Virus record (IMG/VR): IMGVR_UViG_3300034945_000003
Span: 1 to 37,315 of that record
Length of the DNA stretch: 37,315 nucleotides
From: a virus
Taxonomy: Duplodnaviria; Caudoviricetes
Strand: one strand, 5' to 3'
How positions within the stretch are numbered: position 1 is the stretch's first letter; every line of letters begins with the position of its first letter. The notes beneath the pieces were generated by a model. That model worked only from the letters and a program-made list of their open reading frames with translations, ran no database searches and was not told the origin of the DNA. Shown one piece after another: positions 1 to 37,315 of the stretch. The position numbers and the translations under genes are program-made.

Positions 1-2
1 CT

Positions 3-356
3 GAGAAAGTTACTTTAGGATCTGTAGTGAGTGGAAGTATTGAAAGAGCTAATGACTTACAGAGTTTTAGAAATATAGACTTCCACTACTTCACAGCAAC
101 TTTCTATAAGAAGGGTACTTGTCACATCACTTTTACAAATAAAGCACTACTAGATAAATTCAATATATTTGGATCTCAGAGAAAGGGCTGGTTACCACCT
201 AGCTATGGTAAAAGGTCTTACTCTGATATGTCTCAAGAAGAGAGATCAGTAGTAGATGAGTTCCAAGGTGAAGAAGAGTATCATCATGTGTTCTCTAATC
301 GAAGCGAGTACATTGTAGAGAATTCTAAATTATTACTAGAGGAAGTTAGTCTATAA
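3..356 (+). CDS. C-terminal part of DUF4942-type protein (5'-truncated by window edge; probably the end of the methyltransferase gene starting at 36846)
   Basis: Frame is open from nt 3; YFTATFYKKGTCHITF..LLDKFNIFGSQRKGWLPPSYG matches the C-terminus of DUF4942/methyltransferase fusion proteins. Confidence 0.75.
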   Translation, partial: EKVTLGSVVSGSIERANDLQSFRNIDFHYFTATFYKKGTCHITFTNKALLDKFNIFGSQRKGWLPPSYGKRSYSDMSQEERSVVDEFQGEEEYHHVFSNRSEYIVENSKLLLEEVSL

Positions 357-360
357 CACT

Positions 361-669
361 ATGAAAGAAGATAACTCAACAGAGCAAGTAGGCTCATTAA
401 AGAAAAGAGAGTTGTGTAGAGGTAAGAAGCCTCACGACTTTCAACTAGTAATGCCTGACTATCTTGTAAGAAATAATCCTGATCTATCTCTAGAGCTTGT
501 AGAAAAGTTTTATGAGAGTGAGCAAAGGATTATAGATTTTACTAACAACGAAAGCAGAGAACTTGGGAAGCTTGGTGTCTTTGTGAAGAGATGGAATCGC
601 CCAGTGATGAAGTATTATCAATGCTCTGTCTGTGGAAAGAAAGAGTGGGACTTAAAAATTAATAAATAA
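361..669 (+). CDS. hypothetical protein with C-terminal CxxC
   Basis: Tightly packed ORF; LCRGKKPHDF ... YQCSVCGKK. Confidence 0.7.
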   Translation: MKEDNSTEQVGSLKKRELCRGKKPHDFQLVMPDYLVRNNPDLSLELVEKFYESEQRIIDFTNNESRELGKLGVFVKRWNRPVMKYYQCSVCGKKEWDLKINK

Positions 670-673
670 ATAT

Positions 674-904
674 ATGGCTAGAAAAAACGTAAAAACAAAA
701 TTGAAAGGTGTCTCTTCTTTCTTTGATGGTAGAACAAAAGCAGAAGTAGGAAATCACAGTGAGGTAATTGTCAGAGAGGCTTTTCTAAGATCGGTAAGAG
801 ATGTAACTGACAGCTTTGGGCTTGATAGGTATTCCCTTGAAAGAGTACAGGGAATGGTGTCAATGCTTGAAGAATTTATTAATGTGAGAGAAGAACTAGA
901 ATAA
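674..904 (+). CDS. hypothetical protein
   Basis: ATG ORF tiling between neighbours with 4-5 nt gaps. Confidence 0.7.
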   Translation: MARKNVKTKLKGVSSFFDGRTKAEVGNHSEVIVREAFLRSVRDVTDSFGLDRYSLERVQGMVSMLEEFINVREELE

Positions 905-909
905 AATAT

Positions 910-1137
910 ATGACAAAAGAATTAGTATGTGTGCAATGTGGGGATGTGAATCAGGGGAAGACAATTACAAAGGGGTCTATAATCATAGAAATCATCCTAT
1001 GGCTTTGCTTTCTATTCCCTGGGCTTATCTACTCTATATGGAGACTTACTACTCGCTATAGGGCTTGTAGGCTCTGTGGGGGTAGTACTTTAATCCCGGT
1101 AGATTCTCCGGCAGGAAAGAGAATCTTAAAAGATTAA
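910..1137 (+). CDS. small membrane protein, CxxC-hydrophobic-CxxC (LITAF/Pmp3-like architecture)
   Basis: CVQC..IIIEIILWLCFLFPGLIYSIWRL..CRLC. Confidence 0.7.
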   Translation: MTKELVCVQCGDVNQGKTITKGSIIIEIILWLCFLFPGLIYSIWRLTTRYRACRLCGGSTLIPVDSPAGKRILKD

Positions 1138-1138
1138 T

Positions 1139-1300
1139 ATGGTGGTCCAGAGACTAGAAGAAATCCCTGGAATATGCGAGAACAGTAAATGTGAGTATGC
1201 TCATAGCTTTGAGCTTTACGACTCTGAGAAAGTGAAGAAAGACAGTACTGGTGATTATGTAAAATGTTATGGATGTAAGCAGAAAATATATCTAGACTAA
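1139..1300 (+). CDS. 53-aa Cys-rich zinc-ribbon-like protein (not in ORF track)
   Basis: Hand translation MVVQRLEEIPGICENSKCEYAHSFELYDSEKVKKDSTGDYVKCYGCKQKIYLD*; fills the gap exactly (1 nt either side). Confidence 0.7.
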   Translation: MVVQRLEEIPGICENSKCEYAHSFELYDSEKVKKDSTGDYVKCYGCKQKIYLD

Positions 1301-1301
1301 T

Positions 1302-1943
1302 ATGCAAGATTCACAAATCGAAAAACTAAAAGAGAAAGGACTTTTCGGAAGTACATTAGATCCTTTATGGGATGGAGAGATGCACAAGTGTTGTGGAAGT
1401 ACTAGATCCTTTTATCACAGGAAAGGATGTAAGCTCTGCTCAGATTCACTAGAGAACGGAAAGCTTAATATCAGAGTATTCAAGAATGAAGTAGGGAATG
1501 AGGTGAGACTCAACAAGCATCTCAAGAGAAAGAATAATGATATTGTAGCTGCTATGTACGCAATGTACTGCTTGCCTAAGTCTCTAGAAGAAGTAGGAAA
1601 GGCTTATAGAAAATCTAGACAATGTATTTATGATCTATTCCACTCTAGAGGTTATCCTCTCCGATCTAAGCAGCTAAAAGGTCTTACTGTGGTAGATGGA
1701 ATAAAGTTTACTCTTACTAGAGGTGGATACTTGAGAGGTACTGTAAATAAAAAAAGAGTACTTTTGCATCAGTATATTTGGGTGAAGCATCATGGTGAGA
1801 TTCCTAAGGGTCATGTTCTCTTTTTTATAGATCACAACCATCAAAATGTTTCTATTGAGAATCTAAAAGCTATCCCTAAGAGCATGATGAGTGTATACTT
1901 TAATCCATCAGGGAATAATCAATTTACAAAAAAGAAAGTATGA
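1302..1943 (+). CDS. HNH-like endonuclease-family protein with N-terminal Cys/His motif and central HTH-like segment
   Basis: GGYLRG..LHQYIWVKHHGEIPKGHVLFFIDHNHQNVSIENL is an HNH_3-type pattern; SLEEVGKAYRKSRQCIYDL is HTH-like. Confidence 0.7.
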   Translation: MQDSQIEKLKEKGLFGSTLDPLWDGEMHKCCGSTRSFYHRKGCKLCSDSLENGKLNIRVFKNEVGNEVRLNKHLKRKNNDIVAAMYAMYCLPKSLEEVGKAYRKSRQCIYDLFHSRGYPLRSKQLKGLTVVDGIKFTLTRGGYLRGTVNKKRVLLHQYIWVKHHGEIPKGHVLFFIDHNHQNVSIENLKAIPKSMMSVYFNPSGNNQFTKKKV

Positions 1944-2518
1944 AAAAGCTCTCGATAGTAATCATGGCTCATCCTAGCCGAGCTAAATTTATACCATACC
2001 TAAAAGAAATGTTAGGAGATGACATACCTGTAGTTTTTGATGAGAAGAATAATATTTGGGATACGTGCAGGAGGGCTTGGTTTGCGCAAGACTTTAGCTG
2101 TGAATATGGGGTAGTGATTCAAGATGACTGTATCATCACTCGCAATTTCAGAAAGAAAGCAGAGAAGCTTTTAACTGAAGATTTTATTTACTCTTTTTAT
2201 GCAGGAGAGATGTTAAGAGAAAAGATAAGGATAGCTCTACACTACAAGAGTGATAGAGTAATAAGCTCTATGATCTTTAATGAAGTGGCTCTCTGTATGA
2301 AGATGTCTAGAGTAAAAGACATGGTGAAATTCTGTGACGAAAGAGAAGCACAGACAGATCATGAAATAGTGAAGTATGCTCGTTCTCAAAATCTTAAAGT
2401 CTGCTATACACTTCCTAGCTTGGTAGATCATAGAGACACAGAAAGTATTTGGAGAAAGATGCAAGGGGGTAAAGTGTTTAGTAGTAAGCCACGTAAAGCT
2501 GTAAAATTTTTATCATGA
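1940..2518 (+). CDS. putative glycosyltransferase (GT-A fold)
   Basis: SIVIMAHPSR N-terminal strand, VVIQDDC acidic motif, PSLVDH motif. Confidence 0.65.
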   Translation: MKKLSIVIMAHPSRAKFIPYLKEMLGDDIPVVFDEKNNIWDTCRRAWFAQDFSCEYGVVIQDDCIITRNFRKKAEKLLTEDFIYSFYAGEMLREKIRIALHYKSDRVISSMIFNEVALCMKMSRVKDMVKFCDEREAQTDHEIVKYARSQNLKVCYTLPSLVDHRDTESIWRKMQGGKVFSSKPRKAVKFLS

Positions 2519-3255
2519 CAACAATTAAAAAAGGTAAAGTATTACCATACCAGATAAAAAATAATACTCTCACAACAGCTTTTATTATTCGTATGCACTT
2601 TAAGAAAGAAGATCCACGCTGGTCTTGGAGACTAGCATACTTTCAGAGTATTGTACTTCCTAAGATTCTCTCTCAAAGAGATCAAGACTTTGATATTTGT
2701 ATCCGGGCAAATAAGCATCACGAAAAAGAGTTACTAGCACTATCTCCAAAGATTAAAGTATTTGATGTAGATCCTAAAAAGAAGAATTGGGTGAAGCCGG
2801 GATATGAAGCTAAGATTAAGAAGTACTTTGTAGACTTTGTAAACTTTGAGGATATTATAGGACTTGATAGATATGATATTCAGATAGGAATAGACTCTGA
2901 TGACATGCCTATACGAGATGACTTTGTTACTAGAATAAAAAAAGAGGTGGAGAAAGATAGAGAGAGATCATTACATATCTCTTTTCAGCCTCAGATATTC
3001 CAGCCATCCACTTTAAGAGTGTATGAGTGTCCTTTTGAGTATGGTGTCTCTACTCTTAAAGGATCTCCTGTCTTTGCGATCTATCAGCCACTAAAAGGTA
3101 AAGGATATATGTACGCTTATGAGGACTCTCATTTGCTACTTCCTAGATACATGAATAAGGCTATTCGAATTGAGGATGACTACTGTGTATACTCAGTACA
3201 TGAATGTAACTCTTCTACTAGTCTTAATAGAAATTCTAAGCAAATAATGATATGA
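2515..3255 (+). CDS. putative glycosyltransferase (GT-A, rhamnosyltransferase-like)
   Basis: WRLAYFQSIVLPKILSQRDQDF and IDSDD motifs, C-terminal VHECNSS. Confidence 0.6.
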   Translation: MTTIKKGKVLPYQIKNNTLTTAFIIRMHFKKEDPRWSWRLAYFQSIVLPKILSQRDQDFDICIRANKHHEKELLALSPKIKVFDVDPKKKNWVKPGYEAKIKKYFVDFVNFEDIIGLDRYDIQIGIDSDDMPIRDDFVTRIKKEVEKDRERSLHISFQPQIFQPSTLRVYECPFEYGVSTLKGSPVFAIYQPLKGKGYMYAYEDSHLLLPRYMNKAIRIEDDYCVYSVHECNSSTSLNRNSKQIMI

Positions 3256-3989
3256 GAAAAATGAAATTCTATCGTTATCCTCATCCGTCAAATGTAGGGG
3301 ATACACTCACTCCATTCATTCTGAATCACTTTGTAAAAGATGTGGATTTCTCTCAAGTAAGAGAAGCAGAAAGTGGTAAACTTATAGCAGTAGGAAGCAT
3401 CATGAGGGTAATAAAGCCGGGAGACACAATATGGGGGTCAGGTGTCATGCGTGAGACAGATCAATTCCCACAAGCTAAAGACTGTACCTTTCTAGCAGTA
3501 AGAGGAAAACTATCAAGGGATATTTTAATAAGAGACGGTGGGAAAGTTCCGGCAGTCTATGGAGATCCTGCAATACTTCTACCCCTCATGTATAATCCAA
3601 AAATTGAAAGGACTCACAAAGTAGGTATCATCCCTCACTTTGTAGACACTCATCTTATTACAAAGCAATTTGGAAATAAGTTAGCAGGACATTCAGACTG
3701 GAAGATTATAGATGTTTTTCTACCCTATGAAGAGTTTATTAATGAAGTACTAAGCTGTGAGAAAGTAATCTCTAGCTCTCTACATGGATTAATTATTGCT
3801 GAAGCTTACGGCCTAGAAGCTGAGTGGGTAGTATTGAGTGAGAAAGTCATAGGTAATGGCTTCAAATTCAGAGACTATCTTACAGGCACAAATAGAGATC
3901 CACAGGGTCCAGGACTATTCCCTAAACTCGACATGAAGCTACTTACTAAATTGCAAAACAATTTATTAAAAGCCCTAGAGAAAATATAA
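3252..3989 (+). CDS. polysaccharide pyruvyl transferase family protein (ExoV-like)
   Basis: NVGD, AVGSI, IWGSG, AVRGKLS, GDPAILLP, GIIPHF, SSSLHGLIIAEAYG, FKFRDY motifs. Confidence 0.9.
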   Translation: MRKMKFYRYPHPSNVGDTLTPFILNHFVKDVDFSQVREAESGKLIAVGSIMRVIKPGDTIWGSGVMRETDQFPQAKDCTFLAVRGKLSRDILIRDGGKVPAVYGDPAILLPLMYNPKIERTHKVGIIPHFVDTHLITKQFGNKLAGHSDWKIIDVFLPYEEFINEVLSCEKVISSSLHGLIIAEAYGLEAEWVVLSEKVIGNGFKFRDYLTGTNRDPQGPGLFPKLDMKLLTKLQNNLLKALEKI

Positions 3990-3992
3990 ACT

Positions 3993-4244
3993 ATGGAGAC
4001 AGAGTGTCCTGGTAACAAAGGCGCTTACGATAAGAGGGGAGCAATCACAGTCGCTAATCAAAGATACAAGAAAGAGCATAAGAAGTTGAGTATCTATCCA
4101 TGTGGAGATCATTGGCACGTTACTCATCATCTACATGGTAACTGGAAGAGAAATAGAAAGGATAATAGGGATAGAAAGAAGATGCCTATAATCAAGAAAA
4201 AGATATACACTCCACCTGAGGAAATAGATGACTTGCTTTATTGA
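3993..4244 (+). CDS. hypothetical basic protein with Cys/His motif
   Basis: CPGNKGAY...IYPCGDHWHVT pattern seen in small phage proteins. Confidence 0.65.
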   Translation: METECPGNKGAYDKRGAITVANQRYKKEHKKLSIYPCGDHWHVTHHLHGNWKRNRKDNRDRKKMPIIKKKIYTPPEEIDDLLY

Positions 4245-4249
4245 AAATT

Positions 4250-4258
4250 TGCTATACT
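4250..4258 (+). promoter_or_regulatory. extended -10 promoter for the 4265-4696 cassette
   Basis: TGcTATACT. Confidence 0.55.
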
Positions 4259-4280
4259 AAAGAAAGAATAGTACATCAGA

Positions 4281-4353
4281 AATGGTGTATCTATATGGGG
4301 CTAGAGAGAGGTATCCTAGGTACTAATTTCTACCCCTTTATAGCTACATCATT
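4281..4353 (+). promoter_or_regulatory. long imperfect RNA hairpin in the 5' leader
   Basis: AATGGTGTATCTATATGGGGCTAGAGA pairs with TTTCTACCCCTTTATAGCTACATCATT (several G-U pairs and mismatches). Confidence 0.65.
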
Positions 4354-4427
4354 CACAAGGGGGTCAATCAATAAGCGAAGATAACCAGCTCTTCCACCTC
4401 CGCCACTTTTTCATAAAGGAGATAGCC

Positions 4428-4622
4428 ATGCAGAGTAAAACAGATCAGACAGTCGCAAGGCTCATCTCTCTTATCAAGGAGACTGTGCCAAGCGCAAAGA
4501 TGGAAGGACACATCTGGTACGACGTTACAGATCAGGGACTAGAGGCTGAAGTAAAGCTATTGAGATTAAAGGGAGAGCTAGCAGAACATCCCTTAGTCTC
4601 AACTCTAGTGAGATTCAACTAA
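4428..4622 (+). CDS. 64-aa hypothetical protein; the only gene where I saw a clear SD
   Basis: AAGGAG 6 nt before ATG. Confidence 0.65.
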   Translation: MQSKTDQTVARLISLIKETVPSAKMEGHIWYDVTDQGLEAEVKLLRLKGELAEHPLVSTLVRFN

Positions 4623-4669
4623 CAGAAAGCGAGGTGATCCATATCTTGACTGCTAGGAATAGACTAGCA

Positions 4670-4696
4670 AGCATCTCTCACAAGGAGGTGCTTTTA
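4670..4696 (+). terminator. intrinsic terminator
   Basis: AGCATCTC-tcacaag-GAGGTGCT followed by TTTATT. Confidence 0.65.
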
Positions 4697-4742
4697 TTAT
4701 CCACGATATGCACTATACTTTTCTCTCTTTATCGAGTAAAAT
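4697..4742 (+). promoter_or_regulatory. promoter of packaging genes (leaderless terS)
   Basis: TTATCCACG box, TATACT(4714)-17 nt-TAAAAT(4737), ATG 6 nt after the -10. Confidence 0.6.
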
Positions 4743-4748
4743 GTATAA

Positions 4749-5210
4749 ATGAAGCAAGACACTAAGACAACAAAAAACTCGGTAAAAACTGGGAAAGATG
4801 AAAAGAAGCCTGTAGGAAGAGAAATAGGTTATGCAAATCTTATTCCAGGAGCAAATAAGAAAGGACGTCCAAAGGGAAAGCTTAATTATAATACTCGCTT
4901 TGATCTAGCTGTAGACTTCTTAGCAGAGCAGTTGGTACTCAAGCACAATGCAGATCCAAAGAATAAGAACAAGCAACTAAAGCTAGATGATGTAGACATC
5001 AATAATGATCTCTTTGCTCAAGCTATTCAGAAAGCTAGAAACGGTAGTGAGAAGATGCTTATAGATATTTTTGATAGACGATATGGTAAGGCTACACAAC
5101 CTATAGAACTCTCAGGAAAAGATGGAGATCCTATTCAGTATGAGATAGAGATGAAAGAAGCTGAGGGTAGACTAAAGAAATTCCAAAATAAGTGGTTTAA
5201 GAAGAAATAA
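4749..5210 (+). CDS. terS: terminase small subunit
   Basis: NKKGRPKG motif, DRRYGKATQPIELSGKDGDPI tail, directly upstream of terL. Confidence 0.8.
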   Translation: MKQDTKTTKNSVKTGKDEKKPVGREIGYANLIPGANKKGRPKGKLNYNTRFDLAVDFLAEQLVLKHNADPKNKNKQLKLDDVDINNDLFAQAIQKARNGSEKMLIDIFDRRYGKATQPIELSGKDGDPIQYEIEMKEAEGRLKKFQNKWFKKK

Positions 5211-5214
5211 GCCT

Positions 5215-6666
5215 ATGGCTATTATCGAGCTTACAGATGAGGGAATAAAAGGAATGGCGAGAGATCGCTTTGCAAGAATCAATATATGTAAAGATTCTTT
5301 TTTCCACTTCCTGATGAATTATCTACAAGAGGACTTTGAGCTAGATCCTGCTGACTTTCATAAAGAGATGATAGATGCTCTAGACTCAGTAGACGATCTA
5401 GACAAGTACCTTGCTATCTTAGGATTTCGTGGAAGTGCTAAGTCTACAATTCTAGAAGCTTTTGCTTTATGGTCTTTGATTAATGGAAAGCATAATCTTA
5501 TTGTGTACATCCGATCTACTATTGATGATGCAAAGATGACACTTGCTAATATTCGAAACAGAATTGAAGAGAGTCCACAGCTACAGAAAGATTTTAATAT
5601 AACGCTTGATGATACTAAGGCTCATAACTTCAGAGAGAAGTGGAGTGAATCACAAATTACAATAGGTAACTGTACAATGATCGCTCGTTCTAGAGGGCAA
5701 AAGATTCGTGGTATGAAGTTTAAGAAAGCTCGTATTGACTTAATCATCGGGGATGACTTGGAAGATGTGAAAGATGCAGACTCTAAAGAGAAGCGTGAAG
5801 CTACTCGTAAATGGTTTTTTGCTGAAGTACTTCCTGCTACAAAGCAAGGTGTCCTTTCGGATAATGTGAAAGTTGTTTTGCTTGGTAACTTAGTGCATCG
5901 AGACTGTCTCATTAAACATCTCTCAAAGAGTAAGACTGTAAAAGTCTTAGAGTTTTGGATCTATGACGAGAATGGAAAGATTACATGGGAGGGTTTGTAT
6001 CCTAATGAGGAAGCTGTACAGAAAGAAAAAGAAAAGGTGATGATGGCTGGTGAGGGATTAGGTTTAGTTATTTGGGCTAGAGAGTATCTAGGAAAGGAAG
6101 TAGACAGCGAGGATATGGTGCTCAAGATGGAGGACATTCAATACTACCCGGATGAATGGCTACAGAGAACGCCATCACAAGCAGGAGTAGGAATAGACTT
6201 TGCTATCTCTAAGAAAGAGACAGCCGATTATACAGCTATGGTGAAAGGTGTAGATGTTAAGAATGATGATGGAGAAAGAAAGCTATTGGTGATGAAAGGA
6301 AACGTAGAGCAGAGACTCGGCTTTGAAGAGACTATCAAGAAAGCTGTGGAGATAAATGAGATCATGCCTCATGGCACAAAGTTCTATCCTGAGAAAGTGG
6401 GGTATCAAGAAGCAGCTCATGAGATCATGAAAAAGAATGGTCTTACAGTTGTTCCTATGTCAGCAGTAGGAGATAAGAAAGCTCGTATTGCTTCAGCTTG
6501 TTTTTATGTGAAGAGTGGCAGAGTTCTCTTTCCTAGAGAGGGGGCTGAGAATGTTATTAATAATCTCACAGGCTTTGGAATTGAAGAGCATGATGACTTA
6601 GCAGATGCTTTTGCTTACATGGTGCTTGGTATGGTAAAGAAAGGTGGGGGTATCCTGTTTGGGTAA
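5215..6666 (+). CDS. terL: terminase large subunit
   Basis: Walker A GFRGSAKS, Walker B LIIGDDLE, nuclease motifs GIDFA and HDDLADA. Confidence 0.95.
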   Translation: MAIIELTDEGIKGMARDRFARINICKDSFFHFLMNYLQEDFELDPADFHKEMIDALDSVDDLDKYLAILGFRGSAKSTILEAFALWSLINGKHNLIVYIRSTIDDAKMTLANIRNRIEESPQLQKDFNITLDDTKAHNFREKWSESQITIGNCTMIARSRGQKIRGMKFKKARIDLIIGDDLEDVKDADSKEKREATRKWFFAEVLPATKQGVLSDNVKVVLLGNLVHRDCLIKHLSKSKTVKVLEFWIYDENGKITWEGLYPNEEAVQKEKEKVMMAGEGLGLVIWAREYLGKEVDSEDMVLKMEDIQYYPDEWLQRTPSQAGVGIDFAISKKETADYTAMVKGVDVKNDDGERKLLVMKGNVEQRLGFEETIKKAVEINEIMPHGTKFYPEKVGYQEAAHEIMKKNGLTVVPMSAVGDKKARIASACFYVKSGRVLFPREGAENVINNLTGFGIEEHDDLADAFAYMVLGMVKKGGGILFG

Positions 6667-6694
6667 TTAGTGGTATTCGTTGTACAATATATCT

Positions 6695-8743
6695 ATGAAA
6701 TCATTTTGGAAAAGAATCTTTAGCGGAGTAAAACAAAAGTCAGTCGCTTTCCTAAGAGCATCCTCTATCTCTCTTAATGGCTCAGAAGATTTTCACGATG
6801 GCCTTAACTTAAGAACATTCAGAGATTCACTTTATCTCTTTATCGGAGTATCACTTATTCGTGAGACTGTTTCATCTATTCCTCTAGAGATGTACAGAAT
6901 CAAGAACGCTCAAGGAGATACTGAGCAAGTATTTGAGGATGACTTTCTAGAGATCCTTGAACGCCCTAACTACATACAGACACAGAAAGAATTTTGGAAA
7001 TTGTCTATCGCTTACTATCTTCTCGCAGGAGAAGCTTTTTGGTATCTAGAGAAAGAGAAAAGTGCTGTACCTACAGCTATGGTGAACATGCGCCCGGACC
7101 ATGTAGAGATTTTACTTTCACAGGACAAGAAAACAATTATAGGTTATGAATTCATGCAAGCAAATGGTACTGCCATCAAGTTGCTTCCTGAAGAAGTTTT
7201 GCATATTAAAAATATAGATCCTTTGAATCCTACTCGTGGTGTCGGAGTTGTTCGCCCTGCTACTCAAAGAATCATTACAGAGAGAGAAGCATCAAAGCAT
7301 CAAGCTGATACATTCAGGAATCAAGGACGTCCTGATATTGCTGTTTTCACTTCTGTGGATCTAAGTACAGAAGATGCTGAGACTGCTCGTGAGAACTGGC
7401 AGAAGATTTATGGTAAGGATAATGGCTCACAGGCTGGATTCTTTGGAGATGATGTGAAGAGTATTCAGATGCTCAACGTATCTCCTAAAGAGATGGACTT
7501 CATCAATTCACAAAACTTCTTGCGTGATGACATCTTAGCTGCTCTCCATGTTCCTAAGGCAATGGTAACAAGTGATGATGTGAATCTCGCTAACTCAAGA
7601 ACAGCTAGAATCAATTATATTAAAGAGGCGTGTCTCCCTGTCCTTGATACTTTTATAGACATCATTAATAACAAATTACTCAACGATCAGGGTAATGATA
7701 CTTTCATCACGTATGAGAATCCTGTCATTGAAGATAGAGACATGATTTTGAAAGAAGCAGTAGAACTTAAGAACGCAGGAATTATCTCTCCTAACGAAGC
7801 GAGAGCTTTAATGAATTATGACTCAGTAGATGGTGGAGATGAACTTGCTCAAGGATCTTCAGGAATGTTCCAACTCTCAATGAAGAAAAAGACTGTTCGA
7901 AAGATAGCAAGGAGACAGCTTACAAAGCGCCCTATTCTTATGAAGAAGTTTGAAGCATACAAGGCTGTGACTAATATGTTAGAGATGAGAAAGGAAGTGA
8001 ATCGTCAGCGTAACTCAGTCTTTAATACCCCTGAACTAAAGGAGTCTTATATCAAGGCTTTCAATAACAAAATAGATAGTAAGGCTCGTATATTTAAGGA
8101 CACAGTAGATGTCTACTATCAAGGCTTTGAGAAGAGAACAATGGAGCATCTTGAGAAGTTTGGAATGAACCCTACAAATATCTTTGATGTTTCAACTGAA
8201 ATGAGAACGTCTAGAGATATATTCGTTCCTCTTATGCAAAATATGTTTAAGAAAGTAGGACAAGAGACTCTTGATGATGTGGCTAATGGATTCTCTTCTA
8301 AGGCTTCAGAGAGTTTCTTTACTCCTGAACAGATGTTACAGATGCTAGAGCAAAGAGCTGAATTCTTTAGCTCTTCAATGTTGGATACAGACTTCAATAG
8401 ACTCAAGAAGATTATTGCTGATGGTCTAGAAGCAGGTAAGGGTGTGGCTGAAATAGGTAGAGATATACGATCTTACTTTGATGACATCTCAGTATCTAGA
8501 GCAAAGACTATCGCTCGTACAGAGACAGGTCATATCGTATCTCAAGCAACTAATGAAGCTTACAAGCAGTCATCACTTGTTACTGGTAAGGAATGGCTAA
8601 CAGCTAATGATTCGAAAGTGAGAGATGAGCACATGATAAATAACGGAGTCATCGTAGGGACAAATGATTCATTCCCTAATGGTGAACATTATCCCGGTGA
8701 GTCCACAATAAATTGCAGATGTGCACTTGCTCCAGCAGTGTAA
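6695..8743 (+). CDS. HK97-family portal protein fused to a C-terminal MuF/SPP1 gp7-like head morphogenesis domain
   Basis: Portal motifs (LERPN, LAGEAFW, EVLHIK, ISPNEARALMNY) then IARTET..KEWLTANDSKVRDEH..INCRC; ATG 6695 preferred to TTG 6680. Confidence 0.9.
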   Translation: MKSFWKRIFSGVKQKSVAFLRASSISLNGSEDFHDGLNLRTFRDSLYLFIGVSLIRETVSSIPLEMYRIKNAQGDTEQVFEDDFLEILERPNYIQTQKEFWKLSIAYYLLAGEAFWYLEKEKSAVPTAMVNMRPDHVEILLSQDKKTIIGYEFMQANGTAIKLLPEEVLHIKNIDPLNPTRGVGVVRPATQRIITEREASKHQADTFRNQGRPDIAVFTSVDLSTEDAETARENWQKIYGKDNGSQAGFFGDDVKSIQMLNVSPKEMDFINSQNFLRDDILAALHVPKAMVTSDDVNLANSRTARINYIKEACLPVLDTFIDIINNKLLNDQGNDTFITYENPVIEDRDMILKEAVELKNAGIISPNEARALMNYDSVDGGDELAQGSSGMFQLSMKKKTVRKIARRQLTKRPILMKKFEAYKAVTNMLEMRKEVNRQRNSVFNTPELKESYIKAFNNKIDSKARIFKDTVDVYYQGFEKRTMEHLEKFGMNPTNIFDVSTEMRTSRDIFVPLMQNMFKKVGQETLDDVANGFSSKASESFFTPEQMLQMLEQRAEFFSSSMLDTDFNRLKKIIADGLEAGKGVAEIGRDIRSYFDDISVSRAKTIARTETGHIVSQATNEAYKQSSLVTGKEWLTANDSKVRDEHMINNGVIVGTNDSFPNGEHYPGESTINCRCALAPAV

Positions 8744-8762
8744 TTACATATATACTATACCT

Positions 8763-9467
8763 ATGAATGAACTAGCCAAAAAACTTGTTGAACAAAAAAG
8801 AGCAAAGGCTCTTGAAATGGCAGGAAAGAAAATTGAGATTCAACTAACTCATAAGGCACTCACTATTGATGAGGATACTCATACAGCTATATTCGTGATG
8901 AGTACATGCTCTATAGATCGTCATGGAGACATTGTAGATCAGGACTCATGGAAGCTAGAATACTTTAAGCTTAATCCTTACTTTGCTCTTCAGCATCGCT
9001 CAGATCAGTTTCCTCTAGGTAAGTGGTTGGAAGTATGGCTAGAAGCAGATCCTAATAACCCAGGAAAGCAGAGACTCGTAGGTAAGGCAGAATTTGCTGT
9101 AGACATCGAGGGAGCAGATGACATCAAGCGAGCATGGGAGCATGTGAAGCGTGGAGATATGAATATGGTATCTATTGGCTTTATTCCTCATCGTGTTGAG
9201 TATGATGAGAACACTGATGCTTTCGTACTCTATGACTGTGAGCTTATGGAATGTTCTCTAGTAGGTATTGGATCTAACCGTCAAGCACTTGTTAAGGAAG
9301 TCTTAACAACTGAAAAGAAAGACGTTGTAGAGGTGGATGAAAAGAAAGAGGCTCTTATTAAAGTAGCTTCTGCTCTTGACATAGAACTCCAAAAAGAGAA
9401 TACTAAGAGTATCAATAGAGCTAAGGCTCATGAATTGGTTTGCAAAGCCATCCGTCAAATGAAATAG
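8763..9467 (+). CDS. HK97-family prohead protease
   Basis: DRHGDIV, ALQH, VSIGF, LMECSLVGIGSN; ATG 8763 preferred. Confidence 0.9.
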   Translation: MNELAKKLVEQKRAKALEMAGKKIEIQLTHKALTIDEDTHTAIFVMSTCSIDRHGDIVDQDSWKLEYFKLNPYFALQHRSDQFPLGKWLEVWLEADPNNPGKQRLVGKAEFAVDIEGADDIKRAWEHVKRGDMNMVSIGFIPHRVEYDENTDAFVLYDCELMECSLVGIGSNRQALVKEVLTTEKKDVVEVDEKKEALIKVASALDIELQKENTKSINRAKAHELVCKAIRQMK

Positions 9468-9544
9468 AATCGTCAAGCTGTGATAAAACTATACCCCTGA
9501 AATGGGCACAGTAAAAATTACCAGTTTATTCTATTCATAACATT

Positions 9545-10870
9545 ATGAAAAAGTTTTTTAGAATCGTAGCAGGACAGAAGTTCTACTGTGATGAAAAGGG
9601 TATCCTTACTAAGGATACAGAAGGCAAGTTCGAAGAAGTTGCCACAACTGATACAGAAGCAAAGGAGGTTTCTGTAGAAGATGAGTCAGTAAAGGAAGTA
9701 ACAGAAATGCTTACTAAGGCTACTGCTCAAGTTAAAGCCGGTGCTCTTAAGAGCATGGGTGAATCTGAAGTTACTGCTATCAAGGCGGTAGATTCTCTCT
9801 TTGAGAGTATCGCTAAGTCTGCTACAAAGCATACTAAGGTTTCAGATACTCAGGACAAAGCAAGCTTTGATCTTGAGAAAGTGCAGAAAGGTCTTAGCGA
9901 TCTTTATGCTCGTCAACGAAACACTTTTTCTTTCTCTATCAAGAGTAAGAAAGATTTGGAATTCCTTTCCAAAGCTACAAGTGAATCAGGTAGTCTCACA
10001 GATGATGTGATTCAGCCACAGGTTGTAACTGAGATCACTCGTGATCCTGTTCGCCAAGTATTCGTAGAAAGTATTGCTGATGTTACTCCTAACATGACAT
10101 CAGATGCACTTTCATACGTGGAAGTTACTAATGAGTCAGGTGCTCCACTTTCAACTGCTGAACTTGGAGACATCCCTGAAAAGGATTTTGAATTCCAAGA
10201 ATTCAAGGCTCCATTGAAGAAGATTACTGTGATGAATAAGCACAGTGTTGAGATTCTTCAAGATGCTTCTCAGCTTGTAGCAGCTATCAAAGGCTGGTTA
10301 CAGGAGGACATCAATATCGTTACAGATCAGCAACTCTTGACTGGTAACGGTATCGGAGATCAGCTTCCTGGTGTATTCGGAGTAGCTTCAGTTCTTGATG
10401 CTACTGCTGTGGGTACAAAGCGTGTAGCTTTTGCTAACCTTGCCGATGTTATTCGTGTAGCTATTACGAAAGTAGCAGTTACAGGAAAGGGTAAGTTCCA
10501 AGCTAACTATGTGCTCTTGAATCCTACAGATGCGGATGAACTCGATCTTACTAAGGATGAAAATGGACAGTACATTCTACCTCCATTCAAGTCAGCAGAT
10601 GGACAGACAATCAAGGGTGCTCGCATCATTGAAAATGTCGGTATCACTGCTGGTAAGTTCCTTGTAGGAGACTTCCGTAAGCTTCACGTTGGTACAAAGG
10701 GTGGAGTTGAAATTGAGATGACTAACTCAGATGGTACAGACTTTGCAAAAGATATTCTTTCTGTAAAGCTTCGCCGTCGTGTAGCATCTTATGTACGTCA
10801 GAATGACAGTGGTGCGTTCTGGACTGGAGACATCTCTGATGTCGTTGATGCTCTTACTAGCCTCTCATAA
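9545..10870 (+). CDS. major capsid protein (HK97 fold)
   Basis: QQLLTGNG, LLNPTD, LTKDENGQYI, FLVGDF motifs; follows the protease. Confidence 0.95.
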   Translation: MKKFFRIVAGQKFYCDEKGILTKDTEGKFEEVATTDTEAKEVSVEDESVKEVTEMLTKATAQVKAGALKSMGESEVTAIKAVDSLFESIAKSATKHTKVSDTQDKASFDLEKVQKGLSDLYARQRNTFSFSIKSKKDLEFLSKATSESGSLTDDVIQPQVVTEITRDPVRQVFVESIADVTPNMTSDALSYVEVTNESGAPLSTAELGDIPEKDFEFQEFKAPLKKITVMNKHSVEILQDASQLVAAIKGWLQEDINIVTDQQLLTGNGIGDQLPGVFGVASVLDATAVGTKRVAFANLADVIRVAITKVAVTGKGKFQANYVLLNPTDADELDLTKDENGQYILPPFKSADGQTIKGARIIENVGITAGKFLVGDFRKLHVGTKGGVEIEMTNSDGTDFAKDILSVKLRRRVASYVRQNDSGAFWTGDISDVVDALTSLS

Positions 10871-10875
10871 TCTTT

Positions 10876-11277
10876 ATGAGTGAAGTAATCTTCAAAGAGG
10901 GGACAATACTTGAGAACGAGATAAGACAATTCACTAAGGTGATTTCATTCAAGAATGGAGTCTATGCCCTAAGTGGTTGGATGACTCGTGAGAATGCTAT
11001 GAAGTCTACAGTTGCTAAGGTTTTCCTTAACATCTATGGAGCAAGGCACGCTAATCTCAGGGCTGTTCGAGTGGCTTCTAAAGACAAGGAAAGCACCACA
11101 ACCAAGTCTGAAGTTACCACTTCATCTGTGTCATCTAATGGATCTAAAACGACCAAGTATTCAAAAGCCGATCTTAAAAAGCTCGATGCTAAAGGACTAA
11201 AAGCCCTTGCTGAAAAATTGAAGTTAGATTCAAAAGGTAAACGTGCAGATGTCGAAAAGAGAATTCTAGCGATATAA
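10876..11277 (+). CDS. hypothetical protein with C-terminal Rho-N/HeH-like helical domain
   Basis: LKKLDAKGLKALAEKLKLDSKGKRADVEKRIL after a Ser/Thr linker. Confidence 0.6.
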   Translation: MSEVIFKEGTILENEIRQFTKVISFKNGVYALSGWMTRENAMKSTVAKVFLNIYGARHANLRAVRVASKDKESTTTKSEVTTSSVSSNGSKTTKYSKADLKKLDAKGLKALAEKLKLDSKGKRADVEKRILAI

Positions 11278-11320
11278 TTCTTTTGTAGGGAAGCAGAGTA
11301 ATCTGCTTTCTTATCAAGAA
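11278..11320 (+). terminator. hairpin/terminator after the capsid genes
   Basis: TAGGGAAGCAGA-GTAA-TCTGCTTTCTTA stem with a GNRA loop. Confidence 0.6.
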
Positions 11321-11324
11321 AATT

Positions 11325-12314
11325 ATGCTTGATCCAACTAAAAATTTTGCAAAGGGAAAAGTCGTAGGAGTCTATGATGCTGATGATCTCTATGTAGATG
11401 TAGAGGATGCTTCTGTATTCCCTAACCCTGAAGTAGATGGAGAGTTTAATTTAGTATGGTACAACCACAGTGATTATCCTGATCCTAGTGATGATCCTAA
11501 TGTAGAGATCATACGAGTAACTGGGTATGATGATACAAATAGATTTTCAATACTAAGATCACAAGAGGGTACAGTCGCATCTACTAAGAATCGATCTCAG
11601 AAGATATATAAGCTCATAAGAGGATTTACAAAGAAAGACTATGATGAAATCATTTCTGATACTGATAAGGTGGAGACTATAACCATCACAGGAGACTCAA
11701 TATCAGCTTTAGAGCCTGGGCAAGATATAGAGCTAGTTGCCCCTATAGCTGATAAATTTAATGTCCTTAGAGACATATATATAAAAGTGTCTGTTACTGA
11801 AGATCCTCTTTCTCCGGCTTCTATTTTAGAAGATCCAAAGTACAAGGGTCTTATGAATCAATTTGGAGAGGGTCCAGCAATTTATGAAGTAGGAGATATA
11901 TTTAGGTATCCTGATACAAATGTTTTCTATATTACAACTGGAGCATCAGAGGGTGAAGTAGGTGGAAGTAACCTTATGCTTGTAGATCCTGCTGGAGTTG
12001 CTTCAGGGAATGAATATGTAGACGTCTACAGACAAGATCCTTATCTTGATGGAGTAGATTTAATTCACATGGGAATAACCTCAGCAGAGATCAGTGGGCT
12101 TCTAACTAATGCTCTTTCTAGGGCTATCTTAGTAGAAGAGACTATACTACTCCACTTACAGGGCTATTTTGCCCCAGGAGCATCGCTAGACAGCGTACCT
12201 GATACCTTCCCTGAAGCTAATGAATCTATCAAGCTAGTGTTTAATAATGGCGGTGGAGCAGGCTTCCATGAGGGTGTGAGTCTAGAGTGTCGTGTATCGT
12301 ATAAGACACTCTAG
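11325..12314 (+). CDS. putative virion accessory/decoration protein (acidic, beta-rich)
   Basis: Located between capsid and head-tail genes; N-terminal EIIRVTG..RSQEGT module typical of virion fibre anchors. Confidence 0.5.
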   Translation: MLDPTKNFAKGKVVGVYDADDLYVDVEDASVFPNPEVDGEFNLVWYNHSDYPDPSDDPNVEIIRVTGYDDTNRFSILRSQEGTVASTKNRSQKIYKLIRGFTKKDYDEIISDTDKVETITITGDSISALEPGQDIELVAPIADKFNVLRDIYIKVSVTEDPLSPASILEDPKYKGLMNQFGEGPAIYEVGDIFRYPDTNVFYITTGASEGEVGGSNLMLVDPAGVASGNEYVDVYRQDPYLDGVDLIHMGITSAEISGLLTNALSRAILVEETILLHLQGYFAPGASLDSVPDTFPEANESIKLVFNNGGGAGFHEGVSLECRVSYKTL

Positions 12315-12334
12315 CTATGCTATAATTTATTTAT

Positions 12335-12514
12335 ATGATAGCCACAGCTTTTGGATCAGTAGCAATGGGTGGACAAGTAGCTATAAGCAATGTGCGCTTT
12401 CCATATACAAAGAGATCGGCTTCTCTTACAGCGATGGAAAATATCTTTACAAAAAAGACAACTCCATTTACTCCTAAAGAGGTCTACTCTAAAAAGACTT
12501 CCCCTTATTCATAA
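12335..12514 (+). CDS. 59-aa hypothetical protein (not in ORF track)
   Basis: MIATAFGSVAMGGQVAISNVRFPYTKRS...KKTSPYS*; preceded by TGcTATAAT at 12318-12326. Confidence 0.6.
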   Translation: MIATAFGSVAMGGQVAISNVRFPYTKRSASLTAMENIFTKKTTPFTPKEVYSKKTSPYS

Positions 12515-12524
12515 CTAAAATACT

Positions 12525-13082
12525 ATGCCTGAATACACAACAAAAGAAGCAGTAGAAAATTACTTACTCAGAAACATTGATTCATCTTTCAACGATCAAA
12601 TTACTGAGTGGATTATTGCTATGAGTCTACAGGTAGACAAGATTTGTAATAGGCAGATGTACCGGGCAGAGGAAGAGACTTATGTATATGACGGAGATGG
12701 TACAGATATGATAATGATTAAAGACTGTTGTGATATTTCTGCTGTTACTGTAGACGGGGTAGAAAAGACTGTATACAAGTATCCAGTAAATAAAGAGTAT
12801 GCAAGTCGTATCAGACTAGATGGAGACACTTTCACTAAGGGGCTTCAGAATGTCGCTGTAACAGGAATTCAGGCCATGAGCGCTACTCTTCAGGAGGATG
12901 TGAAGTATGCTTGTACTGTTATGGTGGCTGGTATTTGTAATGCTCAAATTTTCAATGAGAAGCAAGGTACTACTGAAAGAATCGGTAACTATCAAATTAC
13001 TTACAAAGATGATGCTCAAAAGACAGATTATGAAAGAGCCGTATCAGCACTCTCTAAGTATAAGAGAATCGCACTAGGTTAA
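12525..13082 (+). CDS. head-tail connector/adaptor protein
   Basis: YTTKEAVENYL..DKICNR..YDGDG..EDVKYAC..TERIGNYQITY; gene position. Confidence 0.8.
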   Translation: MPEYTTKEAVENYLLRNIDSSFNDQITEWIIAMSLQVDKICNRQMYRAEEETYVYDGDGTDMIMIKDCCDISAVTVDGVEKTVYKYPVNKEYASRIRLDGDTFTKGLQNVAVTGIQAMSATLQEDVKYACTVMVAGICNAQIFNEKQGTTERIGNYQITYKDDAQKTDYERAVSALSKYKRIALG

Positions 13083-13087
13083 AAATT

Positions 13088-13420
13088 ATGTCATATCTCT
13101 CACTACTCATCCAACTATGTACCATTCAAGCTAAGTCTCTTACTACTACCGGGTATGAGCAAATTGAATCATGGGAAGATGTAGCTGAGGATGTGCCTTG
13201 TAGAAAGGATAAAGACAACTCTCCAAGTATTTCAGATGGAGACATGAGAAAGAATACTGATAACGATCTATTTTATTTCATGCCCACAGTAGTTATTGAG
13301 AGAGGTAACAGAATCATTATTGATGGAGAAACGTATGATGTGCTTAAAGTAAATAAGTCTATGGACTCTACTGAGGTGCATCATCTCGAAGTAACAGCAA
13401 GGATGACAGACAACAAATAA
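13088..13420 (+). CDS. head-closure (stopper) protein
   Basis: WEDVAEDVPCR..RIIIDGETYDVL..HHLEV pattern; gene position. Confidence 0.8.
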   Translation: MSYLSLLIQLCTIQAKSLTTTGYEQIESWEDVAEDVPCRKDKDNSPSISDGDMRKNTDNDLFYFMPTVVIERGNRIIIDGETYDVLKVNKSMDSTEVHHLEVTARMTDNK

Positions 13421-13423
13421 TCT

Positions 13424-13801
13424 ATGTCATTAAAAGCAGTCATACAATTTATTAATAAGACTGATGATGTTGAGAAAGGAGTAGGAAAGTTCGTAAATGT
13501 AGCTGTACAGAAATCTCTTCTAGTGATGGAGAGAAACATAAAAGTAAATACTCCTGTACAAGAGGGACATCTCAGAAGAAGTATATCCAACAGGATGATA
13601 GATTTTTTTAATGGAGAAGTGTTCACTAACCCTGTCAGTGGAAATGTGGAAACGAAGTATGCTCTGTTCGTGGAATTTGGAACTAAGTTTATGGCCCCAC
13701 GTGCGATGTTTAGAAAAGGAGCTGCTCAGTCTCAAGAAAAGATACAAGAGATATTCAAAGATGAAGCTGAGAACGTGCTGAGTGAGGTAAGGGGTGTATA
13801 A
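13424..13801 (+). CDS. HK97 gp10-like tail component
   Basis: TPVQEGHLRRSI, YALFVEFGT, MAPRAMF. Confidence 0.9.
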   Translation: MSLKAVIQFINKTDDVEKGVGKFVNVAVQKSLLVMERNIKVNTPVQEGHLRRSISNRMIDFFNGEVFTNPVSGNVETKYALFVEFGTKFMAPRAMFRKGAAQSQEKIQEIFKDEAENVLSEVRGV

Positions 13802-13808
13802 TATATAT

Positions 13809-14204
13809 ATGCAATTAGAGAACTACATTTTTAATAAGATAACTGAGGATACAACTCTTCAGACTTTGCTTAATGCAGGAGGTGGAAAATACCACATCTA
13901 TCCTAATGTTATTCCTAGAGATACTACTTTCTCTCAGGCTATTACATTCACTAAGATCATAACAAATGATGTATATCCAGCCGCTTCCTCAAGCAATGTA
14001 CAGTTTAATATCTTTGCTAGTACTCATGTAAAGATAACAGAAGTCGCTCAGGCTTTGAGTGATCTCTTTAATGGGGACAACAACAATTCAGATGATGGCT
14101 TTAATGTTATATTTTCAATAAGGAAGTCTGAGTCTGATCTAGGGTATGACTTTGATGAAAAGCTATACCAAAGGGAAGCTACTTATTACTTCAAGCTTAG
14201 ATAA
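13809..14204 (+). CDS. tail terminator/completion protein
   Basis: IYPNVIP..VQFNIFA pattern; lies between gp10-like gene and tail tube; ATG 13809 preferred. Confidence 0.7.
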   Translation: MQLENYIFNKITEDTTLQTLLNAGGGKYHIYPNVIPRDTTFSQAITFTKIITNDVYPAASSSNVQFNIFASTHVKITEVAQALSDLFNGDNNNSDDGFNVIFSIRKSESDLGYDFDEKLYQREATYYFKLR

Positions 14205-14209
14205 ATTCT

Positions 14210-14371
14210 ATGACTAAAAATCGCCAAATAACCACAGGTTTTAATAAAGAGGTACAGGATGGAATCATCCTTGAAAACATCTCAACAGGAGAGCTAAAAT
14301 CTTTTACTAAGAGTGAGGCTCGAAGAATACTTGCTACTGACAAGAGCAAATACCGTATACACATGGACTAG
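14210..14371 (+). CDS. 53-aa hypothetical protein (not in ORF track)
   Basis: MTKNRQITTGFNKEVQDGIILENISTGELKSFTKSEARRILATDKSKYRIHMD*. Confidence 0.6.
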   Translation: MTKNRQITTGFNKEVQDGIILENISTGELKSFTKSEARRILATDKSKYRIHMD

Positions 14372-14485
14372 ACACTTGCAAGGTGGTATCCTATATACAA
14401 GACTAAAGAAGTCTGTATCGCAAAATCTAGTGCCTAGAATAGCGGTAAATTATTAAGTGTACTAAACATAAATTTACAAACTTTT

Positions 14486-15262
14486 ATGAGCAAGCAAACA
14501 ACTATCCAAGTACCTGAAGCGATCCGTAAGGGGTCAGTCAGAGTACTCATTGGAGCAAACTTTGGAGCACTTACAGACATTGGTGCTTTGAGAAATCCTG
14601 TTATCACATCTCTAGCTGAGAATCAGTCTATTGAATTTGATAACGTAGATCCACTACAGAAATTCGTTAAGGGTCAGCGTGTACAAGTTACATTCGATCT
14701 AGCGGAAATCAACTTTACAAACATTGCTGTACTTGATGCAGGAATCATCAACTATACAACCACAGCAGGATCTATTGTGTCTGGTGCTGAACAGCTTGTA
14801 GTAGCCGGAGACTGGGCTTACAATCAGTTCATCAAGATCACTAATCAAAATGGTGATGGAACTATCATTGATGTGAACAGTGTTGTAGCAGCTACAAACG
14901 GAGCACTCGTAGCTGAGACTGATTACTTCCTTGGTCAGAACGAAGCAGGAGAATATGGAATCTTCATTAAGGATTCTGTTACTGTTACGACTCTTAACCA
15001 GAACATCACTATTGATTACGACTACACTCCAAACGCTTCAAAGAATCTTACATTCAATGATTCAGGGACTAAGACTCTCAAGTGTATGCGCCTTATCAAT
15101 ACTGATGAGAATGGTGATGAATTCCGTATCGACATTGAAGATGGAACAAACTTTGCTCCTATCTCTATGGACTTTGCAGGAGATGAAGAGGATAACGTAG
15201 CTATTCTTCCAGTAGACTTCCAGGGTAAGATCGTGGAATGGGTGGATGAACAGAACGCTTAA
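14486..15262 (+). CDS. major tail (tube) protein
   Basis: Position before chaperone and tape measure genes; acidic beta-rich sequence; long leader. Confidence 0.8.
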   Translation: MSKQTTIQVPEAIRKGSVRVLIGANFGALTDIGALRNPVITSLAENQSIEFDNVDPLQKFVKGQRVQVTFDLAEINFTNIAVLDAGIINYTTTAGSIVSGAEQLVVAGDWAYNQFIKITNQNGDGTIIDVNSVVAATNGALVAETDYFLGQNEAGEYGIFIKDSVTVTTLNQNITIDYDYTPNASKNLTFNDSGTKTLKCMRLINTDENGDEFRIDIEDGTNFAPISMDFAGDEEDNVAILPVDFQGKIVEWVDEQNA

Positions 15263-15275
15263 TCTCTTATAGCTC

Positions 15276-15644
15276 ATGCCGACTCTTGATCTATACAAAA
15301 ACAGAAACTACTCTGTCATCAAATTAGGTGATGGAAAGGAGTATAAAGTACCTACTGAATACACTGTCGAAGAGATCGAGAGACTGCTAGAGCTTAGGGT
15401 AGCTCAACAGAAAAAGCAGAAAGAAGAAGTAGATGAAGAGATGAAAGAAGCTCAACTCTATAACTTTTGGAAAATAATCTTTGAACAAATAGAGATTATT
15501 TTCCAGCGCTTTCAGCCTGAGCTTAAAGCAGAGGATCTTAAGAAGATCATCACACAGAATGAGGCACTAGAAATACTTGGATTCTTCCAAGAGTACAGAA
15601 ATCTATCTACTGTAAACTCAGTAGACACAAAAAAAAAAGCTTAG
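15276..15644 (+). CDS. tail assembly chaperone (gpG-like)
   Basis: Between tail tube and TMP; ends in an A10 slippery run. Confidence 0.8.
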   Translation: MPTLDLYKNRNYSVIKLGDGKEYKVPTEYTVEEIERLLELRVAQQKKQKEEVDEEMKEAQLYNFWKIIFEQIEIIFQRFQPELKAEDLKKIITQNEALEILGFFQEYRNLSTVNSVDTKKKA

Positions 15645-15656
15645 CTAGCGCTGAGT
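15629..15656 (+). promoter_or_regulatory. -1 programmed frameshift site
   Basis: A10 run (A AAA AAA) followed at once by hairpin GCTTAGC-tagc-GCTGAGT; the -1 frame is open to 15913. Confidence 0.8.
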
Positions 15657-15913
15657 TGAGAGACATACGCCGGGTGATTACTTTTATGGTAGTCAACGGC
15701 TTTTCTCTTTTAGAGTTAAGGAAGCTTTATATTGATGAATTGTTTAACTTTCATCAAGAGCTTATCTACTCTCTTGAGCAGATGGGCAAGTTAAAAGAGG
15801 GAAGCTATGCTAAAATTGTAAGTAGCAATAAAGAGAATACTGCTGAGGAAACGGTCAAGCTTTTGAGAAAGCAAATGTTTAAGACTATTGCTGATAAAAA
15901 TAAAAGATCATGA
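15638..15913 (+). CDS. frameshift extension of the tail chaperone (gpT-like)
   Basis: -1 frame reads SLASAELRDIRRV...; TTG 15656 is probably not a real start. Confidence 0.75.
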   Translation, partial: SLASAELRDIRRVITFMVVNGFSLLELRKLYIDELFNFHQELIYSLEQMGKLKEGSYAKIVSSNKENTAEETVKLLRKQMFKTIADKNKRS

Positions 15914-17985
15914 ATGAAAAATTAACAGTAGGAGAACTCGTATACAAAATCTCTGGTGACATGGATAACCTTAAGACTGAGCTAAAGAAATCTGAAGCTG
16001 AGGTGGGTAAGCTTAAGGACTCAATGGAAAAGACAACAGCCACTACAGCGAAGATGGGGAAGCAGACAGAGAGTACTGCTGTATCTGTGTTCAAGGGTGT
16101 AGCTGCTTATGATCTTCTTAAAGTCGGTATTCAGAAAGTCGGGCAATTCTTAAAAGAAAGTGTACAGGCAAGTCTAGATGCTGAGAGAGGTCTTGCTCAG
16201 ACTAAAACTAACATTGAGAACGCAGGCTTTGCCTATGAGGATCTTGCTGACACTATCGAGGAATCAAATAATAAAGTAAAAGGGCTTGGCTTTGATGATG
16301 AAGATGGACAGTTGCTCTCTCGCCTTGTTCTTGTTACTAAGGACATGACACAGGCTCAGGCTCTTCTTAATCTTTCTATGGATCTAGCAAGGTCTAAGGG
16401 TATCTCTCTTGCTGATGCTACTAAGGCCATCACTCTAGTAACTCAGGGGAATAACAGAGTGCTTAAAGAGTATGGTATTAATTTGGATGATACAGCTTCT
16501 ATAGCAGATCAGCTTACAGCAGCTCAGGACAAACTTAAAGGGTCTGCTACAAGTTACGCTAATACAGTACAAGGTCAGTTAGATATTCAAAATGAGAAGT
16601 GGAAAGACTTGAAAGAAAATGTGGGTAACAGACTTCAGCCTGTACTTTTGAAATTCTTTGATTTTGTAGAAACTAATCAGGCTTCTATTAATACGCTCAT
16701 GGAAGCTTTTGTTAGCACACTAGAGATAGTTATTTTCACAGTAGGAAAGCTCACTCAATTCTTTAATGTAGCTTACAACTCTCTTAAGTCTCTTGCTGGG
16801 CTTATTGAGGGCACTATCGTAAAGTCTATACAACCATTCGTGGCAATTCTTGAAAAGATAGGAGTAGTAAGTGAGGGAACTACAAAGGCTGTAAATGATA
16901 TGGCTGATTCAATGTTTCAATTTTCAAAGGAAAGTGGAGACAAAGCTAATACTGCTATGAGTGTCTTTCTCGGTACAGCACAGGATACTACTAAGGCAAG
17001 TTCAAAGCTTGGAGCAACTATAGATGATACTAGTGAGGCTCTTAAGAAAATAGGTGGAGCTTCAAAGAAATCTGAAGAAGATATTAAGAGTGCTAAGCAA
17101 GCGCTCGAGGACTTTCAGAATAAGATGGTAGAGACTATTGATAAAGCAAAAGAGGTCAGACTATCACTTGAAAAAGATTTAGGAAATACTTTTAGTGAGT
17201 TCGCTACTTCTGTTAAAGATAATTTCAAAGAGACTACTGAAACTCTAGCTAAGTTCGTAGTGGATGCTGAAGCAAAGAAAAAAGAATTAGAACAGCAGCT
17301 TTCACTTTCTACTGATGCAAAAGAGCAAGAGGATTTGAGAAAGCAAATAGCAGATCAGCAATCCATCCTCTCTTCTAGAGTGGGCTTTGAAGATCGCCAA
17401 AGTGCACGCATAGCAGAGATAAGAAAGAAATTGGAAGATGCAGGTATCGATGCTTCTAAGGCAGGACTTGAGGCTCTTGTTACTACAAAGACTCTAGAAC
17501 AACAGATACAAGAAGAGAGAGCTAATGCACAGCTCAATGAATTCCAGTTGTTTGAGCAGAATCAAGCTCAGAAGCTAGTAATACTCACAGACTCACTTAT
17601 TGCTGAAGTAGGGCTTCTTAAGTCAAAAATTGAGACACAACAGCAATATGAGACTGAGCTTACTCTTTTCCTCTCTTCAGAGGAAGCAAAGCGCCTAAAG
17701 AACACTGAAGCCTGGGCAAAGAGTACTATGGCCAAGTACAAGGAAGTGGCTCAGAGCCTACAGAATTTCCTCTCACTTAAAGCAAGGCTAGAGCAACTTA
17801 GCTCTGATACTCTTGCTCCTGTAAATGCTTCATCAAGCGCATCTATACCGGCTTCAAACAGCTCTGCTACAACTACAAATAACAGGACCGTAAATGCTCC
17901 TGTGAATATCAATGTACAAGCTAAAGATAATCTCGATCTCAAGGCTCTCTCTCGTGAGATGAGTTTTGAAATAAGTAGGCTATAA
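15910..17985 (+). CDS. tail tape measure protein
   Basis: TVGELVYKISGD start, long helical A/K/E/L-rich sequence, position. Confidence 0.9.
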   Translation: MNEKLTVGELVYKISGDMDNLKTELKKSEAEVGKLKDSMEKTTATTAKMGKQTESTAVSVFKGVAAYDLLKVGIQKVGQFLKESVQASLDAERGLAQTKTNIENAGFAYEDLADTIEESNNKVKGLGFDDEDGQLLSRLVLVTKDMTQAQALLNLSMDLARSKGISLADATKAITLVTQGNNRVLKEYGINLDDTASIADQLTAAQDKLKGSATSYANTVQGQLDIQNEKWKDLKENVGNRLQPVLLKFFDFVETNQASINTLMEAFVSTLEIVIFTVGKLTQFFNVAYNSLKSLAGLIEGTIVKSIQPFVAILEKIGVVSEGTTKAVNDMADSMFQFSKESGDKANTAMSVFLGTAQDTTKASSKLGATIDDTSEALKKIGGASKKSEEDIKSAKQALEDFQNKMVETIDKAKEVRLSLEKDLGNTFSEFATSVKDNFKETTETLAKFVVDAEAKKKELEQQLSLSTDAKEQEDLRKQIADQQSILSSRVGFEDRQSARIAEIRKKLEDAGIDASKAGLEALVTTKTLEQQIQEERANAQLNEFQLFEQNQAQKLVILTDSLIAEVGLLKSKIETQQQYETELTLFLSSEEAKRLKNTEAWAKSTMAKYKEVAQSLQNFLSLKARLEQLSSDTLAPVNASSSASIPASNSSATTTNNRTVNAPVNINVQAKDNLDLKALSREMSFEISRL

Positions 17986-17992
17986 TATATTT

Positions 17993-18925
17993 ATGATAGG
18001 TACTCAATTCACTCTTACAAACAAAGCAGATCCTACACGCACTATTGTTCTAAACGATCACAGCTCGGATAACTTTGTAGCGCTTCAAGCTTATCCTACA
18101 TTCGATCTAGATGTTAGAAATGATGAGATAGCAAAAGAGGGTCAGCATGGTATTTGGGACTTCTTTTCTTTCTATGGAAAGAGACTCATAACTTTTGAGG
18201 GGGTTATTGTAGGAGAGACTGAGGCAGATGTACACACTCTCAAGGAGACTCTTCAACAGATCACAGAGCTTCCTGTACAGCCAACAACAGGAGATGATGG
18301 AACAGTTATTATCTCCTGGACAGATCCTCTAGGGAGAGATGTACAGACAGAAGCAAAGATAGCTACTTCAATAAGATTCAGTCGTGCAATGAGAGAGACA
18401 TACAAGCTTGATTTTATTCTTACTCTCAAATCAGCCAACTCAATGATAGAATCTCAAGAGCTTATCTTAGAGAATGGCCTTAGAGGGTATCCACTCGCAG
18501 GGCTTACTTTACCTTTCACTCTTCCTGATCTTCTCTCCACAACTCTTGTAAATAAATTCAATGTAGAAAATGATGGGACAACAGTCGCAGATATTACTTT
18601 CACAATGTATGGAAGTGCTAACAGAACAATTAATAATCCTGTATTCACTAACCTTACTACAGGAAATTTCATTCAGATAAATACTGTTCTTGCAGATGAG
18701 ACAGAATATGTAACAGTAGATACTCGCACAGGAACAATAGTAGATCAAGACGGAAATGATATGAGTGGATTACTAGAGACAGGTAGTAGCTTCCCTAGAC
18801 TTGCTATAGGTGTGAATGAAATACTTTACACATCAGATGAAAGTACTGGTCCTGATAGTCCTCCTGTTACTCATGTAGAGCCGGATGAAATTGTAGAGAC
18901 AGAACACAGAGATGCAATTATCTAA
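17993..18925 (+). CDS. distal tail (Dit-like) protein
   Basis: YGKRLITFEG, NDGTTVA, NPVFTNLTTG, LAIGVNEI; follows TMP. Confidence 0.8.
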   Translation: MIGTQFTLTNKADPTRTIVLNDHSSDNFVALQAYPTFDLDVRNDEIAKEGQHGIWDFFSFYGKRLITFEGVIVGETEADVHTLKETLQQITELPVQPTTGDDGTVIISWTDPLGRDVQTEAKIATSIRFSRAMRETYKLDFILTLKSANSMIESQELILENGLRGYPLAGLTLPFTLPDLLSTTLVNKFNVENDGTTVADITFTMYGSANRTINNPVFTNLTTGNFIQINTVLADETEYVTVDTRTGTIVDQDGNDMSGLLETGSSFPRLAIGVNEILYTSDESTGPDSPPVTHVEPDEIVETEHRDAII

Positions 18926-18927
18926 AT

Positions 18928-19983
18928 ATGAGAATCAAAATCTACACAAAAGAATATACTCCACTTACAACTCTTTTTCAGTCTCGCTCAGCTTCAGATT
19001 ATAATACTCTCTCATATCGAGAGACTTTGAATCAGGTAGGAGATGCTTCTTTTACTATGAGGCTAGACAGTGAGAAAGCAACTGAAGAAAATCTCAAGCA
19101 CTATAACATAGTAGAGATTACTGAAGAGGATGATACTCCTAGATGGGTAGGTGTTATCGTCTACAAAAGAATTCTTTTCAATACTGTGAATGTTACTTGC
19201 TATAGTCTTATGCACTTACTTACTAAGAGACTTACCCCTGATGCTGATGCGCACAATGACACAGCCGGAGCAATAGCTACTGATCTTCTTTCTACCACAA
19301 ACGGATTACTTGATACTGAGATAGTAGCAGGAACTTTGAACGATCCTACTGCTGTACAAATAACTTTCAACAGAGCAACTGTCTATGAGGCTCTTAAGAG
19401 TTTATCTGAAGCTTCAGGTGGACAATTTAGAATTAACCCGGACAGGACTCTAGACTTCAAAGCTTCAATAGGAACGGACAAGTCAGCAAGTGTAATTCTT
19501 CAGTATCGGATAGAGCTTATAGCTGCTTCAAACATTCTTACATTCCAAGTAGAAGATGATGCTAAGAGCATAGTAACGAGGACATACGGATTCTCAGATC
19601 CTCTCTCTTCAGATGAAGAGGATCTAACACTCTCAGGAGAGTATGGATTACTAGAGCAGTATAAAAACTTCAGAGAGATAAACGATCAGCCTACTCTAGA
19701 TGGAAGTACAGCCGAGAATAATAAGGGTCCGGCTCTTTCTCCACTTCTTAATCTATCCCCTGATGTAGAAGATACTTTTGATGTAGGAGATACTGTGAAA
19801 GTTATCCTTAGGAATCGTCTAGTAGAGATTAATGACAACTACCAAGTAACAGAAAAGACAGTCAAAATTCAAGGTGGAAATCAAAGGGAGATCAGCTTGA
19901 GAGTCATCAGTAATCCACCAGACTTTTTCTCTCAAATAAAAGATATTAAGAGTTCTGTGGATTTATTAGTGCGTGAAGTGTAA
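18928..19983 (+). CDS. baseplate hub/Tal-like minor tail protein
   Basis: ETLNQVGDASF, FDVGDTVKV motifs; position. Confidence 0.7.
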   Translation: MRIKIYTKEYTPLTTLFQSRSASDYNTLSYRETLNQVGDASFTMRLDSEKATEENLKHYNIVEITEEDDTPRWVGVIVYKRILFNTVNVTCYSLMHLLTKRLTPDADAHNDTAGAIATDLLSTTNGLLDTEIVAGTLNDPTAVQITFNRATVYEALKSLSEASGGQFRINPDRTLDFKASIGTDKSASVILQYRIELIAASNILTFQVEDDAKSIVTRTYGFSDPLSSDEEDLTLSGEYGLLEQYKNFREINDQPTLDGSTAENNKGPALSPLLNLSPDVEDTFDVGDTVKVILRNRLVEINDNYQVTEKTVKIQGGNQREISLRVISNPPDFFSQIKDIKSSVDLLVREV

Positions 19984-20003
19984 AATGGTGGTATCATAAA
20001 AGC

Positions 20004-22460
20004 ATGTCAACAAGAGTATTTTTTATAAATTCGGATACAACATTATACGGAGAGGAAGAGCTTAACTCACTTCCTAAATTTCTTTTTAATCAAGGTGTCT
20101 TAAATACTCTCGGAACTTCTTGGGAGGACTGGGTAGATAATGGCGATCTAAAGGTTACAGAAAGAGGTGCTGGGGCTAATATGTCAGTAGATGTAAGCGC
20201 TGGGTGGGCGCTTATAGAGACAGTAAGGAACTCTCTTACTTTTAAGGTTTTCTGTCAGAATCTTGCTACTGTGAATCTTCCTATCACAGCTAACTCATCA
20301 GGTTTAAATCGTATAGATGCGATCATCATGCGAGTAGATAGAAGTGCGGAGCCGAATCTCCTTGCAAATAATATTGTAACTATGGAAGTTGTGCTTGGGG
20401 ATGGTGCTACTCCACTTTCAGATGGAGATATTACTACTGCTATAGGAAGTGATGACTTTGTTCGCCTTGCAGATATTACTGTACCCGATTCTACTCCTGA
20501 TATTACAACTGGAGATATTGCAGATACTCGTGTAAGAGCTTCAACAAATAATGTTTTCTCAGTTGCTCCTGAAGTAATCGAGATCCAAGTACTCTCAGCA
20601 GATCCTACCAACCTTGTAGAGGGAATGGTTTGGTTTAATTCAACAACTCATACACTGAATATGTACAATGGCTCAACCATCAAAGAACTTGGTGGAGCAG
20701 CCGCTTTTCTAGCAGGGGATGATGCGACTGTTGACGGAACTGATCAGGTGCAAGCTGTAGTAGATGCTACTCGTGCAGTTGGTGAGGCAAATGCTACTAC
20801 AAAAAATAATAAACTTGCTCAGTCTTTTACAGCAGGAAAAACATCTTTAGTAGGAGTAAAACTTTATAAGCAAGCAGACACAGGTACTTTTACTGGATCA
20901 GTTACAGTAGAAATTTATGCTTCTTCAGGTGGTAATCCAACAGGCTCAGCGCTAGCGACTGTAACCATCACAAATGCAGAGTGGTTGAAAATTGGAGTAG
21001 GAGAATTTACTGCTACTTTTGCTTCGCCTTATGTTGCCGGTATTGCAACTATTTATCATATTCAAATTAGTACTTCTACATCAGATAACTCTAATCATCC
21101 TAATCTCGGAACTAACTCAGCAGGTGGGTATGCTTCAGGATCTACTAAGTTCTGGAACGTTACTGACGGGTGGACAGCTATCTCAACTATCGATCTATAC
21201 TTTAAGACTCTTACAACAAAAGTAAATAAAGTTGTACAAACTAATAGTAATGGAAAAGTAGATGATGAGCTTCTTCCTTTCACATTAAATTCTTATCCTA
21301 TGGGTGAGGCTTTTACAGGAGCAACGACTCCACAGCCAGCCGTTCTAATTAACGATTTAGAACAAACTATTATGGATAACGTTCTTGCTTTCGGAGCTGC
21401 TGGATCTCCTAGAGTTGCTTGTAAAATTGTACCTCGCCAAAGCTGTACTATTGATAGAGTTGTAGGGCTTCTTTACAGGACAACAGATCCAGGAACAAAC
21501 CTCTCTGTAGAAATTCAGACTAACAACGCAGGAGTGCCTAGTGATACTCCGATAACAAACGGTACTTCTGTTACTATTGCTACATCTACAGTTACAAATC
21601 AAGAATTTAGATACCAGAACTTTACATTTTCAACACCACCAACTCTCTATGCCGGTGTTACATATTGGTTAGTTTTTAAGACTTCAGCAACAAACGCAAA
21701 CCAAATAACAGCACCATCACTTACACACGCAAAGAAGTATGCAAGTTTTGTTGGAGCATCACACAACGGAAGTGCTTGGTCTGCTAATCAGCCTATTCCT
21801 TACTTTGAAATGATATGTGCTACTGGTGGATCAAAGTCTCTATGGGTGGCAGATGGTAATGGGGTAGAGCCTATAAGTGGCGCTGATGGTTTTGTTATAA
21901 ATAGTGGTAATGCAGGTGATTATGCAAAATTCAAAGCTTTTGGTAATGTGCCAGGATTCACAAACTTAAATTACGGGTCTGATTACTACCTGTCGAACAC
22001 AGCAGGAACTATCACTTTAGTTAAAGGTGAAGGGATGTTTCTCGGTACAGCAATCTCTACAACTGAGTTATCTGTACCAGTTAGTAAAATAAAACCAGTA
22101 AACTCACGATATGCAGGTGTATTTCTAATGGGTACAAATACTCAAATGTTTAGTGTCCCTCACTATGCTAGAGAGGATGGATTCTTTATGTTTACTGGAA
22201 ATGTATCTCCTAAAAACAGTACTCCTGTTGTCATCTATACATGGACCTGTACCTCTTATGCAAATGCTACTAACCCTATTAGTGTAAATACGAATCAGTG
22301 GGAAATGGCACGTAGTATCTCTAACGCAAACTCTGCTTCTTCTGCAAGTATGACTATACCGGTTAAGAAAGGGGATAGAGTTCAGTGGGGATCTTCAGCT
22401 TGGGCAGGTGCCGGTACTAACCCTGGACTAGATCAAGTTTTCTTTAGAGGAAAAAATTAA
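20004..22460 (+). CDS. tail fibre / receptor-binding protein
   Basis: N-terminal MSVDVSAGWA..NRIDAI..LADITVP..IADTR anchor; T/S/G/N-rich beta domains. Confidence 0.8.
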   Translation: MSTRVFFINSDTTLYGEEELNSLPKFLFNQGVLNTLGTSWEDWVDNGDLKVTERGAGANMSVDVSAGWALIETVRNSLTFKVFCQNLATVNLPITANSSGLNRIDAIIMRVDRSAEPNLLANNIVTMEVVLGDGATPLSDGDITTAIGSDDFVRLADITVPDSTPDITTGDIADTRVRASTNNVFSVAPEVIEIQVLSADPTNLVEGMVWFNSTTHTLNMYNGSTIKELGGAAAFLAGDDATVDGTDQVQAVVDATRAVGEANATTKNNKLAQSFTAGKTSLVGVKLYKQADTGTFTGSVTVEIYASSGGNPTGSALATVTITNAEWLKIGVGEFTATFASPYVAGIATIYHIQISTSTSDNSNHPNLGTNSAGGYASGSTKFWNVTDGWTAISTIDLYFKTLTTKVNKVVQTNSNGKVDDELLPFTLNSYPMGEAFTGATTPQPAVLINDLEQTIMDNVLAFGAAGSPRVACKIVPRQSCTIDRVVGLLYRTTDPGTNLSVEIQTNNAGVPSDTPITNGTSVTIATSTVTNQEFRYQNFTFSTPPTLYAGVTYWLVFKTSATNANQITAPSLTHAKKYASFVGASHNGSAWSANQPIPYFEMICATGGSKSLWVADGNGVEPISGADGFVINSGNAGDYAKFKAFGNVPGFTNLNYGSDYYLSNTAGTITLVKGEGMFLGTAISTTELSVPVSKIKPVNSRYAGVFLMGTNTQMFSVPHYAREDGFFMFTGNVSPKNSTPVVIYTWTCTSYANATNPISVNTNQWEMARSISNANSASSASMTIPVKKGDRVQWGSSAWAGAGTNPGLDQVFFRGKN

Positions 22461-22464
22461 TTAT

Positions 22465-22860
22465 ATGGAAAATTTAATCTCCAGTCTTCCTTTCGGAAAT
22501 TACATAGTCGGGATAGTAATCATAGCGCTAGGTACTTCAGCCGCTATTTATATGGTAGATGCTTACAGAGACAAGAAGAAAGTAAGTCAAGACAAGACTG
22601 ATGATCGTCTTATAATTCTACTTCAGCAGACAGTCAGTGAACTAGAGAAAAAAGTAAATAAGCAAACTAAAGATATTTCTGATCTTACTGATAAAGTAGA
22701 GTCTCTAGAAAAAGATAATGAGAGGCTTGTGAAGATTCTACAAGGTAGAGACTCACAGACACAGGAGTATTACAAGCAAGCTTTTGAGTCTATGAAGATA
22801 GGGAGAGAGACAAATGAATTAATGAAGAAACTTATTGAAATCTTAACAACAAAAAAATAA
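22465..22860 (+). CDS. membrane-anchored coiled-coil protein (holin-like/lysis accessory)
   Basis: One TM segment (YIVGIVIIALGTSAAIYMV) plus heptad repeats; upstream of the endolysin. Confidence 0.6.
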   Translation: MENLISSLPFGNYIVGIVIIALGTSAAIYMVDAYRDKKKVSQDKTDDRLIILLQQTVSELEKKVNKQTKDISDLTDKVESLEKDNERLVKILQGRDSQTQEYYKQAFESMKIGRETNELMKKLIEILTTKK

Positions 22861-22862
22861 CT

Positions 22863-23909
22863 ATGAATGAAGATACTCTACATCTAGGCGCCAATATAGA
22901 TACTCGTGATATTGAAGCAAGAGATAAAGACTACAAGATGCACGAACTGGTAGCATCTTTTGATCCTGTAAATTGGATAGAGAAGTCTCAAGATCAGTGG
23001 AGAAGATTCCCTATCTTTAATCAAGATGGCTCAGGCTCTTGTGTTGCTCAGACTGTAGCTAAGATGATGGGAATTATGTACTGGATTATTAATAAAGTCT
23101 ATGTACACTTCTCAGCTACTCACGTATATCAACGAAGAGACAACAAGCCAAATCCAGGAATGGGTGGAGTAAATGCTCTTGTTATAGCAGGAGAGGGGGT
23201 AACTCTTGAAGAGCTTGTACCTAGTCAGAATATGAGTGATGCTGAAATGGATGGAGTAGTTATTCCAGACTACAAGAAAAAAGTGGGGGAAGTATTTAAG
23301 GCTGGTAAATTTGTACAACCAGTAATAAAAGATATTGATGCTATTGCTTCAATTATTCAAAAAACAGGCAAGCCTGTAATGGTGTGGTTTTACTTCACAC
23401 TTCCTGAGTGGACTGAGAAGCCTTACATTATTGATTCTAATCTTGATCTAAATGCTCAAGCTACAGCTAGACACTCTGTAACTGCTGTAGATTTTGCTTT
23501 AGTGAATGGAGAGAAGTGTCTTATTATTGATGATTCATGGGGAAGCTCTTATGGAAAGAATGGACAAAGAGTAATTACTGAGAAATTCTTTAAGGCTCGT
23601 AACTGGTTTGCTGCTTACTTTATTAATTTCAAATTTGAAGAGGGTACAACAGATAAGCCTACATACTTCTTCAGTAAAGTTCTTTCATATAATCCTAAGA
23701 CTCCTGTGTCTTATGGAGACAAAGATACAATAGCTTTACAAGATGCTCTAAAATATCTAGGACTCTTCCCAGTGAATGTGGAATCAACTGGCTACTTTGG
23801 TCCTGCTACAAAGTCGGCTGTAATAAAATTCCAGGCTAAGTATGGTATACCTCAGACTGGAACAGTAGCAGAAATTACTAATGCAAAACTTAATAGCTTA
23901 TTTAATTAA
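22863..23909 (+). CDS. putative endolysin: papain-like cysteine peptidase plus C-terminal peptidoglycan-binding domain
   Basis: NQDGSGSCVA (Q,C), RHSVTAV (H), IIDDSWG; LQDALKYLG..GYFGPATKSAVIKFQAKYGI..TG PG-binding motif. Confidence 0.8.
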   Translation: MNEDTLHLGANIDTRDIEARDKDYKMHELVASFDPVNWIEKSQDQWRRFPIFNQDGSGSCVAQTVAKMMGIMYWIINKVYVHFSATHVYQRRDNKPNPGMGGVNALVIAGEGVTLEELVPSQNMSDAEMDGVVIPDYKKKVGEVFKAGKFVQPVIKDIDAIASIIQKTGKPVMVWFYFTLPEWTEKPYIIDSNLDLNAQATARHSVTAVDFALVNGEKCLIIDDSWGSSYGKNGQRVITEKFFKARNWFAAYFINFKFEEGTTDKPTYFFSKVLSYNPKTPVSYGDKDTIALQDALKYLGLFPVNVESTGYFGPATKSAVIKFQAKYGIPQTGTVAEITNAKLNSLFN

Positions 23910-23913
23910 TTTT

Positions 23914-24222
23914 ATGAATACACTCTCTCTTGTTTTTAAGTGGTTAGCGGTATCTTCTAAAGATCCTAAGCGAGTATCTCTCATGGTGAAAGGTATCTTA
24001 ACAGCTACCATCACTTATTTAGGACTTGCTTCAGGAATCTTCAACTTTGATTTTCCTACAGATCAGGCTCAGAGTATTGCTGACAATGTAGTATTTTTTG
24101 TGAATATTCTCTTCACTTTAATCTCCTATGGAATAGCTGCTTACTCAGCATGGGCTACTGTATGGGGATCAATAAGAAAGTTCTACAGAACTATTACAGG
24201 AACAAACGAAGCATTGAAGTAG
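23914..24222 (+). CDS. putative holin
   Basis: Two hydrophobic segments, basic C-terminus, SSKDPKRVSLMVKG; follows the endolysin. Confidence 0.65.
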   Translation: MNTLSLVFKWLAVSSKDPKRVSLMVKGILTATITYLGLASGIFNFDFPTDQAQSIADNVVFFVNILFTLISYGIAAYSAWATVWGSIRKFYRTITGTNEALK

Positions 24223-24258
24223 ACTCCTAGCTTCTCCTGTGGCTTGAAATTCAGCATC

Positions 24259-24281
24259 AGAGACGATTAATCGTCTCTTTT
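24259..24281 (+). terminator. terminator ending the late operon
   Basis: Perfect 20-bp palindrome AGAGACGATTAATCGTCTCT followed by TTT. Confidence 0.7.
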
Positions 24282-24336
24282 GTATACTATCCGTCCTTTT
24301 AAGGAATCAAGCACTTCCTAGCTCAATTTTGAGCCT

Positions 24337-24500
24337 CGTTTCATGTGAAAAGTAATAACCATTATACACTTTACTAGGACGTATATGACATCGTTACTAG
24401 GACAAATCTGTCCAACTTTTCCTTTTACTCTATATATATAATAATAATAAATTAATAAGAGATAATGTGAGGAATTGATTTTTTTAATTCTTAAAGATTT
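24337..24500. other. putative replication origin region
   Basis: TTACTAGGAC x2 (24371, 24394), inverted repeat GGACAaatcTGTCC (24400-24413), adjacent very AT-rich tract; upstream of the initiator gene. Confidence 0.45.
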
Positions 24501-24516
24501 TACTGATCTATTTAGA

Positions 24517-24563
24517 GTTACGCACAGGCAAATATTATATATGACTCTCGGATAGGGTATAAT
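24517..24563 (+). promoter_or_regulatory. GTTACGCACA-box promoter, copy 1
   Basis: GTTACGCACA at 24517; TATAAT at 24558. Confidence 0.7.
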
Positions 24564-24593
24564 CTTACAAGGGCAGAATTACAGCATCTAAAC

Positions 24594-24947
24594 ATGACAC
24601 AACAGCAAACAAGAAAATCAACCTTAATAACCACTTTCACAGGAGATATTTATATAATCTATGACAAGACTCCTGATGAAATAATGCAAGCGATAGAGCA
24701 TGTAGATATGGTAACAATGCCGAATGGATCTCGAATCCATAAAAAGTCTTTCTCATCTCTTCAGAGTTACGAAGACTATACTTTTCAAACAGAGCAGAAA
24801 GCTCGACATAAGAAAGGGCAGTATTTGAGAAATGGTGAGTGGAATGATAATCAAGGTCCGTTAGGAATAAAAGCAGAGCTAGAGAGAATCACAGGGACTC
24901 TTCCTAGTCTTGAATCTTCAAAGACTAAACAATTAACAACTTCTTAA
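24594..24947 (+). CDS. hypothetical protein
   Basis: First ORF after the promoter; carries the ACAGCA...ATGACA leader. Confidence 0.75.
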   Translation: MTQQQTRKSTLITTFTGDIYIIYDKTPDEIMQAIEHVDMVTMPNGSRIHKKSFSSLQSYEDYTFQTEQKARHKKGQYLRNGEWNDNQGPLGIKAELERITGTLPSLESSKTKQLTTS

Positions 24948-24948
24948 T

Positions 24949-25908
24949 ATGATTAAAAAATGTAAACTCTGTGAAGTCGAGGAATCAGAAGAAATACTTT
25001 TTCATAAGCATCACATCAAACAAAGGAAAGAAGGTGGAGATGATTCAAAAGAAAATTTAATAGATATTTGCAATGACTGTCATTATGCGATTCATCATCC
25101 TGAGAGAATTGATGGAGAACTGAAAGGATTAGAAAGTGATTACAAAGAGATGATAAGAGTGAATATATTTGCAGATGGTTATGGGGTAGTACCAAACAGA
25201 ATTCTTAGAGATAATAAAATCTCTCACTTTTCAAAAGTACTCTACTCAGAGCTTTCATCTCTCTGTGCTAGTAGAGGATATTGCTGGGCAACTAATGAAT
25301 ACTTTGCACGAGTATTTAAGGTAAGTGTAAGAACAGTAACACGAGCACTCGCAGAATTAGATCCTTATATTGTTATCAGAAATAAGATGAGTCCTAAGCG
25401 ACAGATATGGGTACATACTTTAAGTGGAGTAGAGCCTCGCCCTATAAAAGTTCAAGATAAAAAAAGAGTAGGAGAAAAGGGTTTGAACTCTCCAAAGAAA
25501 AAATCTGAAAAGAAAGTAGCTAAGAAATATCAGTTCACAGCACAAGATACAATGCTTGCTGAATATCTACTCTCAAGGATCTTGTACAACTTCCCTCACT
25601 TCCATAATAAGAAAGTAAACATTGATGAGTGGTCTGATGATATGAGAAAGCTGAGAGAGATCGACAAAGCCACAGCTCAACAGATCCACTTTATGATTAC
25701 ATGGGTACATGGTGGAACTATCGAAGAGAAGAAAGATAGTGATACAGGAAAGGTAACTCCTATGCGAGAGATGAAGCCTAATGAATTTTGGAGTAAGAAT
25801 ATCTTGAGTGCTAGTAAGTTAAGAAAGCAATGGTTTGATAATCTAGTACCACAGCTTCAACAGGATCTTAAGAAAGCAATTCAGAAGTCATCCACAGTAC
25901 AGCTCTAG
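24949..25908 (+). CDS. replication initiator (HTH_36-type) with N-terminal HNH domain
   Basis: CKLC..HHIK..GGDDSKENLIDICNDCHYAIH; VVPNRILRD..KVLYSEL..GYCWATNEYFA..SVRTVTRALAEL; C-terminal FWSKNILSASKLRKQW. Confidence 0.8.
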   Translation: MIKKCKLCEVEESEEILFHKHHIKQRKEGGDDSKENLIDICNDCHYAIHHPERIDGELKGLESDYKEMIRVNIFADGYGVVPNRILRDNKISHFSKVLYSELSSLCASRGYCWATNEYFARVFKVSVRTVTRALAELDPYIVIRNKMSPKRQIWVHTLSGVEPRPIKVQDKKRVGEKGLNSPKKKSEKKVAKKYQFTAQDTMLAEYLLSRILYNFPHFHNKKVNIDEWSDDMRKLREIDKATAQQIHFMITWVHGGTIEEKKDSDTGKVTPMREMKPNEFWSKNILSASKLRKQWFDNLVPQLQQDLKKAIQKSSTVQL

Positions 25909-25914
25909 GATCTC

Positions 25915-25943
25915 TTGGAGATTTAAGGCTCCATTGCTATAAT
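25915..25943 (+). promoter_or_regulatory. sigma70-type promoter of the sRNA
   Basis: TTGGAG-17 nt-TATAAT with extended TG. Confidence 0.75.
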
Positions 25944-25949
25944 TAATCC

Positions 25950-26052
25950 CGGTAGTATGTGATTTGTCATCCTTACTATCTGCTGTTATTCTCGGCTAGT
26001 AATAGCCAAAAAATAACTCTGAAGAACATCCCGAAAGGGGTGTTTTTCTTTT
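25950..26052 (+). ncRNA. putative trans-acting antisense sRNA (~100 nt)
   Basis: No ORF; own promoter; three hairpins (two with GNRA loops); seeds complementary to six start-codon regions. Confidence 0.75.
26021..26052 (+). terminator. intrinsic terminator of the sRNA
   Basis: GAAGAACATCCC-GAAA-GGGGTGTTTTTC then TTTT. Confidence 0.85.
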
Positions 26053-26058
26053 GTCTAA

Positions 26059-26106
26059 GTTACGCACAGTTATACACTTTACTTTCTCTAAAGTAAAATG
26101 TATAAT
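26059..26106 (+). promoter_or_regulatory. GTTACGCACA-box promoter, copy 2
   Basis: GTTACGCACA-GTTATACAC-TTTACT-17 nt-TATAAT. Confidence 0.8.
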
Positions 26107-26142
26107 AGAGAAGTTAGTAAGAGTAACAGCAAAATATTATTT

Positions 26143-26304
26143 ATGACAAACAGGTATCAAACATGCAAGAAGTGTCTACCACACTGGGGAGAATTAGGAG
26201 CTTGTAAAAGCCACAGTGGAGTATGGGACTTAGATCATGTTAACGTCGTAAGATGGATACAAATAGGATTATTCATTTTATGGAAAAAAGTATGGCCAAG
26301 ATAA
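26143..26304 (+). CDS. 53-aa hypothetical Cys/His protein
   Basis: ATG 26143 preferred because ATG 26098 lies inside the promoter. Confidence 0.55.
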   Translation: MTNRYQTCKKCLPHWGELGACKSHSGVWDLDHVNVVRWIQIGLFILWKKVWPR

Positions 26305-26528
26305 AAGAAGAAAAGTTTTATACTCCAAAAGAGATCACAGAGCTTGGTATCATGACAGCTTCATCTCCTGATACTAAACGTCAGATGCTTTTGAGGTTTA
26401 TTCGTGAGGGTAGAATTCAAGCAGTTAATTTAGGTGGAGATAAGAAGCCTCGTTATGTTGTTCAAGGTAAGCATCTAATGGAGTATATGAATACTCAGAT
26501 GAAGCCGGGAGAATATACGAAGAAGTAA
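26292..26528 (+). CDS. excisionase/HTH_17-like DNA-binding protein
   Basis: FYTPKEI..LRFIREGRIQAVNLG..PRYVV. Confidence 0.7.
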   Translation: MAKIKEEKFYTPKEITELGIMTASSPDTKRQMLLRFIREGRIQAVNLGGDKKPRYVVQGKHLMEYMNTQMKPGEYTKK

Positions 26529-26561
26529 TTTACAAAGTGAGTTAAAAATAACAGCAAACAA

Positions 26562-27212
26562 ATGACAAACATTTTAGAAGCTCAGAAAGAGCTAAAGCCA
26601 CTAGAGACTGAGATCGTATCTTTCAAAGAGAAAGTTGAAGCTCTTAGTATTACAAGTGATGAAGAATACAACGAAGCAATGAAGCTTGCAGGAATCATCA
26701 AGAGCAAAGAGGATGAGACTGAGAAGATGCGAAAGTTCTTCACAGCTCCACTCAACAAGCAAGTAGATGATATTAATGCTATGTTCATGCCTAAGGTAAA
26801 AGAGGCTAAAGAAATTGTCTCTATCATCAAGAGTAAGATGGCTTCATACAATGAAAAGAAAGAAGCTGATGCTAGGGCAGAACAGAAGCGCTTAGATGAC
26901 ATCCGGGCAAAGGCTGATCTCAAGCGACAAGAGCAAGGGAAAGAAGCTATCGCTACTCCTGTTCGAGAAGTTGCTCCAGTTGCTAAGACTGTAGTAAGTG
27001 ATGGTATCCAGTCTACAGTTAAGAAAGTGTGGACTCATGAGATCCTAAGCATCAATGAGCTTCCTGATGATGTAAAGAAAGCTATCTTTGCAGAAGCTTT
27101 TAATAAGGGAATCATTAAGACAGTTGTTCAGAAATTTGTGAACGCAGGTATTCGTGAAATGACAGGTGTGAAGATTTATCAAGAGAGTCAAATAGCTCTC
27201 AAGAGGGGGTAG
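26562..27212 (+). CDS. coiled-coil hypothetical protein of the recombination module
   Basis: Long helical region, KKVWTHEI..GVKIYQE C-terminus; precedes RecT. Confidence 0.7.
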   Translation: MTNILEAQKELKPLETEIVSFKEKVEALSITSDEEYNEAMKLAGIIKSKEDETEKMRKFFTAPLNKQVDDINAMFMPKVKEAKEIVSIIKSKMASYNEKKEADARAEQKRLDDIRAKADLKRQEQGKEAIATPVREVAPVAKTVVSDGIQSTVKKVWTHEILSINELPDDVKKAIFAEAFNKGIIKTVVQKFVNAGIREMTGVKIYQESQIALKRG

Positions 27213-27258
27213 TTACGCACAGGTATACATTTTACTTTTCAGTAAAAAAAGATATACT
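27212..27258 (+). promoter_or_regulatory. GTTACGCACA-box promoter, copy 3
   Basis: GTTACGCACA-GGTATACAT-TTTACT-16 nt-TATACT. Confidence 0.75.
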
Positions 27259-27290
27259 TAAGATATTACTAAATAACAGCAATTTGGTTT

Positions 27291-28136
27291 ATGACAAATA
27301 ATAAACAAACGTTAAAAGAGCAGATTATAGGTTTGCTCAAGAAAGAAAATAAAGAGCATGTAGAAGCTTTTGCTTCATACTGTTTGAGGCTTGCTACTGA
27401 GAAAGTTCGAGGAAAAGAAGAATTAAAAAATCCTTGGATGAGTACCAAGACTCCTGATGTCTTAGCTAAGTTGTTTCAGAGAGTTAAAGCTGAGGGATTA
27501 GTTTTTGATGGAAAGCATGTAACACTTCTTAATCGTGGTATCAGTTACGACTACCAAGCATATAAAAATAAAATGCTTCTAGTCTATCCTGAAAGTAAGA
27601 TAGATGTGGATGTGGTTAAAGAGGGGGATACTGTAAATTTTGATAAGGTGGATGGAGATATTACATACCGCCATATTATTAAAGATGCTTTTCAGAATCC
27701 TACTTTTGAGAATATCAAAGGTGCTTACTGTGTTATTCGTAACTCTCGTGGTGCTTTCTTAACAACTCTTTCAAAAGAGGAAATTCAGAAGCATAGAGCT
27801 ATCGCTCAAACAGATCAGATGTGGAAAGCTTGGTTTAAGGAAATGGTACTCAAGACTGTTCTTAAGAAAGGTTACAAGTATCACTTTGATGATCTAGCTG
27901 TAACAATGAATGAAGATGACAATCAGCATGTTGATCTAGAGAGAGTCATAGCCGATGACGAAGATCAAGAACGTTTTGAAGAAGAGAAGAAAAGAGTGCT
28001 TGATGTTATTAAGACTTATTCTGATCTAAAAAAGTTGAGAGAGTACTTTAAGACTCTTCCGGCTGAGTTCTCTAAAGATGAAGATGTAATCGAAGCTTTT
28101 AAGGCTCACGCAGAAGTATGCAAGAATACGAAATAA
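27291..28136 (+). CDS. recT: RecT-family single-strand annealing protein
   Basis: VVKEGD, IKGAYCVI, LSKEEIQKHR, WKAWFKEMVLKTVLK. Confidence 0.8.
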   Translation: MTNNKQTLKEQIIGLLKKENKEHVEAFASYCLRLATEKVRGKEELKNPWMSTKTPDVLAKLFQRVKAEGLVFDGKHVTLLNRGISYDYQAYKNKMLLVYPESKIDVDVVKEGDTVNFDKVDGDITYRHIIKDAFQNPTFENIKGAYCVIRNSRGAFLTTLSKEEIQKHRAIAQTDQMWKAWFKEMVLKTVLKKGYKYHFDDLAVTMNEDDNQHVDLERVIADDEDQERFEEEKKRVLDVIKTYSDLKKLREYFKTLPAEFSKDEDVIEAFKAHAEVCKNTK

Positions 28137-28741
28137 TCGAAGGAGAGCAAAAGACTGATGAGTGGTTGAAGCTTAGAACAGAGGTAGACATCACAGGCTC
28201 TATTGCTAAGAAAGTTAAAGTAGCTACAAATGATTTTCTGTATCAGTTGCTCGCTTACAAGAGATCAGATGAAGAGCCTAAGGAAGCTTTTGGCGAGGAT
28301 ATAGAAAGAGGTAATGAGCTAGAGCCTATTGCAAGAGAAGAGTATGAGAAGCAAACAAAAGAGAAAGTCAGACAAGTTGCTTTCATAAAAAATGGTCGCT
28401 ATGGTCTATCTCCTGATGGTTTAGTAATGAAGAAAGATAAGATTAAGAAGCTGATAGAGATTAAAGCTCCAAGGCCAAAGAATCACATTCGTTACATTCT
28501 TGAAAACAAAATACCAAAAGAGCACATAGATCAGATCATCCATATCTTTCTTGTGTGTACTGATGTGGATGAAGTGGACTTTGTTTCTTACTGTCCTCAG
28601 TTCAAGATTAAGAAGCTTCACATTATCAATATCAAGAGACAAACATTAATCGTAGACATCTCTACAACTCGTATCCAATACGAAAACTTTACTAAAAAAC
28701 TTGACGAAGCAGATTCAAAAATCGTCTCACTAATTATCTAA
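28118..28741 (+). CDS. YqaJ/lambda-type exonuclease
   Basis: EQKTDEWLKLR, RGNELEPIAR, SPDGL, IEIKAP. Confidence 0.9.
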   Translation: MQEYEIIEGEQKTDEWLKLRTEVDITGSIAKKVKVATNDFLYQLLAYKRSDEEPKEAFGEDIERGNELEPIAREEYEKQTKEKVRQVAFIKNGRYGLSPDGLVMKKDKIKKLIEIKAPRPKNHIRYILENKIPKEHIDQIIHIFLVCTDVDEVDFVSYCPQFKIKKLHIINIKRQTLIVDISTTRIQYENFTKKLDEADSKIVSLII

Positions 28742-28745
28742 TTCT

Positions 28746-29186
28746 ATGTACGTAAACAAAGTAACAATTCTCGGTAACTTAACAAGAGATCCTGAAGTGA
28801 AATCACTTCCTAATGGAAATAAAGTAGCTTCATTTTCTGTAGCCACTAATGAGGTCTATAAAGATGCTCAAGGACAGAAGAAAGAGAAAGTAGAATTCCA
28901 CAATGTCATCTTCTTTGGAAAGACTGCTGAGAATATCGGTATGTACATGAAGAAAGGATCTCAAGTCTATATTGAGGGAAAGTTACAGACTCGCTCATGG
29001 GATGATAAAACAACTGGAGAAAAGAAGTATCGCACAGAGATACTAGGCTCTACTATTCAATTTGGTAGTAAGCCTCAAGGCTCTGCTTCTGCTCCAACAG
29101 AAGCAAAGCCGGATGTTGTTACAGGTGGTGCTGATCTAGACACAATAGATTTTGGAGATGTAAACGTAGATGATATTCCATTCTAG
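28746..29186 (+). CDS. ssb: single-stranded DNA-binding protein
   Basis: NKVTILGNLTRDPE, VYIEGKLQTRSW, C-terminal DDIPF. Confidence 0.97.
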   Translation: MYVNKVTILGNLTRDPEVKSLPNGNKVASFSVATNEVYKDAQGQKKEKVEFHNVIFFGKTAENIGMYMKKGSQVYIEGKLQTRSWDDKTTGEKKYRTEILGSTIQFGSKPQGSASAPTEAKPDVVTGGADLDTIDFGDVNVDDIPF

Positions 29187-29188
29187 TC

Positions 29189-29629
29189 ATGAAGATAAAT
29201 AAACTTATTTATGTAGTGCATGACATCTTAGCCGAAGATGAGGAAGCAAGGAATAGTGATGCTAGATTAATATGTTTAGTATGGCTGAATCTTCACGCAG
29301 GACACATTCACTCAGTAGAGGTAAAAGGAGAGCCACGTCCTAAGCAATGTGTAACTCTGAAAGATATTGTAAGTGTTCTAGAGAGTCCTGAGACTATTCG
29401 AAGAACAAGACAAAAGATTCAGAATGATTTAGGGTTGTACCCTCCTACTCTTCTCAAAGTAATCAAAGGCAGACGATTCAAAGAAGAAGAGATCAGGGAA
29501 AGTGTCAGAAATAACTTTACCAAAGAACAGACTAAAGCAATTCTTGAAATCTACATGCTTGCAAAAAATAAGAGCAAGGTCGATGTAGGAAAGATTAAAA
29601 GAGAAGTGATATTAAAATACGGCCTATGA
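29189..29629 (+). CDS. hypothetical protein
   Basis: ARNSDARL..SPETIRRTRQKIQ pattern; packed ORF. Confidence 0.7.
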   Translation: MKINKLIYVVHDILAEDEEARNSDARLICLVWLNLHAGHIHSVEVKGEPRPKQCVTLKDIVSVLESPETIRRTRQKIQNDLGLYPPTLLKVIKGRRFKEEEIRESVRNNFTKEQTKAILEIYMLAKNKSKVDVGKIKREVILKYGL

Positions 29630-30219
29630 TATTAAAAGGACTTACTAAAAGCTTATTCTATCTAGATCGTGATACTGATGTGAATCAGTTAGCTAATGAA
29701 ATTCTTAGAGTAAAGAAAGCAGAGCTAGTAGTTTTTCTTGAGAGACAGCATAACAGGCTTCAAGAGAAAGATGCAGGAGAATACTTTACAGTCGAGGACA
29801 TTACAAAGCTGAAAGATGGAGAGCTTGAGAAGATGCAGAGATTTTTTAGGGGAGCAGTAGTACCTTACTATGCTAGACAGCAATATAATATCTGGTCAGA
29901 GTTTATTGATGATGAACATATTATCAAAGCAACTGAAGAGATAAAGAAGAGAGTGGGCTTTCTGAAATACGATCATACAGGTCATATCACTCAAGAGGTA
30001 AATTCAATGGCTACTTTTGAAAGGGTAAAGGATCTAAATGAATTTCTAAATATGATCCAAGTAGTGTGCTTTGATGATGAGGGTCATATCTTCCCAGACT
30101 CTGAATACTTTAAGAAATTAGAGAAAGAGAAAGGGAGACAGGCTACTCAAAGACAGTGTTACCTTGAGCTTCACGAAAAGGTGAAGAACAAACATTTTAA
30201 TCGAGAAATAATAACTTAA
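29626..30219 (+). CDS. hypothetical protein, possibly NinB/Orf-like
   Basis: QRFFRGAVVP and LNEFLNMI..IFPD loosely resemble NinB. Confidence 0.5.
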   Translation: MILKGLTKSLFYLDRDTDVNQLANEILRVKKAELVVFLERQHNRLQEKDAGEYFTVEDITKLKDGELEKMQRFFRGAVVPYYARQQYNIWSEFIDDEHIIKATEEIKKRVGFLKYDHTGHITQEVNSMATFERVKDLNEFLNMIQVVCFDDEGHIFPDSEYFKKLEKEKGRQATQRQCYLELHEKVKNKHFNREIIT

Positions 30220-30222
30220 TTT

Positions 30223-30795
30223 ATGACTACATCCAAAAAAACAAATGTGAAGAAAGCAGCTAAAAAAACACTCTCAAAAGAGTCAGTAAAGACTCTTGAG
30301 AAGATCGGTGTAGAAGTTCCTGAGCTTCTAAAGGAAGAGCTTATCCCGTCTGTTACAGCAAAGTTCAAGGTAAGTGAGATAGCTATGAAAGATGGTGGGC
30401 GATGGAAGATGAAGCTTGTAGTTTTTAATCGAATGAGAAGAAACGAGAATGATTACTCTGTTAGATTTGAATTTGATGATGAGCCATTCCTTAAGACTAT
30501 CAAGGCTCTTGAGAAAGATATTGCTGAAGTAGAAGCTAACCCTACCCTTCTCCAAAGTATTGATAATGAAAAAATCAATCGCCTTAATCGAAGAATTGAT
30601 GAGACTCAGAGAGAGATGCGCAAGAATAAGAAAGAGTGTCCTGATATTGAATTTATAGGACAAGTAGATCAAGTAAACTATGTAGGAGATACATCTTTCA
30701 TCTTCAGAATCCCTGATTCAGCTATTACTCTATTGAATCAGCAAAGATTCAGATTCCCTGAGTATCGTGTCGTATTAGAAGAGATCAATAATTAA
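30223..30795 (+). CDS. hypothetical protein with central coiled coil
   Basis: Packed ORF. Confidence 0.7.
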   Translation: MTTSKKTNVKKAAKKTLSKESVKTLEKIGVEVPELLKEELIPSVTAKFKVSEIAMKDGGRWKMKLVVFNRMRRNENDYSVRFEFDDEPFLKTIKALEKDIAEVEANPTLLQSIDNEKINRLNRRIDETQREMRKNKKECPDIEFIGQVDQVNYVGDTSFIFRIPDSAITLLNQQRFRFPEYRVVLEEINN

Positions 30796-30800
30796 TCTAT

Positions 30801-31055
30801 ATGAAGAAATTTCTTAAGCTATTTTTTAGGCCATCTATCGCAGGAAAGTTTGTAAGTCGTGGGAGAAAGGTAAAAGTGAGTATCAGTAATCTAGATAAGC
30901 AAGATTCTTTTACCTTGATGTTTATGATTCTAAAAGAAGTCGCTAAGTATCTAGGAATGGATCATAGAGAGCTGCTTAACAAGCTTAAGGATCTAGACAC
31001 TCAGATCAAGAAGAATGAAAAGACTGAGGTTAAGAAAGCAAAGTACGGGAAGTAG
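30801..31055 (+). CDS. hypothetical protein
   Basis: Packed ORF. Confidence 0.65.
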   Translation: MKKFLKLFFRPSIAGKFVSRGRKVKVSISNLDKQDSFTLMFMILKEVAKYLGMDHRELLNKLKDLDTQIKKNEKTEVKKAKYGK

Positions 31056-31056
31056 T

Positions 31057-32247
31057 ATGTATACACTAAGAAAATACCAGAAAGAAGCTGTAGCTAGTGC
31101 TCTAGAATTCTTTATGTCTAGTGCCTCATATCGCCCTATAGAGGTGCTTCCTACAGGAGCAGGTAAGTCTCTCATCATTGCTGATCTCGTAAGACACTTA
31201 CAAGATGATGTTTTGATTCTTCAGCCATCAAAGGAATTGCTAGAGCAGAACTTCAAGAAGTATCAGATGGCTTGTGAGATGTTCCCTGAGCTTACTAAGG
31301 CTACTATCTACTCTGCTTCAGTTGGGGTAAAAGAAAAGAGTCGTGTTACTTTTGCAATGATAGGAAGTATCTATAAGACTCCTGAAATGTTTTATGACAC
31401 ACAGTATGTTCTCATAGATGAATGTCACAAAGTACCTCCTAAGACTGACTCTATGTATGTTGAATTTCTTTCAAGTATTACTGCTAGAGTTCTAGGGCTT
31501 ACAGCTACTCCATTCAGGCTCAAGAAATATAATGATCCTTTCAGTGGACGTCCTTATTCTAAAATTAATCTTCTTACTAGAGAGATCCCTAAATTCTTTA
31601 ATAAGTTTATTCATGTTACGCAGATCAGAGACTTGTATGAAGAGGGCTTTCTCTGTCCTATAAATTATGTTCCTATGCACTTTGATGGCTCAGCGCTCCG
31701 GGTGAATACAACAGGAGCAGAATTTACTGACAGATCATTGAAAGAAGCTATTGAGAGAAACGACATCTTAAAAAAGATTCCTGCTATTCTCAAGCAAGCA
31801 TACGAGAAAGGACAGAGATCATCTCTAGTCTTTGTGAGCACTGTTGAAGAAGCTCGTGAGTTAGCTGCTATTACTCCATTCTCAGGTTACATCCATGCAC
31901 TCACTCCAAGCAAGGAAAGAGCAGAGACTATCAAAGCTTTCAAGGCTGGGAATATAAAGACTATCTTTAATGTGTCTGTGCTTACTACTGGGTTTGATTA
32001 TCCTGGACTAGATACTATCATTATGGCTCGTCCTACAATGTCTCTTACTCTTTACATGCAGATCATAGGAAGAGGAATGAGAACTGAAGAGGGAAAGACT
32101 AAGTGTACTTTCATTGATATGTGTGGTAACTTTGCACGCTTTGGAAAGCTCGAAGAGATGGAAATAATGGAAGATCCAAAACTTGGATGGGTGTTGAGAA
32201 ATGGAGAGAAGATATTAAGTGGTCGTAGACTCGATGAGCTTGTATAA
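31057..32247 (+). CDS. superfamily 2 DExH helicase (RadD/YejH-like)
   Basis: LRKYQ, PTGAGKS, DECH, GLTATP, LTTGFDYP, QIIGRGMR; ATG 31057 preferred. Confidence 0.95.
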   Translation: MYTLRKYQKEAVASALEFFMSSASYRPIEVLPTGAGKSLIIADLVRHLQDDVLILQPSKELLEQNFKKYQMACEMFPELTKATIYSASVGVKEKSRVTFAMIGSIYKTPEMFYDTQYVLIDECHKVPPKTDSMYVEFLSSITARVLGLTATPFRLKKYNDPFSGRPYSKINLLTREIPKFFNKFIHVTQIRDLYEEGFLCPINYVPMHFDGSALRVNTTGAEFTDRSLKEAIERNDILKKIPAILKQAYEKGQRSSLVFVSTVEEARELAAITPFSGYIHALTPSKERAETIKAFKAGNIKTIFNVSVLTTGFDYPGLDTIIMARPTMSLTLYMQIIGRGMRTEEGKTKCTFIDMCGNFARFGKLEEMEIMEDPKLGWVLRNGEKILSGRRLDELV

Positions 32248-32254
32248 TATAACT

Positions 32255-32494
32255 ATGGAATTTTTTATAGAAAAAGATACGCTAAAAGCTTTTGGAGAGA
32301 AGAATCCTCTTGAGAGTATTATAGCCAAGATCCTTGAGACTGGCTCTGAAGATTTTATAGCTTGCTTTCTATCCGGGTGTACTATGGACATCACGACTGA
32401 TAACAGTAAGATGACGATTAAGACTCGCTATCCTGTGTCAATTTTGAAGCATCCTAATGGGACAATACTAAGTATCATTGAGAAGAGGATATGA
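32255..32494 (+). CDS. hypothetical protein
   Basis: ATG 6 nt after TATAAT (32243). Confidence 0.6.
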   Translation: MEFFIEKDTLKAFGEKNPLESIIAKILETGSEDFIACFLSGCTMDITTDNSKMTIKTRYPVSILKHPNGTILSIIEKRI

Positions 32495-33033
32495 AAAGAA
32501 CAGGCTTTAAGAGACTCAGCTATGAGGAAGTAATTGCAAAGCAGAGAGAGCAAAGAGAGACAAGATTACTTGTTAGAAAAAGTAGATCCATAGAGCTTCA
32601 GCCTAAGGTCAGAGTACCTAAGACAAAAGAGCAGAGAGTAAAGTCTCTCAAAACTAAGCTTTGGGATATGTTCTCTCAGTACATCCGAAAGAGTTACGCT
32701 AACCAAGATGGAATGGTGATGACTTGTGACGGACAATTTAAGCACTGGAAAGAAACTCACTGTGGACACTTGTTTAATAACTCAGAGCGCTCTCAGTCTC
32801 TCGGTGGAAATATGCTTTGGTATGATGAAAGGAATTTTGCCCCTCAGTCAGCTAATGGAAATTGTTTTAATGCTAATGATTCAGCAAAGGTCTATATGAT
32901 GTGGGCTGTGAGTAAGTACGGCCTTGAGACTGTACAGCAAATGAAGCTGCTTAAAAACGAGCCTAGAAAGTTTACTGAAGAGGAATTAACAGCTAAGTAC
33001 TTATACTATAAGAATTTGTTTGCTACACTATAG
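32491..33033 (+). CDS. ninG: NinG/Rap-family endonuclease
   Basis: LWDMFSQYIR, HCGHL, WYDERNFAPQ. Confidence 0.75.
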   Translation: MKRTGFKRLSYEEVIAKQREQRETRLLVRKSRSIELQPKVRVPKTKEQRVKSLKTKLWDMFSQYIRKSYANQDGMVMTCDGQFKHWKETHCGHLFNNSERSQSLGGNMLWYDERNFAPQSANGNCFNANDSAKVYMMWAVSKYGLETVQQMKLLKNEPRKFTEEELTAKYLYYKNLFATL

Positions 33034-33037
33034 GGAT

Positions 33038-33577
33038 ATGACAACAACAGACACAAAGACTATTACAATTTCTAATCCGGCAGGACTTCCAACTATCCCC
33101 TGGAAGAAGCTAAAGGAGTGGGAGCCTAACACTCTTAAAGAAAAAAAGAATCGTGATGTCGGTGATCTAAAAGCCTCCATTCTCGCTATGGGCTTCACTA
33201 TCCCATTCTTTGTGTGGGAAAAGGGGAAATACATAGCTGATGGCGCAGGACGTCATCTAGCCCTAGAATTGCTCGAATACGAGGGATACGAGATCCCTGA
33301 TCTCCCTTATGTTCCTCTAGAAGCCAAAAACAGGGCAGAGGCTAAGCGCCTAGTACTTGCTATCAGCTCTCAATATGGTCTAGTTACTCCGGGAAGTATC
33401 GGAGAGTTTACTTTTGATCTTAAAGAAATAGACATCTCTTTCATCAATGTAGAGGGGTATAACCTAGAAGAGATAGACTGGACTCCACCAAAATCAAAAG
33501 AGATCGATATGGAAAGAATGAAAGGAGAGACTAAGATGGTCCACAAATGTCCTAAGTGTCAGTTTGAATTTAACTAA
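33038..33577 (+). CDS. ParB/Srx-like N-terminal domain protein with C-terminal CxxC
   Basis: LKASILAMGFTIP..IADGAGRHLAL; HKCPKCQFEF; the type usually found next to phage methyltransferases. Confidence 0.7.
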   Translation: MTTTDTKTITISNPAGLPTIPWKKLKEWEPNTLKEKKNRDVGDLKASILAMGFTIPFFVWEKGKYIADGAGRHLALELLEYEGYEIPDLPYVPLEAKNRAEAKRLVLAISSQYGLVTPGSIGEFTFDLKEIDISFINVEGYNLEEIDWTPPKSKEIDMERMKGETKMVHKCPKCQFEFN

Positions 33578-33579
33578 AT

Positions 33580-34617
33580 ATGAAAGCAATTTGGAGTAAG
33601 GCAGACTACCCGAAAGAAAAGAATGGATACAAAGTGTATTCATGCTTTGCTTGTGGTGGTGGCTCTACTATGGGTTATAAGCTTGCAGGCTTCGAAGTGA
33701 TAGGTGCTAATGATATAGATCCTGAGATGGCTAAAATATATCAGACGAATCATAACCCTAAGCACTATCACTTGATGGATATTCGATCTCTCGTAAAAGA
33801 AGAGAATCTACCAAAAGAAATGTTTGATCTAGATATTCTAGATGGATCTCCACCTTGTTCATCTTTCTCTATGTCCGGGAGTCGTGAAGAGAAGTGGGGA
33901 GAGAAAAAGAAATTCAGAGAGGGTCAAGCAGAGCAGACACTTGATGATCTCTTTTTTGATTTCATAGACTTAGCCAAGAGACTTCAGCCTAAGGTTGTGA
34001 TAGCCGAAAATGTGAAAGGCCTTATCTCAGGAAATGCTAAGAGATATGTAGTAGCTATAAATGAGGCTTTTGATGAAGCAGGATATGATGCTCAGCTTTT
34101 TCTTTTGAATGGGTCTAGTATGGGAGTACCACAAAGAAGAGAAAGAGTGTTTTTTATTGCACGTAGAAAGGATCTTAATCTTCCTAAGATGACTCTAGAC
34201 TTTACAGATAAGCCTGTATATTTTGGAGACATCAGAACTGATAAGGGGATTCAAGGGGCAATGAATCCTGAGACTAAGATGTACGAGATGTGGACTCATA
34301 GAAAAAAGAGTGATGCTAATTTCTCAAGCATAGCGAAGAGACTCTATAACAAAGCAAGTTACTTCAGTGAAACAATTTTACATGATGATAAGATTCCTCC
34401 TACTCTAGTAAGTGGCTCAGCTTACTATCTCTATGACAAAGCTTTTCAAGTAAGTAGTGCTGATCTAATTTCTATTCAGTCATTCCCTCAAGACTATGAT
34501 TTTATTAAGCCAAGCTACAACTTCATCAAGTATGTACTAGGGATGTCAGTACCACCTCTTATGACTATGGGAGTAGCTAAACAGGTAGAGCTACAATTAC
34601 TTTCTAAGTTGAAATAG
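33580..34617 (+). CDS. C5 cytosine DNA methyltransferase
   Basis: FACGGG, GSPPCSSFS, ENVKG, QRRERVF, GMSVPP. Confidence 0.95.
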   Translation: MKAIWSKADYPKEKNGYKVYSCFACGGGSTMGYKLAGFEVIGANDIDPEMAKIYQTNHNPKHYHLMDIRSLVKEENLPKEMFDLDILDGSPPCSSFSMSGSREEKWGEKKKFREGQAEQTLDDLFFDFIDLAKRLQPKVVIAENVKGLISGNAKRYVVAINEAFDEAGYDAQLFLLNGSSMGVPQRRERVFFIARRKDLNLPKMTLDFTDKPVYFGDIRTDKGIQGAMNPETKMYEMWTHRKKSDANFSSIAKRLYNKASYFSETILHDDKIPPTLVSGSAYYLYDKAFQVSSADLISIQSFPQDYDFIKPSYNFIKYVLGMSVPPLMTMGVAKQVELQLLSKLK

Positions 34618-34649
34618 TCTAAAAAAGACTTGCAATATATAGTCCAAAA

Positions 34650-34697
34650 GTTACGCACATATTTGCACTTTACTTTTATTTAGTATCCCGATAGTAT
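34650..34697 (+). promoter_or_regulatory. GTTACGCACA-box promoter, copy 4
   Basis: GTTACGCACA-TATTTGCAC-TTTACT-17 nt-TAGTAT. Confidence 0.75.
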
Positions 34698-34728
34698 ATA
34701 GATATTAGAAAAGTAACAGCAAAAACAA

Positions 34729-34989
34729 ATGACAACACAAACAATTAATTCAATAAGTTTCAAGAATGAGAAATGTGTAATCTTCCTTAACGAAGATAAG
34801 ACTTTCTCAGGAAGAGATATGACAGATCCTTGGAATGAGCCTCGTATGTACACAAAGAATACTCGTTCATTCAAGAGAGGTGTAGAAGCACTTAAGAAAG
34901 CTTTTGATGACAATACTACAATGTATCAAGTAGCAGGAATTCTTAATGACTGTGGACTTAATGCTCGTACATACTGCTCAGTAGATTAA
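34729..34989 (+). CDS. hypothetical protein
   Basis: First gene after the promoter, with the conserved leader. Confidence 0.75.
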   Translation: MTTQTINSISFKNEKCVIFLNEDKTFSGRDMTDPWNEPRMYTKNTRSFKRGVEALKKAFDDNTTMYQVAGILNDCGLNARTYCSVD

Positions 34990-34990
34990 T

Positions 34991-35149
34991 ATGAAAGTAT
35001 TTTTTAACATCATTCTAAAAGTAATCATCATCTATCTAGTAATAGATGTGGTGATGTTTCTTGTGTGGGCTTTGTCAGCTCAGTACCCGGTAGATGGTTT
35101 CTATGTTGGCGCTGTTACAAAGATGATTTTACAGTTTATCTTTTTCTAA
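34991..35149 (+). CDS. 52-aa hydrophobic membrane peptide (not in ORF track)
   Basis: MKVFFNIILKVIIIYLVIDVVMFLVWALSAQYPVDGFYVGAVTKMILQFIFF*; 1-nt gaps on both sides. Confidence 0.7.
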   Translation: MKVFFNIILKVIIIYLVIDVVMFLVWALSAQYPVDGFYVGAVTKMILQFIFF

Positions 35150-35150
35150 T

Positions 35151-35312
35151 ATGGATCTACCTATTGAAAGTGAAACAATTTGTACTCACTGTAAGATGTA
35201 CACAAAGCCATTCATTCATGAAGAAGAGGGTAGAGGTGCTTGTGAGTTTTGTGGAAAAGATATGTTGAGAAAGATAGATGGAAAGTGGGAGAGAATTATT
35301 TTACCAGATTAA
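35151..35312 (+). CDS. 53-aa zinc-ribbon protein (not in ORF track)
   Basis: MDLPIESETICTHCKMY..GACEFCGKDM..ILPD*. Confidence 0.7.
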   Translation: MDLPIESETICTHCKMYTKPFIHEEEGRGACEFCGKDMLRKIDGKWERIILPD

Positions 35313-35322
35313 TTTTATACTT

Positions 35323-35604
35323 ATGGGAATTTATATATCAAGCAAAGGGGAAGAGAAAGAGACTGAAGAGATGGCTTACCCATATCTAATTTCAGCTCTA
35401 AGAAAAGCAGAGAGAGAAGCTGATGAGGATACTAGGTCAATGAATAATCTTGCTGTACTTAATGCAGAACTTGCTACACGTTGTAAGGGTTGTGGATGTA
35501 AGTTTGAATCAGATCGAGCAGCTCTTAGCCGTTATGGTCATGGAGATATTTGTCCTGACTGTGGTACTCGTGAAGCTCTAGAGGGAGACTTTATTACTAA
35601 GTAA
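35323..35604 (+). CDS. hypothetical protein with C-terminal zinc finger
   Basis: CKGCG..AALSRY..ICPDCGTREAL; ATG 35323 preferred. Confidence 0.7.
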   Translation: MGIYISSKGEEKETEEMAYPYLISALRKAEREADEDTRSMNNLAVLNAELATRCKGCGCKFESDRAALSRYGHGDICPDCGTREALEGDFITK

Positions 35605-35605
35605 T

Positions 35606-35944
35606 ATGTACAACGGAAAATGTCAGAGCTGTGAAGAGTATGGAGAAGTAAATGACATCATGCTCTGTGATGACTGTGCTGAGGATCTTGAGAAGGAAGA
35701 TGGTCTATCAGAGGGAGAGGTATGGGCTGAGTATCGAGGTAACAACCAAAAGAAAAAGGCTCAGAATGAAATTGATAGTATCAAGCTTCTAGAGAGTAAG
35801 GGAATTGATTATACTATTCTCAATAAGGAGTGTAGACACTACCGAGTAATGGGCTTTGATTTTTGGCCATCTACCGGGAAATTCTATAACCAAAAGACAG
35901 GACAGAAAGGAAGAGGTGTATTTAATCTAATCAAGCTACTCTAG
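35606..35944 (+). CDS. hypothetical protein with N-terminal CxxC pairs
   Basis: CQSC..CDDC; FDFWPSTGKF..GRGVFNL. Confidence 0.7.
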   Translation: MYNGKCQSCEEYGEVNDIMLCDDCAEDLEKEDGLSEGEVWAEYRGNNQKKKAQNEIDSIKLLESKGIDYTILNKECRHYRVMGFDFWPSTGKFYNQKTGQKGRGVFNLIKLL

Positions 35945-35945
35945 T

Positions 35946-36158
35946 ATGGAAAAAGAAAAGAAAGAAGCTCAAAAGTTTATGGCTATTATGTTTAGAGATG
36001 ATGGAATGACTGAAGAGACTTTTGCTGACATGAATTCTCAAGACATAAAAGCTATTAGAAGTACTTTTATATTTAAGTGTTGGGTGATCTCTCAGAATGT
36101 TTTTGCACTTGTGGACTCTTTACGAGAGTATTTTAATGGTATAATTAAGAAGCTATAA
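35946..36158 (+). CDS. hypothetical protein
   Basis: Packed ORF. Confidence 0.65.
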   Translation: MEKEKKEAQKFMAIMFRDDGMTEETFADMNSQDIKAIRSTFIFKCWVISQNVFALVDSLREYFNGIIKKL

Positions 36159-36162
36159 AGAT

Positions 36163-36264
36163 ATGCGATGTTTAACCTGTAGAAAAGATAGAAAGTTAAA
36201 AAAAGGGTATTGCAAAGCATGTCGGAAAAGCGCCGGTCATGAAATCACACTACAAGAAATCTAG
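36163..36264 (+). CDS. 33-aa CxxC-CxxC peptide (not in ORF track)
   Basis: MRCLTCRKDRKLKKGYCKACRKSAGHEITLQEI*. Confidence 0.45.
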   Translation: MRCLTCRKDRKLKKGYCKACRKSAGHEITLQEI

Positions 36265-36775
36265 GACTTCAGTGTCCTATATAATTGCAGTAGTTGTATT
36301 CATTATTCTCTTATCATTACTGACTCCACAAGCAGTAGGATCTACACAAGTAGTCGTAGAGAATAATGAAACTGACAGTACACTACATCAGGTTCCTCTA
36401 TGAAGAGATCACGCTTTAGCTTTAACAAAAGCTATAGCGATTATTGAGACAGGTGGCTCTGCTAACTGTTCAATAACTGGTCTTTCAGGAGAAAGGGGTT
36501 GTCATCAATTCCTACCTAGTACTTGGGCGCTTTACTCTCAAGATATTTTTGGCTATGTAGCAGAGCAGACAGAAGAAAATGCTGAGTATGTTACTCGCAT
36601 GAAGATAGAGAAGTGGCTAGAGAAAGGGCTTACAGATCGTCAAATATTTTTAATATGGAATCAAGGAAATTACGGTCCTTGTAAAAGTGGAATCAATAAG
36701 TATGGTGTAGCCTATGACTCATGTGCTTATGCTGAAAAAGCTCTGAGGATACTCTCAGAAGTTACGCACAGGTGA
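36239..36775 (+). pseudogene. membrane-anchored lytic transglycosylase-like gene interrupted by an in-frame TGA at 36401 (pseudogene, readthrough or sequence error)
   Basis: TM YIIAVVVFIILLSLL, then TGA, then the same frame continues AIAIIETGG..GERGCHQFLPSTW..IWNQG (SLT motifs). Confidence 0.75.
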
Positions 36776-36817
36776 GAATGTTATGCACTTTACTTTTCCC
36801 TCAGAATAAAGTAAAAT
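36761..36817 (+). promoter_or_regulatory. GTTACGCACA-box promoter, copy 5
   Basis: GTTACGCACA..GTTATGCAC-TTTACT-17 nt-TAAAAT. Confidence 0.8.
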
Positions 36818-36845
36818 GTAAGTATACAAAAATAACAGCAAACAA

Positions 36846-37315
36846 ATGACAAAAGACTATTATCCAACTCCTAACAAAGTATTAGATCAGATGCTTCTAG
36901 GTGTTCAATTTGATGAGATAAATACTATTCTAGAGCCAAGCGCAGGTAAGGGGGATATTTGTGATTACATCCGAGAAAGGAGAAATCGCAGGTCAGATGA
37001 TTTAAGTATTGACGTAGTAGAGATTGATACTGATCTTCAGAAGATTCTACAGGGCAAGAAATACAATTTGGTCTATGATGATTTTCTTTCTTTTCAGACT
37101 TCTAAAAAGTATGATTTGATAGTAGCTAACTTTCCTTTCTCTGATGGAGATGAGCACCTACAGAAAGCTCTACAACTTCAGGAGCAGTATGGTGGCTCTC
37201 TCATCTGTTTAGTAAACGCTGAGACTATAAAAAATCCTTATTCAAATTTAAGAAAGACTTTAGTAACAAAGCTTGAAAAGTATGGGGCTGAAATAAAATA
37301 TCTTCAAGATATGTT
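36846..37315 (+). CDS. N6-adenine-type DNA methyltransferase domain protein (3'-truncated by window edge; not in ORF track)
   Basis: MTKDYYPTP..ILEPSAGKGDI..VEID..DDFL..YDLIVANFPF. Confidence 0.85.
   Translation, partial: MTKDYYPTPNKVLDQMLLGVQFDEINTILEPSAGKGDICDYIRERRNRRSDDLSIDVVEIDTDLQKILQGKKYNLVYDDFLSFQTSKKYDLIVANFPFSDGDEHLQKALQLQEQYGGSLICLVNAETIKNPYSNLRKTLVTKLEKYGAEIKYLQDM

Follow-up and report, generated by a model that had tools for sequence, protein, structure and literature searches.

Two-part motif at the starts of six early genes

The window, by which we mean the entire 37,315-nucleotide stretch of Caudoviricetes phage DNA analyzed here (IMG/VR record IMGVR_UViG_3300034945_000003), contains five early promoters, all on the plus strand, as are all other features described below. 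The first (24516..24563) combines an upstream AGTTACGCACA box with a TATAAT -10 hexamer and has TTATAT, not TTTACT, at the -35 position. It precedes the leader and start (24577..24602) of g1, a 117-aa gene with no assigned function that heads the g1-replication initiator operon and whose stop lies 1 nt 5' of the initiator ATG (24949). The other four promoters carry the box together with a TTTACT -35. The second (26058..26106; TATAAT -10) is followed by a 53-aa ORF (start region 26122..26151) heading an operon with an excisionase-like HTH gene (26292-26528), the third (27211..27258; TATACT) by recT (start region 27272..27299), which heads a recT-YqaJ exonuclease-ssb-helicase-ninG-C5 methyltransferase series, the fourth (34649..34697; TAGTAT) by an 86-aa ORF (start region 34712..34737) heading small accessory genes, and the fifth (36760..36817; TAAAAT) by a DNA methyltransferase gene (start region 36831..36854) that continues past the window end.

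A preliminary description of this DNA had pointed to a two-part motif at six gene starts, five of them in first genes of transcripts, and had read it as a set of sRNA target sites. The positions, the spacers and the shared Met-Thr opening with its ACA codon were all found as described: six ORFs begin with ATGACA and are preceded by the motif at 24577 (spacer of 7 nt), 26122 (11), 26547 (5), 27272 (9), 34712 (7) and 36831 (5). Five of the six genes indeed sit 3' of a AGTTACGCACA box and a -10-like hexamer. The remaining one, gene 26562 (start region 26547..26570), is internal and has no promoter of its own; it encodes a 216-aa coiled-coil phage protein with a weak Sipho_Gp157-like fold. Three motif variants occur, two of them A-to-G changes compatible with G-U pairing and one an A-to-T change at 24577 that would leave a U-U mismatch.

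The pattern ARTWACAGCA occurs 10 times in the window against 0.51 expected. A scan of the whole window for the two-part pattern, a check proposed in the same description, returned 8 matches, versus 0 in 300 dinucleotide shuffles. These comprise the six gene starts, an inverted copy within a predicted sRNA (25963-25990) and a site at 13390..13408, which the preliminary description had passed over. This last site falls within the final codons of the gene for the head-tail adaptor and lies 15 nt 5' of where the neck gene starts. We rejected it as a conserved late-gene target given that 6 relatives lack a cognate equivalent (the phage's own sRNA comes in at rank 2-9 of 11), and the match is probably due to chance.

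A predicted antisense RNA complementary to both motif halves

The inverted copy lies in a predicted RNA of about 100 nt (25949..26052) composed of hairpin P1 (25951-25980), a linker, hairpin P2 (25985-26017) and an intrinsic terminator (26021-26052). Its predicted promoter (25915..25943) has a TTGGAG -35, a 17 nt spacer and an extended -10, TGCTATAAT; TTGnnn-17/18-TAnnnT is found at 9/11 sRNA promoters of the family and differs from the TTTACT-type early promoters. Two segments of the RNA are exact complements of the target motifs. Seed 1, UUUGUCAU (25963..25970), is located in the loop and upper stem of P1 and complements ATGACAAA, i.e. the start codon with codons 2-3. Seed 2, UGCUGUUAUU (25981..25990), complements AATAACAGCA; its first 4 nt are predicted to be unpaired, with the remainder in the A-U-rich base of P2. 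The targets lie 70 bp to 11 kb from the sRNA locus, in separate transcription units.

The predicted fold is unusually stable (z=-5.3; 0/200 shuffles as stable), and the 5' domain minus terminator reached z<=-2.2 in all but one of the 11 phages of the family despite a sequence that is not conserved. Seed exposure is variable: in the predicted folds the mean unpaired probability of the seed 2 halves ranges from 0.01 to 0.93, so that this seed is not reliably single-stranded, and the RNA of the window itself exposes seed 1 only in part (unpaired probability 0.44). A second DNA run, from the same study and thus not independent, covered 25921-26153 without any difference, and among the sequencing runs listed there was no RNA dataset containing the phage. 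An Rfam search of the window assigned the sRNA to no family at gathering score.

Seeds and targets change together in related phages

Relatives were found with a RecT alignment, which was required since a scan with the single protein gave no match. We found no close relative among annotated phages, and alignment scans with the replication initiator and the helicase added no further close family member. When viral contigs were scanned for DNA patterns built from the seeds of the window, only chance-looking matches came back, because the seeds of the relatives differ. An RNA with differing seeds is present at the matching position in ten syntenic relatives, and the promoter-hairpin-terminator unit is kept: an ORF-free, folded, terminator-ended RNA is present in 11/11 phages. 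Both seeds are found in 9 of these, and two (L149 and L312) have the leader seed only.

To compare seeds with targets, whole sRNA 5' domains were paired with 48 position-picked leaders from the 11 phages in an 11x11 matrix. Ranked by energy, the own leader set was best in 10/11 rows and 11/11 columns, and ranked by helix length in 11/11 rows and 10/11 columns; none of 200,000 permutations was equally good, with the caveats that the sRNA loci were first found partly via the antisense match and that three automatic target picks were corrected by hand. Two phages (G011 and L312) were discovered after the hypothesis had been formed, and both are consistent with a match to their own seed. Codon 2 also follows the anti-start-codon loop. 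Phages with a GUCA loop have ATGAC at 27/32 targets, with 3 further targets being G-U-compatible ATGGC, and those with a CCAU loop have ATGG at 10/10 and ATGAC at 0/10, a shift seen in two phages only that may represent one lineage, which the trees do not resolve. Phages lacking an anti-AUG loop have ATGAC at 0/6 targets, and the background is 32/344 starts. The orthologous start of gene 26562 has a cognate site in 9/9 phages carrying the gene (8 relatives and the window), and six extra cognate sites lie 5' of the first ATG of genes beyond the picked set. Inverted matches outside the sRNA were at a gene start in 0/10 cases. Duplex energy did not single out every target among all starts: G005 targets rank only 11-29 of 78, and the recT start of G006 ranks 46 of 50.

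The co-variation between seeds and targets that the preliminary description had named as a check is thus present across 11 phages and, together with the conserved promoter-hairpin-terminator unit, strongly supports at sequence level its core idea of sRNA target sites acting through RNA. Its argument from G-U pairing is weak: among the 48 targets, G-U-compatible changes show no significant excess, with 21/355 versus 6/125 for changes of the A-C type (Fisher p=0.82). The 11 RNAs were not aligned in register by MAFFT, and a covariance model kept 3 pairs only and was set aside. A strict blind detector recovered 4/11 loci of the family but not the one in the window; its blanks (0/151 and 0/101) therefore speak for specificity, not for absence.

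Considering the complementarity, the promoter-hairpin-hairpin-terminator layout and the matched seed/target changes in 11 phages, we estimate a probability of about 0.8 that the sRNA acts in trans, pairing with the six early genes at their leaders and start codons and blocking ribosome loading on all of them. Since seeds and targets change together in the ten relatives, one RNA likely shuts six genes at once.

Explanations without a ribosome block

An improbable alternative has a phage protein reading the motif as DNA, either as an operator or as an initial-transcribed-region element, with the inverted copy being another operator. Five copies lie at about +7 to +20 from predicted transcription starts, a usual operator position, a small HTH protein is encoded nearby, within-genome co-variation is also expected of operators, and the missing G-U asymmetry fits this explanation. 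However, copies at gene starts are all in sense orientation and the sole intergenic inverted copy lies in a folded, terminator-ended RNA in 11/11 phages. Moreover, the two halves are separated by a spacer of variable length (5 to 11 nt), which an RNA bulge would tolerate and a rigid operator would not, and the second half follows the start codon. Gene 26562 carries a site without a promoter, and the HTH protein is 55-84% conserved whereas the motif varies. As the conserved DNA element that suits a protein, the separate upstream box fits better, being present at 31/32 promoters.

We consider it slightly less probable still that the RNA is real and serves as guide for a protein acting on DNA or nascent RNA, by a non-template R-loop or antisense-induced termination. 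Complementarity to the RNA is found on the non-template strand immediately 3' of five -10 elements, and P4 CI RNA is reported to work by termination (PMC4825925). Against this explanation, seed 1 follows the start codon and codon 2, an internal gene is among the targets, and no RNA-guided protein family was found in scans of the window and of the relatives' proteins. TIGR-Tas systems combine a Nop-domain protein with an array of repeated guides, each with two spacers that read opposite strands; the window RNA is a single unit with both seeds reading one strand, and no Nop-domain match was obtained in 29 window proteins (Pfam) or 55 (PHROGs).

Least probable of all are generic A/C-rich translation enhancers spread by promoter-cassette duplication, with the inverted copy as a remnant: cassettes within each phage do resemble one another and could be homogenised by RecT, and A-rich leaders and Thr/Ala second codons favor initiation without a Shine-Dalgarno (SD) sequence, but a generic enhancer should be identical in relatives and at late genes, whereas each phage has its own RNA-matched word, of which the matched 9-10 nt are kept while flanks and spacers differ among copies.

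Proposed mechanism and role

The host, placed by the SSB alone, is likely a member of the ultra-small Patescibacteria, and the phage is from soil. Patescibacteria chromosomes show no enrichment of the pattern seen at the early promoters, so the promoters give no host evidence. SD-like words are found at only 12/344 starts, and tRNA genes were not found. In the presumed host phylum Hfq was detected in 0/151 genomes and RNase III in 148/151.

In such a host, a translational block by the sRNA could proceed as follows. The RNA would be transcribed from its own canonical sigma-70 promoter, and pairing would start at the P1 loop and the linker independently of Hfq. Two helices, one with the leader (about 10 bp) and one with the start codon (5-8 bp), would then cover roughly -20 to +8, presumably the region that the 30S subunit needs where the host initiates without SD pairing. 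Downstream genes would be silenced via translational coupling, perhaps with mRNA decay. Silencing of whole operons through polarity, as initially suggested, is doubtful in its Rho-type form: Rho above the family cut-off was present in only 28/151 genomes sampled from the presumed host phylum, which makes coupling or decay likelier.

Given this mechanism, the most likely role, at slightly better than even odds, is that of an RNA repressor and immunity factor that represses the genes for replication and recombination during a carrier or plasmid-like state and blocks incoming phages that share its seeds; otherwise, it may be a timer closing early expression in lytic growth. The sRNA perhaps substitutes for a repressor protein. 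Family scans detected no integrase or repressor in 55 window ORFs (PHROGs) or in 74 selected ORFs of three complete relatives, many small ORFs having no match, and searches for prophages carrying the HTH gene came back empty for 401 genomes of the presumed host phylum and for 5 MAGs that had yielded distant RecT matches. More tentatively, and at somewhat less than even odds, one RNA would replace a CI-type repressor throughout the family and switch all early operons, its seeds defining immunity groups and having reshaped codon 2 of unrelated proteins, with RNA-only immunity being widespread.

Comparison with known antisense systems

The sRNA appears from its sequence to work like the C4 RNA of P1/P7 and yet not to be a C4 member. 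C4 (immI; RF01695; a1b1 targets) is reported to act in trans: two short seeds pair around the translation start and small seed changes set specificity (PMC5320573, PMC12197685). Two separate seeds, a two-part target at the translation start and seed/target covariation between related phages are all seen here. In contrast, C4 is a processed three-stem RNA cut from a precursor by RNase P, and the window RNA has predicted hairpins in series in its own promoter-to-terminator unit. A C4 seed reads the SD region, whereas one window seed reads AUG and codon 2. C4 targets antirepressor (ant) mRNA, whereas RNAs of the window type would directly target 3-7 dispersed genes, with roles in replication, recombination, DNA methylation and accessory functions; scans of 55 window ORFs and of 74 selected ORFs of three relatives showed no antirepressor family. 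The C4 model gave no gathering match in the window, C4 was not among the 11 weak matches at E<=10 over 25850-26150, and three relatives had no C4 match at E<=1.

Similarly, P4 CI RNA is reported to keep the element's own replication genes off through two-site pairing (PMC4825925). Processing of the very leader under its control yields CI, with premature termination at seqA/seqC, whereas start sites on five separate transcripts would be targeted here; the targets do not flank the RNA in its own leader, which sets it apart from CI. T4 RegA is likewise a single factor, reported to cover the region around the AUG in some 30 early mRNAs (PMC3014915), but it is a protein with loose A/U-rich sites, and the window system would be an RNA reading a phage-specific word.

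A further parallel is offered by plasmid copy-number RNAs. R1 CopA pairs by Hfq-independent loop initiation, as proposed for the window RNA, and blocks a short Rep-coupled gene, and changes in such RNAs define incompatibility groups. CopA-type RNAs are cis-encoded, fully complementary and single-target, in contrast to a same-strand RNA from a separate locus with 8+10 nt complementarity and many targets.

As far as we are aware, described phage immunity RNAs each act on one transcript. Here, a single RNA seems to reach an entire early regulon by a phage-specific tag, and the 11 natural seed/target sets provide cognate and non-cognate pairs for testing. If true, this would reveal a regulatory circuit for phages of Patescibacteria, a group of barely known biology, show antisense control without Hfq or SD pairing, explain persistence and kin exclusion by phages without a recognisable repressor and offer a source of compact orthogonal RNA switches.

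Two further phages deserve mention. Repeated leaders were seen in L190, with no matching antisense unit. L193, an unrelated Bacteroidota-type phage, shares this layout, its own word occurring in 10 sense copies; such a layout hints that the design recurs in phages of SD-less hosts, in which case control of phages by RNA-only immunity would be widespread and so far undescribed.

A probable multi-target antisense system at early gene starts

A multi-target antisense system of C4-like kind is well supported in this phage. All six early gene starts previously proposed to share a two-part motif (24577, 26122, 26547, 27272, 34712 and 36831) were recovered with the spacers as described, each ahead of an open reading frame beginning ATGACA, and the 10-mer was counted 10 times against 0.51 expected. 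The genome-wide scan suggested in the preliminary description returned 8 two-part matches versus 0 in 300 shuffles, the additional ones being an inverted copy at 25963–25990 and a sense copy at 13390. The latter site (13390–13408) pairs strongly with the predicted sRNA and falls within the final codons of the head-tail adaptor gene, shortly ahead of the neck gene; it has no counterpart in six relatives and spells Val-Thr-Ala in a coding frame, and is probably a chance match.

The inverted copy belongs to the predicted sRNA (25949–26052, + strand). Its predicted promoter (TTGGAG-17-TGCTATAAT, + strand) lies past the initiator gene and ahead of the second early promoter, and is followed by an ORF-free unit of ~100 nt comprising a P1 hairpin, a short linker, a P2 hairpin and an intrinsic terminator (fold z = -5.3). 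At the tip of P1, UUUGUCAU (25963–25970) is the complement of ATGACAAA, while UGCUGUUAUU in the linker and P2 base (25981–25990) is the complement of AATAACAGCA, and both segments stand in the antiparallel order required for pairing with the two-part target. The start-codon seed was unpaired with a probability of at least 0.75 in 7 of 9 RNAs (0.44 in the window, 0.54 in the relative G001), and the leader seed was frequently half-paired in predicted folds, for which the folded sequence began four bases 5' of the guessed +1. No Rfam family matched the RNA at gathering score, and at E ≤ 10 only sub-threshold noise was returned, C4 not being among the matches.

Conservation of the unit and covariation with its targets

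Relatives were gathered via RecT alignment, promoter pattern and HTH alignment, yielding ten syntenic phages or fragments with an intact region (G001–G006, G011, L149, L204 and L312); L203 (region absent), L190 (no such unit seen) and L289–L291 (unrelated) were left out. The promoter-hairpin-hairpin-terminator unit occupies the equivalent position in all ten, and the sRNA promoter has a TTG-type -35 in 9 of the 11 phages. The 5' domains, scarcely alignable in sequence, fold better than their own shuffles in 11/11 (z -1.1 to -4.0; 10 at ≤ -2.2). The leader word differs phage by phage (AAGYAACAAGC in G002, ACATAAGCA in G005, GCAAACAAAGC in L204, ATCAACAACAAATTT in L312), and the complement of each is found in its own RNA.

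Some variation in layout was observed. Subgroups differ in whether g1, a 117-aa ORF, or the initiator gene comes first (L146, L149, L204 and L312 versus the window); the leading gene bears the target wherever it is intact, and g1 of L149 and L204 also has one. In G002 and G011 (L144:8560–8700; L309:9330–9600), the sRNA is separated from the second early promoter by an additional short cassette of promoter, ORF and terminator that contains an SD-like GGAGG.

Targets were chosen by position (first ORF past each early promoter, the orthologue of gene 26562, recT and the first initiator-operon gene). Two picks were removed, one lying 5' of its promoter and one at a contig edge, and one was shifted to the ATG behind its promoter, leaving 48 starts. 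Each 5' domain was then paired in full with the -30 to +9 regions. By normalised energy, the own set came top in 10/11 rows and 11/11 columns; by longest helix, in 11/11 rows and 10/11 columns. The diagonal mean z was -1.69 versus +0.36, and 0 of 200,000 permutations were equally good. The RNA loci had initially been located in part by antisense match; G011 and L312, added later, both fit. As predicted from the likeness of their seeds, the G002 RNA also pairs with G011 leaders (-22.3 versus -23.5 kcal/mol). Window targets ranked 1, 2, 5, 6, 8 and 16 among 65 starts. Weaker cases were G005, whose targets rank 11–29 of 78 by energy yet retain 8–10 of 10 seed matches, and recT of G006 (rank 46 of 50), probably a non-target.

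The start-codon seed varies alongside its targets. Where P1 carries GUCA(U/C) (seven phages), targets begin ATGAC (27/32) or ATGGC (3); where it carries CCAU (two phages), they begin ATGG (10/10); and in two phages lacking an anti-AUG loop ATGAC is absent (0/6). Among background starts, ATGAC accounts for 32/344 and ATGG for 72/344. Because trees leave the two CCAU phages unresolved and both may reflect a single event, the data are less independent than the Fisher value of 2e-6 implies. Outside the RNAs, genome-wide seed scans gave 59 sense and 10 antisense matches, a bias partly built in since seeds were derived from sense targets; 35 sense matches are picked targets and 6 more precede the first ATG of other genes, and none of the 10 antisense matches lies at a gene start. 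The argument from G-U wobble cannot stand alone, as G-U-compatible changes (21/355) are no more frequent than A-C-type ones (6/125, p = 0.82).

A separate DNA-level promoter box

A TTATCCACA-like box lies within 40 nt upstream of 31/32 family early promoters, compared with 5.5% of random windows, and in the form AGTTACGCACA stands 5' of all five early promoters of the window (24516, 26058, 27211, 34649 and 36760). It is conserved across phages whereas the RNA words vary, and is a second, DNA-level layer separate from the RNA. The box resembles a DnaA box and is a candidate site for DnaA or for the phage HTH protein at 26292. In the window (26075–26100) and its relatives, AGTAAA(G/A)TG, a near-inverted version of the CACTTTACT -35 element, often follows that element, either ahead of the -10 or on it; together the two make an imperfect palindrome whose spacing varies.

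Phage genome and likely host

The window, from a soil metagenome, is a tailed-phage contig with every recognised gene on the + strand. Family matches of its proteins (PHROGs/Pfam type) run from terminase to lysin at 4.7–24.2 kb, followed by replication initiator, RecT, YqaJ exonuclease, SSB, helicase, NinG and methyltransferases. Probably ~900 bp are missing, because the same proteins are found on a 38,218-bp contig; a methyltransferase truncated at the end (36846–37315) and a DUF4942 segment at the start (1–356) are consistent with a circular genome lacking this stretch. Glycosyltransferase, rhamnosyltransferase-like and pyruvyl-transferase genes (1940–3989) directly precede the terminase, with comparable clusters in relatives, and a single in-frame TGA (36401–36403), which may reflect mutation, error or read-through, interrupts a secreted transglycosylase-like ORF (36239–36775). 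Only in the window and G001 does the initiator (24949–25908) carry an HNH domain at its N terminus; the remaining seven relatives in the alignment are without one. Short direct repeats 5' of g1, two copies of TACTAGGAC in the window (24360–24420) and three of GGGGTGACAAA in G004 (L147:7310–7365), suggest a replication origin.

The host likely belongs to Patescibacteria, since the 4 organism names among the best 120 SSB homologues are Pacebacteria, Parcubacteria, Paceibacterota and Minisyncoccia (60–61% identity). Against this, RecT has a single named neighbour, from a Clostridia bin (50%), the annotated phage whose capsid matches best infects Flavobacterium (33.5%), and a search of 401 genomes of the phylum found no prophage. 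SD-like words occur at 12/344 non-target gene starts in nine phages. Passages of PMC10783764 place Wolfebacteria, Campbellbacteria and Absconditabacteria among SD-scarce organisms without a conserved anti-SD core.

Proposed mechanism and role

Complementarity, layout and covariation are observed directly. The RNA would be synthesised from its canonical promoter; pairing would begin at the P1 loop or linker and spread by opening weak A-U stems, and the two helices would span leader and start codon, keeping out the 30S subunit. Pairing is probably chaperone-free, given that genomes of the likely host phylum have Hfq in 0/151, RNase III in 148/151 and Rho over cut-off in 28/151. The preliminary description invoked polarity for operon silencing; with Rho so infrequent, translational coupling or decay appears likelier than Rho-type polarity for downstream genes. 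Coupling is proposed because the g1 stop lies 1 nt ahead of the initiator ATG and recT overlaps the exonuclease gene.

We favour a role as immunity or carrier-state repressor, because seeds diversify, a protein repressor was not found and the initiator operon is directly targeted. Integrase, repressor and antirepressor families had no match in 55 window ORFs, nor in 74 ORFs, hand-selected and mostly non-structural, out of 156 predicted in three relatives with a completeness rating of 100%; many small ORFs in both sets had no match at all. Since neither integrase nor ParA was matched, an early-off timer in lytic growth is a possible alternative.

Comparison with known systems

The predicted RNA resembles C4 of P1/P7, as portrayed in parts of PMC5320573 and PMC12197685, in its two seeds, start-site occlusion and specificity through seed change, but is not a C4 member, differing in model match, fold and target. 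The P4 CI RNA works inside its own leader by termination (sections of PMC4825925), and T4 RegA is a protein counterpart (sections of PMC3014915). Titles and abstracts from non-subscription journals yielded neither a phage RNA that addresses numerous early genes of its own genome through a common tag nor a description of this phage family; several C4 targets per genome may be treated in supplement S1 of PMC2864571.

A strict blind detector recovered 4/11 family loci, 1/98 distant RecT loci and 0/151 and 0/101 other loci. The single distant match, L193, is a phage that shows no other kinship to the family and has Bacteroidota-type promoter words. Its locus (L193:9557–9640) has a layout like the family RNA, with a GUCCAU-loop hairpin, a UUUGUUUUGAU linker and a terminator, and the matching word ATCAAAACA occurs 10 times in sense orientation in this phage, mostly near gene starts.

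Follow-up and report, generated by a model that had tools for sequence, protein, structure and literature searches.

In phages P1 and P7, the antisense RNA c4 acts together with a protein repressor and is matured from a precursor by RNase P. Bacterial sRNAs of the GcvB type are encoded in trans and have a regulon of several mRNAs, while the guides of TIGR-Tas systems are two-part. According to the available part of PMC2864571, c4 corresponds to the Rfam family RF01695. Its exposed segments pair near the ribosome-binding site and block translation, and the sequence specificity of this pairing underlies the heteroimmunity of P1 and P7, as described in the accessible text of PMC12197685, where the phage sRNAs Sar, VpdS and PreS are also found. 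The CI RNA of the satellite phage and phage-plasmid P4 is an immunity factor that shuts off the replication genes by pairing at two sites; it is processed from the transcript that it controls and is flanked by seqA and seqC (PMC4825925, in the part available). TIGR-Tas systems are RNA-guided and occur in phages and in parasitic bacteria (PMC12045711, accessible portion).

Here we describe a locus in a window of 37,315 nucleotides, the IMG/VR virus record IMGVR_UViG_3300034945_000003. From its sequence, the stretch 25915-26052 is predicted to be a ~100-nt RNA gene that closes the replication operon. We consider it quite likely that the phage thereby encodes a trans antisense RNA, which would pair over the ribosome entry sites of the early genes and repress their translation.

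Like c4, this is a small phage RNA with exposed segments predicted to pair near the ribosome-binding site, and here too two separate segments, a loop and a toehold, match a two-part target (pairing predicted, covariation in 9 of 11 phages). Unlike c4, which acts on an antirepressor mRNA, it has no match to RF01695, its targets are the leaders of separate early operons spread over 12 kb, and neither an antirepressor nor a CI-type gene was found among 60 ORFs. With P4 CI it shares the predicted silencing of replication genes by pairing. However, the RNA has a predicted promoter and terminator of its own, and each target is tied to a start codon at a distance of 0.1-11 kb; only the target at 24594 is possibly on the transcript of the RNA, while the others lie behind its terminator. 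At the sequence level it resembles the GcvB-type and phage sRNAs in having its own promoter, a short seed, an intrinsic terminator and several unlinked targets at initiation regions, but its targets share a near-perfect box of 9-16 nt that is rewritten together with the seed between phages, and all identified targets are the phage's own genes. TIGR-Tas systems are similar in that they are found in phages, are RNA-guided and have two-part guides. The present RNA, in contrast, exists as a single copy with no repeat array among the window repeats listed, no Nop-domain match is found among the 60 window proteins, and the two seeds are directed at start codons on one and the same mRNA strand.

We found no description of this RNA in the literature, although subscription papers or supplements may hold one. 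The contig numbers of six relatives were unmatched in the available part of the supplement of PMC10690425, and the RNA may be catalogued there unnamed.

The RNA element

The features of the element and of the gene preceding it are as follows.

24949..25908, + strand, replication-initiator gene (HNH, HTH_36, DnaD/O-like), with the RNA at the end of its operon in 11/11 phages
25915..25943, + strand, predicted sigma-70-type promoter (TTGGAG at 25915-25920, 17 nt, TATAAT at 25938-25943)
25950..26052, + strand, predicted small RNA of ~103 nt, from its fold and the architecture common to the relatives
25951..25980, + strand, hairpin 1, from folding
25963..25970, + strand, loop seed TTTGTCAT, antisense to the start codon and the next codons
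25981..25992, + strand, main seed, antisense to the leader box, with TGCTGTTATT at 25981-25990
25985..26017, + strand, hairpin 2, upper stem GGCTA-GTAA-TAGCC at 25994-26007
26021..26052, + strand, GAAA-loop intrinsic terminator with U tract, from the sequence, present in 11/11 phages

Promoter, hairpins, both seeds and terminator had all been noted in the original prediction, and each of them is found where it had been placed. The supposed 10-nt linker is really the 3' arm of hairpin 1 and offers no free strand. Transcripts of the replication operon would also end in the segment predicted as the RNA. The element folds with z = -5.7, and 25921-26153 recurs with zero differences in a DNA contig that the same study obtained from a second sample.

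In the predicted fold, the first 4-5 nt of the main seed are open and form a toehold, while its 3' half is enclosed by the lower stem of hairpin 2 through predicted pairing with 26012-26017. The loop of hairpin 1 is only partly open in the window. Searches with the Rfam covariance models gave no match at gathering score for the window and 10 relative loci, and RF01695 is absent among 9 weak Rfam hits up to E 5.

Relatives of the phage

An initiator profile, built from 46 of 71 proteins, retrieved 80 viral, 14 metagenome and 52 genome loci, and the 17 best-scoring viral and metagenome loci were inspected. They comprise ten distinct close-relative contigs, one duplicate and six more distant loci (L134, L211-L215), the latter with no such RNA behind the initiator. 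Among the ten, L125, L127, L128, L129, L131 and L132 are full contigs, referred to as G001-G006, and L126, L133, L207 and L210 are fragments. The terminases of four relatives are 70-79% identical to that of the window.

All ten relatives carry the element in the same position, at the end of the replication operon (11/11 with the window), with a length of 82-124 nt. A TTG lies 16-18 nt upstream of the -10 box in 11/11 phages, and the order of promoter, hairpin, short open seed stretch, second hairpin and terminator with a + strand U tract is likewise shared by 11/11. The sequence of the stems varies; in five relatives the loop is 8 nt long, starting with C and ending with A. RNAalifold, run on a plain sequence alignment of 8 hairpin regions, yielded no consensus pairs, thus the structure rests on single-sequence folds. 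When the two seeds of the window were scanned over viral contigs, at least 119 loci were hit, and the matches listed look chance-like.

In L128 (10939-11139) and L129 (~9105-9175), a small ORF with a strong Shine-Dalgarno (SD) site lies directly behind the RNA terminator; the remaining genes of these two contigs are SD-less.

Target leaders and promoters

The predicted targets of the RNA in the window, an example of their promoters and the gene behind the first leader are listed here; ranks refer to the two-seed score over 58 genes described below.

24575..24599, + strand, target leader of the 117-aa gene heading the replication-initiator operon; weakest site of the window
24594..24947, + strand, gene of the 117-aa protein, whose N-domain is a small beta-barrel; it adjoins the RNA and is one of its targets
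26059..26106, + strand, example of a target promoter, with the GTTACGCAC box followed by CACTTTAC (-35 region) and a -10 box, from the sequence
26122..26150, + strand, target leader of a 53-aa gene, the first in the operon of the HTH gene; rank 1 of 58
26547..26569, + strand, target leader of a 216-aa gene, operon-internal and without its own promoter motif; rank 3
27272..27299, + strand, target leader of recT, heading the recombination/SSB/helicase operon; rank 2
34712..34735, + strand, target leader of an 86-aa gene heading an accessory operon; rank 4
36831..36853, + strand, target leader of a methyltransferase-like gene; helix energies the same as for 26562

The pattern ACAGCA-N5..11-ATGACA has 7 matches in the window, i.e. 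six start codons and one reversed copy at 25965-25986, while shuffled sequences contain 0.04 on average and 1 at most; as the pattern was derived from the finding itself, the count of 7 is not blind. The spacers of the targets at 24594, 26143, 26562, 27291, 34729 and 36846 are 7, 11, 5, 9, 7 and 5 nt, respectively. The original prediction of a shared two-part motif holds at all six named starts. Exactness, however, is limited to some of them: the 10-nt box is exact in three of the six targets (26562, 27291 and 36846), a variant with G.U is present in two (26143 and 34729), the box at 24594 contains one internal mismatch, and ATGACAAA is exact in 4/6.

Five of the six targets lie downstream of a repeated promoter motif, the exception being 26562. 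Besides the example above, the GTTACGCAC box starts at 24517, 27212, 34650 and 36761. Judged by the distance from the predicted -10 boxes, the leaders are ~25-30 nt long.

Other features of these promoters were also observed. A 9-mer which we take to be DnaA-box-like is found at most 40 nt upstream of 30 of the 44 CACTTTAC promoter motifs in the window, G001-G006, L126, L133, L207 and L210, whereas 193 of 5100 random windows have one. Its positions in the window are 24517, 26059, 27212, 34650 and 36761. Host DnaA might act as a gate on these early promoters as well. Many CACTTTAC promoters also contain an inverted repeat spanning the -35 and -10 regions that could be an operator. The start of the late operon, at 4699-4751, has a comparable promoter motif and a DnaA-like box, and the ATG comes immediately after, without a leader and without the RNA box. 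Its mRNA is possibly leaderless and outside the regulon.

Two further sense copies of the box are located in late genes, at 13390-13409 and 21706-21713. In the former both parts of the motif match, separated by a 3-nt spacer; it ends 14 nt before the start of a tail-completion gene at 13424 and is either a chance match or a seventh site.

Covariation of seeds and leader boxes

Comparison of the 11 phages reveals 10 different 9-nt boxes, and the seed of each RNA tracks its box. For a cross test, 55 leaders were chosen, namely those of orthologues of 24594, 26562 and 27291 or of the first ORF behind a promoter motif, ignoring the seed and keeping wrong picks. By a fixed rule, each RNA was taken as the stretch +5 to +60 downstream of the -10 box, and its score is that of its best unbroken helix. 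Across 11 RNAs and 55 leaders, the own RNA is best in 9/11 phages, and the two exceptions involve near-identical boxes (G003, G004, L207). The mean for the own RNA is -11.0 kcal/mol against -5.3 +/- 0.7 in permutations (p 5e-6, with kinship ignored). In a tree of the initiator C-terminus 0/8 branches are well supported, therefore independent changes are uncounted and the permutation p ignores kinship. This joint change of seed and box, which had been proposed as a check in related phages, strongly supports a trans antisense RNA acting on dispersed start regions.

The zone around the AUG also covaries (p 2.4e-4), with the own RNA best in just 3/11 columns. In G003 and G004 the loop seed is CCAT and the targets start with ATGG, and in G006 the loop seed is extended and matches the GC before the ATG in 7/7 leaders. 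Pairing of the main seed falls within 0-15 nt ahead of the AUG. A requirement for two seeds is not supported, as L126 and L133 are without the AUG seed in the loop; L126 instead has a 15-nt pairing up to the base preceding the AUG. Because of these two phages, the upstream-box seed is, on the basis of predicted pairing, the core and the loop seed an addition.

When the genomes of eight phages were scanned with a sliding window, no coding-strand site is a better antisense match than the RNA in 7/8, and in G006 it comes third. With both strands included, it ranks 5, 1, 1, 1, 1, 6, 3 and 3, and the other-strand windows ranked ahead are mirror images of further box copies. A two-seed score, for which the split point was set by hand after the pairing had been seen and in which 36846 is unscored since its frame runs off the end, places the window targets at ranks 1-4 and 14 of 58 genes. 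The expectation that all six targets would top an energy ranking thus fails, both at 24594, which is the target at rank 14, and in unconstrained duplex folding of the whole 5' part of the RNA, which does not rank the targets top. The leaders orthologous to 24594 rank 1, 3, 5, 4 and 5 in G001-G005.

Some leaders fit less well. Of the 55 chosen by rule, 8 have fewer than 8/12 matches, some of them being wrong start picks; several G006 leaders pair poorly, and the gene directly after the RNA has no good box in G002 and L126. Departures from perfect pairing show no strand bias between G.U and A.C (33/427 vs 13/137, p 0.48, in 47/55 leaders).

The 117-aa neighbour protein

The model of the 117-aa protein is a confident one with a pLDDT of 82, and the protein belongs to an orphan family with 25 cluster representatives. 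The top Foldseek rows are mostly Hfq, at weak scores (E ~0.1, TM 0.46 by target). A wide structure search (VIA) gives Z 2.9 against Hfq/Sm, with an rmsd of 3.5 over 44 residues, tied with SH3-type barrels, and a sequence-profile search gave no Hfq match. The family travels with replication initiators of two kinds: in L300 the 117-aa gene follows an unrelated initiator and there is no RNA behind it. From this context it looks like a replication-module protein. With the weak Foldseek rows, no stand-out in the wide search and the L300 context, we consider it unlikely that the 117-aa protein is a phage Hfq. On the structural model, a chaperone role would be a low-odds proposal.

Genome, lifestyle genes and likely host

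With a completeness of 99%, the window is a nearly full siphovirus record, and all its annotated genes lie on the + strand. Genes for packaging, head, tail and lysis extend up to 24222 and are followed by replication, recombination, helicase, methylase and accessory genes. Among the 60 window ORFs scanned, an integrase had no match, as was the case for the antirepressor and the CI-type repressor. In the relatives, integrase PF00589, resolvase PF00239 and HTH_3 PF01381 are each found in 0/5. These phages might carry a divergent repressor.

The SSB is nearest to clusters dominated by Minisyncoccota and Sungiibacteriota, and SD-like 4-mers occur at 1/51 window starts compared with 11.7% of random windows. 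From the SSB placement and the near-absent SD signals, the host is likely to be a member of the Patescibacteria. The RecT query returned no relative in annotated phages or viral contigs. In genome contigs the initiator has only distant relatives (best E 6e-12), so no prophage or host is identified. Many Patescibacteria phages are described as potentially temperate in the available text of PMC12911398, which has no direct bearing on the present phage family.

Several other features of the genome deserve mention. A piece of DUF4942 opens the left end (27-356), and the methyltransferase-like target gene (36846-37315) is truncated by the right end; the record probably represents a circular genome that was opened inside a single gene. 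Three adjoining sugar-transfer genes, for a glucosyltransferase, a rhamnosyl-transferase-like protein and a polysaccharide pyruvyl transferase, precede the terminase genes at 1940-3989. At 33038, a ParB-like match lies beside a methyltransferase-family match. Short direct repeats resembling origin iterons are present at ~24380-24420 of the window, and iteron-like short direct repeats were seen by eye before the initiator operon of several relatives (L126, L127, L128, L129, L210). A conserved small HTH protein, MamR-like (E 1.3e-4), is encoded at 26253-26528 between two target leaders and is a candidate DNA-binding regulator.

Alternative explanations

The RNA could pair with the leaders and work via the fate of the transcript, by premature termination or decay, with the ribosome block being secondary. 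Termination by pairing with seqA and seqC is how P4 CI acts (PMC4825925, available part), and five of the six targets are at transcript 5' ends. However, the pairing keeps to positions 0-15 nt ahead of the AUG and in most cases extends over it, and the target at 26562 is internal yet keeps the same AUG register, which makes this explanation unlikely. Pairing might also activate, the RNA being a trans adaptor or stabiliser that helps SD-less leaders to load ribosomes. A phage without SD signals, and a pairing that ends short of the AUG in L126 and L133, would be consistent with such a role, but the loop covers the AUG itself in 9/11 phages, most phage genes, including all late genes, are without the box, and the A-rich leaders have, by eye, nothing obvious to unmask. 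We therefore regard activation as very unlikely.

That the box is a binding site for a phage protein on DNA or RNA, with the reversed copy as one more site, appears even more improbable. The phage does encode the HTH protein at 26253-26528 and the orphan beta-barrel protein, and the G.U strand bias was not found. Yet the spacer between the half-sites varies from 5 to 11 nt, the reversed copy is always between a promoter and a + strand terminator, in loop or single-strand positions, and it would be incapable of serving as an RNA decoy. The original prediction also offered the alternative that the segment is an inverted seventh leader of a short minus-strand ORF, and in the window a 15-codon frame indeed opens at the reversed ATG. 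We reject it, since the frame is conserved neither in length nor in sequence (1-88 codons in the relatives, with unrelated sequences), the start codon is missing in L133 and L126 and is only GTG in L207 and L210, and the promoter and the U tract point in the + direction in 11/11 phages; this is the least credible of the four.

Proposed mechanism and role in the life cycle

We suggest that translational repression by the antisense RNA would proceed in the following way. Host RNA polymerase would make the RNA from its own promoter, and the RNA would also arise as the 3' end of the replication-operon mRNA. The open toehold of 4-5 nt on the 3' side of hairpin 1 would nucleate on the leader box, and the helix would then grow to 9-16 bp as the lower stem of hairpin 2 is melted, with the loop of hairpin 1 additionally pairing with the AUG in 9/11 phages. 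On SD-less leaders of ~25-30 nt such a duplex would cover nearly all of the ribosome landing site, which makes repression of translation the most likely effect. As five of the six targets head operons of tightly abutting genes, the block would have polar effects on genes for replication, recombination and accessory functions, among them those for the initiator, RecT, exonuclease, SSB and helicase. The RNA would accumulate with time and genome copy and thereby give negative feedback or early shut-off; its place at the end of an operon that it targets suggests negative feedback on replication. An incoming phage with the same box would be silenced as well.

The RNA may serve to shut off early genes, to control copy number or to confer immunity in a state without integration. 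More tentatively, and with some doubt, it can be speculated that non-integrating Patescibacteria phages keep a dormant or carrier state without a protein repressor, in which one RNA would be the whole immunity system. If this is true, the head gene of every early operon would be silenced by a single RNA, and the fast-changing pair of seed and box would define the immunity type, as an RNA counterpart of the CI-operator code. It can be argued that selection for heteroimmunity would favour a box that changes quickly between phages otherwise much alike; the c4 RNAs of P1 and P7 provide a parallel (PMC12197685, in the accessible text).

By its predicted pairing, the RNA works like c4 and CI and differs from them in model match and in target arrangement. 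To the best of our knowledge, the phage antisense repressors known so far each act on one mRNA or one locus. New here is that each early-operon leader appears to carry one short address, that one RNA would serve them all and that both are rewritten between relatives. The 11 natural pairs of RNA and leader are a ready cross-specificity panel, thus the mechanism can be tested without culturing the host. The RNAs could also supply compact orthogonal repressors for SD-less mRNAs. If confirmed, the RNA would be a master switch at the RNA level and perhaps also serve as an immunity code, and this in phages whose hosts belong to a group with barely explored gene regulation.
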